DNA of 64,000 nucleotides from an uncultured Rhizobium sp. (lineage in GTDB: Bacteria > Pseudomonadota > Alphaproteobacteria > Rickettsiales > UBA1997), in the NCBI GenBank assembly GCA_964444545.1, contig CAYUHG010000002.1, positions 45,989 through 109,988 of the forward strand. The letters are read 5' to 3'. Shown in pieces: positions 1 through 64,000 of this stretch. The position numbers and the translations under genes are program-made. The notes below the pieces were generated by a model. That model made no database searches and was not told the DNA's origin. It saw only the letters and a program-made list of their open reading frames with translations. Position 1 is the first letter of the stretch. The number at the start of each line of letters is the position of its first letter.

Positions 1-111
1 CTTGTCAAACTTCGGCCTTTTTTGCCCTTCAGGATAAGTCAAAGCACCTTTGCGACCGCAAGAGGTGAGGGCGAAAAGAGCAATTAAAATTAAACAAAAT
101 GTTTTTTTCAT
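1..111 (-). CDS. small lipoprotein, N-terminal part only (runs off window start); LptM/YifL-like position downstream of argH
   Basis: Minus-strand ATG at 111-109 overlaps the argH stop (TAATG). Translates [37 protein letters not shown], with a signal peptide and lipobox L-T-S-C. Absent from the ORF track because it is truncated. Confidence 0.5.
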   Translation of the reverse strand, partial: MKKTFCLILIALFALTSCGRKGALTYPEGQKRPKFDK

Positions 112-1505
112 TATTTACCCAAAAACTTTTTTGCTTTGGCGATTTCTTCTTTAACTCTGACTTGCGAGGTTCCGCCAATACTAGTTCGGCTCGCAACAGA
201 ATTTTCTACAGAAAGAACATCGAAAATTTTAGCTGTGATTCTTTTTTCAACTTTTTGCATTTCAGCAAGTTTAAGTTCGTGAAGGTCAATCCCTTTGGTT
301 TCAGCCATTTTGACGATTGTGCCAGTGACGTGATGCGCATCACGAAATGGCATTTTTAAATTTTTTACTAACCAATCTGCTAAGTCAGTTGCAGTTGAAT
401 AGCCGCCGCCAGCCATCTTAAACATTTGTTCTTTGTTAACTTTCATGTCAGAAATCATGCCAGACATGGCGCGTAGGCACAAACGTGAATTTTCTGAGGC
501 ATCAAAAACTGGTTCCTTGTCTTCTTGCATATCTTTGGAATAAGTCAAAGTCAGGCCTTTAATCGTTGTCAGAAGTGAGATTGTTGAGCCAAAAATTCGA
601 CCAGATTTTCCGCGAACTAATTCTGCCGCGTCAGGATTTTTTTTCTGTGGCATGATTGAAGAGCCAGAAGTAAAGGCATCAGAGAGTTTGATAAATTCAA
701 AACCTTTGCTCATCCAAATCACAATTTCTTCGGCGAAACGTGAAAGATGTGTCGCGATCAATGACAAGCAGAACAAATATTCGATGGCAAAATCGCGATC
801 AGAAACTGAATCCATCGAGTTGGCTGTCGGACGATCAAAACCAAGTTCTTTGGCGGTAAAATTACGATCAATTGGGAAAGAAGTTCCCGCCAAAGCGCAA
901 GCGCCCAAAGGACATTCATTCATTCGGACACGTAAATCTTGCAGACGAGAAGCATCGCGCTTGAACATTTCGAAATATGCCAACAAATGATGCGAAAATA
1001 AAACTGGTTGCGCCACTTGTAAATGAGTGAATCCTGGCAAAATAACTCCGAAATTTTCGTCAGCTTTTTTCACCAAATTTTTCTGTAAATCTTTGATCAG
1101 AACTAAAACTTCATCGATTTCTTCACGGACAAAAAGACGAAAATCAACTGCAACTTGGTCGTTGCGTGAGCGCGCGGTGTGAAGCTTTCCGGCTGTGTCG
1201 CCAATAATTTCTTTTAAACGTGATTCGATATTCATGTGAATATCTTCAAGTTCGATTTTGAAATTGAATTGGCCACTATCGATTTCTTTTTCGATTTTTT
1301 TCAGCCCATCAATAATTTTTTTGCTTTCAGCAATTGTTAAAATTCCAGCTTTCACCAACATTTTTGCGTGAGCTGTAGAGCCTTTAATATCTTGCTTGTA
1401 GAGCTTTTTATCGAAAGTAATTGATTGGTTGATTTCTTGCATCAGATCAGACGGTTTGGCATCAAATCTGCCGCCCCACATCTTGTTGGATGATTTTTTT
1501 GGCAT
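111..1505 (-). CDS. argH: argininosuccinate lyase
   Basis: 464 aa. N-terminus MWGGRFD and fumarate-lyase signature [12 protein letters not shown]. Confidence 0.95.
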
Positions 1506-1602
1506 GAGTAAAATTGTGATTTAACATTTAGCATTTAGCATTTTCATTAATGCTCGACTACAAGTTAGATGTCGTCAGTTAAATGTTAAATAATAAGTTT
1601 GT

Positions 1603-2769
1603 ATGCATCAAAGCTGGGATATTCAATCCAATCGTCCGTTTGATCGTCGCCATCTTAATGTTTTTAAAAAATGGTGGATTGATATCGACAAGATCAACTT
1701 CCTCATTGTTTTGGGAATCATTATTTTTGGTCTGATGATGACCGCTAGTTCTAGTCCGGCGATTGCCAAAAGAATCGATGTTGAGAAATTTTTCTTCCTA
1801 AAAAAACAGCTCATTTTCGCTGCTATTTCTTTGTTTTTGTTGGTTTCAATTTCTTTTCTCGATCAGCAAAAAATTAAAGTGATGTCGGTAGTTGGACTGG
1901 TTAGCGTGATATTTTTATTGGTACTGGTTTTATTTTTTGGATCAGAAGCAAAAGGTGCAAAAAGATGGATTGCAATTGCGGGTTTTACCCTACAACCATC
2001 TGAGTTTGCCAAAGCATTCTTTGTCATTGCTAACGCTTATATTTTTCAAAGATTTAATCACGATGAATGGTGGAGAAAATACGGAATTTCTTTCTCACTT
2101 TATTTGATCATCATTTCTCTTCTCTTACTCCAGCCTGATTTTGGAATGACTTTAACTTTCACTGCACTTTGGTTAGTGCAAATTTTTGCTTACGGTTTAC
2201 CACTTTTTATTATTGTGGGGATTGGTGTGGCTATTGTGATTGGAGGTGTTGGCGCATATTTGGTTTTCCCTCACGTTGAAGATCGTATTAACAAATTTCT
2301 TGATGCTGATGGAAAGAATTATCAGGTGGAAAGATCGCTGGATGCTTTTGTGAATGGCTCTTTTCTTGGTAAAGGGCCGGGAAACGGTGTGGTGAAAAAA
2401 TTTATTCCTGATGCTCACACTGATTTTATCTTCGCTGTTGTTGGTGAGGAATATGGCATTTTAGCTTGTACTATCATTATTGCGATCTTTGCTTATTTGA
2501 TTGCACGCATTGTGAAACGTGCTTTGGAAGAAGAAGATTCTTTTATTTATTTAGCCTTGTGCGGCTTGATGATGCAGTTTTCGATGCAGGTAATTGTTAA
2601 TATTGGTGTAAGTTTGCGCTTAATGCCAACTAAAGGTATGACGTTGCCATTTATTAGTTACGGTGGTTCATCAATGATGTCGACGGCGATTTGTTTCGGA
2701 TTAATTTTGGCTTTTACCAAACGCAAATATCACCGCGATGTTGATTATGGCAATCTGCGTTTGATGTAA
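1603..2769 (+). CDS. SEDS-family peptidoglycan glycosyltransferase (FtsW/RodA family)
   Basis: 388 aa polytopic membrane protein. Motifs LQPSEFAK, DFGM, PDAHTDFIF and GMTLPFISYGGSS. Confidence 0.85.
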   Translation: MHQSWDIQSNRPFDRRHLNVFKKWWIDIDKINFLIVLGIIIFGLMMTASSSPAIAKRIDVEKFFFLKKQLIFAAISLFLLVSISFLDQQKIKVMSVVGLVSVIFLLVLVLFFGSEAKGAKRWIAIAGFTLQPSEFAKAFFVIANAYIFQRFNHDEWWRKYGISFSLYLIIISLLLLQPDFGMTLTFTALWLVQIFAYGLPLFIIVGIGVAIVIGGVGAYLVFPHVEDRINKFLDADGKNYQVERSLDAFVNGSFLGKGPGNGVVKKFIPDAHTDFIFAVVGEEYGILACTIIIAIFAYLIARIVKRALEEEDSFIYLALCGLMMQFSMQVIVNIGVSLRLMPTKGMTLPFISYGGSSMMSTAICFGLILAFTKRKYHRDVDYGNLRLM

Positions 2770-2833
2770 TTTTTGCTACAATTTTTATGGACCCTGTCAT
2801 TCGACGGGGTCTACTTTCAGTAAAATAATCATC

Positions 2834-3265
2834 CTATTTTTTAAGCGCTGAAGACATCGAAAATCTTACTGTATCTTCGCTATCTTCGGCATCATTTTCG
2901 ATAAATTCGATTTCAAGTTTTTCGCCGTCGCGTGCAAAACTTGAATGTTTTTGATCATTTTTCATCAACTTCCAGCCCATTTGGGGTAAGGTTTTTAAGT
3001 AGAATCCTTGAATTGCCTCTAAATCAATTGAGCTTTTGTAATCAACAACAGCGAAGCTCCCAGATTCAGAATCAAAATTAACATCATCAGTTTCGACTAA
3101 CTCGAGGTTGCTAACCAAAGGAATATCTTCGCTGCCTTTAACGAAGTCACTTGCTGTGAGGTCGTTATTAATGATTGTGGGTTGTACAGGATCGTTAATC
3201 ACATCATCTTGAATACAAGAACAGAGCAAAAAAGTGGCGAAAATTATCAGTAAATTTTTCTTCAT
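2834..3265 (-). CDS. hypothetical lipoprotein
   Basis: Start taken at MKKNLLIIFATFLLCSC (lipobox LCSC), 2 nt after the mutM stop. No recognisable domain. Confidence 0.6.
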   Translation of the reverse strand: MKKNLLIIFATFLLCSCIQDDVINDPVQPTIINNDLTASDFVKGSEDIPLVSNLELVETDDVNFDSESGSFAVVDYKSSIDLEAIQGFYLKTLPQMGWKLMKNDQKHSSFARDGEKLEIEFIENDAEDSEDTVRFSMSSALKK

Positions 3266-3267
3266 AA

Positions 3268-4080
3268 TTACCTCTGGCAAGTTGGACAATAAAAGCTGGA
3301 GCGACCATTTTGTTTTATCTTGGTAATTGAATCGCTACATTGCAAACAGTTTAATTTTTCACGCCCGTAAACTTTGAAAGTATTTTGGAAATTTCCTAAA
3401 TCGCCCGATGCTGTAACATAATCTGAAATTGAAGATCCACCCAAATCAATTGCGCGTTTGATGACTTTTTTGATTGATGAAATCAGTTTTTTTATTTCCG
3501 AATCTTTAAGTGATGAAGCAGCTCGGAGTGGTGAAATTCCTGAATCAAAAAGTGATTCGTTAATGTAAATATTACCAACTCCAACGACAATTTCGTTATC
3601 CATCATAGTGGTTTTGATGTTCATTTTTTTGTCAGATAATTTGCCTTTCAGATCAGCAAAATCAAACTCGTCAGCAAGTGGTTCTGGCCCTAATTTTGCT
3701 AACATTTTGTGATTTTTTAGATTTTTAGTTTCGACTAAATCAACAAAACCAAAACGACGCGCATCGTTTAGAATCAAATGTTTGCCATCTGTAAATTCTA
3801 CTGCAAAATGATCGTGTTTTAACTTTTTGAAATCGCGATTAACTGTGACTTTTCCACTCATTCCCAAATGCACGATCAGACTTTTTTTATTGTCGAAATG
3901 AATAATTAAATAACGTGCTCTTCTGGTGATTTCTGTAATCTTAGCATCTTTCAAAGCTTGTAAATCAAGGCTTGAGTTAATTCGCATTTTTTTATCTGAG
4001 CGAAAAACTTTGATAATTTTCTGACCAACTAAATTTTCCAAACCACGGCGCACCGTTTCAACTTCAGGTAATTCAGGCAT
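3268..4080 (-). CDS. mutM: formamidopyrimidine-DNA glycosylase
   Basis: MPELPEVETVRRGL N-terminus and C-terminal zinc finger CLQC...CPTCQ. Confidence 0.95.
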   Translation of the reverse strand: MPELPEVETVRRGLENLVGQKIIKVFRSDKKMRINSSLDLQALKDAKITEITRRARYLIIHFDNKKSLIVHLGMSGKVTVNRDFKKLKHDHFAVEFTDGKHLILNDARRFGFVDLVETKNLKNHKMLAKLGPEPLADEFDFADLKGKLSDKKMNIKTTMMDNEIVVGVGNIYINESLFDSGISPLRAASSLKDSEIKKLISSIKKVIKRAIDLGGSSISDYVTASGDLGNFQNTFKVYGREKLNCLQCSDSITKIKQNGRSSFYCPTCQR

Positions 4081-4151
4081 AAACTATTTTTGATTTTAGT
4101 TTTTTGTTTTAGATTTTGCTAAGTTAGTAAATCTAAAATCCAAAACAAAAA

Positions 4152-4829
4152 ATGCCTCACAAATTAGAATTACCTTCTGATGCTAAAGATAATCGTGTTT
4201 TAATGCACAGCTGTTGTGCGCCTTGCGCCGGCGATTTAATGGAACGCATGAAAGAATCGGGAATTGATGTGACGATTTTTTTCTATAATCCAAACATTCA
4301 TCCCAAAAAAGAATATTTGATTCGTAAGGAAGAAAATATTCGCTTCGCCGAAAAGTTAGGAATTCCTTTTGTTGACGCTGATTACGATGTGCAAAATTGG
4401 TTCAAACGCGCCAAAGGAATGGAGTGGGAACCAGAGCGCGGAATCCGCTGTACTGCTTGTTTCGATATGCGTTTTGAACGTACTGCACTTCATGCTTTTG
4501 AAAATGGTTTTTCCACAATCACTTCTTCTTTGGGAATTTCGCGCTGGAAAAATATGGATCAAATTAACGACTGCGGAATCCGTGCTGCTGGTCATTACGA
4601 AGGTGTGAATTATTGGACTTACAATTGGCGCAAAGAAGGTGGTGCAGCGCGAATGTATGAAATCGCTAAACGCGAAGAATTTTATAAACAGGAATATTGT
4701 GGTTGCATTTTTTCCCTTAGAGATTCAAACGCTTGGCGTGTAAAAAACGGTCGCGAAGAAATCAAGATCGGAGAAGAGTTCTACTGTGAAAGCGGAATCG
4801 AAAAAAGTCTAACTACGAATAAAGAATAA
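4152..4829 (+). CDS. queH: epoxyqueuosine reductase QueH (DUF208)
   Basis: [11 protein letters not shown] and YCGC cysteine motifs; about 225 aa. Confidence 0.85.
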
Positions 4830-4833
4830 TTCA

Positions 4834-5880
4834 GTGTCACGCCAGCATAAAGAATTAGGTACGGAACATCTTGCAACTTTGTGGGGAAAGATTCTTGCAA
4901 CAGAAGTTAACGTTGAGAGCGGCTTTAACCAAGTAACAGAGTTTTTTGCTAATAAGGCTAATAAAAAATCTTGTGACTTAGCTTTATTAAATGTGTTCCT
5001 CGAGTTTTTTAATAAGCATAAAGAACAGGCTGGCAAATTTTTCCCAGATATTGCAATACATGGGTTTGAAGGATTTTGTCTTAAAGTTATCACATCTTAC
5101 TTGTCTGAAAATATTAACACGAGATCAGAAATTGAAACGTTGCTAAAATTTTTCCCAACTGCCGAAGTGCGCGATAAATTAGTTATTCATGAAGTGAAGA
5201 AACATACAATAAATGCTGATGGATGGTCGAAAGTATCTAAATTATTGCCAATGATTTCAAATGAAACTTGGTGTTGTGAGGCAATGTTAAGATTTTCTAG
5301 ATTGCCTGGTGAAGAGTTTGGAATTGGGTTTTTGCAAGAATGTGTTGCTATGTTGAGTGATGATCGCAACAAATCAAATTTGATTATGCAATGGAGTGAA
5401 TCAGGTCACAGTTTTGACTTACAATCTATTAACGGAATTGCTTATTTTCGCCAAATTTTTTCTACACTTTCTGATCAAAGTGTCAGAAGTAATTTAGCTT
5501 CTCAAATTTTGATGGCTGAAAAAGCTGAAGACAAAAGAGCGCAGAATTTAATGGGAATGATTCAGTCCGATATTTTTAGCGATCAAGATTTTATTGAGAT
5601 AAAAAGAAAAATTGGATTTGCTGATAAGAATCCATTCGCATTAATCAGAGTTGCACAGCTATCGACTGCAGCAGAGGTGCATGTTGTTTCTGATAATGAA
5701 GTTGCATCATTTCCTACAGCTATAGAAGTTATAAATCACCATGATAAGGAAGTTTTACCAGAGCAAAAAGTTAGACCGAAATCAAATATAAAACCGATCA
5801 GTTCTGTCAATCATGGTGTTGTAAATCCAAGTGCTGGATGGGAAATAAAATTTTTTATTAAAAACTATTCTTCTCGTTGA
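4834..5880 (+). CDS. hypothetical protein (orphan, no recognisable domain)
   Basis: 348-aa ORF with a GTG start 5 nt after the queH stop. Its stop overlaps the ansB start (ATGA). Confidence 0.5.
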   Translation: MSRQHKELGTEHLATLWGKILATEVNVESGFNQVTEFFANKANKKSCDLALLNVFLEFFNKHKEQAGKFFPDIAIHGFEGFCLKVITSYLSENINTRSEIETLLKFFPTAEVRDKLVIHEVKKHTINADGWSKVSKLLPMISNETWCCEAMLRFSRLPGEEFGIGFLQECVAMLSDDRNKSNLIMQWSESGHSFDLQSINGIAYFRQIFSTLSDQSVRSNLASQILMAEKAEDKRAQNLMGMIQSDIFSDQDFIEIKRKIGFADKNPFALIRVAQLSTAAEVHVVSDNEVASFPTAIEVINHHDKEVLPEQKVRPKSNIKPISSVNHGVVNPSAGWEIKFFIKNYSSR

Positions 5881-6926
5881 TGAAAATTACAAAACTATTT
5901 TTTTGGGTAATTTTTTTAACTTTTTCGCTGTCGGCTCACGCTAAAAATATCGTGATTCTAGCAACTGGTGGAACGATTTCCGGAGCTGGCGCTTCTTCAA
6001 CTGGTGCTTCATATTCAACAGGGAAAGTTGACATCGAGCAAATCATCAAAACTGTTCCAGGGATTACCAAACTAGCAGGAATTAAAGCTGAGCAAATTAT
6101 GCAAGTTTCTAGTCAGGATATGACTTCAGAAACTTGGTTGGAAATTTCAAAGAAAGTGAATGAGATGTTGGCGTTACGCGCCGTTGAAGGTGTAGTGATA
6201 ACTCATGGAACTGATACGATTGAAGAAACTGCCTATTTCTTGAATCTTACTGTTAAAAGCAGAAAGCCGGTGGTGATTGTTGGTTCAATGCGTCCTGGTA
6301 CTTCATTAAGTGCTGACGGTCCGCTAAATCTTTACAATGCGGTAGCTTTGGTGGCAAGTGATGTTGCCTTCAATAAAGGTGTTTTGGTGATGTTAAATGA
6401 TGAAGTTTTCGCCGCGCGTGATGTGGCTAAAACTCACACAACCAACGTTTCATCTTTCAAATCAAATAATTCCGGCGCGATTGGCATTGTGCATTATGGT
6501 AAACCAGAAATCTATTATGCGCCGCTTAGACTGCATACTGCTGATACGATGTTTAATATCAGAAAAACTGAAGTTTTGCCAAAGGTTGATATCGTTTACG
6601 CCTATGCTGGATCTAATGCGAGTATGATTGATAAGCTTGTTGAATCTGGTTCAAAAGCTATAATTGTCGCAGGAGTTGGTGATGGCAACATCGACAAAGC
6701 TAGTGTCGAAAAATTAAGAGAAGCGGCGAAAAAAGGAGTTCTGGTAGTTAGAAGTTCCCACCTTGGTGCAGGGATTGTGGCCAGAAATGCTGAAATTAAT
6801 GATGATGAATTTGGTTTTGTAACAGCGGATAATTTGAGTCCGCAAAAAGCTCGAGTGTTAGCGATGCTTGCTCTGACGAAGACTGATGACGTGAAAATAA
6901 TTAAAGAGATGTTTGAAAGATATTGA
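5877..6926 (+). CDS. ansB: periplasmic L-asparaginase (type II)
   Basis: Signal peptide, then ILATGGTISG and HGTDTIEET catalytic motifs. Confidence 0.9.
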   Translation: MMKITKLFFWVIFLTFSLSAHAKNIVILATGGTISGAGASSTGASYSTGKVDIEQIIKTVPGITKLAGIKAEQIMQVSSQDMTSETWLEISKKVNEMLALRAVEGVVITHGTDTIEETAYFLNLTVKSRKPVVIVGSMRPGTSLSADGPLNLYNAVALVASDVAFNKGVLVMLNDEVFAARDVAKTHTTNVSSFKSNNSGAIGIVHYGKPEIYYAPLRLHTADTMFNIRKTEVLPKVDIVYAYAGSNASMIDKLVESGSKAIIVAGVGDGNIDKASVEKLREAAKKGVLVVRSSHLGAGIVARNAEINDDEFGFVTADNLSPQKARVLAMLALTKTDDVKIIKEMFERY

Positions 6927-6948
6927 TCCAAAACAACGCAAAAAAAAA

Positions 6949-6979
6949 GCCAGACCCGATAAAGGTCTGGCTTTTTTTT
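6949..6979 (+). terminator. rho-independent terminator after ansB
   Basis: gccagacc-cgataaa-ggtctggc hairpin followed by a T8 tract. Confidence 0.7.
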
Positions 6980-6994
6980 GGAGCGGGCGAAGGG
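6979..6994. repeat. 16-nt duplicate of the tRNA-Gly 3' end (tggagcgggcgaaggg)
   Basis: Identical to 7121..7136. Both copies are preceded by an A-tract, hairpin and T-tract module. Confidence 0.7.
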
Positions 6995-7081
6995 TAGAAA
7001 ACGTGCTAAAACGCACGTTTTCGGTGCAGATCTTTATTTGAAATGAGATATGAAATGGGCAACGCCGGAACAATTTAGCGC

Positions 7082-7120
7082 AAAAAAAAAGGTCCGACCT
7101 TTTAAGGTCAGACCTTTTTT
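7082..7120 (-). terminator. hairpin terminator downstream of tRNA-Gly
   Basis: ggtccgacc-ttttaa-ggtcagacc flanked by A9 and T6 tracts (bidirectional design). Confidence 0.6.
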
Positions 7121-7195
7121 TGGAGCGGGCGAAGGGATTCGAACCCTCGACATTCACCTTGGCAAGGTGACACTCTACCACTGAGCTACGCCCGC
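7121..7195 (-). tRNA. tRNA-Gly (anticodon GCC), CCA encoded
   Basis: Reverse complement is GCGGGCGTAGCTCAGTGGTAGAGTGTCACCTTGCCAAGGTGAATGTCGAGGGTTCGAATCCCTTCGCCCGCTCCA. It folds as a cloverleaf by hand, with anticodon loop TTGCCAA. Confidence 0.95.
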
Positions 7196-7353
7196 GTAAA
7201 TTATCAATTTTTTGTAATTGAGAAAAACGAAGGGTGCGCAACTTATGAACCCTAAAAATAATTTGCAATGTTCAAATCGAAAAACTAATTTGCCGACGTT
7301 TTGATATATGCTGTCCTTCCTTTATTTTAAAGCCTTCCAAAGATTATAGAGAC

Positions 7354-7971
7354 ATGAAAATTTTTAACAGCTTTCGTTTTTTCTTGGCGATTTTCCTTTT
7401 AACTTTCTCAGCTTCATGTGTTGAAACTGTCGTGGGAGGATCTTTTGTTACTGCTGCAGTTGCCACTCGTGAAAAAAGTTTAAAAAATACTCGTTATGAC
7501 ATTCAAATCTACACGACTTTGAGTGCTGATTTTGTTCAAAACGGTTTGAAAAATTTTGGTAATTCAATCGACGTAACGGTGAATGAAGGACGTGTTTTAT
7601 TGACAGGTATTGCTCGCGATGTGCAAAAAGCTAAACTTGCTTCTGATCTTGCGTGGAAAGTGATCGGCGTGAAAGAGGTAATTGACGAAATCCAAGTTCG
7701 TGATGGCGAAGGAATGCATATTTCTGATTATACCTCTGCTGTGTATGATTATTTCATTACCGGCAAAATCGAAGGTCGCCTTTTCATGAGCAAAAAAGTT
7801 TCAACCTTTAACTACAAAGTCACTACTGTAAGCGGAACTGTTTACATGATTGGCGTAGCGCAAAATGAATCTGAACTGGAAAAAGTTATCAGTATCGTTT
7901 CAAAAATGCGTGGCGTTAATAAAGTTGTAAGTCACGTGATTTTGGTCAATGACCGTAGAAGAAATGGCTAA
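7354..7971 (+). CDS. BON-domain (OsmY-like) lipoprotein
   Basis: Signal peptide and lipobox FSASC. Two BON-like modules (VTVNEGRVLLTGIA..., VTTVSGTVYMIGVA...). Confidence 0.8.
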   Translation: MKIFNSFRFFLAIFLLTFSASCVETVVGGSFVTAAVATREKSLKNTRYDIQIYTTLSADFVQNGLKNFGNSIDVTVNEGRVLLTGIARDVQKAKLASDLAWKVIGVKEVIDEIQVRDGEGMHISDYTSAVYDYFITGKIEGRLFMSKKVSTFNYKVTTVSGTVYMIGVAQNESELEKVISIVSKMRGVNKVVSHVILVNDRRRNG

Positions 7972-9406
7972 TGTTGACGGCGACAATCAAATTATAACCT
8001 TCGGTTGTCGCTTAAATGCCTATGAATCTGAAGGCATAAAAGAAGCTCTCAAGCAAACTGATCAAAAAAATCTTATCGTTTTCAATTCTTGTGCGGTGAC
8101 TTCGCAAGCGGAAAGAGATTTGCGAGCTGCTTTGCGCAAAGCTCGAAAAAATAATCCTCAAGCAAAGATTGTTGTTACTGGTTGCGCGGCGCAAGTTAAT
8201 CCAGAAAAATATGCCAAAATGGCGGAAGTGGATTTGGTGTTGGGGAATGTTGAGAAATCTGATCCGGCTAGCTATTCCACTCAAACGTCATCCTTGGATC
8301 ATAGAGCCGAGGATCTCGATAGTTTAAGTTCCGAAGAAAACCTAAAAAGATCTTCGATACTGCGTATCAAGGATGACGTTTACGAGCCCGATATTTCTCA
8401 CAAAGATCGCATTTTTTTTGCAGAGAAGAAATCTGCTCAACCTTTTTTAACCGACTTCGAAACCTCTAAAATCAAGGTTAACGACATTATGTCGGTGCGC
8501 GAAACTGCGCCACAACTGGTTTCTTATTTTGAAAATCAAACTCGCGCTTTTTTAGAAATTCAAAATGGCTGTAACCATCGTTGTACTTTTTGCGTAATTC
8601 CGTTTGGTCGCGGTAATTCTCGTTCGGTGGCTTTTGGTGAAATCGTTGCACAAGTTAAAAAAATGGTTGCTGCAGGCCACAAAGAAGTGGTGTTTACAGG
8701 AGTTGATATTTCTGGTTATGGCGAAGATTTGGCGATTAAAATCACTTTGTCGCAGATGATTAAGCGTTTGCTCAAGTTGGTTCCCGAGCTGCCACGTTTA
8801 CGTTTATCCTCAATTGATGTTGCTGAAATTGACGAAGAATTTTTTGAAATATTGCGTACCGAACCACGTTTTATGCCGTACTTGCATTTGAGTGTGCAAT
8901 CAGGAGACGACATAATTTTGAAAAGAATGAAACGCCGTCATACGCGCCAGCAAGTTTTAGATTTTTGTGAAAAAGCTCGCCAAATCAGACCAGACATGAC
9001 TTTCGGTGCTGATATTATCGCCGGATTTCCGACAGAAACGGACGAGATGTTTGAAAATTCGCGCAAATTAATTGAAGAGGCGGGAATAATTTTTACTCAT
9101 ATTTTCCCTTATTCAAAACGCGATGGAACGCCAGCTGCCAAGATGCCGCAGCTTAATGGACAGATTATCAAAGAACGTGCTAAAATTTTGCGTGAAGTTG
9201 GTGCTTCAGAAATGCAAAAATCTTTACAAAGGCAAATTGGCAAAACTTGTAGCGTAATCATTGAGAAAGGCGGTGTTGGAAAAACCGAGAATTTTTTGGA
9301 TGTAAAAATTAATGATGGCGAAAAAATAACTGCTGGCTCTATTATCAACGTCACTATTGCTAGTCTCAACGACGATGGAACTCTGCAAGCAAATCTCTCA
9401 AAATAA
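7949..9406 (+). CDS. mtaB: MtaB-like tRNA methylthiotransferase (radical SAM)
   Basis: N-terminal MTTase domain (ITFGCRLNAYESE), radical-SAM CNHRCTFC and C-terminal TRAM-like region. An alternative start is at 7964. Carries an in-frame repeat insertion (see findings). Confidence 0.85.
   Translation: MTVEEMANVDGDNQIITFGCRLNAYESEGIKEALKQTDQKNLIVFNSCAVTSQAERDLRAALRKARKNNPQAKIVVTGCAAQVNPEKYAKMAEVDLVLGNVEKSDPASYSTQTSSLDHRAEDLDSLSSEENLKRSSILRIKDDVYEPDISHKDRIFFAEKKSAQPFLTDFETSKIKVNDIMSVRETAPQLVSYFENQTRAFLEIQNGCNHRCTFCVIPFGRGNSRSVAFGEIVAQVKKMVAAGHKEVVFTGVDISGYGEDLAIKITLSQMIKRLLKLVPELPRLRLSSIDVAEIDEEFFEILRTEPRFMPYLHLSVQSGDDIILKRMKRRHTRQQVLDFCEKARQIRPDMTFGADIIAGFPTETDEMFENSRKLIEEAGIIFTHIFPYSKRDGTPAAKMPQLNGQIIKERAKILREVGASEMQKSLQRQIGKTCSVIIEKGGVGKTENFLDVKINDGEKITAGSIINVTIASLNDDGTLQANLSK
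8287..8377. repeat. family-1 palindromic element copy inside the mtaB coding sequence
   Basis: Terminal inverted repeats gtcatcctt...aaggatgac, with internal gaggatc/gatcttc arms matching the intergenic copies. Confidence 0.75.
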
Positions 9407-18708: not shown

Positions 18709-19839
18709 CTAAATCAAATCTTCTTCTGGTTTATAATCTGCAATTTCGGCACATTCTTTTTTCAAACTATCAACATAATCCTGCACTTCCTTGGCCGCGT
18801 TTTGCTGACAAGACATAATATATTTTTGGCGCAATCTGGTTAAGCCATATCTGCCATAAATTCCTCTTTTGGAATTAATATTTTTCTCCAGCTCTTTTTG
18901 TTTTTGTCGTTCATAATATTTCGCATCAGCGGTTTCTTCTGATTCAAATAATTCAACATCATCTTTATCAATTCCGAGGGCGCTAAAGCTGTTATTGTTA
19001 TAGTTGTCAGCTCTGATTTTTGCTTGTTCAATGTCTTGCTGTCTTTCGTCGCCTTCACGTAAAAGTGCATCAGGAAATTTTACGTAAGCTTGTTTTTGGC
19101 AGATGGTTTTTTGTGCCGATTCTTTCTTAAATTTCTTGATGACGATATCTTTAACGCATTGTGCAGAGTTGTCTTGCGCTGTTTTACAAGGTATCAAATT
19201 TTTCTTGTCGTTAAAGAATTTTAGACAAATTGGATAATCTTTTTCCAAATCAGCATATCGTTTATTTTCGCTGTCAATGCGTGTATCAAGCACAAAACTT
19301 AAGTTGTAGGCGCGGTTAGGATATTTGAGATATTCTTCTTCGCCAAATGCTGGATCGAGTTGATCTTCATCAATCAATCTTTTGCGACAAAGTAAATATT
19401 GATCACTTGCCAAGCGATCAGAAATATCGAAATCATAACCCATAGCAACGCATTTAGCATGGTCGCGGGCATCAAGTTTTTTATTTTCTTTGATGAAAAC
19501 TGATTCCTTAGCATCAGCTAAACGCAACGAAATCGTGGTTACAAGATCACTAATTTCTTTATTATAGTTTGCGATGTCGCGTGAATCTTGGTTACGAGTT
19601 TGTAACTTGTATTTCGCCATGGAAAGGCGGCAATGCCAATAAAGATCAGCACTAAAGCTTTTATTAGTTGAGCCAGAATTGAGATCTAGAGAGTTACAGA
19701 ATTTATGATCTTGGCGTTCTAAATCTCTGATTTTTGGATTGTTAGAAAGAAGGTAGGGTTCACTTTCCGGTGTTGTGTTGCAGGAGAAAGCAGCACAGAA
19801 AATTATAATGAGAAAAATTTTTAATGATTTTTTTTGCAT
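18709..19839 (-). CDS. hypothetical Cys-rich lipoprotein
   Basis: Signal peptide and lipobox AFSC. About 12 further Cys residues and a charged C-terminal half. No recognisable domain. Confidence 0.6.
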   Translation of the reverse strand: MQKKSLKIFLIIIFCAAFSCNTTPESEPYLLSNNPKIRDLERQDHKFCNSLDLNSGSTNKSFSADLYWHCRLSMAKYKLQTRNQDSRDIANYNKEISDLVTTISLRLADAKESVFIKENKKLDARDHAKCVAMGYDFDISDRLASDQYLLCRKRLIDEDQLDPAFGEEEYLKYPNRAYNLSFVLDTRIDSENKRYADLEKDYPICLKFFNDKKNLIPCKTAQDNSAQCVKDIVIKKFKKESAQKTICQKQAYVKFPDALLREGDERQQDIEQAKIRADNYNNNSFSALGIDKDDVELFESEETADAKYYERQKQKELEKNINSKRGIYGRYGLTRLRQKYIMSCQQNAAKEVQDYVDSLKKECAEIADYKPEEDLI

Positions 19840-19920
19840 CTCAAGTTGAGTTTGGAGAGGAAGTATTTACTTAGTTCTGTCTAAAAACTTGTCGCACTTT
19901 TGCAATAAAATTTATCACTT

Positions 19921-20481
19921 ATGTATCTGTTGGTTGGGCTTGGAAATATTGGTTCTGAATATGAGTTGACGCGTCACAATTTTGGCTTTTTGTTGCTTGA
20001 CCAAATTGTTGAAGATTATGGCTTTGTGGTGCAATCAAAGAAATTTAAAAGCGAAGTTTTTAGTGGTACAATTGCTGGGCAAAAAGTTTTAGCCATTAAG
20101 CCGCAAACCTACATGAATCGCTCTGGAGTGGCAGTTGCGGAAGCAATCAATTTTTATAAAATTGATTTGAAAAATGTCTTGGTTTTTCACGATGATCTCG
20201 ATTTAGCTTTAGGGAAAATCAAACTAAAAATTGGTGGCGGACATGCAGGACACAACGGTCTTCGTTCAATTGATGAATGTTGTGGTAAAGATTATTGGCG
20301 TTTGCGTCTTGGAATAGGGCGTCCGGATAATAAAGGTTATGATACAGCAGATTATGTTTTAGGGAAATTCAACTCTGAAGAAATTAAGTTAATTGAGAAA
20401 ACGAATTTAAAAATTTCTGATCTTATAGAAGAGATGATCCTGGGTAAAGCAGAGAATTTTATGAATAAGTTTTACCAATAA
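19921..20481 (+). CDS. pth: peptidyl-tRNA hydrolase
   Basis: MYLLVGLGNIG..Y..TRHNFGF, HDDLDL and GHNGLRS. Confidence 0.95.
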   Translation: MYLLVGLGNIGSEYELTRHNFGFLLLDQIVEDYGFVVQSKKFKSEVFSGTIAGQKVLAIKPQTYMNRSGVAVAEAINFYKIDLKNVLVFHDDLDLALGKIKLKIGGGHAGHNGLRSIDECCGKDYWRLRLGIGRPDNKGYDTADYVLGKFNSEEIKLIEKTNLKISDLIEEMILGKAENFMNKFYQ

Positions 20482-20785
20482 TAAATCTTATTTTTTCATT
20501 TGTTTTTCTTCTGTTTGTAGTCGTTTAGCCTCATTTTTAGGAACACATGATGTTCTGGGAGAAGAACCATTAATCATTTCTTAATATACTCGATGAAAGT
20601 CTTCACGAGATTCTTTAGGCTTAGAAGGAGACAGTGAATAAATGATTTGTTTTCCGTCAGAATAATTTGAGTCAGAAGTTGAAAGTTGCTTCTTGTTGTC
20701 TTCCATATGTTTTAAGAAATAGTTTTTTTTCCTTTATTCTTTTATATCTATAAAGACTCAGAATCCTGACAATAGACTGTATCAT

Positions 20786-20820
20786 AAAAAAAGCCGGACA
20801 AGTTATTCACTTGTCCGGCT
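20786..20820 (-). terminator. rho-independent terminator after gcvH
   Basis: agccggacaagt/acttgtccggct hairpin followed by a T-tract on the minus strand. Confidence 0.7.
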
Positions 20821-20843
20821 TTGAAATGCGGGATGAAATCAGA

Positions 20844-21209
20844 TTACTGATTCTTCAAAAATTCTTTGTAAGAAGCTTCATCCATTGCATCAGATAAATC
20901 AGCAGCGTTGCTCATTTTAACTTTAGCAATCCAGCCATTCTCATAAGAAGAGTTGTTTACTAATTCTGGTTGAGAAGCTAGAGCTTCGTTAACCGCAACA
21001 ACTTCGCCAGCAACTGGAATGTAAACGTCACTTGCAGATTTAGAAGATTCAACAACTGCGAAAGCATCGTGAACTTTGTAAGTGTTACCAACTTTTGGAA
21101 GTTCAACGTAAACTAATTCGCCCAAAGCATCAGCTGCATATTCGGTAATTCCGATTGTAGCAACATCGCCTTCAACTTTGATCCATTCGTGGTCTTTAGT
21201 AAATTTCAT
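20844..21209 (-). CDS. gcvH: glycine cleavage system H protein
   Basis: Start at MKFTKDHEW with an AAGGAGAAAG ribosome-binding site upstream. Lipoyl-lysine motif VESSKSASDVY. The longer track ORF runs into a repeat element. Confidence 0.95.
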   Translation of the reverse strand: MKFTKDHEWIKVEGDVATIGITEYAADALGELVYVELPKVGNTYKVHDAFAVVESSKSASDVYIPVAGEVVAVNEALASQPELVNNSSYENGWIAKVKMSNAADLSDAMDEASYKEFLKNQ

Positions 21210-21237
21210 ACTTTCTCCTTTTGTTATTGTTAATCTT

Positions 21238-21306
21238 GTCATCCTGAGCATAGCGAAGGATCTTGTTAATTTATCAAACAAGACCCTTCGCCATGCTCAG
21301 GATGAC
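21238..21306. repeat. family-1 palindromic element (short 69-bp copy), gcvT-gcvH intergenic
   Basis: gtcatcctgagcatagcgaaggatcttgtt...aacaagacccttcgccatgctcaggatgac, a near-perfect hairpin. Confidence 0.8.
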
Positions 21307-21320
21307 AACTAAGTTATTAA

Positions 21321-22421
21321 TTATTTTTTAACTGATTTGGTTTTTGCTTCGACAAAAACTGGCGAAGTTAAAACTGCAGGAATTTCGCGATCGCGAACAA
21401 CTGCTGTAACATTATCTCCAACCTTGGCCAAAGCGGTTTCAAAATAGCCTTGTCCGATTGAAACTTTTAGATTTGGTGAAAATCCGCCGCTTGATAAAAC
21501 GCCGATTTTTTTACCATCTTTTCTGATTTCTGTGCCTTCGCGAGCGATGCCGCGATCAAGCAATTTAACACCGATTCTTTTGCGTGACGCGCCTTCAGCT
21601 TTTTCTTTTAAAACACGATCAGCACCAATGAAACTTGTATTGCTTTTGCTAACAACCCAACCAAGAGCGGCTTCGATTGGTGAAGTTGTATCGTCCAAAT
21701 CGTGACCGTAAAGTGGGTAACCCATTTCTAAACGAAGTGAATCGCGAGCGCCAAGTCCGATTGGTTTAACTTCTGATTGAGCTGAAAGATCAAGCCAGAA
21801 TTTCGCCGCGGCAGAGTTTGGAATTGAAACTTCAAAACCATCTTCGCCGGTGTAGCCAGTACGGCTGATGAAAACTTCTTCGCCAGATTTCAATTTGTAG
21901 AAACCGATATTCATGTAAGGCAATTCAGCCAAGTTTCCGGCAGCTAAAAATTTATTTAAAACTTCTTCAGCTTTGCCACCTTGAACCGCGATTAGAGAGC
22001 GATCAGATAGTTCGGTAAAATTAATTCCTGCTGGAAGATTTTTTCTGATCCAAGCTGAATCTTTTTCTTTGCAGCCGGCGTTTAATACGATGAAAAATTT
22101 TGTATCGGTCAATTTGGTGATGATCAAATCATCAATAATGCCGCCTTGTGGATTGGTTAAAACTGTGTATTTCGCAAGATTTGGAGTGCTGAGAGAAAAA
22201 TCAGTTGGCGTGATGTGAGACAAGAATTTTACAACGTCTGCGCCTTCGATGAAGAATTGTCCCATGTGCGAAACATCAAAAATTCCAACATTGCCAGAAC
22301 GAGTCCATTCATGTTCTTTCAACATGCCGTCAGCATATTGAACTGGCATGTCGTAGCCAGCAAATTCAACCATTTTTGCGCCTTGATCGCGGTGAGTTTG
22401 ATTTAGAGCTGTAACTTTCAT
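21321..22421 (-). CDS. gcvT: glycine cleavage system aminomethyltransferase T
   Basis: 366 aa. GAKMVEFAGYDMPVQY, FDVSHMG and ARDSLRLE. Confidence 0.95.
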   Translation of the reverse strand: MKVTALNQTHRDQGAKMVEFAGYDMPVQYADGMLKEHEWTRSGNVGIFDVSHMGQFFIEGADVVKFLSHITPTDFSLSTPNLAKYTVLTNPQGGIIDDLIITKLTDTKFFIVLNAGCKEKDSAWIRKNLPAGINFTELSDRSLIAVQGGKAEEVLNKFLAAGNLAELPYMNIGFYKLKSGEEVFISRTGYTGEDGFEVSIPNSAAAKFWLDLSAQSEVKPIGLGARDSLRLEMGYPLYGHDLDDTTSPIEAALGWVVSKSNTSFIGADRVLKEKAEGASRKRIGVKLLDRGIAREGTEIRKDGKKIGVLSSGGFSPNLKVSIGQGYFETALAKVGDNVTAVVRDREIPAVLTSPVFVEAKTKSVKK

Positions 22422-22435
22422 GTTAATTTTGAGAT

Positions 22436-22789
22436 TTAGTTATCGACCTTTGGAGTCGCAGGAGTTTCTTCAACTGCAGGTGCAGTTGGTGCAGCTTTTT
22501 CTTGTTCTTGAATTGTTTGTTCGAGTTCTTGTTGGATCGATTTTTTTGCCGAGTTGGAAATTGAAGCCAATATCAGGCAGTTTAGCATAAAAATTCCGAT
22601 CAAAATCATCGTTGCTTTGGTCAAAGCGCTGGCTGAAGCTTTGCTCGACATTACAGAATTAAGACCACCAGAACCTCCACCGATACCGCTTAAAGAATCG
22701 CCATCAGATTTTTGGATTAACACCAAAACAATCATAACAACAGCAATTATGACCTGCAAAATCAGCAGGAATAGTTGAAGATTTTCCAT
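22436..22789 (-). CDS. secG: preprotein translocase subunit SecG
   Basis: Start at MENLQLFLLILQVI. Two transmembrane segments flank the LIQKSDGD..G.GGGSGG motif. Confidence 0.85.
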   Translation of the reverse strand: MENLQLFLLILQVIIAVVMIVLVLIQKSDGDSLSGIGGGSGGLNSVMSSKASASALTKATMILIGIFMLNCLILASISNSAKKSIQQELEQTIQEQEKAAPTAPAVEETPATPKVDN

Positions 22790-22879
22790 TTTTAAATTGA
22801 ATTTAATTTGTGCGAGGGGACAACTAGTTCCAATAAGTGCCGCAACATAAAAAACAATTTTTATCCCACAAGTTTTTTC

Positions 22880-24022
22880 ATGACTAAAAACATAAAAATT
22901 TCTTACAGCCTGAGACCACAAGAATTAAAGTTTGCGGGTAAAAAAATTCTTTTTGTGACCGATGAAAAAATTTGGAAAAATTGCGCTAGATTTTTTACTC
23001 CAGATTTTTTGGCGCAAAATCATCAAAAATTGATTCTAAAAAATCCCAAAGCTGATGACAAAAATCTCAAAAAAATTTCGGCAGCGCTAAAGAATTGTGA
23101 TTTTATTTTAGCGCTTGGAAGTGGGACGATCAACGATCTGTGCAAATATAATTCGGCACAAAAAAATATTCCTTACGCAATTATTGCTTCAGCTGCGTCG
23201 ATGAATGGCTATTTGTCGAAAAATGCTTCGATCACAATTTCAGGACATAAAAAAACTTTGCCAGCAACTTTGCCAGAAATGGTGTTTTGTGATTTAGAAA
23301 TTTTAAAATCTGCGCCAGCAAGACTTACAAAAGCAGGGATTGGCGATAGTTTGTGTTTTTATTCTTGTTGGTTCGATTGGTATTTATCGCACAAAATTTT
23401 AGGCACAAAATTTGACGAGAAATTGTTTACTGAACTACAGCCAAAAGTTGATTTTCTGCTAAAAAATTATCGTAAATTTTCGCTGCGAGATGAGAAGTTA
23501 TTAAAAATTTTAATCGAAATTCTATTGCTTTCTGGACAAGCAATGACAAAGGCTGGTGGTTCTTATCCAGCAAGCCAATCTGAGCACATGATTTCGCACA
23601 CAATCGACATGAAATATCCCAAGATTTCCGAAGAAAAACTGCACGGAGAACTGATCGCGGTTACAACTTTGAGTGCGGCAAAATTGCAGAAAAATATCTT
23701 AACTGGAAATGCGTCGGAAATTTTTTCAGACGATAAAAATGCGATTAAAAATGTGACAAATTTTTTCGGCAAAAAAGTTGCGGCACAATGTTTAGAAGAA
23801 TATCACCAAAAAATTGTGCAAAAACCAAAACCACTTGATGAGAAGTTAAAAAAAGAACTACAAAAAATTCATCTTGAAGAATCACGTTTAAAAGAAATTT
23901 TTTCTCACTTTAAAATTTCTAAATCACCCAAATCTTTGGGGCTGTCAAAGCAAGAATATCAAGATTGCATGACTTATGCCAAATTCACGCGCAACCGTTT
24001 TACGTGTTTAGATTTGAACTAA
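22880..24022 (+). CDS. iron-containing alcohol dehydrogenase superfamily protein (Fe-ADH_2 / glycerol-1-phosphate dehydrogenase-like)
   Basis: Start at MTKNIKIS. GSGTINDLCKY nucleotide loop, AGIGD, and H...H in SEHMISHTID. Confidence 0.6.
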   Translation: MTKNIKISYSLRPQELKFAGKKILFVTDEKIWKNCARFFTPDFLAQNHQKLILKNPKADDKNLKKISAALKNCDFILALGSGTINDLCKYNSAQKNIPYAIIASAASMNGYLSKNASITISGHKKTLPATLPEMVFCDLEILKSAPARLTKAGIGDSLCFYSCWFDWYLSHKILGTKFDEKLFTELQPKVDFLLKNYRKFSLRDEKLLKILIEILLLSGQAMTKAGGSYPASQSEHMISHTIDMKYPKISEEKLHGELIAVTTLSAAKLQKNILTGNASEIFSDDKNAIKNVTNFFGKKVAAQCLEEYHQKIVQKPKPLDEKLKKELQKIHLEESRLKEIFSHFKISKSPKSLGLSKQEYQDCMTYAKFTRNRFTCLDLN

Positions 24023-24033
24023 AATAAGATAAT

Positions 24034-24711
24034 CTATTCGTAAATCACATAACCGTGATTCCTTACAGTTTGTAAGTAATGAGGTTGTTTGGGATTGGTT
24101 TCGATTTTTCTGCGAAGTCTGGTTATTTGAACATCGATGCTGCGTTCGTCAATGTCTCCGCAAAGGTTAGAAAGTTTTTCGCGGCTGACTGCCTTGCCTT
24201 TCTCTTTGCACAAAATTGCTAAAATTTTGGCTTCAGAATCGGTGATGTGAACGAAGCTATCACCTTTTTTCAAACGTGAATCAATCAGGTTAAAAGAGAA
24301 ATCGCCGAAGCGGCAAATGTTTGGATCAGAGCTTGCAACGCCAACTCGTTTCAAAACGTTATTGATGCGCAGAAGAAGTTCTTTTGGTTCGAAAGGTTTT
24401 TGCAAATAATCGTCAGCGCCAGCTTCTAAACCTTTGATGCGGTCTTCAAATTCACCTCGTGCGGTCAGCATAATCACTGGAATAGTCGAAGATTGACGCA
24501 AGTTTGAGGTAAATTCGACACCGGTTTCGCCAGGTAGCATCACGTCAACGATCAATAAATCGAACTTATTTTCAGCAATGAGATTTTTAGCTTCAATAGT
24601 GTCCTTAGCTACCGAAACTTTAAAGCCGCTTTCCTCAAGAAAACGACATAAAAGATTACGCAGTCTGGTATCGTCGTCGATTACTAAAAGATGAAGTGAA
24701 TTATTGCTCAT
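24034..24711 (-). CDS. OmpR-family response regulator (no adjacent histidine kinase)
   Basis: Receiver domain (LLVIDDD...DLLIVDVMLPG...KPF) plus winged-helix output (ITRLRRKIE...LQTVRNHGY). Confidence 0.9.
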   Translation of the reverse strand: MSNNSLHLLVIDDDTRLRNLLCRFLEESGFKVSVAKDTIEAKNLIAENKFDLLIVDVMLPGETGVEFTSNLRQSSTIPVIMLTARGEFEDRIKGLEAGADDYLQKPFEPKELLLRINNVLKRVGVASSDPNICRFGDFSFNLIDSRLKKGDSFVHITDSEAKILAILCKEKGKAVSREKLSNLCGDIDERSIDVQITRLRRKIETNPKQPHYLQTVRNHGYVIYE

Positions 24712-24726
24712 ATTTCGAATGATTTT

Positions 24727-25554
24727 TTATGAAGCTTTGGCGATTTCGTCCAATTTTTTTAGCTTAGTTAAAAGTTTTTCCAAATGATCTAAACGCACCA
24801 TGCAAGGGCCATCAGAAGGAGCATTATCCGGATCTTGATGTACTTCCATAAATACAGCAGCAACACCAACCGCAACTGCAGCTGAAGCCAAAGTATCAAC
24901 GAATTTACGCTCACCGCCACTTGCGCCACCCAAACCACCTGGTTGTTGAACTGAATGTGTTGCATCAAAAACAACTGGGCAACCAGTTTGCGCCATAATT
25001 GGCAAGCTGCGCATGTCAGAAACTAAAGTGTTATATCCGAAGCTTACGCCACGTTCAGTCAACATCACATTTTGATTTCCAAAGTGATCCATTTTTTTAA
25101 CAATATTAGCTGCATCCCAAGGTGCTAAAAATTGACCTTTCTTAATGTTGATGACTTTGCCCGTTTTTGCTGCAGCTTCTAACAAGTCAGTTTGACGGCA
25201 CAAGAAGGCTGGGATTTGCAAAATATCGACTTCTTCGCGATCAGCCAAAATACGGCAATGTTCTTCGCTGTGAATGTCGGTAATGATTGGACATTTAAAT
25301 TGTTTTTTGACTTCAGCGAAGATTGGCAAAGTTTTTTCCAAACCAGCGCCGCGTTGGCCGCCAATGCTTGATCTGTTGGCTTTATCGAAAGATGATTTGT
25401 AGATGAAATTAATGCCGAGTTTATCGCAAATTCTTTTGATGTTGCTTGCCATCATCAAGCTATGATCCATCGACTCAGTCTGGCAAGGGCCAGCAATTAA
25501 AGTGAAAGGAAGGTTGTTAGAGATTTTAAGATTTTGAACTTGGATCGTGCGCAT
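24727..25554 (-). CDS. kdsA: 3-deoxy-8-phosphooctulonate (KDO-8-P) synthase
   Basis: 275 aa. [22 protein letters not shown] and the end of the KdsA pattern. Confidence 0.95.
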
Positions 25555-25658
25555 TTTTTTAAGAGAACAGATATTAAAGAATTGAAAACTTCATGACTTA
25601 AGTAATAAGTTAGCAAAAAAAATCAAACATCTTTCTTCCTAATTTTCCTTTTAAATCC

Positions 25659-26774
25659 ATGTTTGCTAAGCCGATAAATCTTATTTTGGTCTATGTGATC
25701 ACTGTGTTTAACATTGTGGTTCTAGCTTCGCCATTTGCTGTGGCTCTGTTACCTTTACTTAATTTTGGTCACCGTTCTTTTACGATTAGTGAAGGTGTTT
25801 TGTCTGAAATCAAATTGGCAGTATTCCTACTGCTTTTTGTCGTTAGCTTTTTGATGTTATTTTATTTGTTTCTCGATTTTCTTTTCGGATTTTCTGTTCG
25901 TTCTTCGCTAAAGAATTGTAGCCGTTTTGAAAAGATTAAAGATTATGATTTTTTAAGTGATATTTTCGACCAGGTGAAAACCAGATTTGGTGAAAAAAAC
26001 GTTCATCTTTACATAAAAAATTCAGATGAAATTAACGCTTTTGCAGTCAGTAGTTTCAACAAAAGAGCGATTGTTTTAACTCAAGGATTAATAAAACATT
26101 ATTTAGTTGAGTGCCCAGATCCAAAAAGATTCTTAAATGCGATCCGCAGCATTATGGGACACGAGATGTCTCACTTAGTTAACAAAGATTTTTTGCCGGG
26201 TTTTTTGATTATCACTAATCAAAAAGTGACGAATTTTGTTTCCTCAATCATGAGTTTTTTCTTTAGATTGTTGTCGCGCTTCATGTTGTTTGTTCCCGGC
26301 GTTAGATCTTATGCATTTTTGATGAATGATCTGTATTCAATTGTGCGTTTTATTCTGACTTCATTTAACCGTTTTATTGTTTATAATATTTACGAATTTT
26401 TACGCCGTTTTGTTAGCCGTGCTATTGAATATCGCTGTGATCGTCAATCAGCTTACGCCTTTGGTGGACACAACATGGCATTAGCTTTATCAATGCTTGG
26501 AAAAAGTGGATATTTTACACTTTTCTCAACTCATCCCGGAACTGTAAGACGAATCAAAAAAGTGCAAGATGTTAAGATGACAGAATCCACAATTGGTGCA
26601 CGTTTTATTGATTCGATTGCCAATTATTTTTCCGTCATGTTTTTGATGATTATCTGTCTTTATTTTGCCAAAGAGGCTGGCGTTGATATGATGATACGCT
26701 CTTATCTTCGTGATCATGAAGTAATTCATCGTAAACTTTTGATGTTGTTAGCATTGGTTAAAAATATTTTATAA
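25659..26774 (+). CDS. M48-family (HtpX-like) membrane zinc metalloprotease
   Basis: Multiple transmembrane segments and an HEMSH (HExxH) motif. Confidence 0.8.
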   Translation: MFAKPINLILVYVITVFNIVVLASPFAVALLPLLNFGHRSFTISEGVLSEIKLAVFLLLFVVSFLMLFYLFLDFLFGFSVRSSLKNCSRFEKIKDYDFLSDIFDQVKTRFGEKNVHLYIKNSDEINAFAVSSFNKRAIVLTQGLIKHYLVECPDPKRFLNAIRSIMGHEMSHLVNKDFLPGFLIITNQKVTNFVSSIMSFFFRLLSRFMLFVPGVRSYAFLMNDLYSIVRFILTSFNRFIVYNIYEFLRRFVSRAIEYRCDRQSAYAFGGHNMALALSMLGKSGYFTLFSTHPGTVRRIKKVQDVKMTESTIGARFIDSIANYFSVMFLMIICLYFAKEAGVDMMIRSYLRDHEVIHRKLLMLLALVKNIL

Positions 26775-26776
26775 AA

Positions 26777-28525
26777 TTGATGCAAGATTTTGTAACGCTA
26801 TCGCAAATCTTATCTTTTCAGGCCAATAAATTTGCCAATCCACGTGCACTTAACTTTAAAGAAAATGGTGTGTGGAGAAGTTTTTCTAATCAGGAATTTT
26901 TAGAAAAATCATTTCATTTTGCTTGCGGTCTTAAAGAAATTGGCCTGACTAAAAATCAATCTTTCGCCATTTGTTCTTACCAAAATCCAATTTGGTTGAT
27001 CGCTGATTTAGGAGCTATTTTAGCGGGTGCGGTAACTGTTCCAATTTTCAGTAATATATCGAAAGAAAATCTGCTCTTCGAAATTGCTGATGCTAAAGTT
27101 CAATATTTTTTCACCGACAGTTCTGAAATTATCAAACAAGTAAAGGCGACGAATTCGGCAGTTAGAATTATTGGTTATAATGTTGACGAAAAAGATTGCC
27201 TCGGCTTTGAAGATTTGATTTTATTGGGTAAAAAAGCGGCTGATGAGAAAAAATATGTTCTCGAAGATCTGCTAAAAATTGCACAGCCACAAGATTTAGC
27301 GACAATAATTTATACTTCAGGTAGTACAGGAAAGCCAAAAGGTGTTGAATTAACTCACGATAATTTGGTCTCGCAAATTCACGATACCGCAGTTTGTTTT
27401 CCGCTTTATCAAGAAGACGTGATAATTTCTTTTCTGCCGCTGGCCCATATTTTTGAACGTATGGTGATGTTATTTTATATCACGCAAGGTGTATCAGTTC
27501 ACTTTGTTGATGATGTAAAGAATGTTGGAATCTTTTTGCGAGAAGTGCGTCCAACTCTTATGACAACAGTTCCGCGTGTGATGGAAAAAGTTTTTTCTCG
27601 TATCAAAGAAGGTGTTGATTCATCTTCATTCTTAAAAAAATATTTAGGACAAAAAGCTTTGAAACGAGCTCTAATCAAGGATGTAGATGCTAAGAAAAAT
27701 TTATTCGATAAAATTTTTGATATACTTATTTACAAAAAATTTCGCATAGCTTTGGGCGGAAATATGCGTATGATGATTTGTGGCGGAGCTGCTCTTTCAG
27801 TTGATATGGAACGTTTTTACCAAAATATTGGTATCGATTTATTTTGTGGTTATGGCATGACTGAAAGCTCTCCCGTGATTGGTGCTAATAATCCAAAACA
27901 TCATAAATTCGCAACTATCGGCAAAGCTTTCCCATCAGTCCAAGTTAGAATCGCTGAAGATGGTGAGTTATTAGTCAAAGGTCCAAACGTGATGCGTGGT
28001 TACCATAATGACCCGAAAAAAACTGCAGAAGTGATTGAAAACAACTGGCTTAAAACTGGTGACTTAGCAGCAATTGACGATGAAGGTTTTATCAAAATTA
28101 TCGGTCGTAAAAAAGAAGTTTTTAAAAATGCTAATGGCAAATATGTTCGTCCAGTACCTCTGGAACAAAAGTTAGCGACCAGTTTAGAATTTCTCATTGG
28201 TGCAGTTGTTATTGCGGAAGGTAGAAAATTTACCAGCGCGTTATTGTTTCCCGATTTTGAAATTTTAACAAAATTCAAAAAGAAATTTGACTTTTCTGGT
28301 AGTGATGAGGAATTTTTAGCTTCGCAAATTTTGCAAAAATTTGTCCAAAAAAATGTCGATCGCATTAACGCTAATTGCGATCACTGGGAACAAATTCAGA
28401 AATTTCACATCGCTTTGGAATCTATATCCATTGAGTCTGGAGACATTACTCCTTCCATGAAATTGAAACGTAATGTTTTGGAAGAAAAGTACAAAAATGT
28501 GATCGACAGATTTTACCACGAATAA
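26777..28525 (+). CDS. long-chain fatty-acid-CoA ligase (AMP-forming)
   Basis: AMP-binding signature IIYTSGSTGKPKGVELTH, YGMTE, GWLKTGD. Confidence 0.85.
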   Translation: MMQDFVTLSQILSFQANKFANPRALNFKENGVWRSFSNQEFLEKSFHFACGLKEIGLTKNQSFAICSYQNPIWLIADLGAILAGAVTVPIFSNISKENLLFEIADAKVQYFFTDSSEIIKQVKATNSAVRIIGYNVDEKDCLGFEDLILLGKKAADEKKYVLEDLLKIAQPQDLATIIYTSGSTGKPKGVELTHDNLVSQIHDTAVCFPLYQEDVIISFLPLAHIFERMVMLFYITQGVSVHFVDDVKNVGIFLREVRPTLMTTVPRVMEKVFSRIKEGVDSSSFLKKYLGQKALKRALIKDVDAKKNLFDKIFDILIYKKFRIALGGNMRMMICGGAALSVDMERFYQNIGIDLFCGYGMTESSPVIGANNPKHHKFATIGKAFPSVQVRIAEDGELLVKGPNVMRGYHNDPKKTAEVIENNWLKTGDLAAIDDEGFIKIIGRKKEVFKNANGKYVRPVPLEQKLATSLEFLIGAVVIAEGRKFTSALLFPDFEILTKFKKKFDFSGSDEEFLASQILQKFVQKNVDRINANCDHWEQIQKFHIALESISIESGDITPSMKLKRNVLEEKYKNVIDRFYHE

Positions 28526-28552
28526 TTTTTTTCAAACCAAACTTAAATTTTC

Positions 28553-29290
28553 ATGACCAATTGTATTTCGCTGGCCAAGAACTTTGTTGCGATAATTTTT
28601 TTATGCTCTCTTTCAACGCAAGTTTTTGCTTATGCTGGTGCAACAAAAGGGCACTATTTCCAAGTTGATGCAGTTGGTATTAATAGTACAAATCGCTTGA
28701 GCGCTTCTTCTGAATATAAAGCATATAGTACCTCAACTTTTGGTGATACTTATGTTGATGGGCAGAGATATTACGTATCTAACGAATATCCAAATCCTGA
28801 TGGTGTAGGTTATGGTTTCACCTATAAATATGCTTTCAGTGCTGAAAAAACTTTGATTGATCCTTTAAAATGGTTGTTTGTCGCCCCGGCGGTTTTTTAT
28901 GAAAATCTTGGAGTGAGTGGAGCTGGAAAGTCTTATGGAAACGTGGTTGAACTAAATAATCGCTACGGATTTAAAGTTGATGTTGGTTACGATTTTGATT
29001 ACGGTATTGCGCCATTTTTGGTTGGAGGTTTATCGTCAACTAACTATACGATCAGAATGTCAGATTCAGTTAACAAAGATGTTAAAAGTGGTAGTGATAT
29101 GGCGACTTTTTACGGTGCCGGCATTGGATATAGTCCGTTTGATAAATTCTCTTTTGTTTTGGAATATAACGAACAGTCTAATATTTTTAAATCACATGTT
29201 AGCGGTGATTATACCACCACTGGAGCTTATTTCGACAAGGTTTACAGTAAGAATCGTATTTTAAAATTTGGTATCGCATACCACTTCTAA
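28553..29290 (+). CDS. outer-membrane beta-barrel protein
   Basis: Signal peptide, alternating Gly/aromatic beta-strand pattern and C-terminal ...GIAYHF. Confidence 0.65.
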   Translation: MTNCISLAKNFVAIIFLCSLSTQVFAYAGATKGHYFQVDAVGINSTNRLSASSEYKAYSTSTFGDTYVDGQRYYVSNEYPNPDGVGYGFTYKYAFSAEKTLIDPLKWLFVAPAVFYENLGVSGAGKSYGNVVELNNRYGFKVDVGYDFDYGIAPFLVGGLSSTNYTIRMSDSVNKDVKSGSDMATFYGAGIGYSPFDKFSFVLEYNEQSNIFKSHVSGDYTTTGAYFDKVYSKNRILKFGIAYHF

Positions 29291-29302
29291 TTCTAACTCG
29301 CT

Positions 29303-29383
29303 GTCATCCTGAACGAAGTGAAGGATCTTGTTAGAAAAATTTGGAGTTTGGCTAACGAGATCATTCACTTTGTTCAGGATGAC
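29303..29383. repeat. family-1 palindromic element; overlaps the last codons and stop of bioA
   Basis: gtcatcctgaacgaagtgaaggatcttg...gagatcattcactttgttcaggatgac. Confidence 0.8.
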
Positions 29384-30636
29384 AATGTAAGAAAAATTGC
29401 ATCGGTAATTTTTCTCAGCTCTGACTTTTTGATGTTAAGCGCTGGCATTACGTAAACGCAATTCGAAAAAGGACGTAAGAAAACTCCGGCGGCGACAAAA
29501 TCTTTCCGCAATCTTTTCATCAATTCAAAATCACCATCAACTTCGACAACGCCAATTGCACCAAGAACTCGTATATCTTTAACTTTTGGCAGTTTACGAC
29601 ATTTTTTTAATTCTTTGCTTAAGAATTTTTCGATTTCAGAAACTTTTTGCTCGTAATTTTCCTTTTCAAAAATATCGAGAGAAGCATTCGCAGCAGCGCA
29701 GGCTAGGGGATTTCCCATAAAAGTTGGGCCATGCATCAAAGCAAAATTAAGTGACTCGTTTAAGAATTTTGTAAAAATTTCTTCTTTGACCAAAGTTGCG
29801 GCTAAGGTCATAGTGCCGCCAGTTAAAGCCTTCCCAACCACTAAAATATCTGGTGAAATTTCGGCGATGTCGCAAGCAAATTTTTTACCTAAACGATAAA
29901 ATCCAACAGCACATTCATCAGCGACAAAAAGAATTTGATGTTTTTTGGCGATGTTAAAAATTTCGTGCAGAATTGTTGTGTCACTAAAAATCATGCCGCC
30001 AGCACATTGAACTAGAGGTTCAACAAAAATTCCGGCTAAAATATTTTTGTTCTCAACGACAAATTTTTCAAAATTTTCTAAGTCAGTTTTATTTTTTGGT
30101 AGATCTAGTGAAAAATTTTTCAGCAAAATTGGTTGAAATTTTTCATGCATGCCAGAATCAAGATCAGCAAGAGACATTGCCCCAGTAGTGTCACCGTGAT
30201 AAGAATTTTTGAAAGAAATAAATTTTGTTTTATTGCGATCGCCAGAATTGATATGAAATTGCCAGCAAATTTTCATCGCAACTTCTATGGCAGTTGATCC
30301 AGAATCAGAGAAAAATACGCGATCCATTTTGCTAAACTGACAAAGACGATGTGCTAGCTTGTAAGTTGGATCGGTAGCAAATCCAGCTAACATAATGTGC
30401 GATAATTTTTTCGCCTGACTCGCAATCGTTTTGACTAAATTAGGATGTTTGTAACCATGTGCTGTTGACCACCAAGAGCTGATACCATCAATTAAAACTC
30501 TACCATCTTTTAAGAAAATCTTACTACCTTTCGCATCAATAACTTCAAGCTGCGGGACGTGATTCTGCATTTGAGTATAAGGGAGCCAAATATGATGACT
30601 TCCTTTCTGAAAATTAGACTCAAAATTATTTTTCAT
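29374..30636 (-). CDS. bioA: adenosylmethionine-8-amino-7-oxononanoate aminotransferase
   Basis: Start at MKNNFESNFQKGSHHIWLPYTQM; class III aminotransferase pattern. An alternative start is at 30654. Confidence 0.85.
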   Translation of the reverse strand: MKNNFESNFQKGSHHIWLPYTQMQNHVPQLEVIDAKGSKIFLKDGRVLIDGISSWWSTAHGYKHPNLVKTIASQAKKLSHIMLAGFATDPTYKLAHRLCQFSKMDRVFFSDSGSTAIEVAMKICWQFHINSGDRNKTKFISFKNSYHGDTTGAMSLADLDSGMHEKFQPILLKNFSLDLPKNKTDLENFEKFVVENKNILAGIFVEPLVQCAGGMIFSDTTILHEIFNIAKKHQILFVADECAVGFYRLGKKFACDIAEISPDILVVGKALTGGTMTLAATLVKEEIFTKFLNESLNFALMHGPTFMGNPLACAAANASLDIFEKENYEQKVSEIEKFLSKELKKCRKLPKVKDIRVLGAIGVVEVDGDFELMKRLRKDFVAAGVFLRPFSNCVYVMPALNIKKSELRKITDAIFLTLSS

Positions 30637-31381
30637 TGAACAAAACCGGATCAATTTTTTCTGCTGTTTCTACCCAAACATTTTGCGGAAAGTAAGATTT
30701 GAGTAAACGAAAAGCTGCCAAAGATTCTTTTTGTAAACCGATTTTGTAATACACTTCCGTAAGTCGGAAGAAGGCTTCTGGAACTTGATTGGTGCCGCGA
30801 TAGCGCTCAGTAACTTCGGTAAAATTATGAATCGCACCAACATAGTTTTTATTATACATCTGGTAACGTCCAATTGACATTTTTGCTCCAGCCAAATGTT
30901 CATCAACAAAAGATAATTTATTGCGAGCATCAATTGAATGTTCATCAGCGGGAAAACGTGCAATCAACTCTCGGAAAGTCATAGAAGCTTCGTGAGTATT
31001 ATCTTGTGCGCGATTGATTTCAGGAATCTGGTTATAAAAGGATAATCCCTTCATATACATCATATAAGGCACAGCTTCATTTGCTGGATTGAGTCGAATA
31101 AAATCATCGACTGTAGAAACTAATTTGGTGTGATCTTCATCTTTATAATAGGCGTAAACCGCCATGGTTTGTGCTTTGATCGCCCATTTTGAAAAAGGAT
31201 AATCATCATCAATTTTCGAAAAAGCTTCAGCGGCGGTGGTATAGTTTTTATCTTTTAACTGCTTCATTGCTTTGGTGTAAGCTATTTCAGCATTTTCTTT
31301 TTCTTCCTTCTTCTTAGCACAAGAAAAGAGCAACAAGCTGATTGATAAAATGGTTAATGCGATGCGGAAATTTTTTTTCAT
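30626..31381 (-). CDS. bamD: outer membrane protein assembly factor BamD (TPR lipoprotein)
   Basis: Lipobox LFSC and a YfiO-like TPR pattern (AIKAQTMAVYAYYK, GAKMSIGRYQ). Confidence 0.85.
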   Translation of the reverse strand: MKKNFRIALTILSISLLLFSCAKKKEEKENAEIAYTKAMKQLKDKNYTTAAEAFSKIDDDYPFSKWAIKAQTMAVYAYYKDEDHTKLVSTVDDFIRLNPANEAVPYMMYMKGLSFYNQIPEINRAQDNTHEASMTFRELIARFPADEHSIDARNKLSFVDEHLAGAKMSIGRYQMYNKNYVGAIHNFTEVTERYRGTNQVPEAFFRLTEVYYKIGLQKESLAAFRLLKSYFPQNVWVETAEKIDPVLFNEK

Positions 31382-32682
31382 CTTCTGATATCAATACTTA
31401 GTTGGTGGGCGTGTAAACCTTCACACTCTGCAAGAACAGAAGTGTTTTTTGCCAGTTTGGCGAAAGATTGTTTATCGCAAGAAATTAGTGAAATTCGTTT
31501 TAGAAAATCAAAAACCGAAAGTCCGCTGGAAAATTTAGCACAAGCTGATGTTGGTAATGTGTGGCTTGGGCCGGCCATGTAGTCACCAATTGCTTCTGGA
31601 GTATGATTTCCCAAGAAAATTGCTCCAGCATTTTGAATTTTGTCGACGAATTTTTGCGGATTTTTGATGGCAATTTCTAAATGTTCTGGGGCGATAAAAT
31701 TCGCTAAATGAATTGAATCGGACAAATTTTTAATCACAAAAATTGCTGAGTTTTCCAAGCTTTTTTCGATAATGGCGAAGCGCGGTAAATCGTTGGCAAT
31801 TCTGTGAATTGAAGTTGCAATTTGCATGGCAAAATCTTGATTGTCGGTGATTATAAATGCTTTCGAATCAATGCCATGTTCAAGTTGTGAAAGTGCGTCA
31901 GCGGCGATCCAATCAGCATTGTTATTTTTATCAGCAATAATTGTGATGTCAGTTGGCCCTGCAATCATGTCAATTCCAACGTCTCCGAAGAGAATCTTTT
32001 TAGCGCAAGCAACGTAAGAATTTCCTGGTCCGACAATTTTATTAACTTTGGCGATCGTTTTTGTACCATAAGTTAGAGCAGTAATAGCTTGCGCTCCGCC
32101 CACTTTGTAGATTTTTTTGATACCACAAATTTTTGCCGCAACCAAAACTGCGGGATTAATTTTTCCGCCACTTGTGGGAACACACATGCTGATATCTTTA
32201 ACGCCGGCGACCAATGCCGGAACTGCAGACATTAAAACTGAACTTGGATAAGATGCAGTTCCACCCGGTGTGTAAATTCCAACTGATTCAATGGCGCGCC
32301 ATAAATTTCCAAGTTCAACACCATCTTTGTCGTGATAGCGAAAATCTTTCGGTAGTTGTTTCTCGTGGTAAGATTTAATGCGTTTAAACGCTTGATTGAG
32401 AGCTGATTTTATTGATTTGGTAACTTGTTTTTCAGCAGCGAGAATTTCTTTTTCGGTAACAACAAAATCTGACGCTTTTTTGAAAGTGGTTTTATCGAAT
32501 TGATTAGAAAGCTTGATAAGAGCAGAGTCGCCAGATTTTTTAGTTTGGGTGATAATTTTGTTAACTTGTTCGCTAACATTAAAATCATCTTTTTGTGATT
32601 TGGTGATAAAGCTGTAAAAGGCTGATTTTGTTGAAGATTTAAGGTTATTTTCCAGCTTTTCGCTGACTAAAAAAATTTTCAT
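31378..32682 (-). CDS. hisD: histidinol dehydrogenase
   Basis: 434 aa. GGTASYPSSVLM, GPGN.YV and QLEHG motifs. Confidence 0.95.
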   Translation of the reverse strand: MKIFLVSEKLENNLKSSTKSAFYSFITKSQKDDFNVSEQVNKIITQTKKSGDSALIKLSNQFDKTTFKKASDFVVTEKEILAAEKQVTKSIKSALNQAFKRIKSYHEKQLPKDFRYHDKDGVELGNLWRAIESVGIYTPGGTASYPSSVLMSAVPALVAGVKDISMCVPTSGGKINPAVLVAAKICGIKKIYKVGGAQAITALTYGTKTIAKVNKIVGPGNSYVACAKKILFGDVGIDMIAGPTDITIIADKNNNADWIAADALSQLEHGIDSKAFIITDNQDFAMQIATSIHRIANDLPRFAIIEKSLENSAIFVIKNLSDSIHLANFIAPEHLEIAIKNPQKFVDKIQNAGAIFLGNHTPEAIGDYMAGPSHTLPTSACAKFSSGLSVFDFLKRISLISCDKQSFAKLAKNTSVLAECEGLHAHQLSIDIRR

Positions 32683-33200
32683 TATTTCAAGAGTCTGATT
32701 TTGTCACCAATTTCAATTCCGAGCTTTTGGCAAATTCCGCCATTGATTTCGAGAACTTGTTGTACGTGTTTTTCTGAAGAAATTACTTCTAAAGAACGAG
32801 GTTCAGCATTGTGTTTGATATTTACGATAATGCCATCGCCATCAATAAATAACATATCGAGTGGAATCAAAGTGTTCTTCATCCACATGGTGGCGATGAT
32901 ATTGTGATTGAAATTGAAGAGCATGGCAAAATTTTCAGGAAGATCTTTTACAAACATTAAGCCGTACATTTTTTTGTAATCATCATCTGCGATTGCGGTC
33001 ATGAATTCGGCAATTTGGGAATTGTCCTGATTAAAAATTTGCAACTTAACATTGTAGCTCTTAGGATCTTGATTGAATCGCTTCAGCTCTTCAGCGTCAA
33101 GGCTTTTGGGGGTATTAAAGATTATAATGCCGGCAATTAAGCTGATAAAAATAAAGAAGACAAAACGTCCGAAATTAAATTTCATGTTCAGGTTTTTCAT
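32682..33200 (-). CDS. DUF192-domain protein
   Basis: N-terminal transmembrane segment, then MWMKNTLIPLDMLFID...VLEINGG, characteristic of DUF192. The start is 33200 or 33185. Confidence 0.75.
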   Translation of the reverse strand: MKNLNMKFNFGRFVFFIFISLIAGIIIFNTPKSLDAEELKRFNQDPKSYNVKLQIFNQDNSQIAEFMTAIADDDYKKMYGLMFVKDLPENFAMLFNFNHNIIATMWMKNTLIPLDMLFIDGDGIIVNIKHNAEPRSLEVISSEKHVQQVLEINGGICQKLGIEIGDKIRLLK

Positions 33201-33831
33201 TTTTCTAAAATTTTTTTTGCTGCTGATTTTTTGCGTTTCGTCTAATGCGCAAGAAGGAAAAAATGTCGTAAAAAAATCTGTAGCTAAACCAGCTAAAGAA
33301 GCTCCGACGAAAATAAGATCTGATATAATCGACATCAAGAGAAAATCTCAGGCTGTGAACTTTATCGGCAATGTTGTTATTGAAAAAGAAGACAGCACTT
33401 TGCTTTCGCAAAAAATGACGGTTCTTTATGATGAAAGTAAAGAGAACAAAAAAAATACTGAAGCAGTTGAAGATACAGAAGAAAAGACTTCTGAAGAAAA
33501 TTCTGCACCTAAGTCAGAAAAACAATCATCGATAAAAAAAATCTACACTGATGAGAAGGTAAAAATTTTTAGTGATGAATTTGTTGCAACTGGCGATAGT
33601 GGATATTACGACCCTAAAGAAGATACTTTTGTTTTGGAAAAAAATGTGGTTGTGAACAATGGTGTTTCAATCGCTAAAGGCGATAAATTTATCCATCACA
33701 TTTCAACTAAGAAAAGTAACTTTGTCGGACAAAAGGAAGATAAGACGTTGGATGAAGACAAGCGAGTCGTAGTCATACTTGGTGACGATGCCAAAGAATT
33801 TAAAAAAACCAAAAAGAAAAATAATGAGTAA
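33184..33831 (+). CDS. lptA: LptA/OstA-like periplasmic LPS transport protein
   Basis: Start at [16 protein letters not shown] (signal peptide). OstA_N-like repeated beta pattern. Immediately precedes lptB. Confidence 0.75.
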
Positions 33832-34549
33832 AGTTTTAAGCGCTCAACATTTAAGCAAAAAATACGGTAAGAAAACTGTTATTCGTGATATTAGTTTTGA
33901 AATAAAACAAGGCGAAGTTGTTGGTCTTCTAGGGCCAAATGGTGCAGGTAAAACCACCTGTTTTTACATGATTGTTGGATTGGTTAATGTGGGAAAAGGT
34001 CATATTTTTATCGATCAAATCGATATTACTAGTATGCCGATGTATCAAAGAGCACGCTTGGGTGTTGGTTATTTGCCACAAGAAGCGTCGATCTTTCGTG
34101 ATATGAATGTCGAAGATAATATTTACTCGGTACTTGAGATTGTTGAGAAAGATGAAGCGGTGCGCAAAGCACGTTTAGAAGAATTGTTGCAGGAGTTTTC
34201 AATTACTCACATCAGAAAATCTCACGCTTTGGCGTTGTCTGGCGGTGAAAGAAGACGTGTCGAAATCGCTCGTGCTCTTGCTACAAATCCTTCATTTATT
34301 TTGCTTGATGAACCTTTCGCTGGTATTGACCCGATTGCGGTTAATGACATCAGATTGATGGTTTCGCATCTAACCAACAAAAATATTGGCGTTTTGATCA
34401 CTGATCACAACGTACGTGAAACTTTATCAATTGTTGATCGTGCTTATATTGTTTATGATGGTATGATTTTAACTTCCGGTTCGAAAGAAGAAATTGTCAA
34501 CAACATGGAAGTTAAGAAAGTTTATCTTGGTGAAGATTTTAAAATTTAG
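33824..34549 (+). CDS. lptB: LPS export ABC transporter ATP-binding protein
   Basis: Start at [17 protein letters not shown]. Walker [10 protein letters not shown], signature LSGGERRR, Walker B ILLDEP. Confidence 0.95.
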
Positions 34550-34552
34550 TAA

Positions 34553-35770
34553 ATGATCTTTAGAAAGCTGAAAAACTTTTTTGAATTAGAAGCCGCAACT
34601 GCAATTTTATTGTGTGTCGCTACATTTATTGCGATGTCTTGGGTTAACTCTCCTTTTTCTCAAGTTTACTCGCAGACGTTAAAAATTTCACTACCGCTGG
34701 TTGTTGATTTTTTGCAAATTGAAAAAAATTTATCTCTAAAAGACTGGATCAACGATGCTTTAATGGCATTGTTCTTTTTTTTGATTGGTCTGGAACTAAA
34801 AAAAGAAGTTTTAATTGGTGAATTAAACAACATTAAAAAAATCATCTTACCGGCGATTGCCGCTTTTGGTGGTGTTATTGTTCCTGCGCTGATTTTTTTC
34901 GCCTTTAATTTTAATCAGCCGCAAAATCTTTCAGGATTTGCAATCCCAACTGCAACTGACATCGCTTTTGCTTACGGAATATTATGTTTTTTTGGCAAAA
35001 GAATTCCGCATTCTCTCAAAATTTTTATCGTAACTTTGGCAGTTCTTGATGACCTGTTGGCGATTTTAATAATTGCGATTTTTTACACTCATGAATTGCA
35101 TCTGACGCATTTATTTTTGGCGCTAGTACCTCTTACAGCCTTGTTCTTACTCAACTATAGCAAATCAGATAACATCTTCTTTTATATTCTTTGTGGAATT
35201 TTTCTATGGTTGATGATTTTGCAGTCAGGAATACACGCTACTTTGGCCGGAGTTTTGTCAGCTTTATTCGTGCCACTAAAAGTTGGTCGTAAAGACTTTT
35301 TGAATGACTTGGCTCATAAAATTTCTCCAGCAGTAAATTTTGTTATTTTACCGATTTTTGCATTGGCAAATAGTGGTGTAAAAATTTCTCAAAACTTTGC
35401 GACTGAAATTTCAAATCCACTTACTTTGGGAATAATTTTTGGTCTATTTTTTGGTAAACAAATTGGTGTGATGTTGTTTAGTTTTTTAGCGGTAAGATTT
35501 AGAATTGCTGTTTTGCCAAAAAATCTCTTTACTACTGTTTCTTGGTTACAATTCTACTCCGTGTCAATTTTTACAGGTATCGGATTCACTATGAGTTTAT
35601 TTATTGGTGAGCTCTCTTTTGTACAAAATAATATATCTCCAGAATTGCTTGAGATAATTCTTGACCGCCTAAAAATTGGAATTTTAATCGCCTCAATCCT
35701 TTCCATTTTCTGCGGAAGTTTTGTTATCCTGTTTCTCAATAAATCAGTACAATTTAAGTATGAAAAATAA
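34553..35770 (+). CDS. nhaA: Na+/H+ antiporter NhaA
   Basis: 405 aa polytopic protein. LFFFLIGLELKKE, ATDIAFA and LAVLDDL motifs. Confidence 0.9.
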   Translation: MIFRKLKNFFELEAATAILLCVATFIAMSWVNSPFSQVYSQTLKISLPLVVDFLQIEKNLSLKDWINDALMALFFFLIGLELKKEVLIGELNNIKKIILPAIAAFGGVIVPALIFFAFNFNQPQNLSGFAIPTATDIAFAYGILCFFGKRIPHSLKIFIVTLAVLDDLLAILIIAIFYTHELHLTHLFLALVPLTALFLLNYSKSDNIFFYILCGIFLWLMILQSGIHATLAGVLSALFVPLKVGRKDFLNDLAHKISPAVNFVILPIFALANSGVKISQNFATEISNPLTLGIIFGLFFGKQIGVMLFSFLAVRFRIAVLPKNLFTTVSWLQFYSVSIFTGIGFTMSLFIGELSFVQNNISPELLEIILDRLKIGILIASILSIFCGSFVILFLNKSVQFKYEK

Positions 35771-36677
35771 ATCTAGTGCCTTTTCATTGATTGAGCTTTC
35801 AATCGTTATCCTAATTATTGGGGTACTAATCGCTGGCGTTACGCAAGCAAGTCGTCTTGTTAGACAATCGAAATTAACAACTGCCAGAACTCTTACTCAA
35901 AGCTCTGCAGTTAATAGTATCAAAGGTCTAGTGCTATGGTTGGAACCAACTATGGAAAACAGCTTCAAATCTACTGAAGCAGTTGATGGAACTACTTTGA
36001 CAACTTGGTACGACATCAATCCACAGCTTTCTATCCCTAACACTTTTTCTGCTGGTACTGGTATAACTTACAAAGCTTCGAGTGGTATCAACTCTTTGCC
36101 AGCAGTTGCTTTTGCAGATAATAATACGTCTTTCTCAAATGTACTTGCTGTTCCAATTAATGCCGCTTTTGGTGCTTACACAGTTTGTTACGTTGCTCGT
36201 TCAACTAACCTTACTGCGGAAAATACTGTATTATATAACGGAACTAGCGGTACTAACGGTTTCGGTATCAGCATTACTTCAGCAGGTTTGACTAAAGTTA
36301 CTTATGGTGTTTCTTCAACTTTCAACTTCGGTATTACAGCTACTTCTGGTGGTACTGCTGATATTGTTTGTGTAACTCTTGATCCAAATTCTGTAAATGG
36401 TGTTCCACAATCAACTGCTGCTGCTAAAGCTTACAAAAATGGTGGCGGTGTTTCTAGCGATACTGCTAAAACTATCACCGTTTCTAACTGGGTTGACCCA
36501 ACTAGCGGTGCGGTTCGTATTGGTAACTCAACTGCAAGCAGCACTACTACCGACTTTATCGGTGAAATTGCTGAAATCATTGTTTTCGACAACGCTTTGA
36601 AAAAAGCTGATCGTCAAGAAGTTGAAAAATACTTGAGCAAAAAATATGGAATCACAATTGCTCAAGGTGCTAACTAG
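35760..36677 (+). CDS. prepilin-type N-terminal methylation-domain protein fused to a LamG-like lectin domain
   Basis: Start at MKNKSSA|FSLIELSIVILIIGVLIAGV. C-terminal GEIAEIIVFDNALKKADRQEVEKYLSKKYGI is LamG-like. Confidence 0.75.
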   Translation: MKNKSSAFSLIELSIVILIIGVLIAGVTQASRLVRQSKLTTARTLTQSSAVNSIKGLVLWLEPTMENSFKSTEAVDGTTLTTWYDINPQLSIPNTFSAGTGITYKASSGINSLPAVAFADNNTSFSNVLAVPINAAFGAYTVCYVARSTNLTAENTVLYNGTSGTNGFGISITSAGLTKVTYGVSSTFNFGITATSGGTADIVCVTLDPNSVNGVPQSTAAAKAYKNGGGVSSDTAKTITVSNWVDPTSGAVRIGNSTASSTTTDFIGEIAEIIVFDNALKKADRQEVEKYLSKKYGITIAQGAN

Positions 36678-36701
36678 TCTTTGAGTTGATTGAAATTAAA
36701 A

Positions 36702-36737
36702 AGCCGAGTCAGTTTTAAACTGACTCGGCTTTTTTTT
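36702..36737 (+). terminator. rho-independent terminator
   Basis: agccgagtcagt-tttaa-actgactcggct followed by T7. Confidence 0.8.
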
Positions 36738-36777
36738 GTCTATTTTTAGGGGAGTGATATATTGGATATTCGCTAGA

Positions 36778-36875
36778 GAAACCCCTCGACCCTACGGGCC
36801 ATCCCCCTTGACAGGGGGGAAAGTTGACTAAGCCCCCCTGTCAAGGGGGATGGCCCGTAGGGTCGGGGGGTTTTC
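36778..36875. repeat. family-2 GC-rich nested palindromic element
   Basis: gaaacccctcgaccctacgggccatcccccttgacagggggg...cccccctgtcaagggggatggcccgtagggtcggggggttttc. A second copy lies at 60443..60548. Confidence 0.8.
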
Positions 36876-36912
36876 CAGCAGAACTTAAATCATTTATAAT
36901 CCACGTAAAAAC

Positions 36913-38256
36913 CTACGCGTTAATGCACTCAATAATCTCATCAATAATTCTAGCTATCTGAGCTTTATCTTTTCCTTCAGCCATAACACGAATCAAATTT
37001 TCAGTGCCAGATTTGCGTACCAAGATTCGACCATTACTGCCTAATTCTTGTTCTTTTGCTTTGATAAAATCTTGAACAAATTTTTCTTCGAGAGGGTTTT
37101 TCTTACCGGCATCAAATTTGGTATTCTTCAGAATTTGTGGGAACAGCTCAAAAAGATTTACCGCTTCACTTACTGGTTTTTTTGCATCACAAACTACCGA
37201 TAAAACCTGCAGCGCAGCAATTAAACCATCTCCCGTTGTTGAATAATCTGACAATACGATGTGACCAGATTGTTCGCCACCAAAGTTACATTTATTTTTC
37301 TTCATTTCTTCCAAAACGTAACGATCACCAACTTGCGAGCGAATTGTTGAAACACCGATATAGCTCAAATAATTTTCGAGAGCCAAATTCGACATTTGCG
37401 TAACAACAACAGTATCACGTTTTAAACTGCCATCATTGTGTAATTTTTCAGCGATCATGGCGATTAATTTATCGCCATCAATTGCATTGCCTTTTTCATC
37501 AACAATTAAAAGACGATCAGCATCGCCATCCAACGCAATTCCGATGTCGGCTTTTTCTTCGAGCACTTTTTTGCACAGTGCTTCAGGATGAGTTGATCCA
37601 CAATGTTCGTTAATGTTAAAGCCATTTGGTTCAGTACCAATTTCGAAAACGTCAGCTCCAAGTTCCCAGAAAATTTTTGGCGCGATTTTGTATGCCGCAC
37701 CATTGGCGCAATCGACGACAATTTTCATGCCAGTCAAAGTTTTATCTTTAGGGAAAGAATTTTTTACGAACTCGATATAACGATTAGAAGCATCATCAAG
37801 ACGAGTTACACGGCCGAAATTTTTTGATTCAGCTAAATGCGGCGTGATATCGCCTTCGATCAATTCTTCAATTTCTCTTTCTAGCTTATCGCTGAGTTTG
37901 TGGCCATCGCGGGTGAAAATTTTGATCCCGTTATCGTGATAAGGATTGTGTGAAGCGGAAATCATAATCCCAATGTCAGCGCGAATTGAACGAGTCAGCA
38001 TTGATACTGCAGGAGTTGGAACTGGACCAACTAAAAACACATCCATGCCGACAGCTGCCAAACCAGCGGTCAAAGCCGGTTCAATTACATAACCAGAAAG
38101 TCGCGTATCTTTTCCAATCACAACGCGATGACGGTGATCGCCATCAATAAATTTCGCCCCAATCGCCATGCCAACCTTTAGGGCGATTTCTGCAGTCATA
38201 GGGAATTTATTCGCTGTGCCGCGAATTCCATCAGTTCCGAAATATTTTTTTGTCAT
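36913..38256 (-). CDS. glmM: phosphoglucosamine mutase
   Basis: YFGTDGIRG and phosphoserine loop SASHNPYHDNGIK. Confidence 0.95.
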   Translation of the reverse strand: MTKKYFGTDGIRGTANKFPMTAEIALKVGMAIGAKFIDGDHRHRVVIGKDTRLSGYVIEPALTAGLAAVGMDVFLVGPVPTPAVSMLTRSIRADIGIMISASHNPYHDNGIKIFTRDGHKLSDKLEREIEELIEGDITPHLAESKNFGRVTRLDDASNRYIEFVKNSFPKDKTLTGMKIVVDCANGAAYKIAPKIFWELGADVFEIGTEPNGFNINEHCGSTHPEALCKKVLEEKADIGIALDGDADRLLIVDEKGNAIDGDKLIAMIAEKLHNDGSLKRDTVVVTQMSNLALENYLSYIGVSTIRSQVGDRYVLEEMKKNKCNFGGEQSGHIVLSDYSTTGDGLIAALQVLSVVCDAKKPVSEAVNLFELFPQILKNTKFDAGKKNPLEEKFVQDFIKAKEQELGSNGRILVRKSGTENLIRVMAEGKDKAQIARIIDEIIECINA

Positions 38257-38257
38257 A

Positions 38258-40096
38258 TTATCCGATCAAATTTTTTACTGCTGTGATTGCTGCTGCAATA
38301 CCGTCTTTATTGATTCCACCGCCCATCGCTAAATCTTTTTTTCCACCGCCACCTTTGCCACCAACAGCTTCAACAGCTGGTGCGATTAATTTTGCGGCAT
38401 CGAATTTTTCCAACAAATCAGCGCTGATGGAAATACAGACCGCAACTTTATCGTCTTTACAACCAAAAAATGCGAAGATGCAATTTGATTGGAATTCTTT
38501 TTTAGCTTTGGCATCAGACAAAATTTCGCGAATATCTTTAGCGTCACCATTAGCAAATGTATAGCTCACTAGGTTTACAGCGCCAACGCTTTCAGCTTTG
38601 AGATTATTTAATTCCGCAACTAGTTTTTCTTTTTTCAGACGCTCAATTTCTTTGTCGCGTTTCTTCAAAATTTCTTCTAAGTTTTTGGCATCAGATTCTT
38701 GTAAGTAAGACTGATCTGATTTCGCGCCGCCAATTGTCAAAATTTCTTCATCTTTTTTGGCGATTTTTTCTTTTAATTCTGCGATTTGATTTTGTGCTTT
38801 TTCTTGTTGCGCACGTAAAAACTCTTTCGCCGCTTCACCGCTTACAGCCTCGATTCTTCTAATTCCAGAAGCTACTGACTTTTCAGAAATGATTTTAAAA
38901 ATTTCGATGTCAGAAGTATTTTTAACGTGAGTTCCGCCGCAAAGCTCTACGGAATTTCCCATCGCGACAACGCGAACTTCAGAATCGTATTTTTCCCCGA
39001 ACAAAGCCTCAGCGCCGCTGTTTCTCGCATCTTCTAAGCCCATTAATTTTGTGTTAACGTCAGCAGAATTTTTGATTTGCGAGTTTACCATTTCTTCAAC
39101 TTTTTTGATTTCATCGGCAGTCATGGCGCGATTGAAATTGAAGTCGAAAGTGAAGTAAGACGCATCAACATTTGAACCTTTTTGCGAAATCGAATTGCCC
39201 AAAACTTCTTTCAAAGCTTTGTGCATCAAATGTGTTGCTGAGTGGTTGCTGGCTCTGGCTTGGCGGGTTTGAGAATTTACGTTTGTTTCAACTTCATCAC
39301 CAACTTTTAAATCACATTTTTGATTAGCAAAAAAATGCGCGAACAAACCGCCAGCGAATTTTTTAGTTTCAGAAATTTCGATGTTATTAATTTTTCCATC
39401 GTCACCTTTCTGACCGCCAGAAGTGGCGTAAAATGGAGTTTGATCTAGGATGATGAAGTTTGGATACACGGCCAAAACTTTGGCTTTCGCGCTTAAAGTT
39501 TCATAACCCAAAAATTTGGTTTCGCCGAATTGTTCTTTCAAATCGAAGAAGATTTTTTCTTCGGCCGTCTCGCCAGAACCTTTCCAATTTGCTCTTGCGC
39601 GTTCACGCTGATTTTCCATTTCTTGATTAAATTCCGCTACATCTACTCCATTTTTTATTCCTTTCGTTTGAAGAATAATTTGAGTTAGATCAAGGGGAAA
39701 ACCATAAGTATCGTAAAGTTTGAAAGCAGTTTTTCCTGAAAATTTGTAGTCTCCAGTCCAAATTAATTCTGGTTTGGCTAGTTCTTTGTCGATGATATCG
39801 AATCCTTTTTCTAAAGTTTCGCGGAATTTTTCTTCTTCGTTTTTTAGTGTTTCAACGATTACAGCTTTGGCACGAGATAATTCAGGATAAGCTGCACCCA
39901 TTTCGGCAATTAAGGCATCAACAAGTTTGTACATTTTTGCTTCTTTGGCACCAAGTTTATGAAGTTGAAGCATAGCGCGGCGCATAATGCGTCGTAGAAC
40001 ATAACCGCGTCCTTCGTTGCTTGGCAAAACGCCATCAGCGATTAAAAATGATGTTGAGCGTAAATGGTCAGCAATGATTTTAAATTCGGCTTTCAT
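38258..40096 (-). CDS. alaS: alanyl-tRNA synthetase, C-terminal fragment (tRNA-recognition, editing and C-Ala domains; 612 aa, stand-alone ORF)
   Basis: Begins MKAEFKIIADHLRSTSFLIADGVLPSNEGRGYVLRRIMRRA. Also HSATHLMH, CGGTH and GGKGGGGKKDLAMGG. An in-frame stop lies 3 codons upstream of the ATG. Confidence 0.9.
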   Translation of the reverse strand: MKAEFKIIADHLRSTSFLIADGVLPSNEGRGYVLRRIMRRAMLQLHKLGAKEAKMYKLVDALIAEMGAAYPELSRAKAVIVETLKNEEEKFRETLEKGFDIIDKELAKPELIWTGDYKFSGKTAFKLYDTYGFPLDLTQIILQTKGIKNGVDVAEFNQEMENQRERARANWKGSGETAEEKIFFDLKEQFGETKFLGYETLSAKAKVLAVYPNFIILDQTPFYATSGGQKGDDGKINNIEISETKKFAGGLFAHFFANQKCDLKVGDEVETNVNSQTRQARASNHSATHLMHKALKEVLGNSISQKGSNVDASYFTFDFNFNRAMTADEIKKVEEMVNSQIKNSADVNTKLMGLEDARNSGAEALFGEKYDSEVRVVAMGNSVELCGGTHVKNTSDIEIFKIISEKSVASGIRRIEAVSGEAAKEFLRAQQEKAQNQIAELKEKIAKKDEEILTIGGAKSDQSYLQESDAKNLEEILKKRDKEIERLKKEKLVAELNNLKAESVGAVNLVSYTFANGDAKDIREILSDAKAKKEFQSNCIFAFFGCKDDKVAVCISISADLLEKFDAAKLIAPAVEAVGGKGGGGKKDLAMGGGINKDGIAAAITAVKNLIG

Positions 40097-40113
40097 GGTA
40101 ATTTACAATATTT

Positions 40114-40194
40114 GTCATCCTGAGCGTGAGCGAAGGATATCGAAATTCAGTTCTGAATTTGGCTAACTAGATCCTGCGCTGCGCTTAGGATGAC
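40114..40194. repeat. family-1 palindromic element between rnj and the alaS C-fragment
   Basis: gtcatcctgagcgtgagcgaaggata...ctagatcctgcgctgcgcttaggatgac. Confidence 0.8.
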
Positions 40195-40208
40195 AGAAAA
40201 TTATTTTT

Positions 40209-41948
40209 TTAGATTAAGTGTACTGTCACTTCCAACGCTGGTCGTTTGCCCATTAAATCCTCAAAAATTTTGAGTAATTTTCCGCGCAACGCTTTTTCAA
40301 TTTCAGCAGTTGAAATTGTGTCTTTTAATTTCTTTTTCTTCTTTTTCAAAAAGCTCAAACCTTTGCTGGCTTTGTGTAAACCAAGTTCTTTAGCTTTGTG
40401 ACGTAAGAAAATTTGGATTTCTTGATTAATTGCGTGTTCAGCATCGCGATCAGATTTTAAATCATACGATCCAATACATTGAACGCGTGGTTTCGCCATT
40501 AATTCCAGATTGTCATCGAGTGCTAAAGAAACGGTAACAATTCCGGCACTTTGTAATTTACGACGTTCGCGAATCACTTCGCCATCAAGGTTGAGAAGCT
40601 GTTTGCCGTCAACGCCGAAATAGCCGTGTTTAACGAATCCGACAATTCCGCAAGATGCTTGAAAATCTTCTTGTAATTTTACCGCCAAACCATTTTCGAT
40701 TTGGATAGTTTTAGGAACGCCGCAATCACGCGCCAATTCTGCGTGGGTTTTGGTGTGCAAAAATTCGCCGTGAACTGGAATAGCAATTTTTGGACGCGCC
40801 AGCGCATACATTTCTTTCAACTCATCTTGCGAAGGATGGCCAGAAACGTGGACGAAATGATCTTTTTCCGTCATCACATCGATTTGTTTTTTGGCCAAAG
40901 CATCAAACAATCCGAAGATTTTTTTCTCATTTCCCGGAATAATTTTTGACGAGAAAATCATCAAATCGCCAACAGTAAATTTGATGCTTGGATGATGGCC
41001 AGTAGCGATCTTGCGTGCTGCAGCGTTTGGTTCGCCTTGGCAGCCAGTACAGATCACCAACAAATCTTTTTTGTCGTGAAATTTGATTTCGCGATCGGAA
41101 ATAAATTCGAAACCAGAAAAGTCGTAGCCGCTTTTTTTAGCGACTTCATAAATTCGGTGTAGCGAAAATCCTGCGAGCACAATTTTGCGTCCAACTTCTT
41201 TGGCAATTGACGCGATGGTGTAAATACGCGCAATGTTGGATGCAAAAGTTGTAACGCCAACGATGCCTTTGCGGCCTTCGATCAAGTATTTTAGAGATTT
41301 GTGAAGATCGCCTTCTGATCTGGAATGTCCTTCAGAAATGGCGTTGGTTGAATCGCAAATTACCGCGAGGAACTTTCCTTGATCGCCCCATTCGCGAATT
41401 TTTTCTTTTTCAGAAACTTCGCCGATAACAGGATTTGGATCGAATTTCCAATCTCCTGTGTGCAAAATATTTCCTTTCGGAGTTTTGATGATGAGCGCTT
41501 TCATCTCAGGAACTGAGTGCGTCAAGCCAAGAAATTCAACGGCGAAAGGACCGATTTGCAAATCTTTGCTGGAGTCGATCAAACGAATTGGAACTTGTTT
41601 ATCGAGTTTAAATTCTTCGAGTTTGGTGCGCAAAAAATTTGCTGCTAAGTTGGAAGCGTAAATTGGAACTTCAAGCTCGCGCCATAAATATTGTACCGCG
41701 CCTAGGTGATCTTCGTGAATGTGAGTTAAAATAATCCCAAGAAGATTTTTTTTGTTGGCTTTGATGAAGGAAATATCGGGAGTCATCATGTCGATTCCCG
41801 GCACGTCGGACGCGAACCCAACACCGCAATCAACCATCAGCCATTTACCGTCGAGATGGTAAAGATTTAAATTCATCCCAATTTCGTTAGCGCCGCCGAG
41901 AGGCAGAAATAGCAAATCGGAAAAGTGTTTTTTTAAGTTAAGATCCAT
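40209..41948 (-). CDS. rnj: ribonuclease J (metallo-beta-lactamase / beta-CASP)
   Basis: LTHIHEDHLGA (HxHxDH), beta-CASP region and 579 aa length. Confidence 0.9.
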   Translation of the reverse strand: MDLNLKKHFSDLLFLPLGGANEIGMNLNLYHLDGKWLMVDCGVGFASDVPGIDMMTPDISFIKANKKNLLGIILTHIHEDHLGAVQYLWRELEVPIYASNLAANFLRTKLEEFKLDKQVPIRLIDSSKDLQIGPFAVEFLGLTHSVPEMKALIIKTPKGNILHTGDWKFDPNPVIGEVSEKEKIREWGDQGKFLAVICDSTNAISEGHSRSEGDLHKSLKYLIEGRKGIVGVTTFASNIARIYTIASIAKEVGRKIVLAGFSLHRIYEVAKKSGYDFSGFEFISDREIKFHDKKDLLVICTGCQGEPNAAARKIATGHHPSIKFTVGDLMIFSSKIIPGNEKKIFGLFDALAKKQIDVMTEKDHFVHVSGHPSQDELKEMYALARPKIAIPVHGEFLHTKTHAELARDCGVPKTIQIENGLAVKLQEDFQASCGIVGFVKHGYFGVDGKQLLNLDGEVIRERRKLQSAGIVTVSLALDDNLELMAKPRVQCIGSYDLKSDRDAEHAINQEIQIFLRHKAKELGLHKASKGLSFLKKKKKKLKDTISTAEIEKALRGKLLKIFEDLMGKRPALEVTVHLI

Positions 41949-42720
41949 TTGATTTATTCATTTCGTAAACAATGCGAAGGCCATCAAGAGTTAAGTCTGG
42001 TTCATGATGTTGTACTGAATCTTTCAAAGCGTCTTTGAAAATTTCAGCAAGGCCGCCGGTAATAATGCGGGTCGTTTTGTGGTTTAATTCTGTTTCGATT
42101 TTGGCAATCAATCCTTCAATCAATGAAATATATCCGAAGTAAACGCCGGAGTTCATTGCTTCAATCGTGTTTTTGCCGATAACATTTTTTTGCGCACGAA
42201 CAGAAATTTTTGGCAATTTCGCCGTCATGTCGTGTAAAGCTTTAAGCGAAAGATTAATCCCTGGGGCAATAATTCCGCCAAGATATTCGCCGTTTTTTCC
42301 TACAACATCAAAAGTTGTTGCGGTGCCGAAATCAATAACAATCAAGCTGTTACCAAATTTTTGGCGAGCAGCAATTGAGTTGATTAAACGGTCATCGCCA
42401 ACTTCATTTTTATTTTGAACTTGAATATCGATGTCGAGTTTTACGTTTTTTTCGCCGATCACCAAAATTTGTTCGCTGGTGAATTTTTTTAAAGCTTCAT
42501 GAATTTTATTGGTAATGGCAGGTACAACAGATGCGATTATTGATCCGGTAACTTTCAAGCAATCAACTTTCTCGTTCAAAAAAAGTTCAATTAAATCAAC
42601 AGCGTAATCGTCAGCAGATTTTTTGGTGTCAGAAATCATTCGCCATTTATGCGTAAGTTTTTCTCCGTCAAAAAGGCCGATGACGATGTTGGTGTTTCCG
42701 ATGTCGAAGGTGAGTAACAT
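41938..42720 (-). CDS. coaX: type III pantothenate kinase
   Basis: MLLTFDIGNTN, IDFGTATTFD and about 260 aa length. Confidence 0.9.
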   Translation of the reverse strand: MLLTFDIGNTNIVIGLFDGEKLTHKWRMISDTKKSADDYAVDLIELFLNEKVDCLKVTGSIIASVVPAITNKIHEALKKFTSEQILVIGEKNVKLDIDIQVQNKNEVGDDRLINSIAARQKFGNSLIVIDFGTATTFDVVGKNGEYLGGIIAPGINLSLKALHDMTAKLPKISVRAQKNVIGKNTIEAMNSGVYFGYISLIEGLIAKIETELNHKTTRIITGGLAEIFKDALKDSVQHHEPDLTLDGLRIVYEMNKSNGS

Positions 42721-42734
42721 AAAAAATTATGGGT

Positions 42735-42816
42735 GTCATCCTGAGCGTTAGCGAAGGATCTCGTTAAGCAAACTCGGAGTTTGTCTCATGAGATCCTTGG
42801 TTACGCTTAGGATGAC
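42735..42816. repeat. family-1 palindromic element between the aminotransferase gene and coaX
   Basis: gtcatcctgagcgttagcgaaggatctcg...gagatccttggttacgcttaggatgac. Confidence 0.8.
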
Positions 42817-42826
42817 AGGAGAATGT

Positions 42827-44086
<1,260 letters not shown>

Positions 44087-44131
44087 TTATGTGCAGCGCA
44101 GTCCTTTGTCAATTTATTTTCACGAAAAATT

Positions 44132-44428
44132 ATGGCTGGTACCGTCGGCACCGATCCACTATTCTTGGGTTTAACGCGACCACCGATGCTTCTTGGCGTG
44201 AGCTACACTTTTGCGGCTCTAAACGGTATGGTTTCGCTTTTGGCTTTCGTTTTGACGAACAAATTCTTCTACCTTTTGGTTTTATTGCCGGTGAATCACA
44301 TGTTTGCGTGGTTCATTTGTTTGAAAGAACCGCGAGCTTTGGAGTTGTTGTTGGCAAAGACTTCGAAATGTAACGTGTGTCCGAACCGTATGCATCACGG
44401 TGGAACTAACTCATATGATGCTTATTAA
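44132..44428 (+). CDS. virB3: VirB3/TrbD-like type IV secretion inner-membrane protein (orphan)
   Basis: Start at MAGTVGTDPLFLGLTRPPMLLGVSYTFAALNGMVSLLAF.... Two transmembrane segments and about 98 aa; the pattern matches VirB3 (DPLFKG.TRPAM..GV). Confidence 0.7.
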   Translation: MAGTVGTDPLFLGLTRPPMLLGVSYTFAALNGMVSLLAFVLTNKFFYLLVLLPVNHMFAWFICLKEPRALELLLAKTSKCNVCPNRMHHGGTNSYDAY

Positions 44429-44526
44429 ATACAGTAAATTCAAAACTTCGTTTTGAATTTAGGTTTTAAGTTGAGTTGCTACGCATTGGCAAAGCCAATG
44501 CCTCCGCAACAAATTTTTATTTTTAG

Positions 44527-44556
44527 TCGGATGAAAATTTCATCCGATTTTTTTTG
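44527..44556 (+). terminator. rho-independent terminator (third of three hairpins after virB3)
   Basis: tcggatga-aaattt-tcatccga followed by T9. Confidence 0.75.
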
Positions 44557-44565
44557 TTTTAAATT

Positions 44566-46437
44566 ATGCACAAATATCGCACGCACAATTGTTCTGAGCT
44601 TAACATAAATCATTACAAAAACTCTGATGGTTCTATTAAAACAGTTGAAGAAAGAACTGTAAAACTTTCAGGTTGGGTTCATTCGAAAAGAGATCACGGA
44701 AGTTTGATCTTTATCGATTTGCGCGATCATTTTGGTATTACGCAAATCGTGATTGATAGAGATTTATTGCATTCCTCATTCAAAAAAAACGAAGGCTCTT
44801 CATCAGAAGGAGCGGTAACTTTTTTGTTAAATCAAATCGCTTCAATTAAACTTGAATCAGTAATCACAATTGTCGGCGAAGTTTTGGCTCGTGGTGCGGA
44901 AGTGGTGAATGCGAAAATTCCGACTGGTGAAATTGAAGTTAAAGTTAATGAGTTAAGCATCGAATCTTTGGCCGAACAAATTCCTTTCCAGATCAATGAC
45001 GGCAACGAATATCCAGAAGAATTACGTTTGAAATATCGTTTTCTTGATCTGCGTCGTGAAAAAACTCACAAAAATATTGTGTTGCGCAGCCAGGTAATTT
45101 CAGAGATTCGCGCTGAAATGACCAAACAAGGTTTCTTAGAAATTCAAACTCCGATTTTGACTGCTTCATCTCCAGAAGGTGCACGCGATTATTTGGTTCC
45201 AGCGCGTCTTCACCCGGGAAAATTTTACGCTTTACCGCAAGCACCACAACAGTTCAAACAGCTTTTGATGGTTTCAGGTTTCAACCGTTATTTCCAAATC
45301 GCGCCATGTTTTCGTGATGAAGATTTGCGCGCTGATCGCAGCCCAGAATTTTATCAACTCGATATGGAAATGTCGTTTGTTGAACAAGAAGACGTGTTCA
45401 ACGCTATCGAGCCAGTTCTTAAAAATATTTTTACCAAATTTGGTACTAAACGCACTTTAGAAGAAAAATTTATTCACATTCCTTACTCGGAAGCGATGTT
45501 AAAATATGGCATCGACAAGCCAGATTTGCGTAACCCAATTTTGATTTCAGATGCGACTGAAATTTTCCGTGGTTCAGAATTTTCGATTTTTGTAAAACAA
45601 ATTGAACAAGGTGCGTCAATCCGCGCTATTCCTGCACCGAAATGTGCAGCGCAACCACGTTCATTCTTTGATAAAATGATCGAACATGCACAAGGCTGTG
45701 GTGCAAAAGGCTTGGCTTACATTATTTTTGATGAAAATGGTGAAGCGAAAGGTCCAATTGCGAAATTTTTATCAGCGCAAAAATTAGCCGAACTCAAAGA
45801 AACTGCTGGTTTGCACAATGGTGATGCTGTTTTCTTCTCATGCGGAAAAGTTTCTGAAGCTGCCAAAATCGCTGGTCAAGTTCGTATCAAACTTGGTCAC
45901 GACTTAAACTTGATTGACGAATCGATTTACAAATTCTGCTGGATCGTTGATTTCCCGATGTTCGAACTTAACGAAGAAACTGGTAAAGTTGATTTCTCGC
46001 ACAACCCATTCTCAATGCCACAAGGTGGCTTGGAAGCTTTAAACTCGCAAGATCCGCTGACGATCAACGCTTTCCAATATGACATCGTTTGTAACGGTGT
46101 TGAGTTGTCTTCAGGTGCAATTCGTAACCACAAACCAGAAATTATGTATCGTGCTTTCGAGCTTGCTGGCTATGGTCGCGAAGTTGTGGAGAAACAATTT
46201 GGTGCGATGCTAAACGCTTTCAAATTCGGTGCTCCTCCACACGGTGGTTTGGCTCCAGGGATTGATCGTATTGTTATGCTTTTAGCTGATGAACCAAACA
46301 TTCGCGAAGTAATTCCATTCCCAATGAATGGTAAAGCGCAAGATTTGATGATGAATGCTCCAGCGCAAGTTGCTGAAAAACAGTTGCGTGAATTGAGTAT
46401 TGATCTGAGCAAAAAAGCTAAGGACGCTCTGGCCTAG
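44566..46437 (+). CDS. aspS: aspartyl-tRNA synthetase
   Basis: Class II motifs [10 protein letters not shown] and [11 protein letters not shown]. 623 aa, with a small extra insert in the N-terminal OB domain. Confidence 0.95.
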
Positions 46438-46484
46438 AATTTTCTAGCTAGAATACCATTCTTGCTAACTAAAATTTTCTCAAA

Positions 46485-47588
46485 ATGACCAATAAAGATT
46501 TTCCAGCACTTCTTGCGACTTACGTTGAAAAAGTGAAAGAGCGTTCGCAAAATTTTTTAGGTTATCCGATCTCAATTGATTTCGATTATTCGGAATTATT
46601 CCCGTTGCTCAACTATCCGCTTAACAATCTTGGTGATCCGCTGATCGAATCAACTTACGATCTAAACTCTCGTTCGATTGAGCGCCAAGTGGTACAATTT
46701 TTCGCCGAAATTTTTAAAGCGCCGAAAGAAAATTCTTGGGGTTACGTTACTAATGGCGGTTCGGAAGGAAATCTTTACGCACTTTATGTAGCGCGTGAGC
46801 TTTATCCAAACGGCATGGTTTATTATTCTGAAAGCACGCATTACAGCATTCAAAAAAATATTAACTTGCTTGGAATGCCGTCAATTCTGATTCGTTCGCA
46901 AGACAATGGCGAAATGGATTACGAAGATTTTAAAGATGCGGTGCATATGCATCGCGATCGTCCGGCGATTGTGGTTGCCAACATCGGAACTACGATGACG
47001 GAAGCAAAAGACGACATTTCACAAATCAAAAAAGCTTTAAAAAATTCTGCAGTTAGAAATCACTACATCCATGTTGATGCTGCGTTGGCAGGCACTTATT
47101 TAGCTTTGCTTGAAAAAGAACCGAAGTTTGATTTTGAAAATGGCGCAGATTCAGTCGCAATTTCTGGTCACAAATTTATTGGTTCACCAATTCCTTGTGG
47201 CGTTGTGATTGTGAAAAAAAATTACAAAGAACGAGTTGGTCAGGCTATACCATATATCGGTACCTTGGACACTACAATTACTGGTTCGCGCAATGGTCAC
47301 TCTCCGGTATTTTTATGGTACGCAATTAACAAAATGGGTCATGCAGGTTTGAAAAAACGTGCGGAAATTTGTTTAGAAGTTGCGGATTACGCCGAAGCAA
47401 AAATGAAACAACTAGGCATTGAAGCTTGGAGAAATCAAAACGCGATTACGATAGTTTTCCCTAAACCAAGCCAAGAAATCTGTGTAAAATGGCAATTGGC
47501 CAGTGAAGGAAAAATGTCGCACATCATTTGTATGCCTGGTGTTACTAAAGAAAAAATCGACGAGTTTTTACAGGATTTAGTGCAATAA
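46485..47588 (+). CDS. group II PLP-dependent decarboxylase, histidine-decarboxylase-like
   Basis: 367 aa. GYVTNGGSEGNLYAL and PLP-lysine ISGHKFIGSPIPCGVV. The architecture resembles Gram-negative Hdc. Confidence 0.75.
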   Translation: MTNKDFPALLATYVEKVKERSQNFLGYPISIDFDYSELFPLLNYPLNNLGDPLIESTYDLNSRSIERQVVQFFAEIFKAPKENSWGYVTNGGSEGNLYALYVARELYPNGMVYYSESTHYSIQKNINLLGMPSILIRSQDNGEMDYEDFKDAVHMHRDRPAIVVANIGTTMTEAKDDISQIKKALKNSAVRNHYIHVDAALAGTYLALLEKEPKFDFENGADSVAISGHKFIGSPIPCGVVIVKKNYKERVGQAIPYIGTLDTTITGSRNGHSPVFLWYAINKMGHAGLKKRAEICLEVADYAEAKMKQLGIEAWRNQNAITIVFPKPSQEICVKWQLASEGKMSHIICMPGVTKEKIDEFLQDLVQ

Positions 47589-47614
47589 ATTTTAAAGATA
47601 TCTTTTAAATAAAA

Positions 47615-48757
47615 ATGAAAAAAACTCCAACTGGACTTAGTGTTGTATCTGATATAGCTGCAGAATACGCTGTAAAAGAATTATCTACTTCAGTATTTCA
47701 ACTTCGTTTGTCTACTGGCGTACAAAGTGACGATCTTGAAGCGGTACAGACAATTTTGGCAAAAATACCAGATCTTGATAGAAGCAAAAGGGCTGCATTA
47801 TTTAGCGATGCAATTGCAGTTCTAAAAAGTGATATGGAAAAAGAACAAGATCATGATATCAAAAATGATGTAGCGATTTTTGCTGCTATCTTTAATGCTG
47901 CTGGAGACGCAGCACCAGATCTTATTAAAGAGCATGATTTTAGTTTATGTCAGAGCGCAACTATTTATGAGAGGCCAGATTTATTCAGGATTTTTGCTGA
48001 GCAATTAAATCAAGCAGAGCGTGATCAGATGGTTGAGTCAACATTAACTCAGGCGATAGATTATTGTCAGCCAATCTTTGAATATATGTGTGAGATTGTG
48101 CAGCTTGGTGCAATGTCTGATAAGATGGACGAGAGAACCAAAAATTATGTATTCTTTGCTGCGGCGCATAGAGGAAATCTAGCGTTGGTAAATTTCTTCC
48201 TCTCTGATCTTACGCCAGAGAAGCAAATCGCTTTAGTCAAATCAGAAAATAGTACTGGTGAATGTGCTCCATTTCGTTATGCTGCAAATTCTGGTAAAGT
48301 TGATGTCGCTGCCAGATTGTTGGAAGTCGCTTCTGAACAAAGTGATCGCAATGATATAATTGCTGCGGAAAGACATTATGCATTGCAATACGCATTGTGT
48401 AACGATCATGCAGGAATTGTTGATTTGATTATGGATAAAGCATCGCCGGCAATATTTGAAGAAATGTTTGATCCAACAAATGCGAATTATTCGCCAGAAA
48501 GAGATAAAATAGCGGCTGAAATAAAAAAATCTGTTAAAGCTAAATTAGCAATAACTCCAGAAAACGAAGCAGTTCGTCGTTTTATTTCTTCTCCACGTGT
48601 TGCAGGCAATCCGCAAATTCTAAATAATTTGTTTGATAGTGAAACTCTCGCTCTTATCCAATCTAAAGATACAAGTACTGAAAGAACTAACTCTGCTAGC
48701 CGTCCTACATCTGCCTCTAAACTAAGTCCACGTACCAATCAAAACGAACACAATTAA
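47615..48757 (+). CDS. hypothetical protein with degenerate ankyrin-like repeats and a Ser/Thr-rich tail
   Basis: FFAAAHRGNLALVNFFLS, FRYAANSGKVDVAARLLE, LQYALCNDHAGIVDLIMD. The C-terminus is low complexity. Confidence 0.5.
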   Translation: MKKTPTGLSVVSDIAAEYAVKELSTSVFQLRLSTGVQSDDLEAVQTILAKIPDLDRSKRAALFSDAIAVLKSDMEKEQDHDIKNDVAIFAAIFNAAGDAAPDLIKEHDFSLCQSATIYERPDLFRIFAEQLNQAERDQMVESTLTQAIDYCQPIFEYMCEIVQLGAMSDKMDERTKNYVFFAAAHRGNLALVNFFLSDLTPEKQIALVKSENSTGECAPFRYAANSGKVDVAARLLEVASEQSDRNDIIAAERHYALQYALCNDHAGIVDLIMDKASPAIFEEMFDPTNANYSPERDKIAAEIKKSVKAKLAITPENEAVRRFISSPRVAGNPQILNNLFDSETLALIQSKDTSTERTNSASRPTSASKLSPRTNQNEHN

Positions 48758-48776
48758 GATTTTTCCTAAAAAAATA

Positions 48777-49967
48777 ATGCAAAACAAATTCTATCTAACT
48801 GAAAAACTTCCTCCTTATATTTTTGCAGCGATGTACAAACTTAAGACTGATGCGGCGGCGCGCGGTGTTGAGATTATCGATTTTGGTATGGGAACACCAG
48901 ATTCTCCGCCGCCACAATTTGTTCTCGATCGTTTAGCTGAGCTTTCAAAAGACGGTTCGCTTTTTGCTTATTCGGTAACTGGCGGCATTCAAATTTTGCG
49001 TGATGCAATTTGCGATTATTACCAACGTCGTTTTGGTGTTAATCTTGATTCTAAGTCGGAAGCCTTGGTGACGATTGGCGCGAAAGAAGGAATTGCATCA
49101 CTTGCAACGGCGATTTCTAGTCCGGAAAATTACTTTGTTGTACCAACGCCAGCCTATCCAATTCATACTTTCGCTTTTGCACTTTCAAAAAGTAATGTGG
49201 TGCATTTGCCAGTTATTAAATCGACAGATTTTTTGCGTGATTTCAAAAAATTTGTTGAAGAAAAAGTCGCTAAAAACGAGCCAAAACCTTTGGCGGTGAT
49301 TGTGAATTATCCGTGCAATCCAACCACAGAAATTGTGGGTTTAGACTTTTACCAAGAGATGGTCGATTTTTGCAGGAAACATAAAATCTACATCATTTCC
49401 GACATCGCTTACTGCGAACTTTATTTTGATGAAAAAGACAAACCACATTCGATCCTTGAAATTGAAGGTGCGAAAGATATTGCGATCGAATTTTCATCAG
49501 TTTCAAAAAGCTATTCAATGCCGGGTTGCCGAGTTGGTTTTGCGGTAGGGAATCCAACTTTGATTGATGCGCTTTATCGCATTAAATCTTATCTCGACTA
49601 TGGCTCGTTTAATCCATTACAGATGGTTGCAGTTGATGCTCTGTCAGAAAAAAGTGATGAATATCTAAAAAATTTGCGTGCACTTTACAAAAATCGCGGC
49701 GAATTTTTGTGCGAACTTTTGAAAAATGAACTGGGTTGGCACGTTGAAAAACCTAAAGCCAGTATGTTCATTTGGACACGTTTGCCAGAAAAATTTTCGC
49801 ACATGACTTCATTTGAATTTTGTAAAAAAATGATCGAAGAAGCTGGAGTTGTGATGACACCAGGAAGTTCATTTGGCGCTAATGGTGAAGGTTATGTCCG
49901 TTTTTCTTTAATCCGTGATGAAGAAAAAATGATTCAGGCGGTTAAAGCATTAAAAAAATTCTTCTAA
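48777..49967 (+). CDS. class I/II PLP aminotransferase (AlaC/DapL-like)
   Basis: LPPYIFA...IIDFGMGTPD and PLP-lysine SVSKSYSMPGCRVGF. Confidence 0.85.
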   Translation: MQNKFYLTEKLPPYIFAAMYKLKTDAAARGVEIIDFGMGTPDSPPPQFVLDRLAELSKDGSLFAYSVTGGIQILRDAICDYYQRRFGVNLDSKSEALVTIGAKEGIASLATAISSPENYFVVPTPAYPIHTFAFALSKSNVVHLPVIKSTDFLRDFKKFVEEKVAKNEPKPLAVIVNYPCNPTTEIVGLDFYQEMVDFCRKHKIYIISDIAYCELYFDEKDKPHSILEIEGAKDIAIEFSSVSKSYSMPGCRVGFAVGNPTLIDALYRIKSYLDYGSFNPLQMVAVDALSEKSDEYLKNLRALYKNRGEFLCELLKNELGWHVEKPKASMFIWTRLPEKFSHMTSFEFCKKMIEEAGVVMTPGSSFGANGEGYVRFSLIRDEEKMIQAVKALKKFF

Positions 49968-49973
49968 AGAAAA

Positions 49974-51509
49974 ATGAGAAATATTCTGAATCCATCAAAT
50001 ATAGAAGAGCGTTTAGAAGAAGTGCGGGCAAGGATCGATGCTATTATTGCAGATTCAGAATTTATACAGAGTGGTATTCGAACTCTTAAAAAAATTCCGC
50101 CAGAATTATTACTGGCATTTCCCGCTGCTGCTTTAGCAATACCTGAGTTACAAGACCCAACAGAAGATAATGCCAGAAAATATGCCATAGTTGGTGCAAC
50201 GGCTTGGATGTCAAGTAACTTGGGGACTGATAGTGCTTTTATTTTAGGCCGAAAAATGGTCAGAAATTTACATGAAGGCGAAAGATTTGCAGCCTTAAAA
50301 AATGCGGCACAAAGCTTACGTGCGTCAGCAACCACAGCAGCTGGAATGGCAATAATCGTTGAAGCTTTGCAATCTGTACCGCAACAAAAAGCATTCGATG
50401 CTGCGGCTAAATTTGTTGGTCTTCCCGATGTTAATAATGCAATATTGACCGGAGCAATAATTGGTGGAATTGCTACAGAATTAGTTTTTATAGCTGGTGG
50501 TGCGGTTGAAGGGCTTGATATAATTAATCAATCAGAAGCGATGCAATCAGCCAGAGCTTATGCTAGATTGGTTGCGCAAAGAGCGGTTGAAGGATCGCGC
50601 AATTGTTTAATTTCACTTTTGGGTGGAGAAGAGCAGGTTGCAGTTTTGATGAATAGAATGGAATTAGTAGCAGATCGAATGGCGCGGAATACAATTCGTG
50701 CATTAACTATGCCTGCTGAATCTGATCTGGCTTTTGCAACGGTAATTGCGGGAATTCCTTCTGCTGAAAGTAAAGATGCAAATATGGCAAAAAAAACCTT
50801 TGCTATGATGTCTGATAGTACAGCGATGTACAAAAGTTTATTTAAAGCTGCAGAAGCTGGTGTAGAAATGGTTAATGGTCTTAGTCAGGGAGATATGGAA
50901 AAGGTCATGAAGGAAATTCAAACAGGTTTAATGGCATCTTTGGTAGTAGCTTATGGTACAGCGCTTATGGTTTCTATTTTAGAATCAATACCGCAGCAGA
51001 GAGCATTTAATAAAGCCGCTGAAGCTATGGGATTTTCCGATGTGGAAAATCCAATGTTGCAAGGTGCAATATTGGGAGGAATTACTGCGGGATTATGTTT
51101 TGCAATGTTTGCTACGATGCGAGGAGCTGCAGTATTAAGCGAAGAAGAGACACGAAATGCGATAGCTCGAGTTGCAGATCGAGCTTTAAATGGGGCCTAT
51201 GCTGGAGTATATGGTCTTGCTGCTGGAGTAAATTATTTGATTGCTCCAGCTGATAGAATAGCTGTGGCACAAGATGATCATGAGGGTGATTTGGAAGCAG
51301 CTGTTGTTAATACTACTGTGAATAATGCCGTTGCAGGTAATACTACTAATCAAGTAGAGCCTTCGTTAGATCCTATCCAAGAAGAAAATGAGGAAGAGTT
51401 AGACAAAGAAATCGAAGGTGATGTTGTTTTAAAGCCTAGAGCTCAAAATTTCGCGAACTCAAATAACATAGTATTTCCTACCACAAATACAGGTCGTACC
51501 AGCCGATGA
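49974..51509 (+). CDS. hypothetical Ala/Gly-rich membrane protein with an internal duplication
   Basis: Two roughly 55-aa modules (IVEALQSVPQQKAFDAAAKFVGLPDVNNAILTGAIIGGIA / VSILESIPQQRAFNKAAEAMGFSDVENPMLQGAILGGIT). The stop overlaps the trmD start. Confidence 0.55.
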   Translation: MRNILNPSNIEERLEEVRARIDAIIADSEFIQSGIRTLKKIPPELLLAFPAAALAIPELQDPTEDNARKYAIVGATAWMSSNLGTDSAFILGRKMVRNLHEGERFAALKNAAQSLRASATTAAGMAIIVEALQSVPQQKAFDAAAKFVGLPDVNNAILTGAIIGGIATELVFIAGGAVEGLDIINQSEAMQSARAYARLVAQRAVEGSRNCLISLLGGEEQVAVLMNRMELVADRMARNTIRALTMPAESDLAFATVIAGIPSAESKDANMAKKTFAMMSDSTAMYKSLFKAAEAGVEMVNGLSQGDMEKVMKEIQTGLMASLVVAYGTALMVSILESIPQQRAFNKAAEAMGFSDVENPMLQGAILGGITAGLCFAMFATMRGAAVLSEEETRNAIARVADRALNGAYAGVYGLAAGVNYLIAPADRIAVAQDDHEGDLEAAVVNTTVNNAVAGNTTNQVEPSLDPIQEENEEELDKEIEGDVVLKPRAQNFANSNNIVFPTTNTGRTSR

Positions 51510-52237
51510 TCAATTTTAAAATTTTAACGATTTTCCCTGAGCTTTTTCCTGGGCCTTTAGCGGCTTCAGTTACTGGCTCGGCGCTTGAAAAAAAACTTTG
51601 GACAATTGAAGCGATTAACATTCGTAATTACGCCAAAGACAAACGCGGCACAGTTGATGACACACCTTACGGTGGTGGTGCTGGTATGGTTTTGAAAGCT
51701 GATGTAATTGCTGATGCGATTGACGAATTACGCTCTTTTGAGAATCTGAAAAATTATAAAAAACTGCCGCGAATTATTTATCTATCGCCGCGTGGAAAAA
51801 CTTTTACCCAAAAAAAAGCCCGCGAATTAGCTAAAGAAGAAGGAATTATTTTGCTCTGCGGACGCTACGAAGGCGTTGATCAACGCGTTTTGGATGAATA
51901 TGAAATCGAAGAAATTTCGATTGGTGACTATGTTCTATCTGGCGGTGAAATTGCTGCTTACGTTGTGATTGATGCAGTTTTGCGTAATGTTGAAGGTGTG
52001 CTTGGCGCTGATGAATCTTTAGCCGAAGAATCTTTCGGTGCGGCAGAAAATGATGATTACGAAAATTTACTCGAATATCCACATTACACCAAACCACAAG
52101 AATGGCGCGGCCAGAAAGTTCCTGAAGTTTTAACTCAAGGTCATCACAAAAAAATTAATGAATGGCGCAAAGAACAGGCGATTGAAATCACTAAAAAAAA
52201 TCGTCCAGATTTATGGGCAAAATTTTCGCAAAAGTAA
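51506..52237 (+). CDS. trmD: tRNA (guanine37-N1)-methyltransferase
   Basis: ILTIFPELF, DDTPYGGGAGMV, CGRYEGVDQRV, SIGDYVLSGGE. Confidence 0.95.
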   Translation: MINFKILTIFPELFPGPLAASVTGSALEKKLWTIEAINIRNYAKDKRGTVDDTPYGGGAGMVLKADVIADAIDELRSFENLKNYKKLPRIIYLSPRGKTFTQKKARELAKEEGIILLCGRYEGVDQRVLDEYEIEEISIGDYVLSGGEIAAYVVIDAVLRNVEGVLGADESLAEESFGAAENDDYENLLEYPHYTKPQEWRGQKVPEVLTQGHHKKINEWRKEQAIEITKKNRPDLWAKFSQK

Positions 52238-52271
52238 AAGCTACTATTTAGAAAATATCACGTTTTAATAG

Positions 52272-52314
52272 GGATCACTTGTTGATGTAACCAAGATGGT
52301 TGATCCTTTTTTTT
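52272..52314 (+). terminator. probable terminator after trmD
   Basis: Imperfect hairpin ggatca...tgatcc followed by T8. Confidence 0.55.
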
Positions 52315-52324
52315 ATCTCTCAAA

Positions 52325-53806
52325 ATGACTTCTTTCTCAGAATTAAATTTAAATCCAAAAATTCTCGTATCCCTTGAAAAAAAAGGTTATGTGAATCCAA
52401 CTCCAATCCAGCTTCAAGCTATTCCACCGGTTTTAGAAGGCAAAGATCTTTTGGGAATTGCCCAAACTGGAACTGGCAAAACTGCGGCGTTCTCGCTTCC
52501 TATCATCCATAATTTAGCGAAAAGCGGAATCTCAGTAAAAAGCGGCTGCGTGCGCGCTTTGATCTTAACCCCAACTCGTGAACTTGCTTCGCAAATCGCC
52601 GAAAATGTTGATGCTTACAGCAAAGATTTAAATTTACGTCACGCGGTGATTTACGGTGGAGTTTCTGATCGCGCTCAAATTAATGCTTTGCAACGTGGTG
52701 TTGATATTTTGATCGCAACCCCGGGACGATTGCTAGATTTGACTTCTCAAGGTCACATTCGTTTTATGCAAGTTGAAGTTTTGGTTTTGGATGAAGCTGA
52801 TCGTATGCTTGATATGGGTTTTGTTAACGACATCAAAAAAATCATCGCGCGTTTGACTAACAAAAGACAGACGTTGTTTTTCTCGGCAACTATGCCGCCA
52901 GCGATTACTGATTTAGCCAGTTCAATTTTAACCGATCCGATACGCATCGAGGTTACTCCTCAATCAACCACAGTTGAGCGTATTGATCAGAAAATTATGT
53001 TTGTGGAATGGCGTGATAAATTGCCGTTGTTGCGTCATCTTCTAAAACAGCCAGATGCAACGAGTGTGATCGTTTTTTCACGTACCAAACATGGCGCCAA
53101 TGACGTAGAAGATTATTTAGAACGTAATCGTATCGCTGCTGCAGCAATTCACGGCGACAAAGATCAAGATCAGCGCGAGAAAGCTTTAAACAGATTTCGT
53201 GAAGGAAAAATTCAGGTGTTAGTCGCAACCGATGTTGCAGCGCGCGGTATTGATATTCCTGCGATCAGCCATGTAATTAATTTCGATATTCCTGTTGATC
53301 CAGAAAGTTATGTTCATCGTATTGGTCGTACTGCTAGAGCAGGTCGACAAGGTGTGGCAATTTCGTTTTGTGATCCAAATGATGACAAGCTTTTGTTGGC
53401 GGTTGAGAAGGCGATTAACTACAAAATTCCAGTTGATAATTCTCATCCTTTCAGCACCAGAAGATCAAAAGAATCAGTAGCTCAAAATGATTCTCGTAAG
53501 CTTGAAAGAAAGCCGCAACGTCAAGAAGATAGAGTTGAGAATCGTGCGCCAAAGCAACGTGAAGAACGTCATGAAAATCGTCAAGAACATCACAGAGAAA
53601 ATAGCCAACCAAAAAAGAAACAAGGCGGAATTTTAAGTTTTATTCTCGAGCTTTTTGGCATCAAAAAAACAGTTGAGAAAAAACATCATAGAAGAAGAAA
53701 TAATTCGGGAAAAAACGATTTCAGAAAATCTGATTCAAACAGATCGAGAAAACCAAGAAGAAATCACAGCAATAGATCGCCCAATAATTCAAAAAATTTT
53801 AGCTAA
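52325..53806 (+). CDS. DEAD-box ATP-dependent RNA helicase (RhlE-like), basic C-terminal tail
   Basis: AQTGTGKT, DEAD, SAT and HRIGRTARAG. The tail is rich in R/K/N/E. Confidence 0.9.
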   Translation: MTSFSELNLNPKILVSLEKKGYVNPTPIQLQAIPPVLEGKDLLGIAQTGTGKTAAFSLPIIHNLAKSGISVKSGCVRALILTPTRELASQIAENVDAYSKDLNLRHAVIYGGVSDRAQINALQRGVDILIATPGRLLDLTSQGHIRFMQVEVLVLDEADRMLDMGFVNDIKKIIARLTNKRQTLFFSATMPPAITDLASSILTDPIRIEVTPQSTTVERIDQKIMFVEWRDKLPLLRHLLKQPDATSVIVFSRTKHGANDVEDYLERNRIAAAAIHGDKDQDQREKALNRFREGKIQVLVATDVAARGIDIPAISHVINFDIPVDPESYVHRIGRTARAGRQGVAISFCDPNDDKLLLAVEKAINYKIPVDNSHPFSTRRSKESVAQNDSRKLERKPQRQEDRVENRAPKQREERHENRQEHHRENSQPKKKQGGILSFILELFGIKKTVEKKHHRRRNNSGKNDFRKSDSNRSRKPRRNHSNRSPNNSKNFS

Positions 53807-53811
53807 AAACT

Positions 53812-54375
53812 TTATTTAGAGGCTGATTGGCCGGAATTACTTATTCCGGCTAAATTAGTAGCATTAGCTTCAGTTGTTTTTGGTGATCCTTGTGGATTTA
53901 CAACTTCGTATTCTTGCTCTTGTTCTCTGGTCATTGTTTCGGTTGTAAATTCTACAAAATCATATCCAGCAATTTCATTACTGCGTATTCTTTCTTTTTG
54001 CACAGTTATTAATTCTTTATTGCATCTGTAGAACGAAGAATAATTTCTAATTTTGTTGATCATTACTGGTGATGCATCGTGGATAATTGCTGCATTGAAG
54101 GCTTGGTGAGTAATATGAGATTTAGGAATATGAGGATCAGCTAGTCTTTTTGTAAGCCTGTCAAACATCTCATCTCTTTTGTGAATAATAGATAAAGTAA
54201 GAGCTGTGTAGTCATCTTCATCTAGCACATCAATTTCGGCGCTGCCATTGGTATCAAAAAATCTTTCAAAAGCTTCAAGGTTACCATCTATAACTGCGCG
54301 ATGTAGGTCGGTGGTTTTTTTTGTACGTTCTGGTGGTTTTGAACCGAAGAGGGAATTGAAAATAGAACTGAACAT
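53812..54375 (-). CDS. small hypothetical protein with ankyrin-like repeats
   Basis: DLHRAVIDGNLEAFERFF...DDYTALTLSIIHKRDEMFDRL. No other domain recognised. Confidence 0.5.
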   Translation of the reverse strand: MFSSIFNSLFGSKPPERTKKTTDLHRAVIDGNLEAFERFFDTNGSAEIDVLDEDDYTALTLSIIHKRDEMFDRLTKRLADPHIPKSHITHQAFNAAIIHDASPVMINKIRNYSSFYRCNKELITVQKERIRSNEIAGYDFVEFTTETMTREQEQEYEVVNPQGSPKTTEANATNLAGISNSGQSASK

Positions 54376-54408
54376 TTTTCAGCTTAATTTGTAACTATTG
54401 AGATTTTT

Positions 54409-54438
54409 CACTCGTGATCAAAATTTTGATCACGAGTG
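54409..54438. other. perfect 12-bp-stem hairpin between the helicase-2 stop and the ankyrin-like gene start
   Basis: cactcgtgatca-aaattt-tgatcacgagtg. There is no U-tract on the minus-strand transcript, so it is not a canonical terminator. Confidence 0.4.
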
Positions 54439-54453
54439 CGGTGAATCAAATCT

Positions 54454-56508
54454 TTACCAAGATTTTTGTGGTCTAAAAGATCCGCCACCAGAAGGTCTTC
54501 TGTCACCGAAAGGTTTTCTGTTACGATCACCAAAAGGTTTTCTATCGCCGTTACTTGATCTGCGGTCGTTTCTTTGGCCGTCTCTACGATCACTGAATCC
54601 GCCGCTAGATCTTTCAGAATTTCCGAAAGACGAGTTTCCTCTGCGATCGTTGTTTCCAAATGAGTTGCCGCGATTGTCGTCGTTACGATCAGATCCGCGA
54701 GAATTTCTATCACGGTTACCGCCAAATCCTGAACCGTCTCTGCGGTCGCGATTTGGTCTGCCGAATCCATCGCCGCTTCTACCACCGAAGCCTTCACCAC
54801 TTCTGCCGCCGCGAGAAGAGTTTCTGTCTCTGCCGCCAAATCCTGAAGAATTTCTTTGACCACCAGATGATCTTTGATCTCTGCCTTGTGGTAAGCCGTC
54901 GCGTCCGGTGAAAGAAGGTTGTTCATCACGATTTCTGCGATCTCTACCGCCCCCGTTACGTGATTCAGTTTTTTTACCTTTCAACCAACCTAGACCAAAA
55001 CCACCGCCTTTTTCTTCTTCTTTAACGCGGAACGGAGTGTTACGATCTACAGATTGAGCTGCTCGTTTTTTACCAAAACCGATGAAGTTCAAAAGGCTGC
55101 TTTTTGTGCCGTCAGGTTGTTGATCTTCACTACGTTTTGGTTTTCTGTCGAAATTTCTTTTACCGTCTCTGCGATCAGATCTTTCGCCTCTCTCAGAAGA
55201 ATGAGGTGAAGATCTTCTATCGTTATTTCTGCCGCCTCTGTTTCTGTCACCAGAACTTCTTCCTTCGCCAGAACTAGCTGGACGAGAACGTTGTCCTGAA
55301 CGCTGTCCAGAATTTTGTCTTCTAGGACGATCAGAATTGTTAGAATCTTGCGAAGAAGAAGGCGCTGCTTCTACACCGTGATACGCATGGGTGGTATCGA
55401 CTGGAATATTAAAATTTATAGTTTTTTCCACTGCTTTTAAAAGTCTGGTTTCTGAAGGATCACAAAAAGAAATAGCAACACCTTGGCGACCGGCGCGTGC
55501 TGTGCGGCCGATACGGTGCACATAACTTTCTGGATCCATCGGGATGTCAAAATTAATAACATGGCTGATTGAAGGGACATCAATGCCACGTGCTGCGATA
55601 TCTGTTGCGATAAGAACTTGTACCTTACCTTCGCGGAAGCTGGCAAGTGCTTTTTCACGAGCACCTTGCGATTTGTTTCCGTGTATTGCTGCAACCGCAA
55701 TCGAATTTTTTTCTAAAAATTCTAAAATGCGATTTGCACCGTGCTTGGTTTTTGAAAATACCAAAACGCTTTGTGCTTCTTCATCTTTCAAGATTCTTTT
55801 TAGAAGTGAAAGCTTATTTCCTTTTTGCACCTGCATAAGTTTTTGTTCGATACGCTCAACAGTTGTTGATTGTGGCGTAATTTCGATTTTCACCGGATCT
55901 TTCAAAATAGAATGAGCTAAGTCGTTGATTGCGTCAGGCATGGTTGCTGAGAAGAAAAGCGTTTGTCTTTCTTCCGGAATTTTGGCGATAATTTTTTTAA
56001 CATCGTTAAAGAAACCCATGTCGAGCATGCGATCAGCTTCGTCTAAAACAAAAATTTCCAAATTCGAAAAACGAATGTGACCTTGAGTTGCTAAATCAAG
56101 CAAACGTCCGGGAGTTGCGATTAAAATATCGACACCGCGTTTCATCGTAGCGATTTGTGGACGTTCAGAAACGCCGCCAAAAACTACTGTGTGAGTTAAG
56201 TGTAAATCTTTGCCGTAAAGTTTGATGTTATCAGCGATTTGCGAAGCGAGTTCGCGAGTTGGAGTTAAAATCAAAGCACGTGCGCCGTTGCTTCTAACCT
56301 CTTTATTGCTAGCGGCAAGATTTTGTAAAATAGGTAAAGAAAATGCGGCGGTTTTGCCAGTTCCGGTTTGGGCGATTCCTAAAAGATCTTTGCCTTCAAG
56401 AACTGCGGGAATTGCTTGAAGTTGGATCGGAGTTGGTGTTGTGTATCCTTTGCTTTCAAGTGCTGAAAGAATTTTTGAGTTTAAGTTTAAGTTTTGAAAA
56501 GTTGTCAT
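54454..56508 (-). CDS. DEAD-box ATP-dependent RNA helicase paralogue with a roughly 300-aa RGG/RD/SR-rich low-complexity tail
   Basis: The core is about 70 % identical by eye to 52325..53806 (same AQTGTGKT/DEAD/SAT/HRIGRTARAG). The tail carries GGRDRNSSRGGRSGEGFGGRSGDGFG and tandem KPFGDRNRKPFGDRR. Confidence 0.9.
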   Translation of the reverse strand: MTTFQNLNLNSKILSALESKGYTTPTPIQLQAIPAVLEGKDLLGIAQTGTGKTAAFSLPILQNLAASNKEVRSNGARALILTPTRELASQIADNIKLYGKDLHLTHTVVFGGVSERPQIATMKRGVDILIATPGRLLDLATQGHIRFSNLEIFVLDEADRMLDMGFFNDVKKIIAKIPEERQTLFFSATMPDAINDLAHSILKDPVKIEITPQSTTVERIEQKLMQVQKGNKLSLLKRILKDEEAQSVLVFSKTKHGANRILEFLEKNSIAVAAIHGNKSQGAREKALASFREGKVQVLIATDIAARGIDVPSISHVINFDIPMDPESYVHRIGRTARAGRQGVAISFCDPSETRLLKAVEKTINFNIPVDTTHAYHGVEAAPSSSQDSNNSDRPRRQNSGQRSGQRSRPASSGEGRSSGDRNRGGRNNDRRSSPHSSERGERSDRRDGKRNFDRKPKRSEDQQPDGTKSSLLNFIGFGKKRAAQSVDRNTPFRVKEEEKGGGFGLGWLKGKKTESRNGGGRDRRNRDEQPSFTGRDGLPQGRDQRSSGGQRNSSGFGGRDRNSSRGGRSGEGFGGRSGDGFGRPNRDRRDGSGFGGNRDRNSRGSDRNDDNRGNSFGNNDRRGNSSFGNSERSSGGFSDRRDGQRNDRRSSNGDRKPFGDRNRKPFGDRRPSGGGSFRPQKSW

Positions 56509-56922
56509 TTTAAATGTTAAAAGTTTGGCTCTTGAGTGCGCTTTCAGAGCCTTGTAAGAAGAAAATTAATGAAGCTTCTTTTAAGTTTGTTTTATCCCGC
56601 TTGAATCTTTGTTTAAAAGGTCGGTAGGGATCTTATCAGATTTTGAATTAGCCTAAATTCAAGAAATCATCGAAGTGCTTTGGCATCTACAAAGAGGACT
56701 GAATTTTATAGAGATTGAAAGGTTTTTTCAGGTCTCAGGTCTGTTACAAGTTATGCTACATCTTTATTTGGCGACACCAAATATTTGTGTGGTGGTTGCA
56801 TTATGAAAGTCATAATTTATAAATGCTACCATTAACATTTAATTATAAATTTAAATTAGGAAAAACTAAATATAGTCGGTAGAAGCTGAATCTATAAAAA
56901 CCAGAAAAAATTCTATTATTTT

Positions 56923-58917
56923 GTGAAAAAAATCAAACTCATTAAAACTAAAAGCACAAAGCGTTTAAAAGCTTTCTCGATGATCGAGTTGTCGATCGTT
57001 ATTTTGATTATTGGTATTTTGATTTCGGGAATTTTGGCTTCGAATGCGATTATCAAGAAGTTTCGTATTCAGACGGCTCAGACTCTGACGATGTCGTCAC
57101 CGGTGCAGGGGATTCCGGATTCAGTTTTGTGGTTGGAGAGTAGTTTGGATAAAAGTTTCAAAGAGTCAGAGAGTTCTGATACTACTAGTTTAAGTGCTTG
57201 GTATGATGTTCGAGAATCTGTGAACAAGAACAATGCGACCCAGAGCAACAGCGGTAATTATCCAACTTATTCGAATTCGATTAACAGTATTCAAGCTGTG
57301 AAGTTTGATGGAACTAATGGTTATTTCAGCGTTGATGGCAGTGTTTTGAACAACACGAATTACACGATTTTTGTTTTAGAGCAGAGGGAGAGCAGCAAGA
57401 GCGGGAATTATTTTATTGGCGATTCTTCATCAGGTAATGAGTCGACAACTAATAAGAACTTAGTGTTAGGCTATAGTGCTGATGGTACGATTAAGCATTC
57501 TCAATCGAGCGATAATTCTTACACCTCATCAATTTCTTCTTACTCATCTTCGAACGGTAAGCCGAGAGTTTTCACGTTTGTGCATGATAAGGCTTCAGGG
57601 AAGAAGACTTATATTAATGGTCTTTTGGCTGCGACTTCTACTGATACGAATCATTTATCTGGGATGACTACTTTGACGATTGGTAAGTCATATCAAGGTC
57701 AGATTGGCGAGGTTGTGATGTTTGCGAGAGCGCTGACAACTGAAGAGCGTCAATCGGTTGAAGATTATCTAGGTAAAAAATGGAATAGTAAGATTCTAAG
57801 ATCAGTTGGATCATCATCTTCATCTGGAGGAATTGGTGGAAGTTGTGTTGGAGGTACGGTGAGTGATTCTGGATGTTTGACTGCTTGTACTGTTACTGCG
57901 GCGACTGGGATTACTGATACTACGGTTGGTGGTGGAACAGGATCTTTGACTTGCAATACCGCAGCAAACTTCACTGGCTCTCTGCCGTACACTTGTTTGA
58001 ATGGAGTATTTGCCTATACTGGTGCGACTTCTTGTTCTTGTGCTACTGGATATACAGCAAGTGGTTCGACTTGCGTAACTTCAGCTTGTACCGGTGGTAC
58101 AGAATCAACAGCGACGGTTTCTGGTATAACTTATAAAGTTCATACTTTTACTTCTGATGGCAGCTTATCTTGTCCAACAAGTCGTTCTGCTGAGGTTTTG
58201 GTAGTGGGTGGTGGTGGTTCAGGTGGTTCTGCAAATCCGAATGCTGGTGGTGGTGGCGGCGGTGGTGGTGGTGTTGTTTATTCCGCATCATATACTCTTT
58301 CTACTAGTTCATATACTGTTACTGTCGGTGCTGGTGGTGCTGGTGTTGCGGCTACTGTTGCTCCGCCAGGAGTTCCTGGTAATAATGGTGGTGATTCTTC
58401 ATTTGGAACTTTGACTGCAAAGGGTGGTGGTGGTGGTGGCGCTCTTTATAATAATTCTACTGGTTTAAGCGGTGGATCTGGTGGTGGTGGATCTTGGTTT
58501 GCCAGTGGAGGATCTTCAACTCAAACTGCTCAAGCCAATCAAACCGCTCATTACGGTAGTGTTGGTGGTACTAGTACTGCACAAGCATGCGGTGCTGGCG
58601 GTGGCGGTGCTGGTGGTACTGCGAGTGGTACGGGAAACTGTATTGGTGGCTCGGGAGTATTAATTTCAATGACTGGCGGATATTATAGTGCTGGTGGTGG
58701 TGGATCTGGTGGAAACCCTAATGGAAGTTTACCGGGTGGTGCTGGTGGTACTGGTGGTGGTGGTGCTGGTGGTAAAGGTGCTCCAAATACAACAGCTGGT
58801 GGCAATGGAACGGCGAATACTGGAAGTGGAGGTGGTGGATCAACTAGCTATACATCTAGAGTTACTTATTCTGGAAATGGTGGATCTGGTATTGTAATCG
58901 TGCGCTACGCTCAATAG
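56923..58917 (+). CDS. prepilin-leader / LamG / Cys-rich / glycine-rich-domain protein (664 aa)
   Basis: GTG start; KRLKA|FSMIELSIVILIIGILISG. LamG-like GQIGEVVMFARALTTEERQSVEDYLGKKW. Cys-rich stretch, then VLVVGGGGSGG...GGSGIVIVRYAQ. Confidence 0.75.
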   Translation: MKKIKLIKTKSTKRLKAFSMIELSIVILIIGILISGILASNAIIKKFRIQTAQTLTMSSPVQGIPDSVLWLESSLDKSFKESESSDTTSLSAWYDVRESVNKNNATQSNSGNYPTYSNSINSIQAVKFDGTNGYFSVDGSVLNNTNYTIFVLEQRESSKSGNYFIGDSSSGNESTTNKNLVLGYSADGTIKHSQSSDNSYTSSISSYSSSNGKPRVFTFVHDKASGKKTYINGLLAATSTDTNHLSGMTTLTIGKSYQGQIGEVVMFARALTTEERQSVEDYLGKKWNSKILRSVGSSSSSGGIGGSCVGGTVSDSGCLTACTVTAATGITDTTVGGGTGSLTCNTAANFTGSLPYTCLNGVFAYTGATSCSCATGYTASGSTCVTSACTGGTESTATVSGITYKVHTFTSDGSLSCPTSRSAEVLVVGGGGSGGSANPNAGGGGGGGGGVVYSASYTLSTSSYTVTVGAGGAGVAATVAPPGVPGNNGGDSSFGTLTAKGGGGGGALYNNSTGLSGGSGGGGSWFASGGSSTQTAQANQTAHYGSVGGTSTAQACGAGGGGAGGTASGTGNCIGGSGVLISMTGGYYSAGGGGSGGNPNGSLPGGAGGTGGGGAGGKGAPNTTAGGNGTANTGSGGGGSTSYTSRVTYSGNGGSGIVIVRYAQ

Positions 58918-58931
58918 CAATTGCTCAGAAA

Positions 58932-58963
58932 TAAAAAGCCGATGACTTAAAAAATCATCGGCT
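58932..58963. terminator. bidirectional hairpin terminator between the pilin-like gene and the efflux operon
   Basis: agccgatga-cttaaaaaa-tcatcggct, with an A5 tract on the plus strand (U-tract for the minus-strand transcript). Confidence 0.6.
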
Positions 58964-58986
58964 TCTGACTCCCTATAAAACTTAAG

Positions 58987-60396
58987 CTATTTTTTCTCTT
59001 TCTTTTTTTCTTCGACAATTTCCGAACCTCCGCCCATCACTTTGTAAAGTGTGATGAGGTTAGCGATATATTCTTTTTTTGTTGTAGCTTGATTTTGCGA
59101 GGCACTCAAGAAATTAATTTGACTATCAAGCACATCAAGTCTGCTCATAATTCCCATCTCATGTTTGCTTTCAGAAAGATCGAAAGATTTTTTGCGTGCA
59201 GCTAAAATATTGTCGTGAGATTTGAGTTGGCTAACTACTGATTTTCTTTCGGCCAAATTATCCAGAGCTTCACGGAAAGCGGTTTGAATCGCTTTTTCAT
59301 ATTGCACAATTTGTAACTGTTTACGGGCATTAGCGATGTCTAAGTTAGCAATATTTCTGCCGCCAGAAAACAAAGGTAGATTGATTTGTGGTGTGAAAGA
59401 CCAGCTTCTGCCATCCCATAAAGTGTCCAAAGATCGTGAGCCATAACCGTAAGTTCCAGTCAAAGTAATTGACGGGAAAAAGGCAGCTCGAGCCGCTCCA
59501 ATATTAGCATTGGCACTTTTTAAATTATGTTCAGCTTGTTTGATATCAGGACGCGACAACAGATTTTCAGAGGCAACAGCATCAAGTAAATCTTCGTCAA
59601 TTACGATATCGTTAAGCGAATTCACACCTTGCGGCAGAGAGCTCTCATCAAAAACTCCGGTTAAAGTCATCAAAGCATTTTTGTCTTGTTCAACGATTTT
59701 CTTATAGCCTTCCAAAGTAGATTTAGCGCTTTCGATCAAAGCTTGAGCATTTAGCAGAGTAACCTGCGAATCTATTCCATTTTTGTAACGTAATTCCGAA
59801 AAATTATAGCGATCTTCTTGCACCTTAACATTTTCTTCCGCGAGTTTTAGCAATTGTTGATCTAGCAAAAGTTGGGCGTAAGCGTTAGCAGTTTCAGCGA
59901 TAACGGTGATGTGCATAATATTTCCCGCTTCTTGCGTCGCTAAGAAATCTTCCAAAGCTGATGCTTTTAAGCTGCGTAATCGGCCAAAGAAATCGACTTC
60001 ATAAGAAGTAAATCCAACGTTAGCGCGAAATTGTTTTTTGGGAGTGAAGCTAGAAAATCCACTAGGAACACCTTGGCGAGTCTCTGAGGCTGTGCCAGTA
60101 ATTGTTGGAAGAAGATTTGAACGTGCAACACCGTGAGTTCCTTCAGCAACTTCGATGTTTAGTGCGGCAACTTTTAGGTCGCGATTATGATCTAAAGCTA
60201 ATTGGATAACGCGTTGTAAATCGGGCGATTTAAAATATTCGCGCCACGACACTAAAGCGATTTTTTTCTTGCTGGCGGTGGTTACTTCTACAAAAGGAAC
60301 TGGTGCATCAGGCTTGACATACTTTGGTGCCATAGTGCAGGCGGTGCCAAGTGCCGTGATGGTTAGAAGTAGTCCGGAGAAATTTTGAATTTTCAT
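58987..60396 (-). CDS. efflux outer-membrane factor lipoprotein (NodT/TolC family)
   Basis: Lipobox LGTAC; two TolC-like repeats; 469 aa. Lies downstream of acrB. Confidence 0.9.
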   Translation of the reverse strand: MKIQNFSGLLLTITALGTACTMAPKYVKPDAPVPFVEVTTASKKKIALVSWREYFKSPDLQRVIQLALDHNRDLKVAALNIEVAEGTHGVARSNLLPTITGTASETRQGVPSGFSSFTPKKQFRANVGFTSYEVDFFGRLRSLKASALEDFLATQEAGNIMHITVIAETANAYAQLLLDQQLLKLAEENVKVQEDRYNFSELRYKNGIDSQVTLLNAQALIESAKSTLEGYKKIVEQDKNALMTLTGVFDESSLPQGVNSLNDIVIDEDLLDAVASENLLSRPDIKQAEHNLKSANANIGAARAAFFPSITLTGTYGYGSRSLDTLWDGRSWSFTPQINLPLFSGGRNIANLDIANARKQLQIVQYEKAIQTAFREALDNLAERKSVVSQLKSHDNILAARKKSFDLSESKHEMGIMSRLDVLDSQINFLSASQNQATTKKEYIANLITLYKVMGGGSEIVEEKKKEKK

Positions 60397-60442
60397 TTTT
60401 TGTAAAATTTAGAATCGTGTGGTTTTATCGAGTTCGGCTAAA

Positions 60443-60548
60443 GAAACCCCCCGACTCGCTGCGCGAGCCACCCCCCTTGACAGGGGGGCGATGGTCCGAG
60501 TCCCACCCCCCTGTCAAGGGGGGGTGGCCCGCAGGGTCGGGGGGTTTC
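60443..60548. repeat. family-2 GC-rich nested palindromic element inside the efflux operon
   Basis: gaaaccccccgactcgctgcgcgagccaccccccttgacagggggg...cccccctgtcaaggggggtggcccgcagggtcggggggtttc. Confidence 0.8.
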
Positions 60549-60578
60549 CTTAACCAAACTCAATATTTCAACTACTCA

Positions 60579-63500
60579 CTACCCAATTCTTTTAGCAAAT
60601 TTCTGCACCAACACGAAGAACATCGGCACAAATAAAGTAGCAAAGAAAGTAGCGGCAATCATACCGCCCATCACGCCGACACCAATTGCACGTTGGCTTG
60701 CTGAACCAGCACCGTGAGCGATTGCTAGTGGAGTAATACCAAGCATAAATGCCATTGAAGTCATGATAATCGGACGGAAACGCATTTTGATCGCGGTTAA
60801 TGTGGCATCGATCAAGTCTTGTCCTTCGTCGTAAAGATGTTTCGCGAACTCGACAATCAAAATAGCGTTCTTCGCTGACAAACCAATGGTAGTTAAAAGA
60901 CCAACTTGGAAGTAAACGTCATTGCTCATTTGGAATACGATTGAAGCAACAAGTGCGCCAAAAATCCCGAAAGGTACAACTAGAATTACTGAAAATGGAA
61001 CTGACCAGCTTTCGTAAAGTGCTGCCAAAGATAAGAATACCACGATCAGCGAGATCAAATACAGCGCCATAGTTTGTGATCCTGAAGCTTTTTCTTCGTA
61101 AGACAGTCCTGACCAAGTGTAGTCAATTCCTTCTGGCAAATCCTTAATCATACGTTCCATCTCTGCCATAGCAACACCAGAGCTGACGCCAGGGACTGGG
61201 CCACCTTGAATATTCACCGAAGAAACACCGTTGAAGCGTTCCAATTTTGGTGAGCCAAAAATCCAACGTGCTGTGGCAAAACTATCGAAAGACACCATTT
61301 GTCCAGCAGAGTTTTTGACGTACCATTTTTTTAAATCTTCCGGATTCATGCGATAAGAAGCGTCACCTTGTAGATAAACTTTTTTGATCCGGCCTTTATC
61401 GAGGAAGTCATTGACGTAGCTTGATCCCCAAGCGGTTTGTAAAGTTTGGTTAATGTCAGAAATCGTTACACCTAAAGTTGCTGCTTTCTGGTAATTAATC
61501 TCTAACTTATATTGCGCCATGTCGTTGAGACCGTTGGGACGAACCCCGATAAGTAGAGGATTTTTTGCTGCCGCACCTAAAAGTTGATTGCGCGCGGCAA
61601 TCAAAGCGTCATGGCCAAGTCCGCCGCGATCAAGAAGTTGGAGGTCAAAACCTGAAGCGTTACCAAGTTCGCGAATTGGTGGTGGGAAAAAGGTGAATAC
61701 CGAAGCATCTTTAATCTGTGAAAGCGCACCCATCGCGCGTCCAGATATTGCCATTACTGACTGATCTGGTCTTTCGCGCTGACTCCAATCTTTTAATCCG
61801 ATAAACCCGAAACCGGCATTTTGGCCGCGTCCGGCAAAGCTAAATCCTGAAACTGTGAATAAGTGTTCGATATTTTCTTTTTCTTTGGTGAGGAAATATT
61901 CTTCGACTTTTTTCAAACTTTCTTGTGTACGTTCCAAGCTTGCTCCACTTGGTGTATTGACCATCAAATACATCATACCTTGATCTTCGGTTGGTAAAAA
62001 TGAGGTCGGTAATTTGTTAAATAAAAACATCAATCCACCAATCATCACGACATAGATCATAAAAAATCTTAAACTGCGATTGATGATTTTATTGGAGGAG
62101 TTGGTGTAAAAATTTCTGAGGCGATCGAGCTTCTGGTTGAAGGAATTGAGGAAGCGATTTTCCGAAAGTTTTTTGCTCTTCTTTTCTGGTTTCAAAATTG
62201 TGGCGCACAAGGAAGGCGATAAAATTAAAGCTACCAACACAGAAAGACCCATTGATGAGACGATTGTGATCGAGAATTGGCGATAAATTGCACCAGCTGA
62301 GCCACCGAAAAATGCCATTGGAATGAATACTGCTGACAAAACCATGGCGATACCAATCAACGCACCAGTAATTTGTTTCATCGATTTGATCGTCGCTTCT
62401 TTTGGTGATAAACCTTCTTCGTGCATGATACGCTCAACGTTTTCGACAACAACGATGGCATCGTCAACCAGCAAACCAATTGCTAGCACTGTGGCAAACA
62501 TTGTCAGAGTATTAATGGTAAATCCGCAAGAAAACAGAATCGCGAAAGTTCCAAGTAAGACGACAGGAACTGCGATTGTTGGAATTAAAGTAGCGCGGAA
62601 GTTTTGCAGGAAAAGTAACATTACCAAAAACACCAATAAAATCGCTTCAAGCAAAGTTTCAACAACGCCGGCGATTGATAGTTTGATGAATGGAGTTGAG
62701 TCGTAAGGATAAATTACTTTGACGCCTTTTGGTAAATTTTTTGATAATTCGGCCATTTTAGTTTTAACGGCATCGGCAGTTTTTAAAGCGTTAGCACCTG
62801 ATGCCAAAATTACTGCCATACCAGCGGCAGGATGTTGTCTGTAGCGTGCTTCGGTACTGTAGCTCAAAAGTCCTAATTCAATTCTAGCAACATCTTGCAA
62901 TCTAACTTGTGCGCCTCGTGAATTGGCGCGCAGAATAATGTTTTTAAAATCATCAACAGTTTTGAGTTTTGATTGCGAGGTGATTGTGGCGTTAAGTTGT
63001 TGTCCTTTTACTGCCGGAAGTCCGCCAAGTTGACCAGCGGAAACGTCAGCGTTTTGAGCTTTGATAGCTGTAATAACGTCGTTGGTGCTAAGTTTGTAGC
63101 TATAAAGTTTTTGCGGATTAAGCCAAATACGCATGGCGCGTGGGTTACCGAAAGTTGTAACATCGCCAACACCGTTGATACGAGCGATCGAATCTTTGAT
63201 ATCGGAAAGCAAAATATCGCCAAGCTCGCCTTCGTTTACCGAATCATCTTCAGAATAAAGACCAATTACGACTAGGAAGTTGTTATTAGATTTACGTACT
63301 CGCACACCTTGTTGTTGTACTTCTTGCGGAAGAAGGGGCATTGCTGATTGTAAACGGTTCTGAACTTGTACTTGCGCAATGTCGGGATTGGTTTTGGGCT
63401 CGAAAGAAAGTGTAACAGAAACGTTGCCATCAGAATCGGAAGTAGAGCTGAAATAACGCACATTATCAATACCAGTGAGGCTTTGTTCGATAACTTGAGT

Positions 63501-63683
63501 AACGCTATTTTCCAAAGATTGCGCTGAAGCACCTGGAAGTGAAGTTGAAATTGAAACGGCAGGAGCAGCGATGTTTGGGTATTGTTCAACGGGCATTTTA
63601 AGTAATGCTAGCGCACCTGACATCATTACGATGATCGCCAAAACCCAAGAAAAAATCGGGCGGTTAATAAAAAAAATCGACAT
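60579..63683 (-). CDS. acrB: RND multidrug efflux permease (AcrB/HAE1 family)
   Basis: 1034 aa. MSIFFINRPIFSWVLAIIVM N-terminus and a 12-transmembrane RND pattern. Confidence 0.95.
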   Translation of the reverse strand: MSIFFINRPIFSWVLAIIVMMSGALALLKMPVEQYPNIAAPAVSISTSLPGASAQSLENSVTQVIEQSLTGIDNVRYFSSTSDSDGNVSVTLSFEPKTNPDIAQVQVQNRLQSAMPLLPQEVQQQGVRVRKSNNNFLVVIGLYSEDDSVNEGELGDILLSDIKDSIARINGVGDVTTFGNPRAMRIWLNPQKLYSYKLSTNDVITAIKAQNADVSAGQLGGLPAVKGQQLNATITSQSKLKTVDDFKNIILRANSRGAQVRLQDVARIELGLLSYSTEARYRQHPAAGMAVILASGANALKTADAVKTKMAELSKNLPKGVKVIYPYDSTPFIKLSIAGVVETLLEAILLVFLVMLLFLQNFRATLIPTIAVPVVLLGTFAILFSCGFTINTLTMFATVLAIGLLVDDAIVVVENVERIMHEEGLSPKEATIKSMKQITGALIGIAMVLSAVFIPMAFFGGSAGAIYRQFSITIVSSMGLSVLVALILSPSLCATILKPEKKSKKLSENRFLNSFNQKLDRLRNFYTNSSNKIINRSLRFFMIYVVMIGGLMFLFNKLPTSFLPTEDQGMMYLMVNTPSGASLERTQESLKKVEEYFLTKEKENIEHLFTVSGFSFAGRGQNAGFGFIGLKDWSQRERPDQSVMAISGRAMGALSQIKDASVFTFFPPPIRELGNASGFDLQLLDRGGLGHDALIAARNQLLGAAAKNPLLIGVRPNGLNDMAQYKLEINYQKAATLGVTISDINQTLQTAWGSSYVNDFLDKGRIKKVYLQGDASYRMNPEDLKKWYVKNSAGQMVSFDSFATARWIFGSPKLERFNGVSSVNIQGGPVPGVSSGVAMAEMERMIKDLPEGIDYTWSGLSYEEKASGSQTMALYLISLIVVFLSLAALYESWSVPFSVILVVPFGIFGALVASIVFQMSNDVYFQVGLLTTIGLSAKNAILIVEFAKHLYDEGQDLIDATLTAIKMRFRPIIMTSMAFMLGITPLAIAHGAGSASQRAIGVGVMGGMIAATFFATLFVPMFFVLVQKFAKRIG

Positions 63684-63734
63684 GTTTTATTTTTTAAACT
63701 CGTGAGTCGGCGACAAAAAAATCGCCGATTTAAA

Positions 63735-64000
63735 TTATTTTTTTGATTCTGCTTTCAATTCCACAGACGCAAAAACTGGATTAACTTTTGCGCCTTCAGA
63801 AATTTTTTGAAAACCTTCGGAAATTACGATATCGCCATCATTCAAGCCTTCTTCAACAATCCAAGAATCGCCTTCAGCTTTATTGGCTTTGAGGACACGT
63901 GGTTTGGCAACATTACCGTTTTCAACAACCCAAACTATCAAGCCGCCTTTAGGATTACGAGTAGTAACTTTTTGCGGAATAGTAACAGCTTCGAATGGTC
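63735..64000 (-). CDS. acrA: RND efflux membrane fusion protein, C-terminal part (runs off window end)
   Basis: Open to the window edge. C-terminal beta-barrel/MP-domain-like sequence. Lies immediately upstream of acrB. Confidence 0.75.
   Translation of the reverse strand, partial: PFEAVTIPQKVTTRNPKGGLIVWVVENGNVAKPRVLKANKAEGDSWIVEEGLNDGDIVISEGFQKISEGAKVNPVFASVELKAESKK

Follow-up and report, generated by a model that had tools for sequence, protein, structure and literature searches.

A palindromic repeat, probably of the CGTC-tagged REP class, is read in frame in the mtaB gene of an uncultured freshwater alphaproteobacterium

Introduction

REP doublets (REPINs) carry the tag GTAG and are mobilised by RAYT tyrosine transposases. 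No transposase is known for REPs that carry the tag CGTC. The CGTC-tagged REPs form a super-family known in alphaproteobacteria, which in Rickettsia conorii overlaps with the Rickettsia palindromic elements (RPEs), CGTC-1 being RPE-6 and CGTC-4 being RPE-4 (Di Nocera, De Gregorio & Rocco 2013, BMC Genomics 14:522, PMC3733652). Published CGTC REPs have a stem of 8 to 9 bp, a loop of 4 to 5 nt, and a tail that is mostly CCA, with TGTC and CCTC as variants of the tag; CGTC REP dimers lying in frame in housekeeping genes of R. conorii and other alphaproteobacteria encode 20 to 30 residues (PMC3733652). The first of the Rickettsia elements, RPE-1, is ~150 bp long and encodes a conserved peptide (Ogata et al. 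2000, 2002, summarised in PMC10969869 and PMC3733652), and bacterial MITEs can also be fused in frame with host ORFs (ERIC, the Coxiella QMITE, and the cyanobacterial Nezha; reviewed in PMC10969869). No earlier case of a methylthiotransferase that contains a palindromic element turned up in a search of the literature.

Here, we consider a 64-kb stretch of DNA (the window, meaning the whole of the sequence analysed), in which a preliminary description had placed a palindromic element in frame within a functional mtaB. Its account of the sequence, frame, and translation is correct, and the in-frame palindromic repeat is genuine, although events of this kind have been described before. We think it probable that the element is a non-autonomous selfish CGTC REP dimer (of the class that includes RPE-4 and RPE-6) residing in a functional MtaB, in the disordered linker that joins its UPF0004 and radical-SAM domains. 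In what follows, WIN denotes the copy in the window, and L and P numbers denote related loci and proteins, respectively; the hosts are uncultured lake MAGs that carry the label Rickettsiales or Alphaproteobacteria and lie outside Rickettsia proper.

Results and discussion

Identity and integrity of the host gene

The gene that holds the element (Table 1) is predicted to encode a functional enzyme, as judged from its intact ORF, invariant cysteines, low dN/dS, and MtaB/MiaB/RimO fold. Pfam assigns UPF0004 to residues 15 to 99 and Radical_SAM to residues 203 to 374; TRAM has no Pfam match at E ≤ 0.001, and C-terminal beta strands are present at residues 433 to 483 of the AF2 model, whose top fold matches are Bacillus subtilis MtaB (9a6d), MiaB, and RimO. 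The cluster cysteines (C20, C48, C79, C208, C212, and C215) are invariant among 73 homologues, and relatives of the protein carry the name MtaB in their source records. The host has the architecture of a methylthiotransferase throughout: UPF0004 with three Cys, the radical-SAM CxxxCxxC motif, a C-terminal beta domain, and the fold. Moreover, the mtaB core is under strong purifying selection, with a dN/dS of 0.047 at a dS of 0.72 between the window copy and L081. The preliminary description had named a pseudogenised mtaB as grounds against its own proposal; the intact ORF, the invariant catalytic residues, and this dN/dS lead us to reject a pseudogene.

Table 1. Positions of the element, its host gene, and related repeats in the 64-kb window
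Feature	Position	Strand	Basis or context
mtaB host gene	7949..9406	+	Intact ORF, 485 aa, tRNA ms2t6A methylthiotransferase
Hypervariable linker segment, residues 110-150	8276..8398	+	Between invariant Y109 and H151; 120 homologues, 35 loci compared
Full palindrome including imperfect outer extension (CTCAAAC|G...C|GTTTACGAG)	8280..8386	none	RNA fold; encodes T111-E146
Left REP unit (putative)	8286..8317	+	Tag CGTC 8286-8289, stem ATCCTTGGATC 8290-8300, loop ATA, stem GAGCCGAGGAT 8304-8314, tail CTC
Core element, sub-family A' (GTCATCCTTG...CAAGGATGAC)	8287..8377	none	Profile of non-mtaB copies, positions 1-91 of 91
Spacer between REP units (GATAGTTTAAGTTCCGAAGAAAACCTAAA)	8318..8346	none	A' profile alignment; central stem eroded in WIN
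Right REP unit, inverted (putative)	8347..8378	-	GACG 8375-8378 = minus-strand CGTC; stems 8350-8360 and 8364-8374; loop TGC
Clade-specific linker extension H151-S173 (HKDRIFFAEKKSAQPFLTDFETS)	8399..8467	+	Outside the repeat; in 120/120 close homologues, absent from seven outgroup alphaproteobacteria
Intergenic relative, sub-family A (TGTC tag, CCTGAGC arms)	21237..21307	none	14 nt 3' of stop codon of minus-strand ORF 21321-22421
Intergenic relative, sub-family A	29302..29384	none	Between convergent ORFs; minus-strand ORF 29374-30654 stops at TGA within element terminus
Intergenic relative, sub-family A	40113..40195	none	14 nt 3' of stop codon of minus-strand ORF 40209-41948
Intergenic relative, sub-family A	42734..42817	none	10 nt 3' of stop codon of minus-strand ORF 42827-44029

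Anatomy of the element and membership in a repeat family

A profile built exclusively from non-mtaB copies, four in number (three from L082 and one from L085), matches the core element end to end in nhmmer with 54 bits (E = 7.9e-16), and chance is therefore excluded as the source of the palindrome. The window's own four intergenic copies yield a profile whose sole other match is the same segment, again end to end, at a weak 13 bits (E = 0.005). This low score is the only weak point on which a pseudogene, an assembly artefact, or a chance palindrome could draw, a set of readings that we hold to be practically out of the question: besides the first profile, the intact ORF and the low dN/dS, they are refuted by an independent assembly, L208 (GCA_013565655.1), in which the same gene carries the same insert and which therefore excludes an assembly artefact. 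L208 and the window show nine differences over most of 2.7 kb and eight more within ~40 bases of the contig end.

The bounds originally given to the element, 8287 to 8377, hold for the full-length core, but the element is larger, spanning 8286 to 8378 with its CGTC...GACG tags and 8280 to 8386 with the outer palindrome. Bases 8288 to 8377 translate in the mtaB frame to the predicted peptide S114-D143, SSLDHRAEDLDSLSSEENLKRSSILRIKDD. Judged by its sequence, the element is a putative inverted dimer of CGTC-tagged REP hairpins. The stem of the left unit comprises nine Watson-Crick pairs, one G-U pair, and one mismatch, an anatomy that agrees with 118 units from metagenome copies, and the stem tip of the right unit (GATAC/GTATC) is perfectly paired. 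In the spacer, the central stem GAGGATCTCGTGAG/CTCACGAGATCCTC is perfect in L082 and L087, unlike in WIN. The whole folds as a long hairpin at -37.3 kcal/mol (z = -4.3), an energy that no shuffled version out of 200 attains. Outer inverted flanks surround the non-mtaB copies too, and the prefix TQT(P)SSL is common to WIN, the L082 Fe-ADH copy, and P0006. No target-site duplications occur around the 15 copies examined, whose flanks continue the palindrome instead. Rfam at gathering thresholds has no match at the element, its only hits in the window being RNase P RNA and one tRNA.

The repeat family is abundant and mostly noncoding in related freshwater alphaproteobacterial genomes. The A' pattern was found on at least 117 metagenome contigs, with 77 of 80 full-length copies outside long ORFs (i.e., ~4% of A' copies in this metagenome sample lie inside long ORFs). 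Among 118 A' units, 76 begin their tag with C and 39 with T, and ATCCT...AGGAT, in which the stem opens with A-T pairs, occurs in every A and A' unit. A' units have ~11 paired positions (ATCCTTGG plus a variable tip of 3 to 5 bp); the tip forms at least four nested pairs in 95 of the 118, versus 2% of shuffled controls, and 84 of these 95 well-paired units have a loop of 3 nt. The tail of A and A' units is CTC(G). All copies examined are inverted pairs, with fold energies of -28 to -68 kcal/mol (-18 kcal/mol in the eroded L081 copy). Further in-frame hosts of the family, from metagenome loci, are IlvD, an MBOAT protein, and a P-type ATPase. A canonical CGTC-1 dimer also exists in L082 at 18744 to 18826 (TGTC-ATCCCCGC-GAAG-GCGGGGAT-CCA, reading VIPAKAGI), and it is the only copy with a CCA tail. 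We rejected an element bearing its own ORF in the RPE-1 sense: the three phases are open in 11 to 26% of reads, and, no single frame being privileged, such an element is therefore unsupported.

Within the 64-kb window, sub-family A' is represented by the mtaB copy alone; the four noncoding copies belong to the related sub-family A, with TGTC tags, nine stem positions that include a tandem G-A, and loops of 3 to 4 nt, and thus come nearer to the published stem and loop sizes than A' units do. The copy at 42734 to 42817 is the closest noncoding relative of the mtaB copy in the window (A' profile score, 19 bits). Since the mtaB copy is the sole A' member in these 64 kb, its allele may have arrived by recombination instead of transposition within the lineage. 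As the preliminary description noted, the window's intergenic consensus reads TCA TCC TGA in the mtaB frame. The TTG of the mtaB copy, which that description took as consistent with selection for an open frame, is not a post-insertion repair. TTG is a trait of sub-family A', where an additional T on the left has its counterpart in an additional A in the opposite arm (TTG/CAA), and it is found in noncoding copies as well; the A' termini, too, occur in every mtaB copy and in the noncoding copies of related genomes. Peptides homologous to the mtaB insert lie at the same position in P0002, P0006, P0007, P0011, P0024, P0080, and L019. Flanking DNA was long enough to look for the repeat beyond mtaB in two relatives, L082 (P0011) and L085 (P0038), and both have non-mtaB copies. 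The homologous peptides therefore do not count against the original proposal, which would have been contradicted by orthologues with such a peptide but no repeat family.

Comparison with described palindromic repeats

The element shares most of its organization with CGTC REPs. Each A or A' unit bears CGTC or TGTC as its terminal tag, the stem opens A-T, A-T, and the short hairpins are arranged as inverted dimers able to form one long hairpin; the family is multicopy, mostly intergenic, and situated within 20 nt of ORF 3' ends (the four noncoding copies of the window lie 10 to 14 nt from stop codons), its hosts are alphaproteobacteria, and some of its dimers lie inside housekeeping genes. Relative to the tag, the element is read in the phase seen in the intragenic dimers of R. 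conorii (S-F/S-L ... N/D-D), with SF...ND in that species corresponding to SS...DD in the window. The comparison, made on peptides only, shows that the peptide itself differs, with SSLAQSAEDL here versus SFLRKQES in the intragenic CGTC-1 and CGTC-4 units. Unlike published CGTC REPs, A' units have a longer stem (~11 bp including a T-G pair, versus 8 to 9 bp), a tip that is hypervariable but kept paired, a loop usually of 3 nt (versus 4 to 5 nt), a CTC instead of a CCA tail, and tags that face outward, and neither an mtaB host nor uncultured freshwater alphaproteobacteria appear in the published lists. Despite the mismatches in stem, loop, and tail, we read A and A' as a variant family within the CGTC REP class.

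Other systems show partial resemblance. As with RPE-1, a dispersed palindromic repeat sits in frame in unrelated, apparently functional genes, and its peptide is considered to fit the fold of the host protein; RPE-1, compared by description only, is longer and has a conserved peptide. The share of A' copies in long ORFs (~4%) also differs from that of RPEs, among which the intragenic share is much larger. Like REPINs, the element joins two inverted short hairpins into one larger palindrome, reaches high copy number, and lacks target-site duplications, but its tag is CGTC or TGTC, not GTAG. Like in-frame MITEs, it is a small non-autonomous repeat readable as part of a host protein, but it lacks IS-type terminal inverted repeats and target-site duplications, and its flanks extend the palindrome. 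The analogy with RPEs drawn in the preliminary description is thus sound, this being a palindromic family found in frame in mtaB and in genes for IlvD, MBOAT, and P-type ATPase proteins. Its suggestion that the case is possibly independent of RPEs does not apply to the kind of element, each half having the anatomy of a CGTC REP, the super-family to which RPE-4 and RPE-6 belong.

A hypervariable linker in which cassettes are exchanged

The linker from LVLGN to GCNHRC spans 106 aa in the window versus 52 to 54 aa in seven other alphaproteobacteria (loci parsed by motif; overall match lengths are shorter as well), and MiaB, which aligns to query residues 15 to 99 and 169 to 444 only, has ~12 residues between the matching blocks. 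The linker is unusually long, as first described, but only part of the excess comes from the element: the extension HKDRIFF...FLT..ETSK adds ~30 residues beyond it in all members of the clade and has helices predicted by AF2 at residues 150 to 162 and 169 to 174. The Pfam bounds, the MiaB alignment, and the AF2 model agree with the preliminary description in placing the insert between the UPF0004 and radical-SAM domains, where it coincides with a low-confidence coil. Residues 114 to 149 have pLDDT values below 50 and no secondary structure in this model, which is built on a shallow alignment (73 sequences at ≥70% identity; mean pLDDT, 76). The insert is predicted to be read through in one open frame as an unstructured inter-domain loop of ~30 to 35 residues.

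Between Tyr109 and His151, the segment is 41 aa long in the window versus 21 aa in the ancestral-type allele, which many clade members retain without a palindrome. In L088 and L005, whose flanks are 92 to 95% identical, the linker segments of 171 nt and 63 nt are unalignable: the ancestral 63 nt left no trace, and the whole Tyr109-His151 stretch is swapped as a block. The mtaB event thus exchanged one cassette for another within a hypervariable linker and was no clean insertion. On the reading that we prefer, a repeat variant free of stops would have come into a permissive loop, on one occasion or on a few, at the expense of part of the 21 ancestral residues, and would have persisted since it was harmless; the allele may later have spread or been lost through homologous recombination and deletion. 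Neither the hairpin nor the encoded peptide would have a function of its own, and selection would act as a filter on which repeat variant could persist in the gene.

Alternatively, the linker DNA might be an active hot spot, i.e., a preferred REP target in which, for instance, a resident hairpin attracts more, with independent site-specific insertions; we regard this as possible although unlikely. Other lineages do have linker palindromes that are unrelated in sequence between the same Tyr and His (L004, z = -6.6; L007, z = -13; L010, z = -7.8; L014, z = -10.9; versus mostly -2 to +1, with one of -3.1, for ancestral-type alleles), a further copy of the L007 insert lies outside mtaB, and a clade only ~52% identical (L037 and L041) holds a different CGTC REP in the same linker. 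Yet a permissive disordered loop combined with a selective filter predicts equal clustering without any targeting, and the block replacement between L088 and L005 resembles allele exchange more than fresh insertion. The distribution and similarity of the A' copies point both ways. A'-bearing proteins are scattered over the core tree (a neighbour-joining tree without support values, used for scatter only), the mtaB copies of L085, L086, and L019 are each most similar to a copy from outside mtaB, and stem tips differ between mtaB copies, all of which favours independent insertions. Against this, all A' copies share the reading frame and begin 3 to 5 codons after Tyr109, the flank STQ(P/T)SSL is common to P0006 and WIN, and the copies in WIN, L082, L083, L087, and L088 are mutual closest relatives, although in a weak grouping that leaves out L085, L086, and L019; at 91 nt, copy similarity has too low a resolution to separate a single from a multiple origin.

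In its most far-reaching form, which we put forward only tentatively and think doubtful, Tyr109-His151 would be a true landing pad, repeatedly and independently colonised in freshwater alphaproteobacteria and at least one other clade, where each resident hairpin attracts the next, cassettes recombine between lineages, and stem tips co-vary. The colonists, an equally doubtful part of the same proposal, would comprise at least five unrelated hairpin families, including two CGTC REP arrangements, a 100-nt GC-rich palindrome, heptamer-array palindromes, and terminator-like hairpins. Co-variation of the stem tips inside a coding sequence, if true, would point to hairpin-templated mutation or repair acting on translated DNA.

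Constraint and decay of the insert

The insert is under relaxed constraint, evolving almost freely, with dN/dS values of 0.50 (WIN-L081) and 0.72 (L082-L083). The three residue differences between WIN and the 99%-identical P0001 (positions 118, 125, and 137) are all inside the insert, and three of the nine nonterminal nucleotide differences from L208 fall within its 91 nt. The palindrome is eroding in the window's lineage: compared across copies, fold energy is -28 kcal/mol in WIN and -18 kcal/mol in L081, where the palindrome is largely destroyed (z = -1.1), versus -41 to -68 kcal/mol in five other mtaB copies, -36 kcal/mol in the shortened L019 copy, and -46 to -67 kcal/mol in four full-length noncoding copies. 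The mtaB copy is older than the split from L081, which is 90% identical.

Two observations are unpredicted by a purely neutral history with a single origin. First, the stem tips of the mtaB copies differ and yet pair (GATAC/GTATC in WIN, GAGCC/GGCTC in L082, and GAACCC/GGGTTC in L085); second, synonymous divergence is lower in the insert than in the core, at 0.27 versus 0.90 for L082-L083 and 0.71 versus 1.16 for WIN-L082. They need independent insertions, recombination, hairpin-templated mutation, or structural selection. The last of these would amount to exaptation, in which the hairpin (e.g., through translation pausing between domains or mRNA stability) or the peptide gained a function and is kept by selection. 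Although tip pairing maintained across lineages and the low insert dS would fit such a function, we consider it very improbable: the palindrome is decaying in WIN and largely destroyed in its closest relative, the insert is present or absent between genomes 92 to 95% identical in their flanks, substitutions are concentrated in it at a dN/dS of 0.5 to 0.7, and the palindrome-free allele of 21 residues is retained by many clade members. Templated mutation in quasi-palindromes can, moreover, hold arms complementary without selection.

Implications for repeat-bearing proteins

The RPE phenomenon, in which selfish palindromes are read in essential proteins, would be extended by this case beyond Rickettsia and the few alphaproteobacteria in culture, to a freshwater lineage that is abundant and uncultured, and the list of hosts gains mtaB, ilvD, an MBOAT gene, and a P-type ATPase gene. 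Genomes with flanks 92 to 95% identical, in which one linker has the insert present or absent, offer a natural experiment on how proteins tolerate insertions, and unrelated hairpin repeats occupy the same 20 to 40 codons across lineages while the enzyme core stays constrained. Annotation also calls for caution, as low-complexity peptides resembling SSL..EDL..RSS.LR.KDD in conserved enzymes are repeat-derived, not new domains. One tryptic peptide predicted from the insert in the window is AEDLDSLSSEENLK.

A palindromic repeat read in frame within mtaB

The mtaB product, whose relatives are named MtaB (a tRNA ms2t6A methylthiotransferase) in their source records, carries a UPF0004 domain (residues 15 to 99) and a Radical_SAM domain (residues 203 to 374; both Pfam), and the best fold matches of its model are B. 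subtilis MtaB, MiaB, and RimO. Between these domains, positions 8287 to 8377 (GTCATCCTTGGATCATAGAGCCGAGGATCTCGATAG...AAAGATCTTCGATACTGCGTATCAAGGATGAC) are translated as S114 to D143 (SSLDHRAEDLDSLSSEENLKRSSILRIKDD) and form a long hairpin when folded as RNA (-37.3 kcal/mol, z = -4.3; matched by no shuffle). The preliminary description of this stretch as a palindromic element inserted in frame is borne out by a profile match and by an independent assembly. A profile of the four intergenic palindromes of the window finds this stretch as its sole further match, end to end and weakly (13 bits, E = 0.005). When built only from the four copies outside mtaB in related genomes (loci L082 and L085) that have exactly the mtaB-type termini, the profile matches it over its whole length with 54 bits (E = 7.9e-16), which we regard as the decisive test against chance. 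The same gene and insert are present in the independent assembly GCA_013565655.1 (L208), with nine differences over most of 2.7 kb and eight more clustered at the contig end; three of the nine nonterminal differences fall inside the 91 nt.

Because the alignment to MiaB (7mjv), which covers residues 15 to 99 and 169 to 444, skips between residues 99 and 169, the insert is assigned to the interdomain linker, as had been proposed. In the AlphaFold2 model (mean pLDDT of 76), residues 114 to 149 (the insert plus six residues) lack secondary structure and stay below a pLDDT of 50. From LVLGN to GCNHRC, this linker measures 106 aa in the window, 81 to 126 aa across its clade of lake MAGs, and 52 to 54 aa in seven other alphaproteobacteria; part of the surplus is a clade-wide extension (HKDRIFF..KKS...FLT..ETSK) that is unrelated to the repeat.

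Features of the window and of related loci (L handles) that bear on the mtaB repeat
Locus	Feature	Position	Strand	Remarks
Window	mtaB ORF	7949-9406	+	485-aa product
Window	Left unit	8286-8317
Window	Right unit	8347-8378		Opposite strand to left unit
Window	Intergenic palindromes	21237-21307, 29302-29384, 40113-40195, 42734-42817		Termini TGTCATCCTGAGC...GCTYAGGATGACA
L082	Non-mtaB copies	14180, 16871, 20964		Termini GTCATCCTTG...CAAGGATGAC
L085	Non-mtaB copy	19760		Same termini
L130	Gene with further copy of the repeat	1748-3625	-
L152	Gene with further copy of the repeat	2408-4012	-
L179	Gene with further copy of the repeat	1577-4036	-
L082	Gene with further copy of the repeat	20929-21435	+
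L004	mtaB linker: CGTC REP dimer, tags inward-facing			KQVQDD...HPELVSGS; z = -6.6
L007	mtaB linker: GC-rich palindrome, ~100 nt			Second copy elsewhere in locus; z = -13
L010	mtaB linker: heptamer-array palindromes			z = -7.8
L014	mtaB linker: doubled terminator-like hairpin			z = -10.9

Anatomy and kinship of the repeat

The mtaB copy belongs to a CGTC-tagged subfamily, A', and is its sole member within the 64-kb window. Each half of the element is a separate hairpin, ordered as a CGTC tag, a stem (ATCCTTGG) that ends in a short variable tip, 3 nt of loop, the return arm of the stem (...CCGAGGAT), and a CTC tail. Every A' copy has a C before it and a G after it, so that the ends read CGTC...GACG, and an imperfect outer palindrome reaches beyond them (paired region in the window, 8280 to 8386). 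In the 118 units taken from metagenome copies, the tag begins with C 76 times and with T 39 times; at least four nested pairs form in the variable tip of 95 units, versus 2% of shuffled controls. These 95 paired units (loci L091 to L207) display 34 different 4-nt tip stems, usually with a 3-nt loop: the tips are hypervariable but paired.

The element has the anatomy of the CGTC-tagged REP superfamily of Di Nocera et al. (PMC3733652), whose units carry a CGTC or TGTC tag and stems starting with A-T, A-T, form inverted dimers, lie at most 20 nt from ORF 3' ends in mostly alphaproteobacterial hosts, and have no known transposase (PMC3733652). In R. conorii, CGTC-1 and CGTC-4 are the Rickettsia palindromic elements RPE-6 and RPE-4, respectively (PMC3733652). 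Intragenic CGTC dimers encode 20 to 30 residues, e.g., SFLRKQES...DSRFRGND (PMC3733652); the reading phase of the R. conorii intragenic dimers relative to the tag is identical to that of SSL...KDD in the window. The likeness to RPEs drawn in the preliminary description essentially holds: the element is another example of the described intragenic CGTC REP/RPE dimers, for which the host gene and the uncultured lineage are a new setting. A canonical CGTC-1 dimer (read as VIPAKAGI, with a CCA tail) occurs in the relative L082. A' differs from the published families in its longer stem, 3-nt loop, and CTC tail, and we therefore place it in the class as a variant family.

The four intergenic copies in the window (TGTC-tagged subfamily A) lie 10 to 14 nt from stop codons. 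One minus-strand ORF (29374 to 30654) extends 10 nt into the dimer at 29302 to 29384, whose CCTGAAC terminus contains the TGA that closes the ORF, such that the repeat supplies the stop codon.

History of the mtaB copy

Element-bearing orthologues (proteins P0002, P0006, P0007, P0011/P0027, P0024, P0038, P0080, and P0114, and locus L019) start the element three to five codons past the invariant Tyr109 in one common frame. In a neighbor-joining tree of the protein core, they are scattered among proteins with an alternative, nonpalindromic 21-residue segment (ENFSNS..QEKITNSDSDIA), which more distant members have as well and which is probably ancestral. Loci L088 (P0006) and L005 (P0073) offer the clearest case: they are 92 to 95% identical over 400 nt on each side, yet between TAT and CAY AAA GAT the repeat-bearing 171 nt of the former and the ancestral 63 nt of the latter are unalignable; this is block replacement rather than a fresh insertion, and homologous recombination that brought in the allele of a donor would be its simplest cause. 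The window's event put 38 codons in place of 18 ancestral ones, and its copy arrived before the split from L081. Copies from the window, L082, L083, L087, and L088 are mutually nearest by a small margin; those of L085, L086, and L019 are not.

The preliminary description also took a TTG codon in place of a TGA stop as consistent with selection for an open frame. The intergenic consensus does give TCA TCC TGA in the mtaB frame, but repair in place does not hold: the TTG of the left arm has CAA as its counterpart in the opposite arm, and TTG is common to noncoding A' copies in other genomes; the stop-free state was therefore inherited from the source subfamily.

Constraint and decay of the insert

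Between the window and the 90%-identical L081, dN/dS is 0.047 in the core (dS 0.72) and 0.50 in the hypervariable segment; between L082 and L083, it is 0.10 and 0.72, respectively. From P0001, which is 99% identical, the protein differs at three residues only: 118, 125, and 137. The palindrome folds at -28 kcal/mol in the window, where it is weak, at -18 in L081 (linker z = -1.1), where it is nearly gone, at -36 in the shortened L019 copy, and at -41 to -68 in five more mtaB copies. The insert behaves like a passenger that is tolerated and, in the window's lineage, is in decay.

Stem tips of the mtaB copies have lineage-specific sequences that are still paired, and synonymous divergence between L082 and L083 is lower in the insert (0.27) than in the core (0.90). 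This combination could be produced by any one of recombination, independent insertions, hairpin-templated mutation (which is known from quasipalindromes), and selection on structure.

Other repeats in the linker and A' copies elsewhere

The most interesting by-product is a hypervariable, recombining linker that gathers unrelated hairpin repeats. In other lineages, the Tyr-to-His segment carries other strongly palindromic DNA (Table), whereas ancestral-type alleles mostly have z values of -2 to +1 (one at -3.1). A clade of ~52% identity (L037 and L041) has a different CGTC REP, CGTC-ATTGCGAGG...GCAAT-CCAG. Further variety is seen in alleles at L010 (3313 to 3414), L011 (3292 to 3381), and L014 (3292 to 3366) and in the 165-aa, His- and Gln-rich linker of L047; linker alleles include inverted heptamer arrays (of GTCGTAA/TTACGAC and, in one array, of the GGCGATA type) and a tandem pair of terminator-like hairpins (AAAAGGGGTCAGACCCCTTTT) whose translation is RGQTPF..KGSDPF.

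The A' family is abundant in lake metagenomes, occurring in at least 117 contigs with 80 full-length copies. Three more of these copies are in frame, in IlvD (dihydroxy-acid dehydratase), an MBOAT acyltransferase, and a heavy-metal P-type ATPase; an additional one lies at the N terminus of a called Fe-ADH gene, whose real start may be downstream.

Additional features of the window and its relatives

A second intergenic palindromic family (36779 to 36873 and ~60437 to 60552; ...CCCCCCTGTCAAGGGGG(A/G)TGGCCCG.AGGGTCGGGGGG...) has no CGTC tag and is conspicuously G+C-rich against the 39% G+C genome; in the copy at 36779 to 36873, the 41-nt arms are 98% complementary. Terminator-like direct repeats (CGCAAAAAAAAAG-hairpin-TTTTTTTTGGAGCGGGCGAAGGG; 79% identical) occupy 6937 to 6994 and 7079 to 7136, the latter overlapping the 3' end of a tRNA gene (7124 to 7195, minus strand). 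Inverted segments of ~700 nt (52311 to 53008 and 55825 to 56522; 72 to 76% complementary) are the 5' parts of ORFs 52325 to 53806 (plus) and 54454 to 56508 (minus), probably paralogous genes placed face to face. A 664-aa ORF (56923 to 58917) contains a long glycine-rich repetitive region, with GGTGGTGGT-type repeats at 58207 to 58807. Bacterial class A RNase P RNA (16262 to 16717, minus strand; 241 bits) overlaps the ends of mechanically called ORFs at 15857 to 16303 (minus) and 16682 to 17746 (plus).

Several MAG records bear implausible species labels, e.g., "Rickettsia typhi" and "Rhizobium sp." In several relatives (L081, L083, and L085), ankyrin-repeat and Sel1-repeat proteins adjoin mtaB-lysS, which hints at a host-associated lifestyle of this lake lineage.

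Follow-up and report, generated by a model that had tools for sequence, protein, structure and literature searches.

A modular prepilin with a LamG domain, a cysteine-rich stalk and a phage-type glycine-rich head, possibly an adhesin subunit from a variable repertoire

The gene at 56923..58917 on the plus strand of the window (the whole 64,000-nucleotide stretch of DNA analysed here) encodes a 664-aa modular prepilin in which a pilin N-terminus is followed by a LamG domain, a cysteine-rich stalk and a glycine-rich head. This agrees with the four-module reading that an earlier note had made from the letters alone: the profiles TIGR02532, PF13385 and PF21722 all scored above their cut-offs, with a stalk of nine cysteines between. 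We consider it rather likely that the gene specifies a modular type IV pilin-type adhesin subunit drawn from a variable repertoire.

The gene was delimited by reading the open reading frame, which runs from a GTG start to a TAG stop, together with homologues of related architecture. The GTG is the earliest possible start downstream of the preceding in-frame stop and is supported by the basic leader ending in Ala-Phe that is kept in all paralogues; the database gene call for this protein (645 aa) begins at Met20, so that the leader is lost. The length, the start codon and the basic leader followed by FSMIELSIV were thus all found as the earlier note had given them. The leader peptide (residues 1–17, VKKIKLIKTKSTKRLKA; 56923..56973, plus strand) carries Ala at position −1, and its junction, KRLKA/FSMIE, constitutes a class III (prepilin) signal. 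The prepilin N-terminal domain profile TIGR02532 (cut-off, 16.3 bits) scored 18.7 bits on the protein and, when the genome was scanned, 23.5 bits. Residue −1 of a class III signal is usually Gly and rarely Ala, with Phe or Met at +1 and Glu at +5. Ala at −1, atypical for the class, was the rule in the source genome, where the leaders of nearly all prepilin-like ORFs ended in Ala-Phe and one in Gly-Phe. Type IVa pilins have shorter leaders than the 17 residues seen here. The pilin alpha-1 helix (residues 18–57; 56974..57093, plus strand) has the predicted mature N-terminus FSMIELSIVILIIG..., with Phe1, Glu5 and Gly14. AF2 placed a helix at residues 20–57 with a pLDDT of about 90, and a sequence profile search of the PDB matched the pilin N-termini of geopilin, PilA and MshA. 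Nowhere is the family better conserved than in this helix, Glu5 and Gly14 included, and strong purifying selection acts on it.

The second module is a LamG/concanavalin-A-like beta-sandwich at residues about 64–295 (57112..57807, plus strand), indicated by PF13385, AF2, Foldseek and phrog_10356. The PF13385 core covered residues 129–275 (nt 57307–57747) with an E-value of 1.8e-9 and 38.4 bits (cut-off, 27.6 bits) and appeared only when the domain was excised, the full-length protein giving no match. AF2 modelled the region as a beta-sandwich, and a Foldseek search with the full-length model matched lectin jelly-rolls. Matches to clostridial neurotoxin Hc/NTNH, trans-sialidase and arabinanase were set aside as reflecting a generic ConA-like jelly-roll and as uninformative about toxicity. 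The window also holds a stand-alone prepilin + LamG paralogue (35721..36677, plus strand) without stalk and head, about 30% identical to residues 7–300 of the 56923 protein.

The stalk (residues 308–389; 57844..58089, plus strand) consists of beta-hairpin modules of the pattern C..F.G...Y.C..G......C. About 12 cysteines had been claimed for this stretch; nine lie in it, and the protein as a whole has twelve, with those beyond the stalk at residues 417, 556 and 573. The number of stalk modules differs between homologues, one paralogue (C16) having one extra, and EGF/CCP-like matches in the stalk amounted to weak hints.

The head (residues 390–664; 58090..58914, plus strand) combines a beta-sandwich with a glycine-rich lattice, as indicated by PF21722, AF2, Foldseek and PHROG matches; by analogy with Pam3 gp24, the sandwich may be TNF-like. 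PF21722 (Gly_rich_2) matched residues 415–662 (nt 58165–58908) over profile positions 8–225 of 226, with an E-value of 5e-21 and 76.1 bits (cut-off, 24.3 bits). AF2 modelled the full-length protein with a pLDDT of 91.5 and the head alone with a pLDDT of 87 and a pTM of 0.91. Glycine makes up 32% of the head residues. In an alignment of 27 heads, about 12 glycine-rich blocks occurred in constant order, indels fell between the blocks, and 64 of the 96 columns with ≥70% conservation were Gly.

The glycine-rich part had been likened to phage tail-fibre-like and giant-virus proteins, and this likeness was borne out by PF21722, the PHROG and Foldseek matches and viral structure models. The best solved match of the head was the Bxb1 tail tip (PDB 9D93 Qa/Qb; E 1e-6, TM 0.50/0.59; 23–26% identity over about 260 columns). 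The Pam3 fibre (PDB 7YFW/7YPX) was matched by Foldseek at E 1.6e-4 with TM 0.44–0.48 and by a sequence profile search at E 4e-4, and the glycine-rich domains of ALK/LTK occupied ranks 5–24 (E about 0.02, TM about 0.2–0.25). No folds beyond these three classes were returned by the Foldseek PDB search of the head, and TM-scores to the solved Bxb1 and Pam3 structures were moderate, at 0.5–0.6 at best. A further 231 predicted viral protein models matched, including those of cyanophages and prasinoviruses (Micromonas and Bathycoccus viruses), the best being from cyanophage S-TIM4 (E 1.6e-23, TMq 0.87); phrog_2295 matched at 1e-49, and tail PHROGs matched as well. The Pan3 tailspike (9vyh_p) was the top match of the full-length model yet was absent from the head-only search, and probably aligns to the lectin sandwich rather than to the head.

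More than 1843 database proteins matched the 56923 protein at E ≤ 0.001; among the best 120 of these, most had a PF21722 record and some also PF07963 or PF13385. The fusion of a pilin with a glycine-rich head is not rare: proteins of this kind make up a large family, as yet without a name, in MAGs of environmental alphaproteobacteria. A literature search found no paper on PF21722 or on the fusion; the earlier note likewise knew of no characterised example.

The source genome (1.65 Mb in 58 contigs) contains 22 prepilin-type N-termini, 11 head-family matches and about a dozen pilin + LamG genes with different heads, these copy numbers being approximate because contig breaks fall inside paralogues. 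The pilin + LamG halves of the paralogues shared 89–97% amino acid identity (dN/dS 0.02–0.09, dS saturated); their heads shared 35–57% identity, with a dN of about 0.5. Gene conversion was rejected as the cause of the N-terminal likeness, given a nucleotide identity of only 80–85%, a pS of 0.47–0.72 and the low dN/dS, and we attribute the likeness to purifying selection at the protein level. Head types were common to several genomes, and in an orthologue pair the head had a dN/dS of 0.16. In the pair L017/L018, the head was 98–100% identical at the nucleotide level within a background of 85–94%, a recombination tract limited to the head, from the VLVVGGGG motif to the stop codon. The 56923 gene is missing at the equivalent site in a congener (G116), and a decayed copy occupies another slot; intergenic DNA of the two genomes was too divergent to align across the insertion boundaries. 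A search for an ATP/ADP translocase, a lifestyle marker, gave no match, and the control likewise had none.

Two alternative readings concern the glycine-rich sequence itself. Were it low-complexity sequence or the remnant of a dead prophage tail fibre, its biased composition (32% Gly) and the pseudogenised copies in the same genome would be accounted for. The motif order kept in the 27 homologues shows that the head is not low complexity, a doubt that the earlier note had itself raised, and the confident fold, the intact frame, the dN/dS between orthologous heads and the finding of no phage genes flanking the gene leave this reading with virtually no credence. The earlier note had also suggested that long GGT/GGC runs could slip and vary in length. 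The Gly-codon runs proved short, interrupted and in frame: a nine-codon tract (GGT3 GGC2 GGT4; 58245..58273, plus strand) encodes the second glycine motif, and the longest perfect GGT run comprises 5.7 copies (58423–58439). A contingency locus, in which GGT/GGC slippage alters the head within a population, could build on such triplet runs, and a decayed paralogue in which almost everything between the first and last glycine motifs of the head is gone suggests that glycine-codon repeats can mediate deletions. Nevertheless, the runs reach at most 5–6 perfect copies, conservation in the family peaks at the glycine columns, and every Gly run is equal in length in an 82%-identical orthologue despite a head dS of about 0.77. 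Three metagenomic runs (two freshwater ones from one study and one from soil) yielded contigs across the head, and these contained no indels, a weak test since contigs drop rare variants. Slippage as a switch of the head is, on these grounds, highly improbable.

Two other readings concern where the protein ends up. The genome encodes a peptidase A24 (PilD, PF01478; on contig 14), PilC (PF00482), a secretin (PF00263) and three PF00437 ATPases, including PilB-like and PilT-like ones. These genes are scattered through the genome and none adjoins the 56923 gene; one paralogue adjoins pilB. The sole secretin resembles a lipoprotein and is only 548 aa long, without pilMNOP genes beside it, PilN was not detected in a genome search of low sensitivity, and none of the 22 prepilin-type N-termini belonged to a classical 120–200-aa major pilin. 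Such a complement would suit a periplasmic membrane-anchored protein, or a part of a T2SS-like pseudopilus, that never reaches the surface and binds envelope components or cargo; T2SS pseudopilins bear the same class III signal, and a weak GspH match of the 56923 protein points the same way. We judge this unlikely, since a PilT-like retraction ATPase is present, every close structural relative of the head is an extracellular receptor- or ligand-binding module, and about a dozen divergent heads of types found across genomes suit outward recognition better than a housekeeping task in the periplasm. The protein might instead be released as a soluble lectin or agglutinin, its pilin-like N-terminus being an export signal only and the type IV filament machine a secretion piston. 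Machines of this kind can secrete proteins and a bulky 65-kDa cargo may not fit a filament body, but the conservation of alpha-1 is that expected of a polymerisation interface rather than of a disposable signal, and known modular pilins remain on the pilus (PMC8179133, PMC9934059); release therefore seems very unlikely.

If the 56923 protein is a pilus-borne adhesin subunit, as we favour, its leader would be cut after Ala17 by the prepilin peptidase of the genome, and the hydrophobic alpha-1 helix (Phe1, Glu5, Gly14) would anchor it in the inner membrane and let the scattered PilB/PilC/secretin machine load it into a type IV filament, where its bulk makes a place at or close to the tip the most likely one. 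The filament would present the LamG-type lectin domain, the disulfide-bonded stalk and the distal head outward. The conserved glycine motifs may serve as the scaffold of the head and the variable loops between them as its binding face, an arrangement known from the tips of phage tail fibres. The combination of a near-identical pilin + LamG chassis with different heads suggests a repertoire of binding specificities; the set changes as genes are gained and lost and through recombination restricted to the head. What the protein binds is probably another cell's surface, that of a host or of prey, and retraction by the PilT-like ATPase could draw that cell onto the bacterium. The surface location that the earlier note gave the protein is likewise an inference. 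Several observations count against the pilus reading: Ala at −1 and the long leader, the scattered machinery genes, the missing matches for PilN and for a classical major pilin, the moderate TM-scores, the lack of an evident chaperone for a head whose phage counterparts work as trimers, and the RNA runs, none of which contained the gene.

Modular pilins, including Streptococcus sanguinis PilC (pilin + ConA-like lectin), are tip-located adhesins (PMC8179133, PMC9934059), and pilins with a PF13385/ConA-like lectin are among the commonest modular types (PMC8179133). S. sanguinis PilC and PilB (pilin + vWA) share with the 56923 protein a class III signal, an alpha-1 helix and grafted modules, and in these pilins as in the 56923 protein the adhesive modules are predicted at the pilus tip. 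The 56923 protein differs in its host, a diderm alphaproteobacterium, in belonging to a set of about a dozen paralogues whose chassis is constant and whose heads vary, and in its Cys-rich stalk and PF21722 head, additions not listed in the modular-pilin survey. Large adhesive proteins at the type IV pilus tip also include those of the PilY1 and CofB types; PilY1 is a beta-propeller and not a pilin, CofB has different beta domains, and no homology of either to the 56923 protein was detected.

On the phage side, cyanophage Pam3 gp24 has a conserved glycine stem and a hypervariable receptor-binding tip (PMC9608196). Like the 56923 head, it joins a beta-sandwich to a glycine lattice ending in ...GG.G(I/V)(I/V)IV.Y, and in each the glycine stem is conserved while the distal loops vary. 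The Pam3 head, however, is mounted on a trimeric helical shaft and is a trimer that needs the chaperone gp25 (PMC9608196), whereas the 56923 head is carried on a pilin–LamG–stalk chain and no such chaperone is evident near its gene, whose neighbours are housekeeping genes. The polyglycine-rich-domain proteins of mycobacteriophage Bxb1 belong to the virion, where they attach to the central fibre, and are not pilins. The gp38 adhesin of T-even phages and S16 (6F45) shares the design logic of a glycine scaffold alternating with hypervariable specificity segments (PMC9608196), but it differs in layer number, its structure was missing from the top 50 Foldseek PDB matches of the head, and the likeness is by analogy only. 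The TNF-like + glycine-rich (TG) domain of ALK/LTK (7LIR, 7NX1) is of the same fold class as the head, but belongs to the ectodomain of a metazoan receptor kinase that binds protein ligands.

Modular pilins are an accepted route by which type IV pili acquire new functions. To our knowledge, the modules studied in them so far are only vWA, lectin and a few others; this family would add to them a glycine-rich head of the phage tail-fibre-tip or ALK type. It would also show that bacteria, besides viruses, use a glycine-rich scaffold as a diversifiable recognition module. With thousands of database proteins, and about a dozen copies in 1.65 Mb, the family probably matters for the way in which these uncultured bacteria with reduced genomes find partners, hosts or prey, and the constant-chassis/variable-head layout, together with the head-limited recombination tract, offers concrete hypotheses on specificity switching. 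A broader idea, which we advance only tentatively and regard as doubtful, is that the type IV filament serves to display phage-type receptor-binding heads from a library that is dispersed and exchangeable, with the conserved first and last glycine motifs as recombination junctions. If so, whole heads would be swapped between genomes, possibly also with phages, onto a constant pilin–LamG chassis, and the heads present at a given time would determine to which host or prey cells the bacterium can attach, a cellular equivalent of the host-range cassettes of phages. The organisms concerned are small-genome freshwater alphaproteobacteria, labelled Rickettsiales-like by their submitters.

The neighbours of the 56923 gene are TrmD, DEAD-box helicases and an RND efflux pump. 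The 414-nt spacer between the gene and a divergent DEAD-box helicase gene (56509..56922) presumably holds its promoter; a promoter scan of this spacer found no plus-strand sigma-70-like site, and none of the RNA runs searched contained the gene. Downstream, between the gene and a convergent outer-membrane efflux gene, lies a hairpin with a 15-bp stem (58934..58966), which scored as a minus-strand terminator.

The window's gene (56923-58917, + strand) is a 664-aa ORF with a GTG start, the earliest start possible downstream of the preceding stop codon. Its leader (residues 1–17) is basic and ends in Ala, and the predicted mature N-terminus, FSMIELSIVILIIG..., carries Phe1, Glu5 and Gly14. TIGR02532, the model of the prepilin N-terminus, scored 18.7 bits against a cut-off of 16.3, and 23.5 bits in the genome scan; the prepilin leader claimed in the earlier note is thus present, and by sequence criteria the protein belongs to the type IV pilin class. 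The GTG start is supported because every paralogue keeps a basic leader ending in Ala-Phe. In the database, the protein (P0002, 645 aa) begins at Met20 (56980) instead of at 56923 and has lost the leader. A gene call from Met20 leaves out the class III signal peptide, so automated annotation may fail to recognise family members as pilins.

The LamG-like module was recovered with PF13385 once the domain was excised (residues 129–275, E 1.8e-9). It is followed by a Cys-rich stretch (residues 308–389), which holds nine Cys; the "about 12" reported earlier is the total of the whole protein. In the AlphaFold2 model (pLDDT 91.5 for the whole protein), a long helix (residues 20–57) precedes a beta-sandwich. 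Foldseek with the full-length model returned mostly ConA-like lectin jelly-rolls, including a trans-sialidase lectin domain, clostridial neurotoxin/NTNH binding subdomains and arabinanase domain 4. These hits reflect the generic fold of the LamG module and were rejected as a functional clue to anything beyond "lectin-like". Pilin plus PF13385 is among the commonest architectures of modular pilins (PMC8179133). PilC of S. sanguinis, which joins a pilin to a ConA-like module, is a glycan-binding adhesin located at the tip (PMC9934059), and the window's protein has the same combination of pilin and ConA-like/LamG module, here from sequence and model.

The C-terminal glycine-rich domain, hereafter the head, can be assigned to a known class of folded domains. 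PF21722 (Gly_rich_2) matched residues 415–662 with 76 bits (cut-off 24.3), and the protein is a member of that family by both profile and fold. An alignment of 27 heads from the source genome and related MAGs contained about 12 conserved blocks in the same order throughout, including CTGG, YK.H.F, VLVVGGGGGGG, GGGGGAGGVVY, GGGGGG, GGSGGGG, GGGGGGAG, YYAGGGG, GTANTGGGGGG and GGSGIVIVRY. Length varied only between these blocks, and Gly occupied 64 of the 96 columns with at least 70% conservation. This conserved motif order, together with a confident fold (head alone pLDDT 87, pTM 0.91), rules out mere low complexity. The earlier note had also suggested structure searches. Foldseek gave a single fold class among the PDB matches of the head-only model, that of phage tails and ALK/LTK. 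The best matches were mycobacteriophage Bxb1 tail-tip chains Qb/Qa (E 1e-6, TM 0.59/0.54, 23–26% identity), with the cyanophage Pam3 fibre next (E 1.6e-4), ahead of the ALK/LTK glycine-rich (TG) domains (E ~0.02). The Pam3 fibre domain is a TNF-like sandwich continuing into a lattice of glycine-rich motifs (PMC9608196); it was also matched by the sequence profile of the heads (E 4e-4), with the C-termini aligned (GGsGivIvrY with GKQGIIIVQY). Among predicted viral structures, 231 matched the head at E ≤ 0.001, the best from cyanophage S-TIM4 (E 1.6e-23, TMq 0.87, 39% identity) and others from Micromonas and Bathycoccus viruses, a haloarchaeal phage and a pelagiphage. A PHROGs search gave phrog_2295 (E 1e-49) and two tail families. 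The earlier note's link to phage tail-fibre-like and giant-virus proteins was therefore correct.

Slippage in the GGT/GGC runs, also proposed earlier, fared differently. The tract itself is real (58245-58273) and comprises nine Gly codons, interrupted; the runs are in frame, mix GGT, GGC and GGA, and reach at most 5–6 perfect repeats. In Logan contigs of three runs, two freshwater ones belonging to a single study and one from soil, the head showed no indels and 0–1 differences, although contigs may hide rare variants. Every Gly run was equal in length in the orthologue P0003, the best homologue, from a related assembly, despite dS ~0.77, and the glycine columns were the most constrained of the family. 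Slippage-driven length variation is therefore not supported.

The source genome (1.65 Mb, 58 contigs, 38% GC) contained PF21722 at 11 places, 10 of them over the cut-off, with six full-length copies and several more interrupted by contig ends (C8 end, C12 both ends, C13 end, C19 start, C20 both ends, C31 end). With so many contigs ending inside paralogues, the family is one of the main reasons why the assembly is broken up, and the real number of copies, around 12–14, is uncertain. The domain occurred in 22 of 121 sampled genomes of the same order, nearly all with one or two copies, compared with 11 in the source genome; two congeners had one and zero, although MAG assembly may hide copies. 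Five full-length paralogues were mutually 89–97% identical in the pilin and LamG parts and 35–57% in the heads, and the sixth (contig 4) was divergent along its entire length. The N-terminal halves showed 80–85% DNA identity, pS 0.47–0.72 and dN/dS 0.02–0.09, which rules out their recent gene conversion; head dN was ~0.5. The copies are thus old; purifying selection on the N-terminal half is very strong, and the heads have diverged. P0003 was 82% identical over its full length including the head, where dN/dS was 0.16, and three heads had counterparts elsewhere (82, 68 and 88%) closer than any home paralogue (≤57%). Individual head types are, on sequence evidence, themselves maintained. The closest homologues came from freshwater/groundwater MAGs labelled Rickettsiales, Alphaproteobacteria or Pelagibacterales by their submitters.

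Gene content also varied. In a congener (G116), the helicase gene is separated from the efflux genes by a 373-nt spacer that lacks a pilin gene, indicating presence/absence at the same site within one genus. P0003, an orthologue by sequence, occupies another slot, between ftsA and mfd, where the source genome carries a decayed paralogue (C1:118423-119799, − strand). This copy has three in-frame stops, at former Gln, Ser and Glu codons, and has lost nearly the whole head, the first glycine motif being joined to the last (VVVGGGTGG...GGSGVVIVRYAQ); Gly-codon repeats may have mediated the deletion. One further copy has two frameshifts. In syntenic loci of two related MAGs (L017 and L018), the background was 85–94% identical, and ~750 nt coding the glycine-rich region (L017:7298-8047) were 98–100% identical, with dS of 0.018 in the head tract versus 0.39 in the N-terminal half. 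The tract starts near the start of the glycine-rich region and stops at the gene end, which looks like recombination confined to the head; chimeric MAG assembly is a possible source of the same pattern.

The best-supported reading is that the gene encodes a modular type IV pilin-type adhesin; its architecture, fold class and selection pattern and the presence of machinery genes are shown. We infer that an A24 peptidase would cleave the leader and that the alpha-1 helix would insert the protein in a type IV filament, with the tip as its probable position; the filament would then expose a lectin, a disulfide-bonded stalk and a receptor-binding head of the phage type. The head would work like gp38 adhesins but is not a member of that group. 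The paralogues are best read as a putative repertoire of specificities. The genome encodes a prepilin peptidase (A24), PilC, PilB-like, PilT-like and VirB11-like ATPases, and one secretin (C14:8337-9983, − strand), dispersed through the genome. The secretin is short (548 aa), with a lipoprotein-like signal (LLSCSS), housekeeping neighbours and no adjoining pilMNOP; PilN was not detected by an insensitive test. Against the pilin-adhesin reading, no major pilin was recognised among the 22 prepilin-type N-termini, none of which belonged to an ORF of classical size (120–200 aa; intact ones are ~266 aa or more when mature). The leader ends in Ala instead of Gly at −1, as in nearly all 22, and no RNA run contained the gene. 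Heads of this class in phages form trimers and require chaperones, a further weak point of this reading. Our literature search found no publication on a fusion of pilin and glycine-rich head, in agreement with the earlier note, whose author knew of no characterised example.

A DEAD-box helicase gene flanks the window's gene on one side and an RND efflux operon on the other, and the remaining neighbours are housekeeping genes too. The only family member seen beside a pilus machinery gene is on C20, where a PilB-like assembly ATPase gene and one paralogue converge, the paralogue's head lying next to the ATPase gene (C20:27290-28426 and C20:29852-30577). Two paralogous DEAD-box helicase genes face apart in the window (52325-53806, + strand; 54454-56508, − strand). 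The latter encodes a C-terminal tail of ~330 aa with RGG/RNS-like repeats and a very high content of Arg, Gly, Ser, Asn and Asp, an unusual feature for a bacterial helicase.
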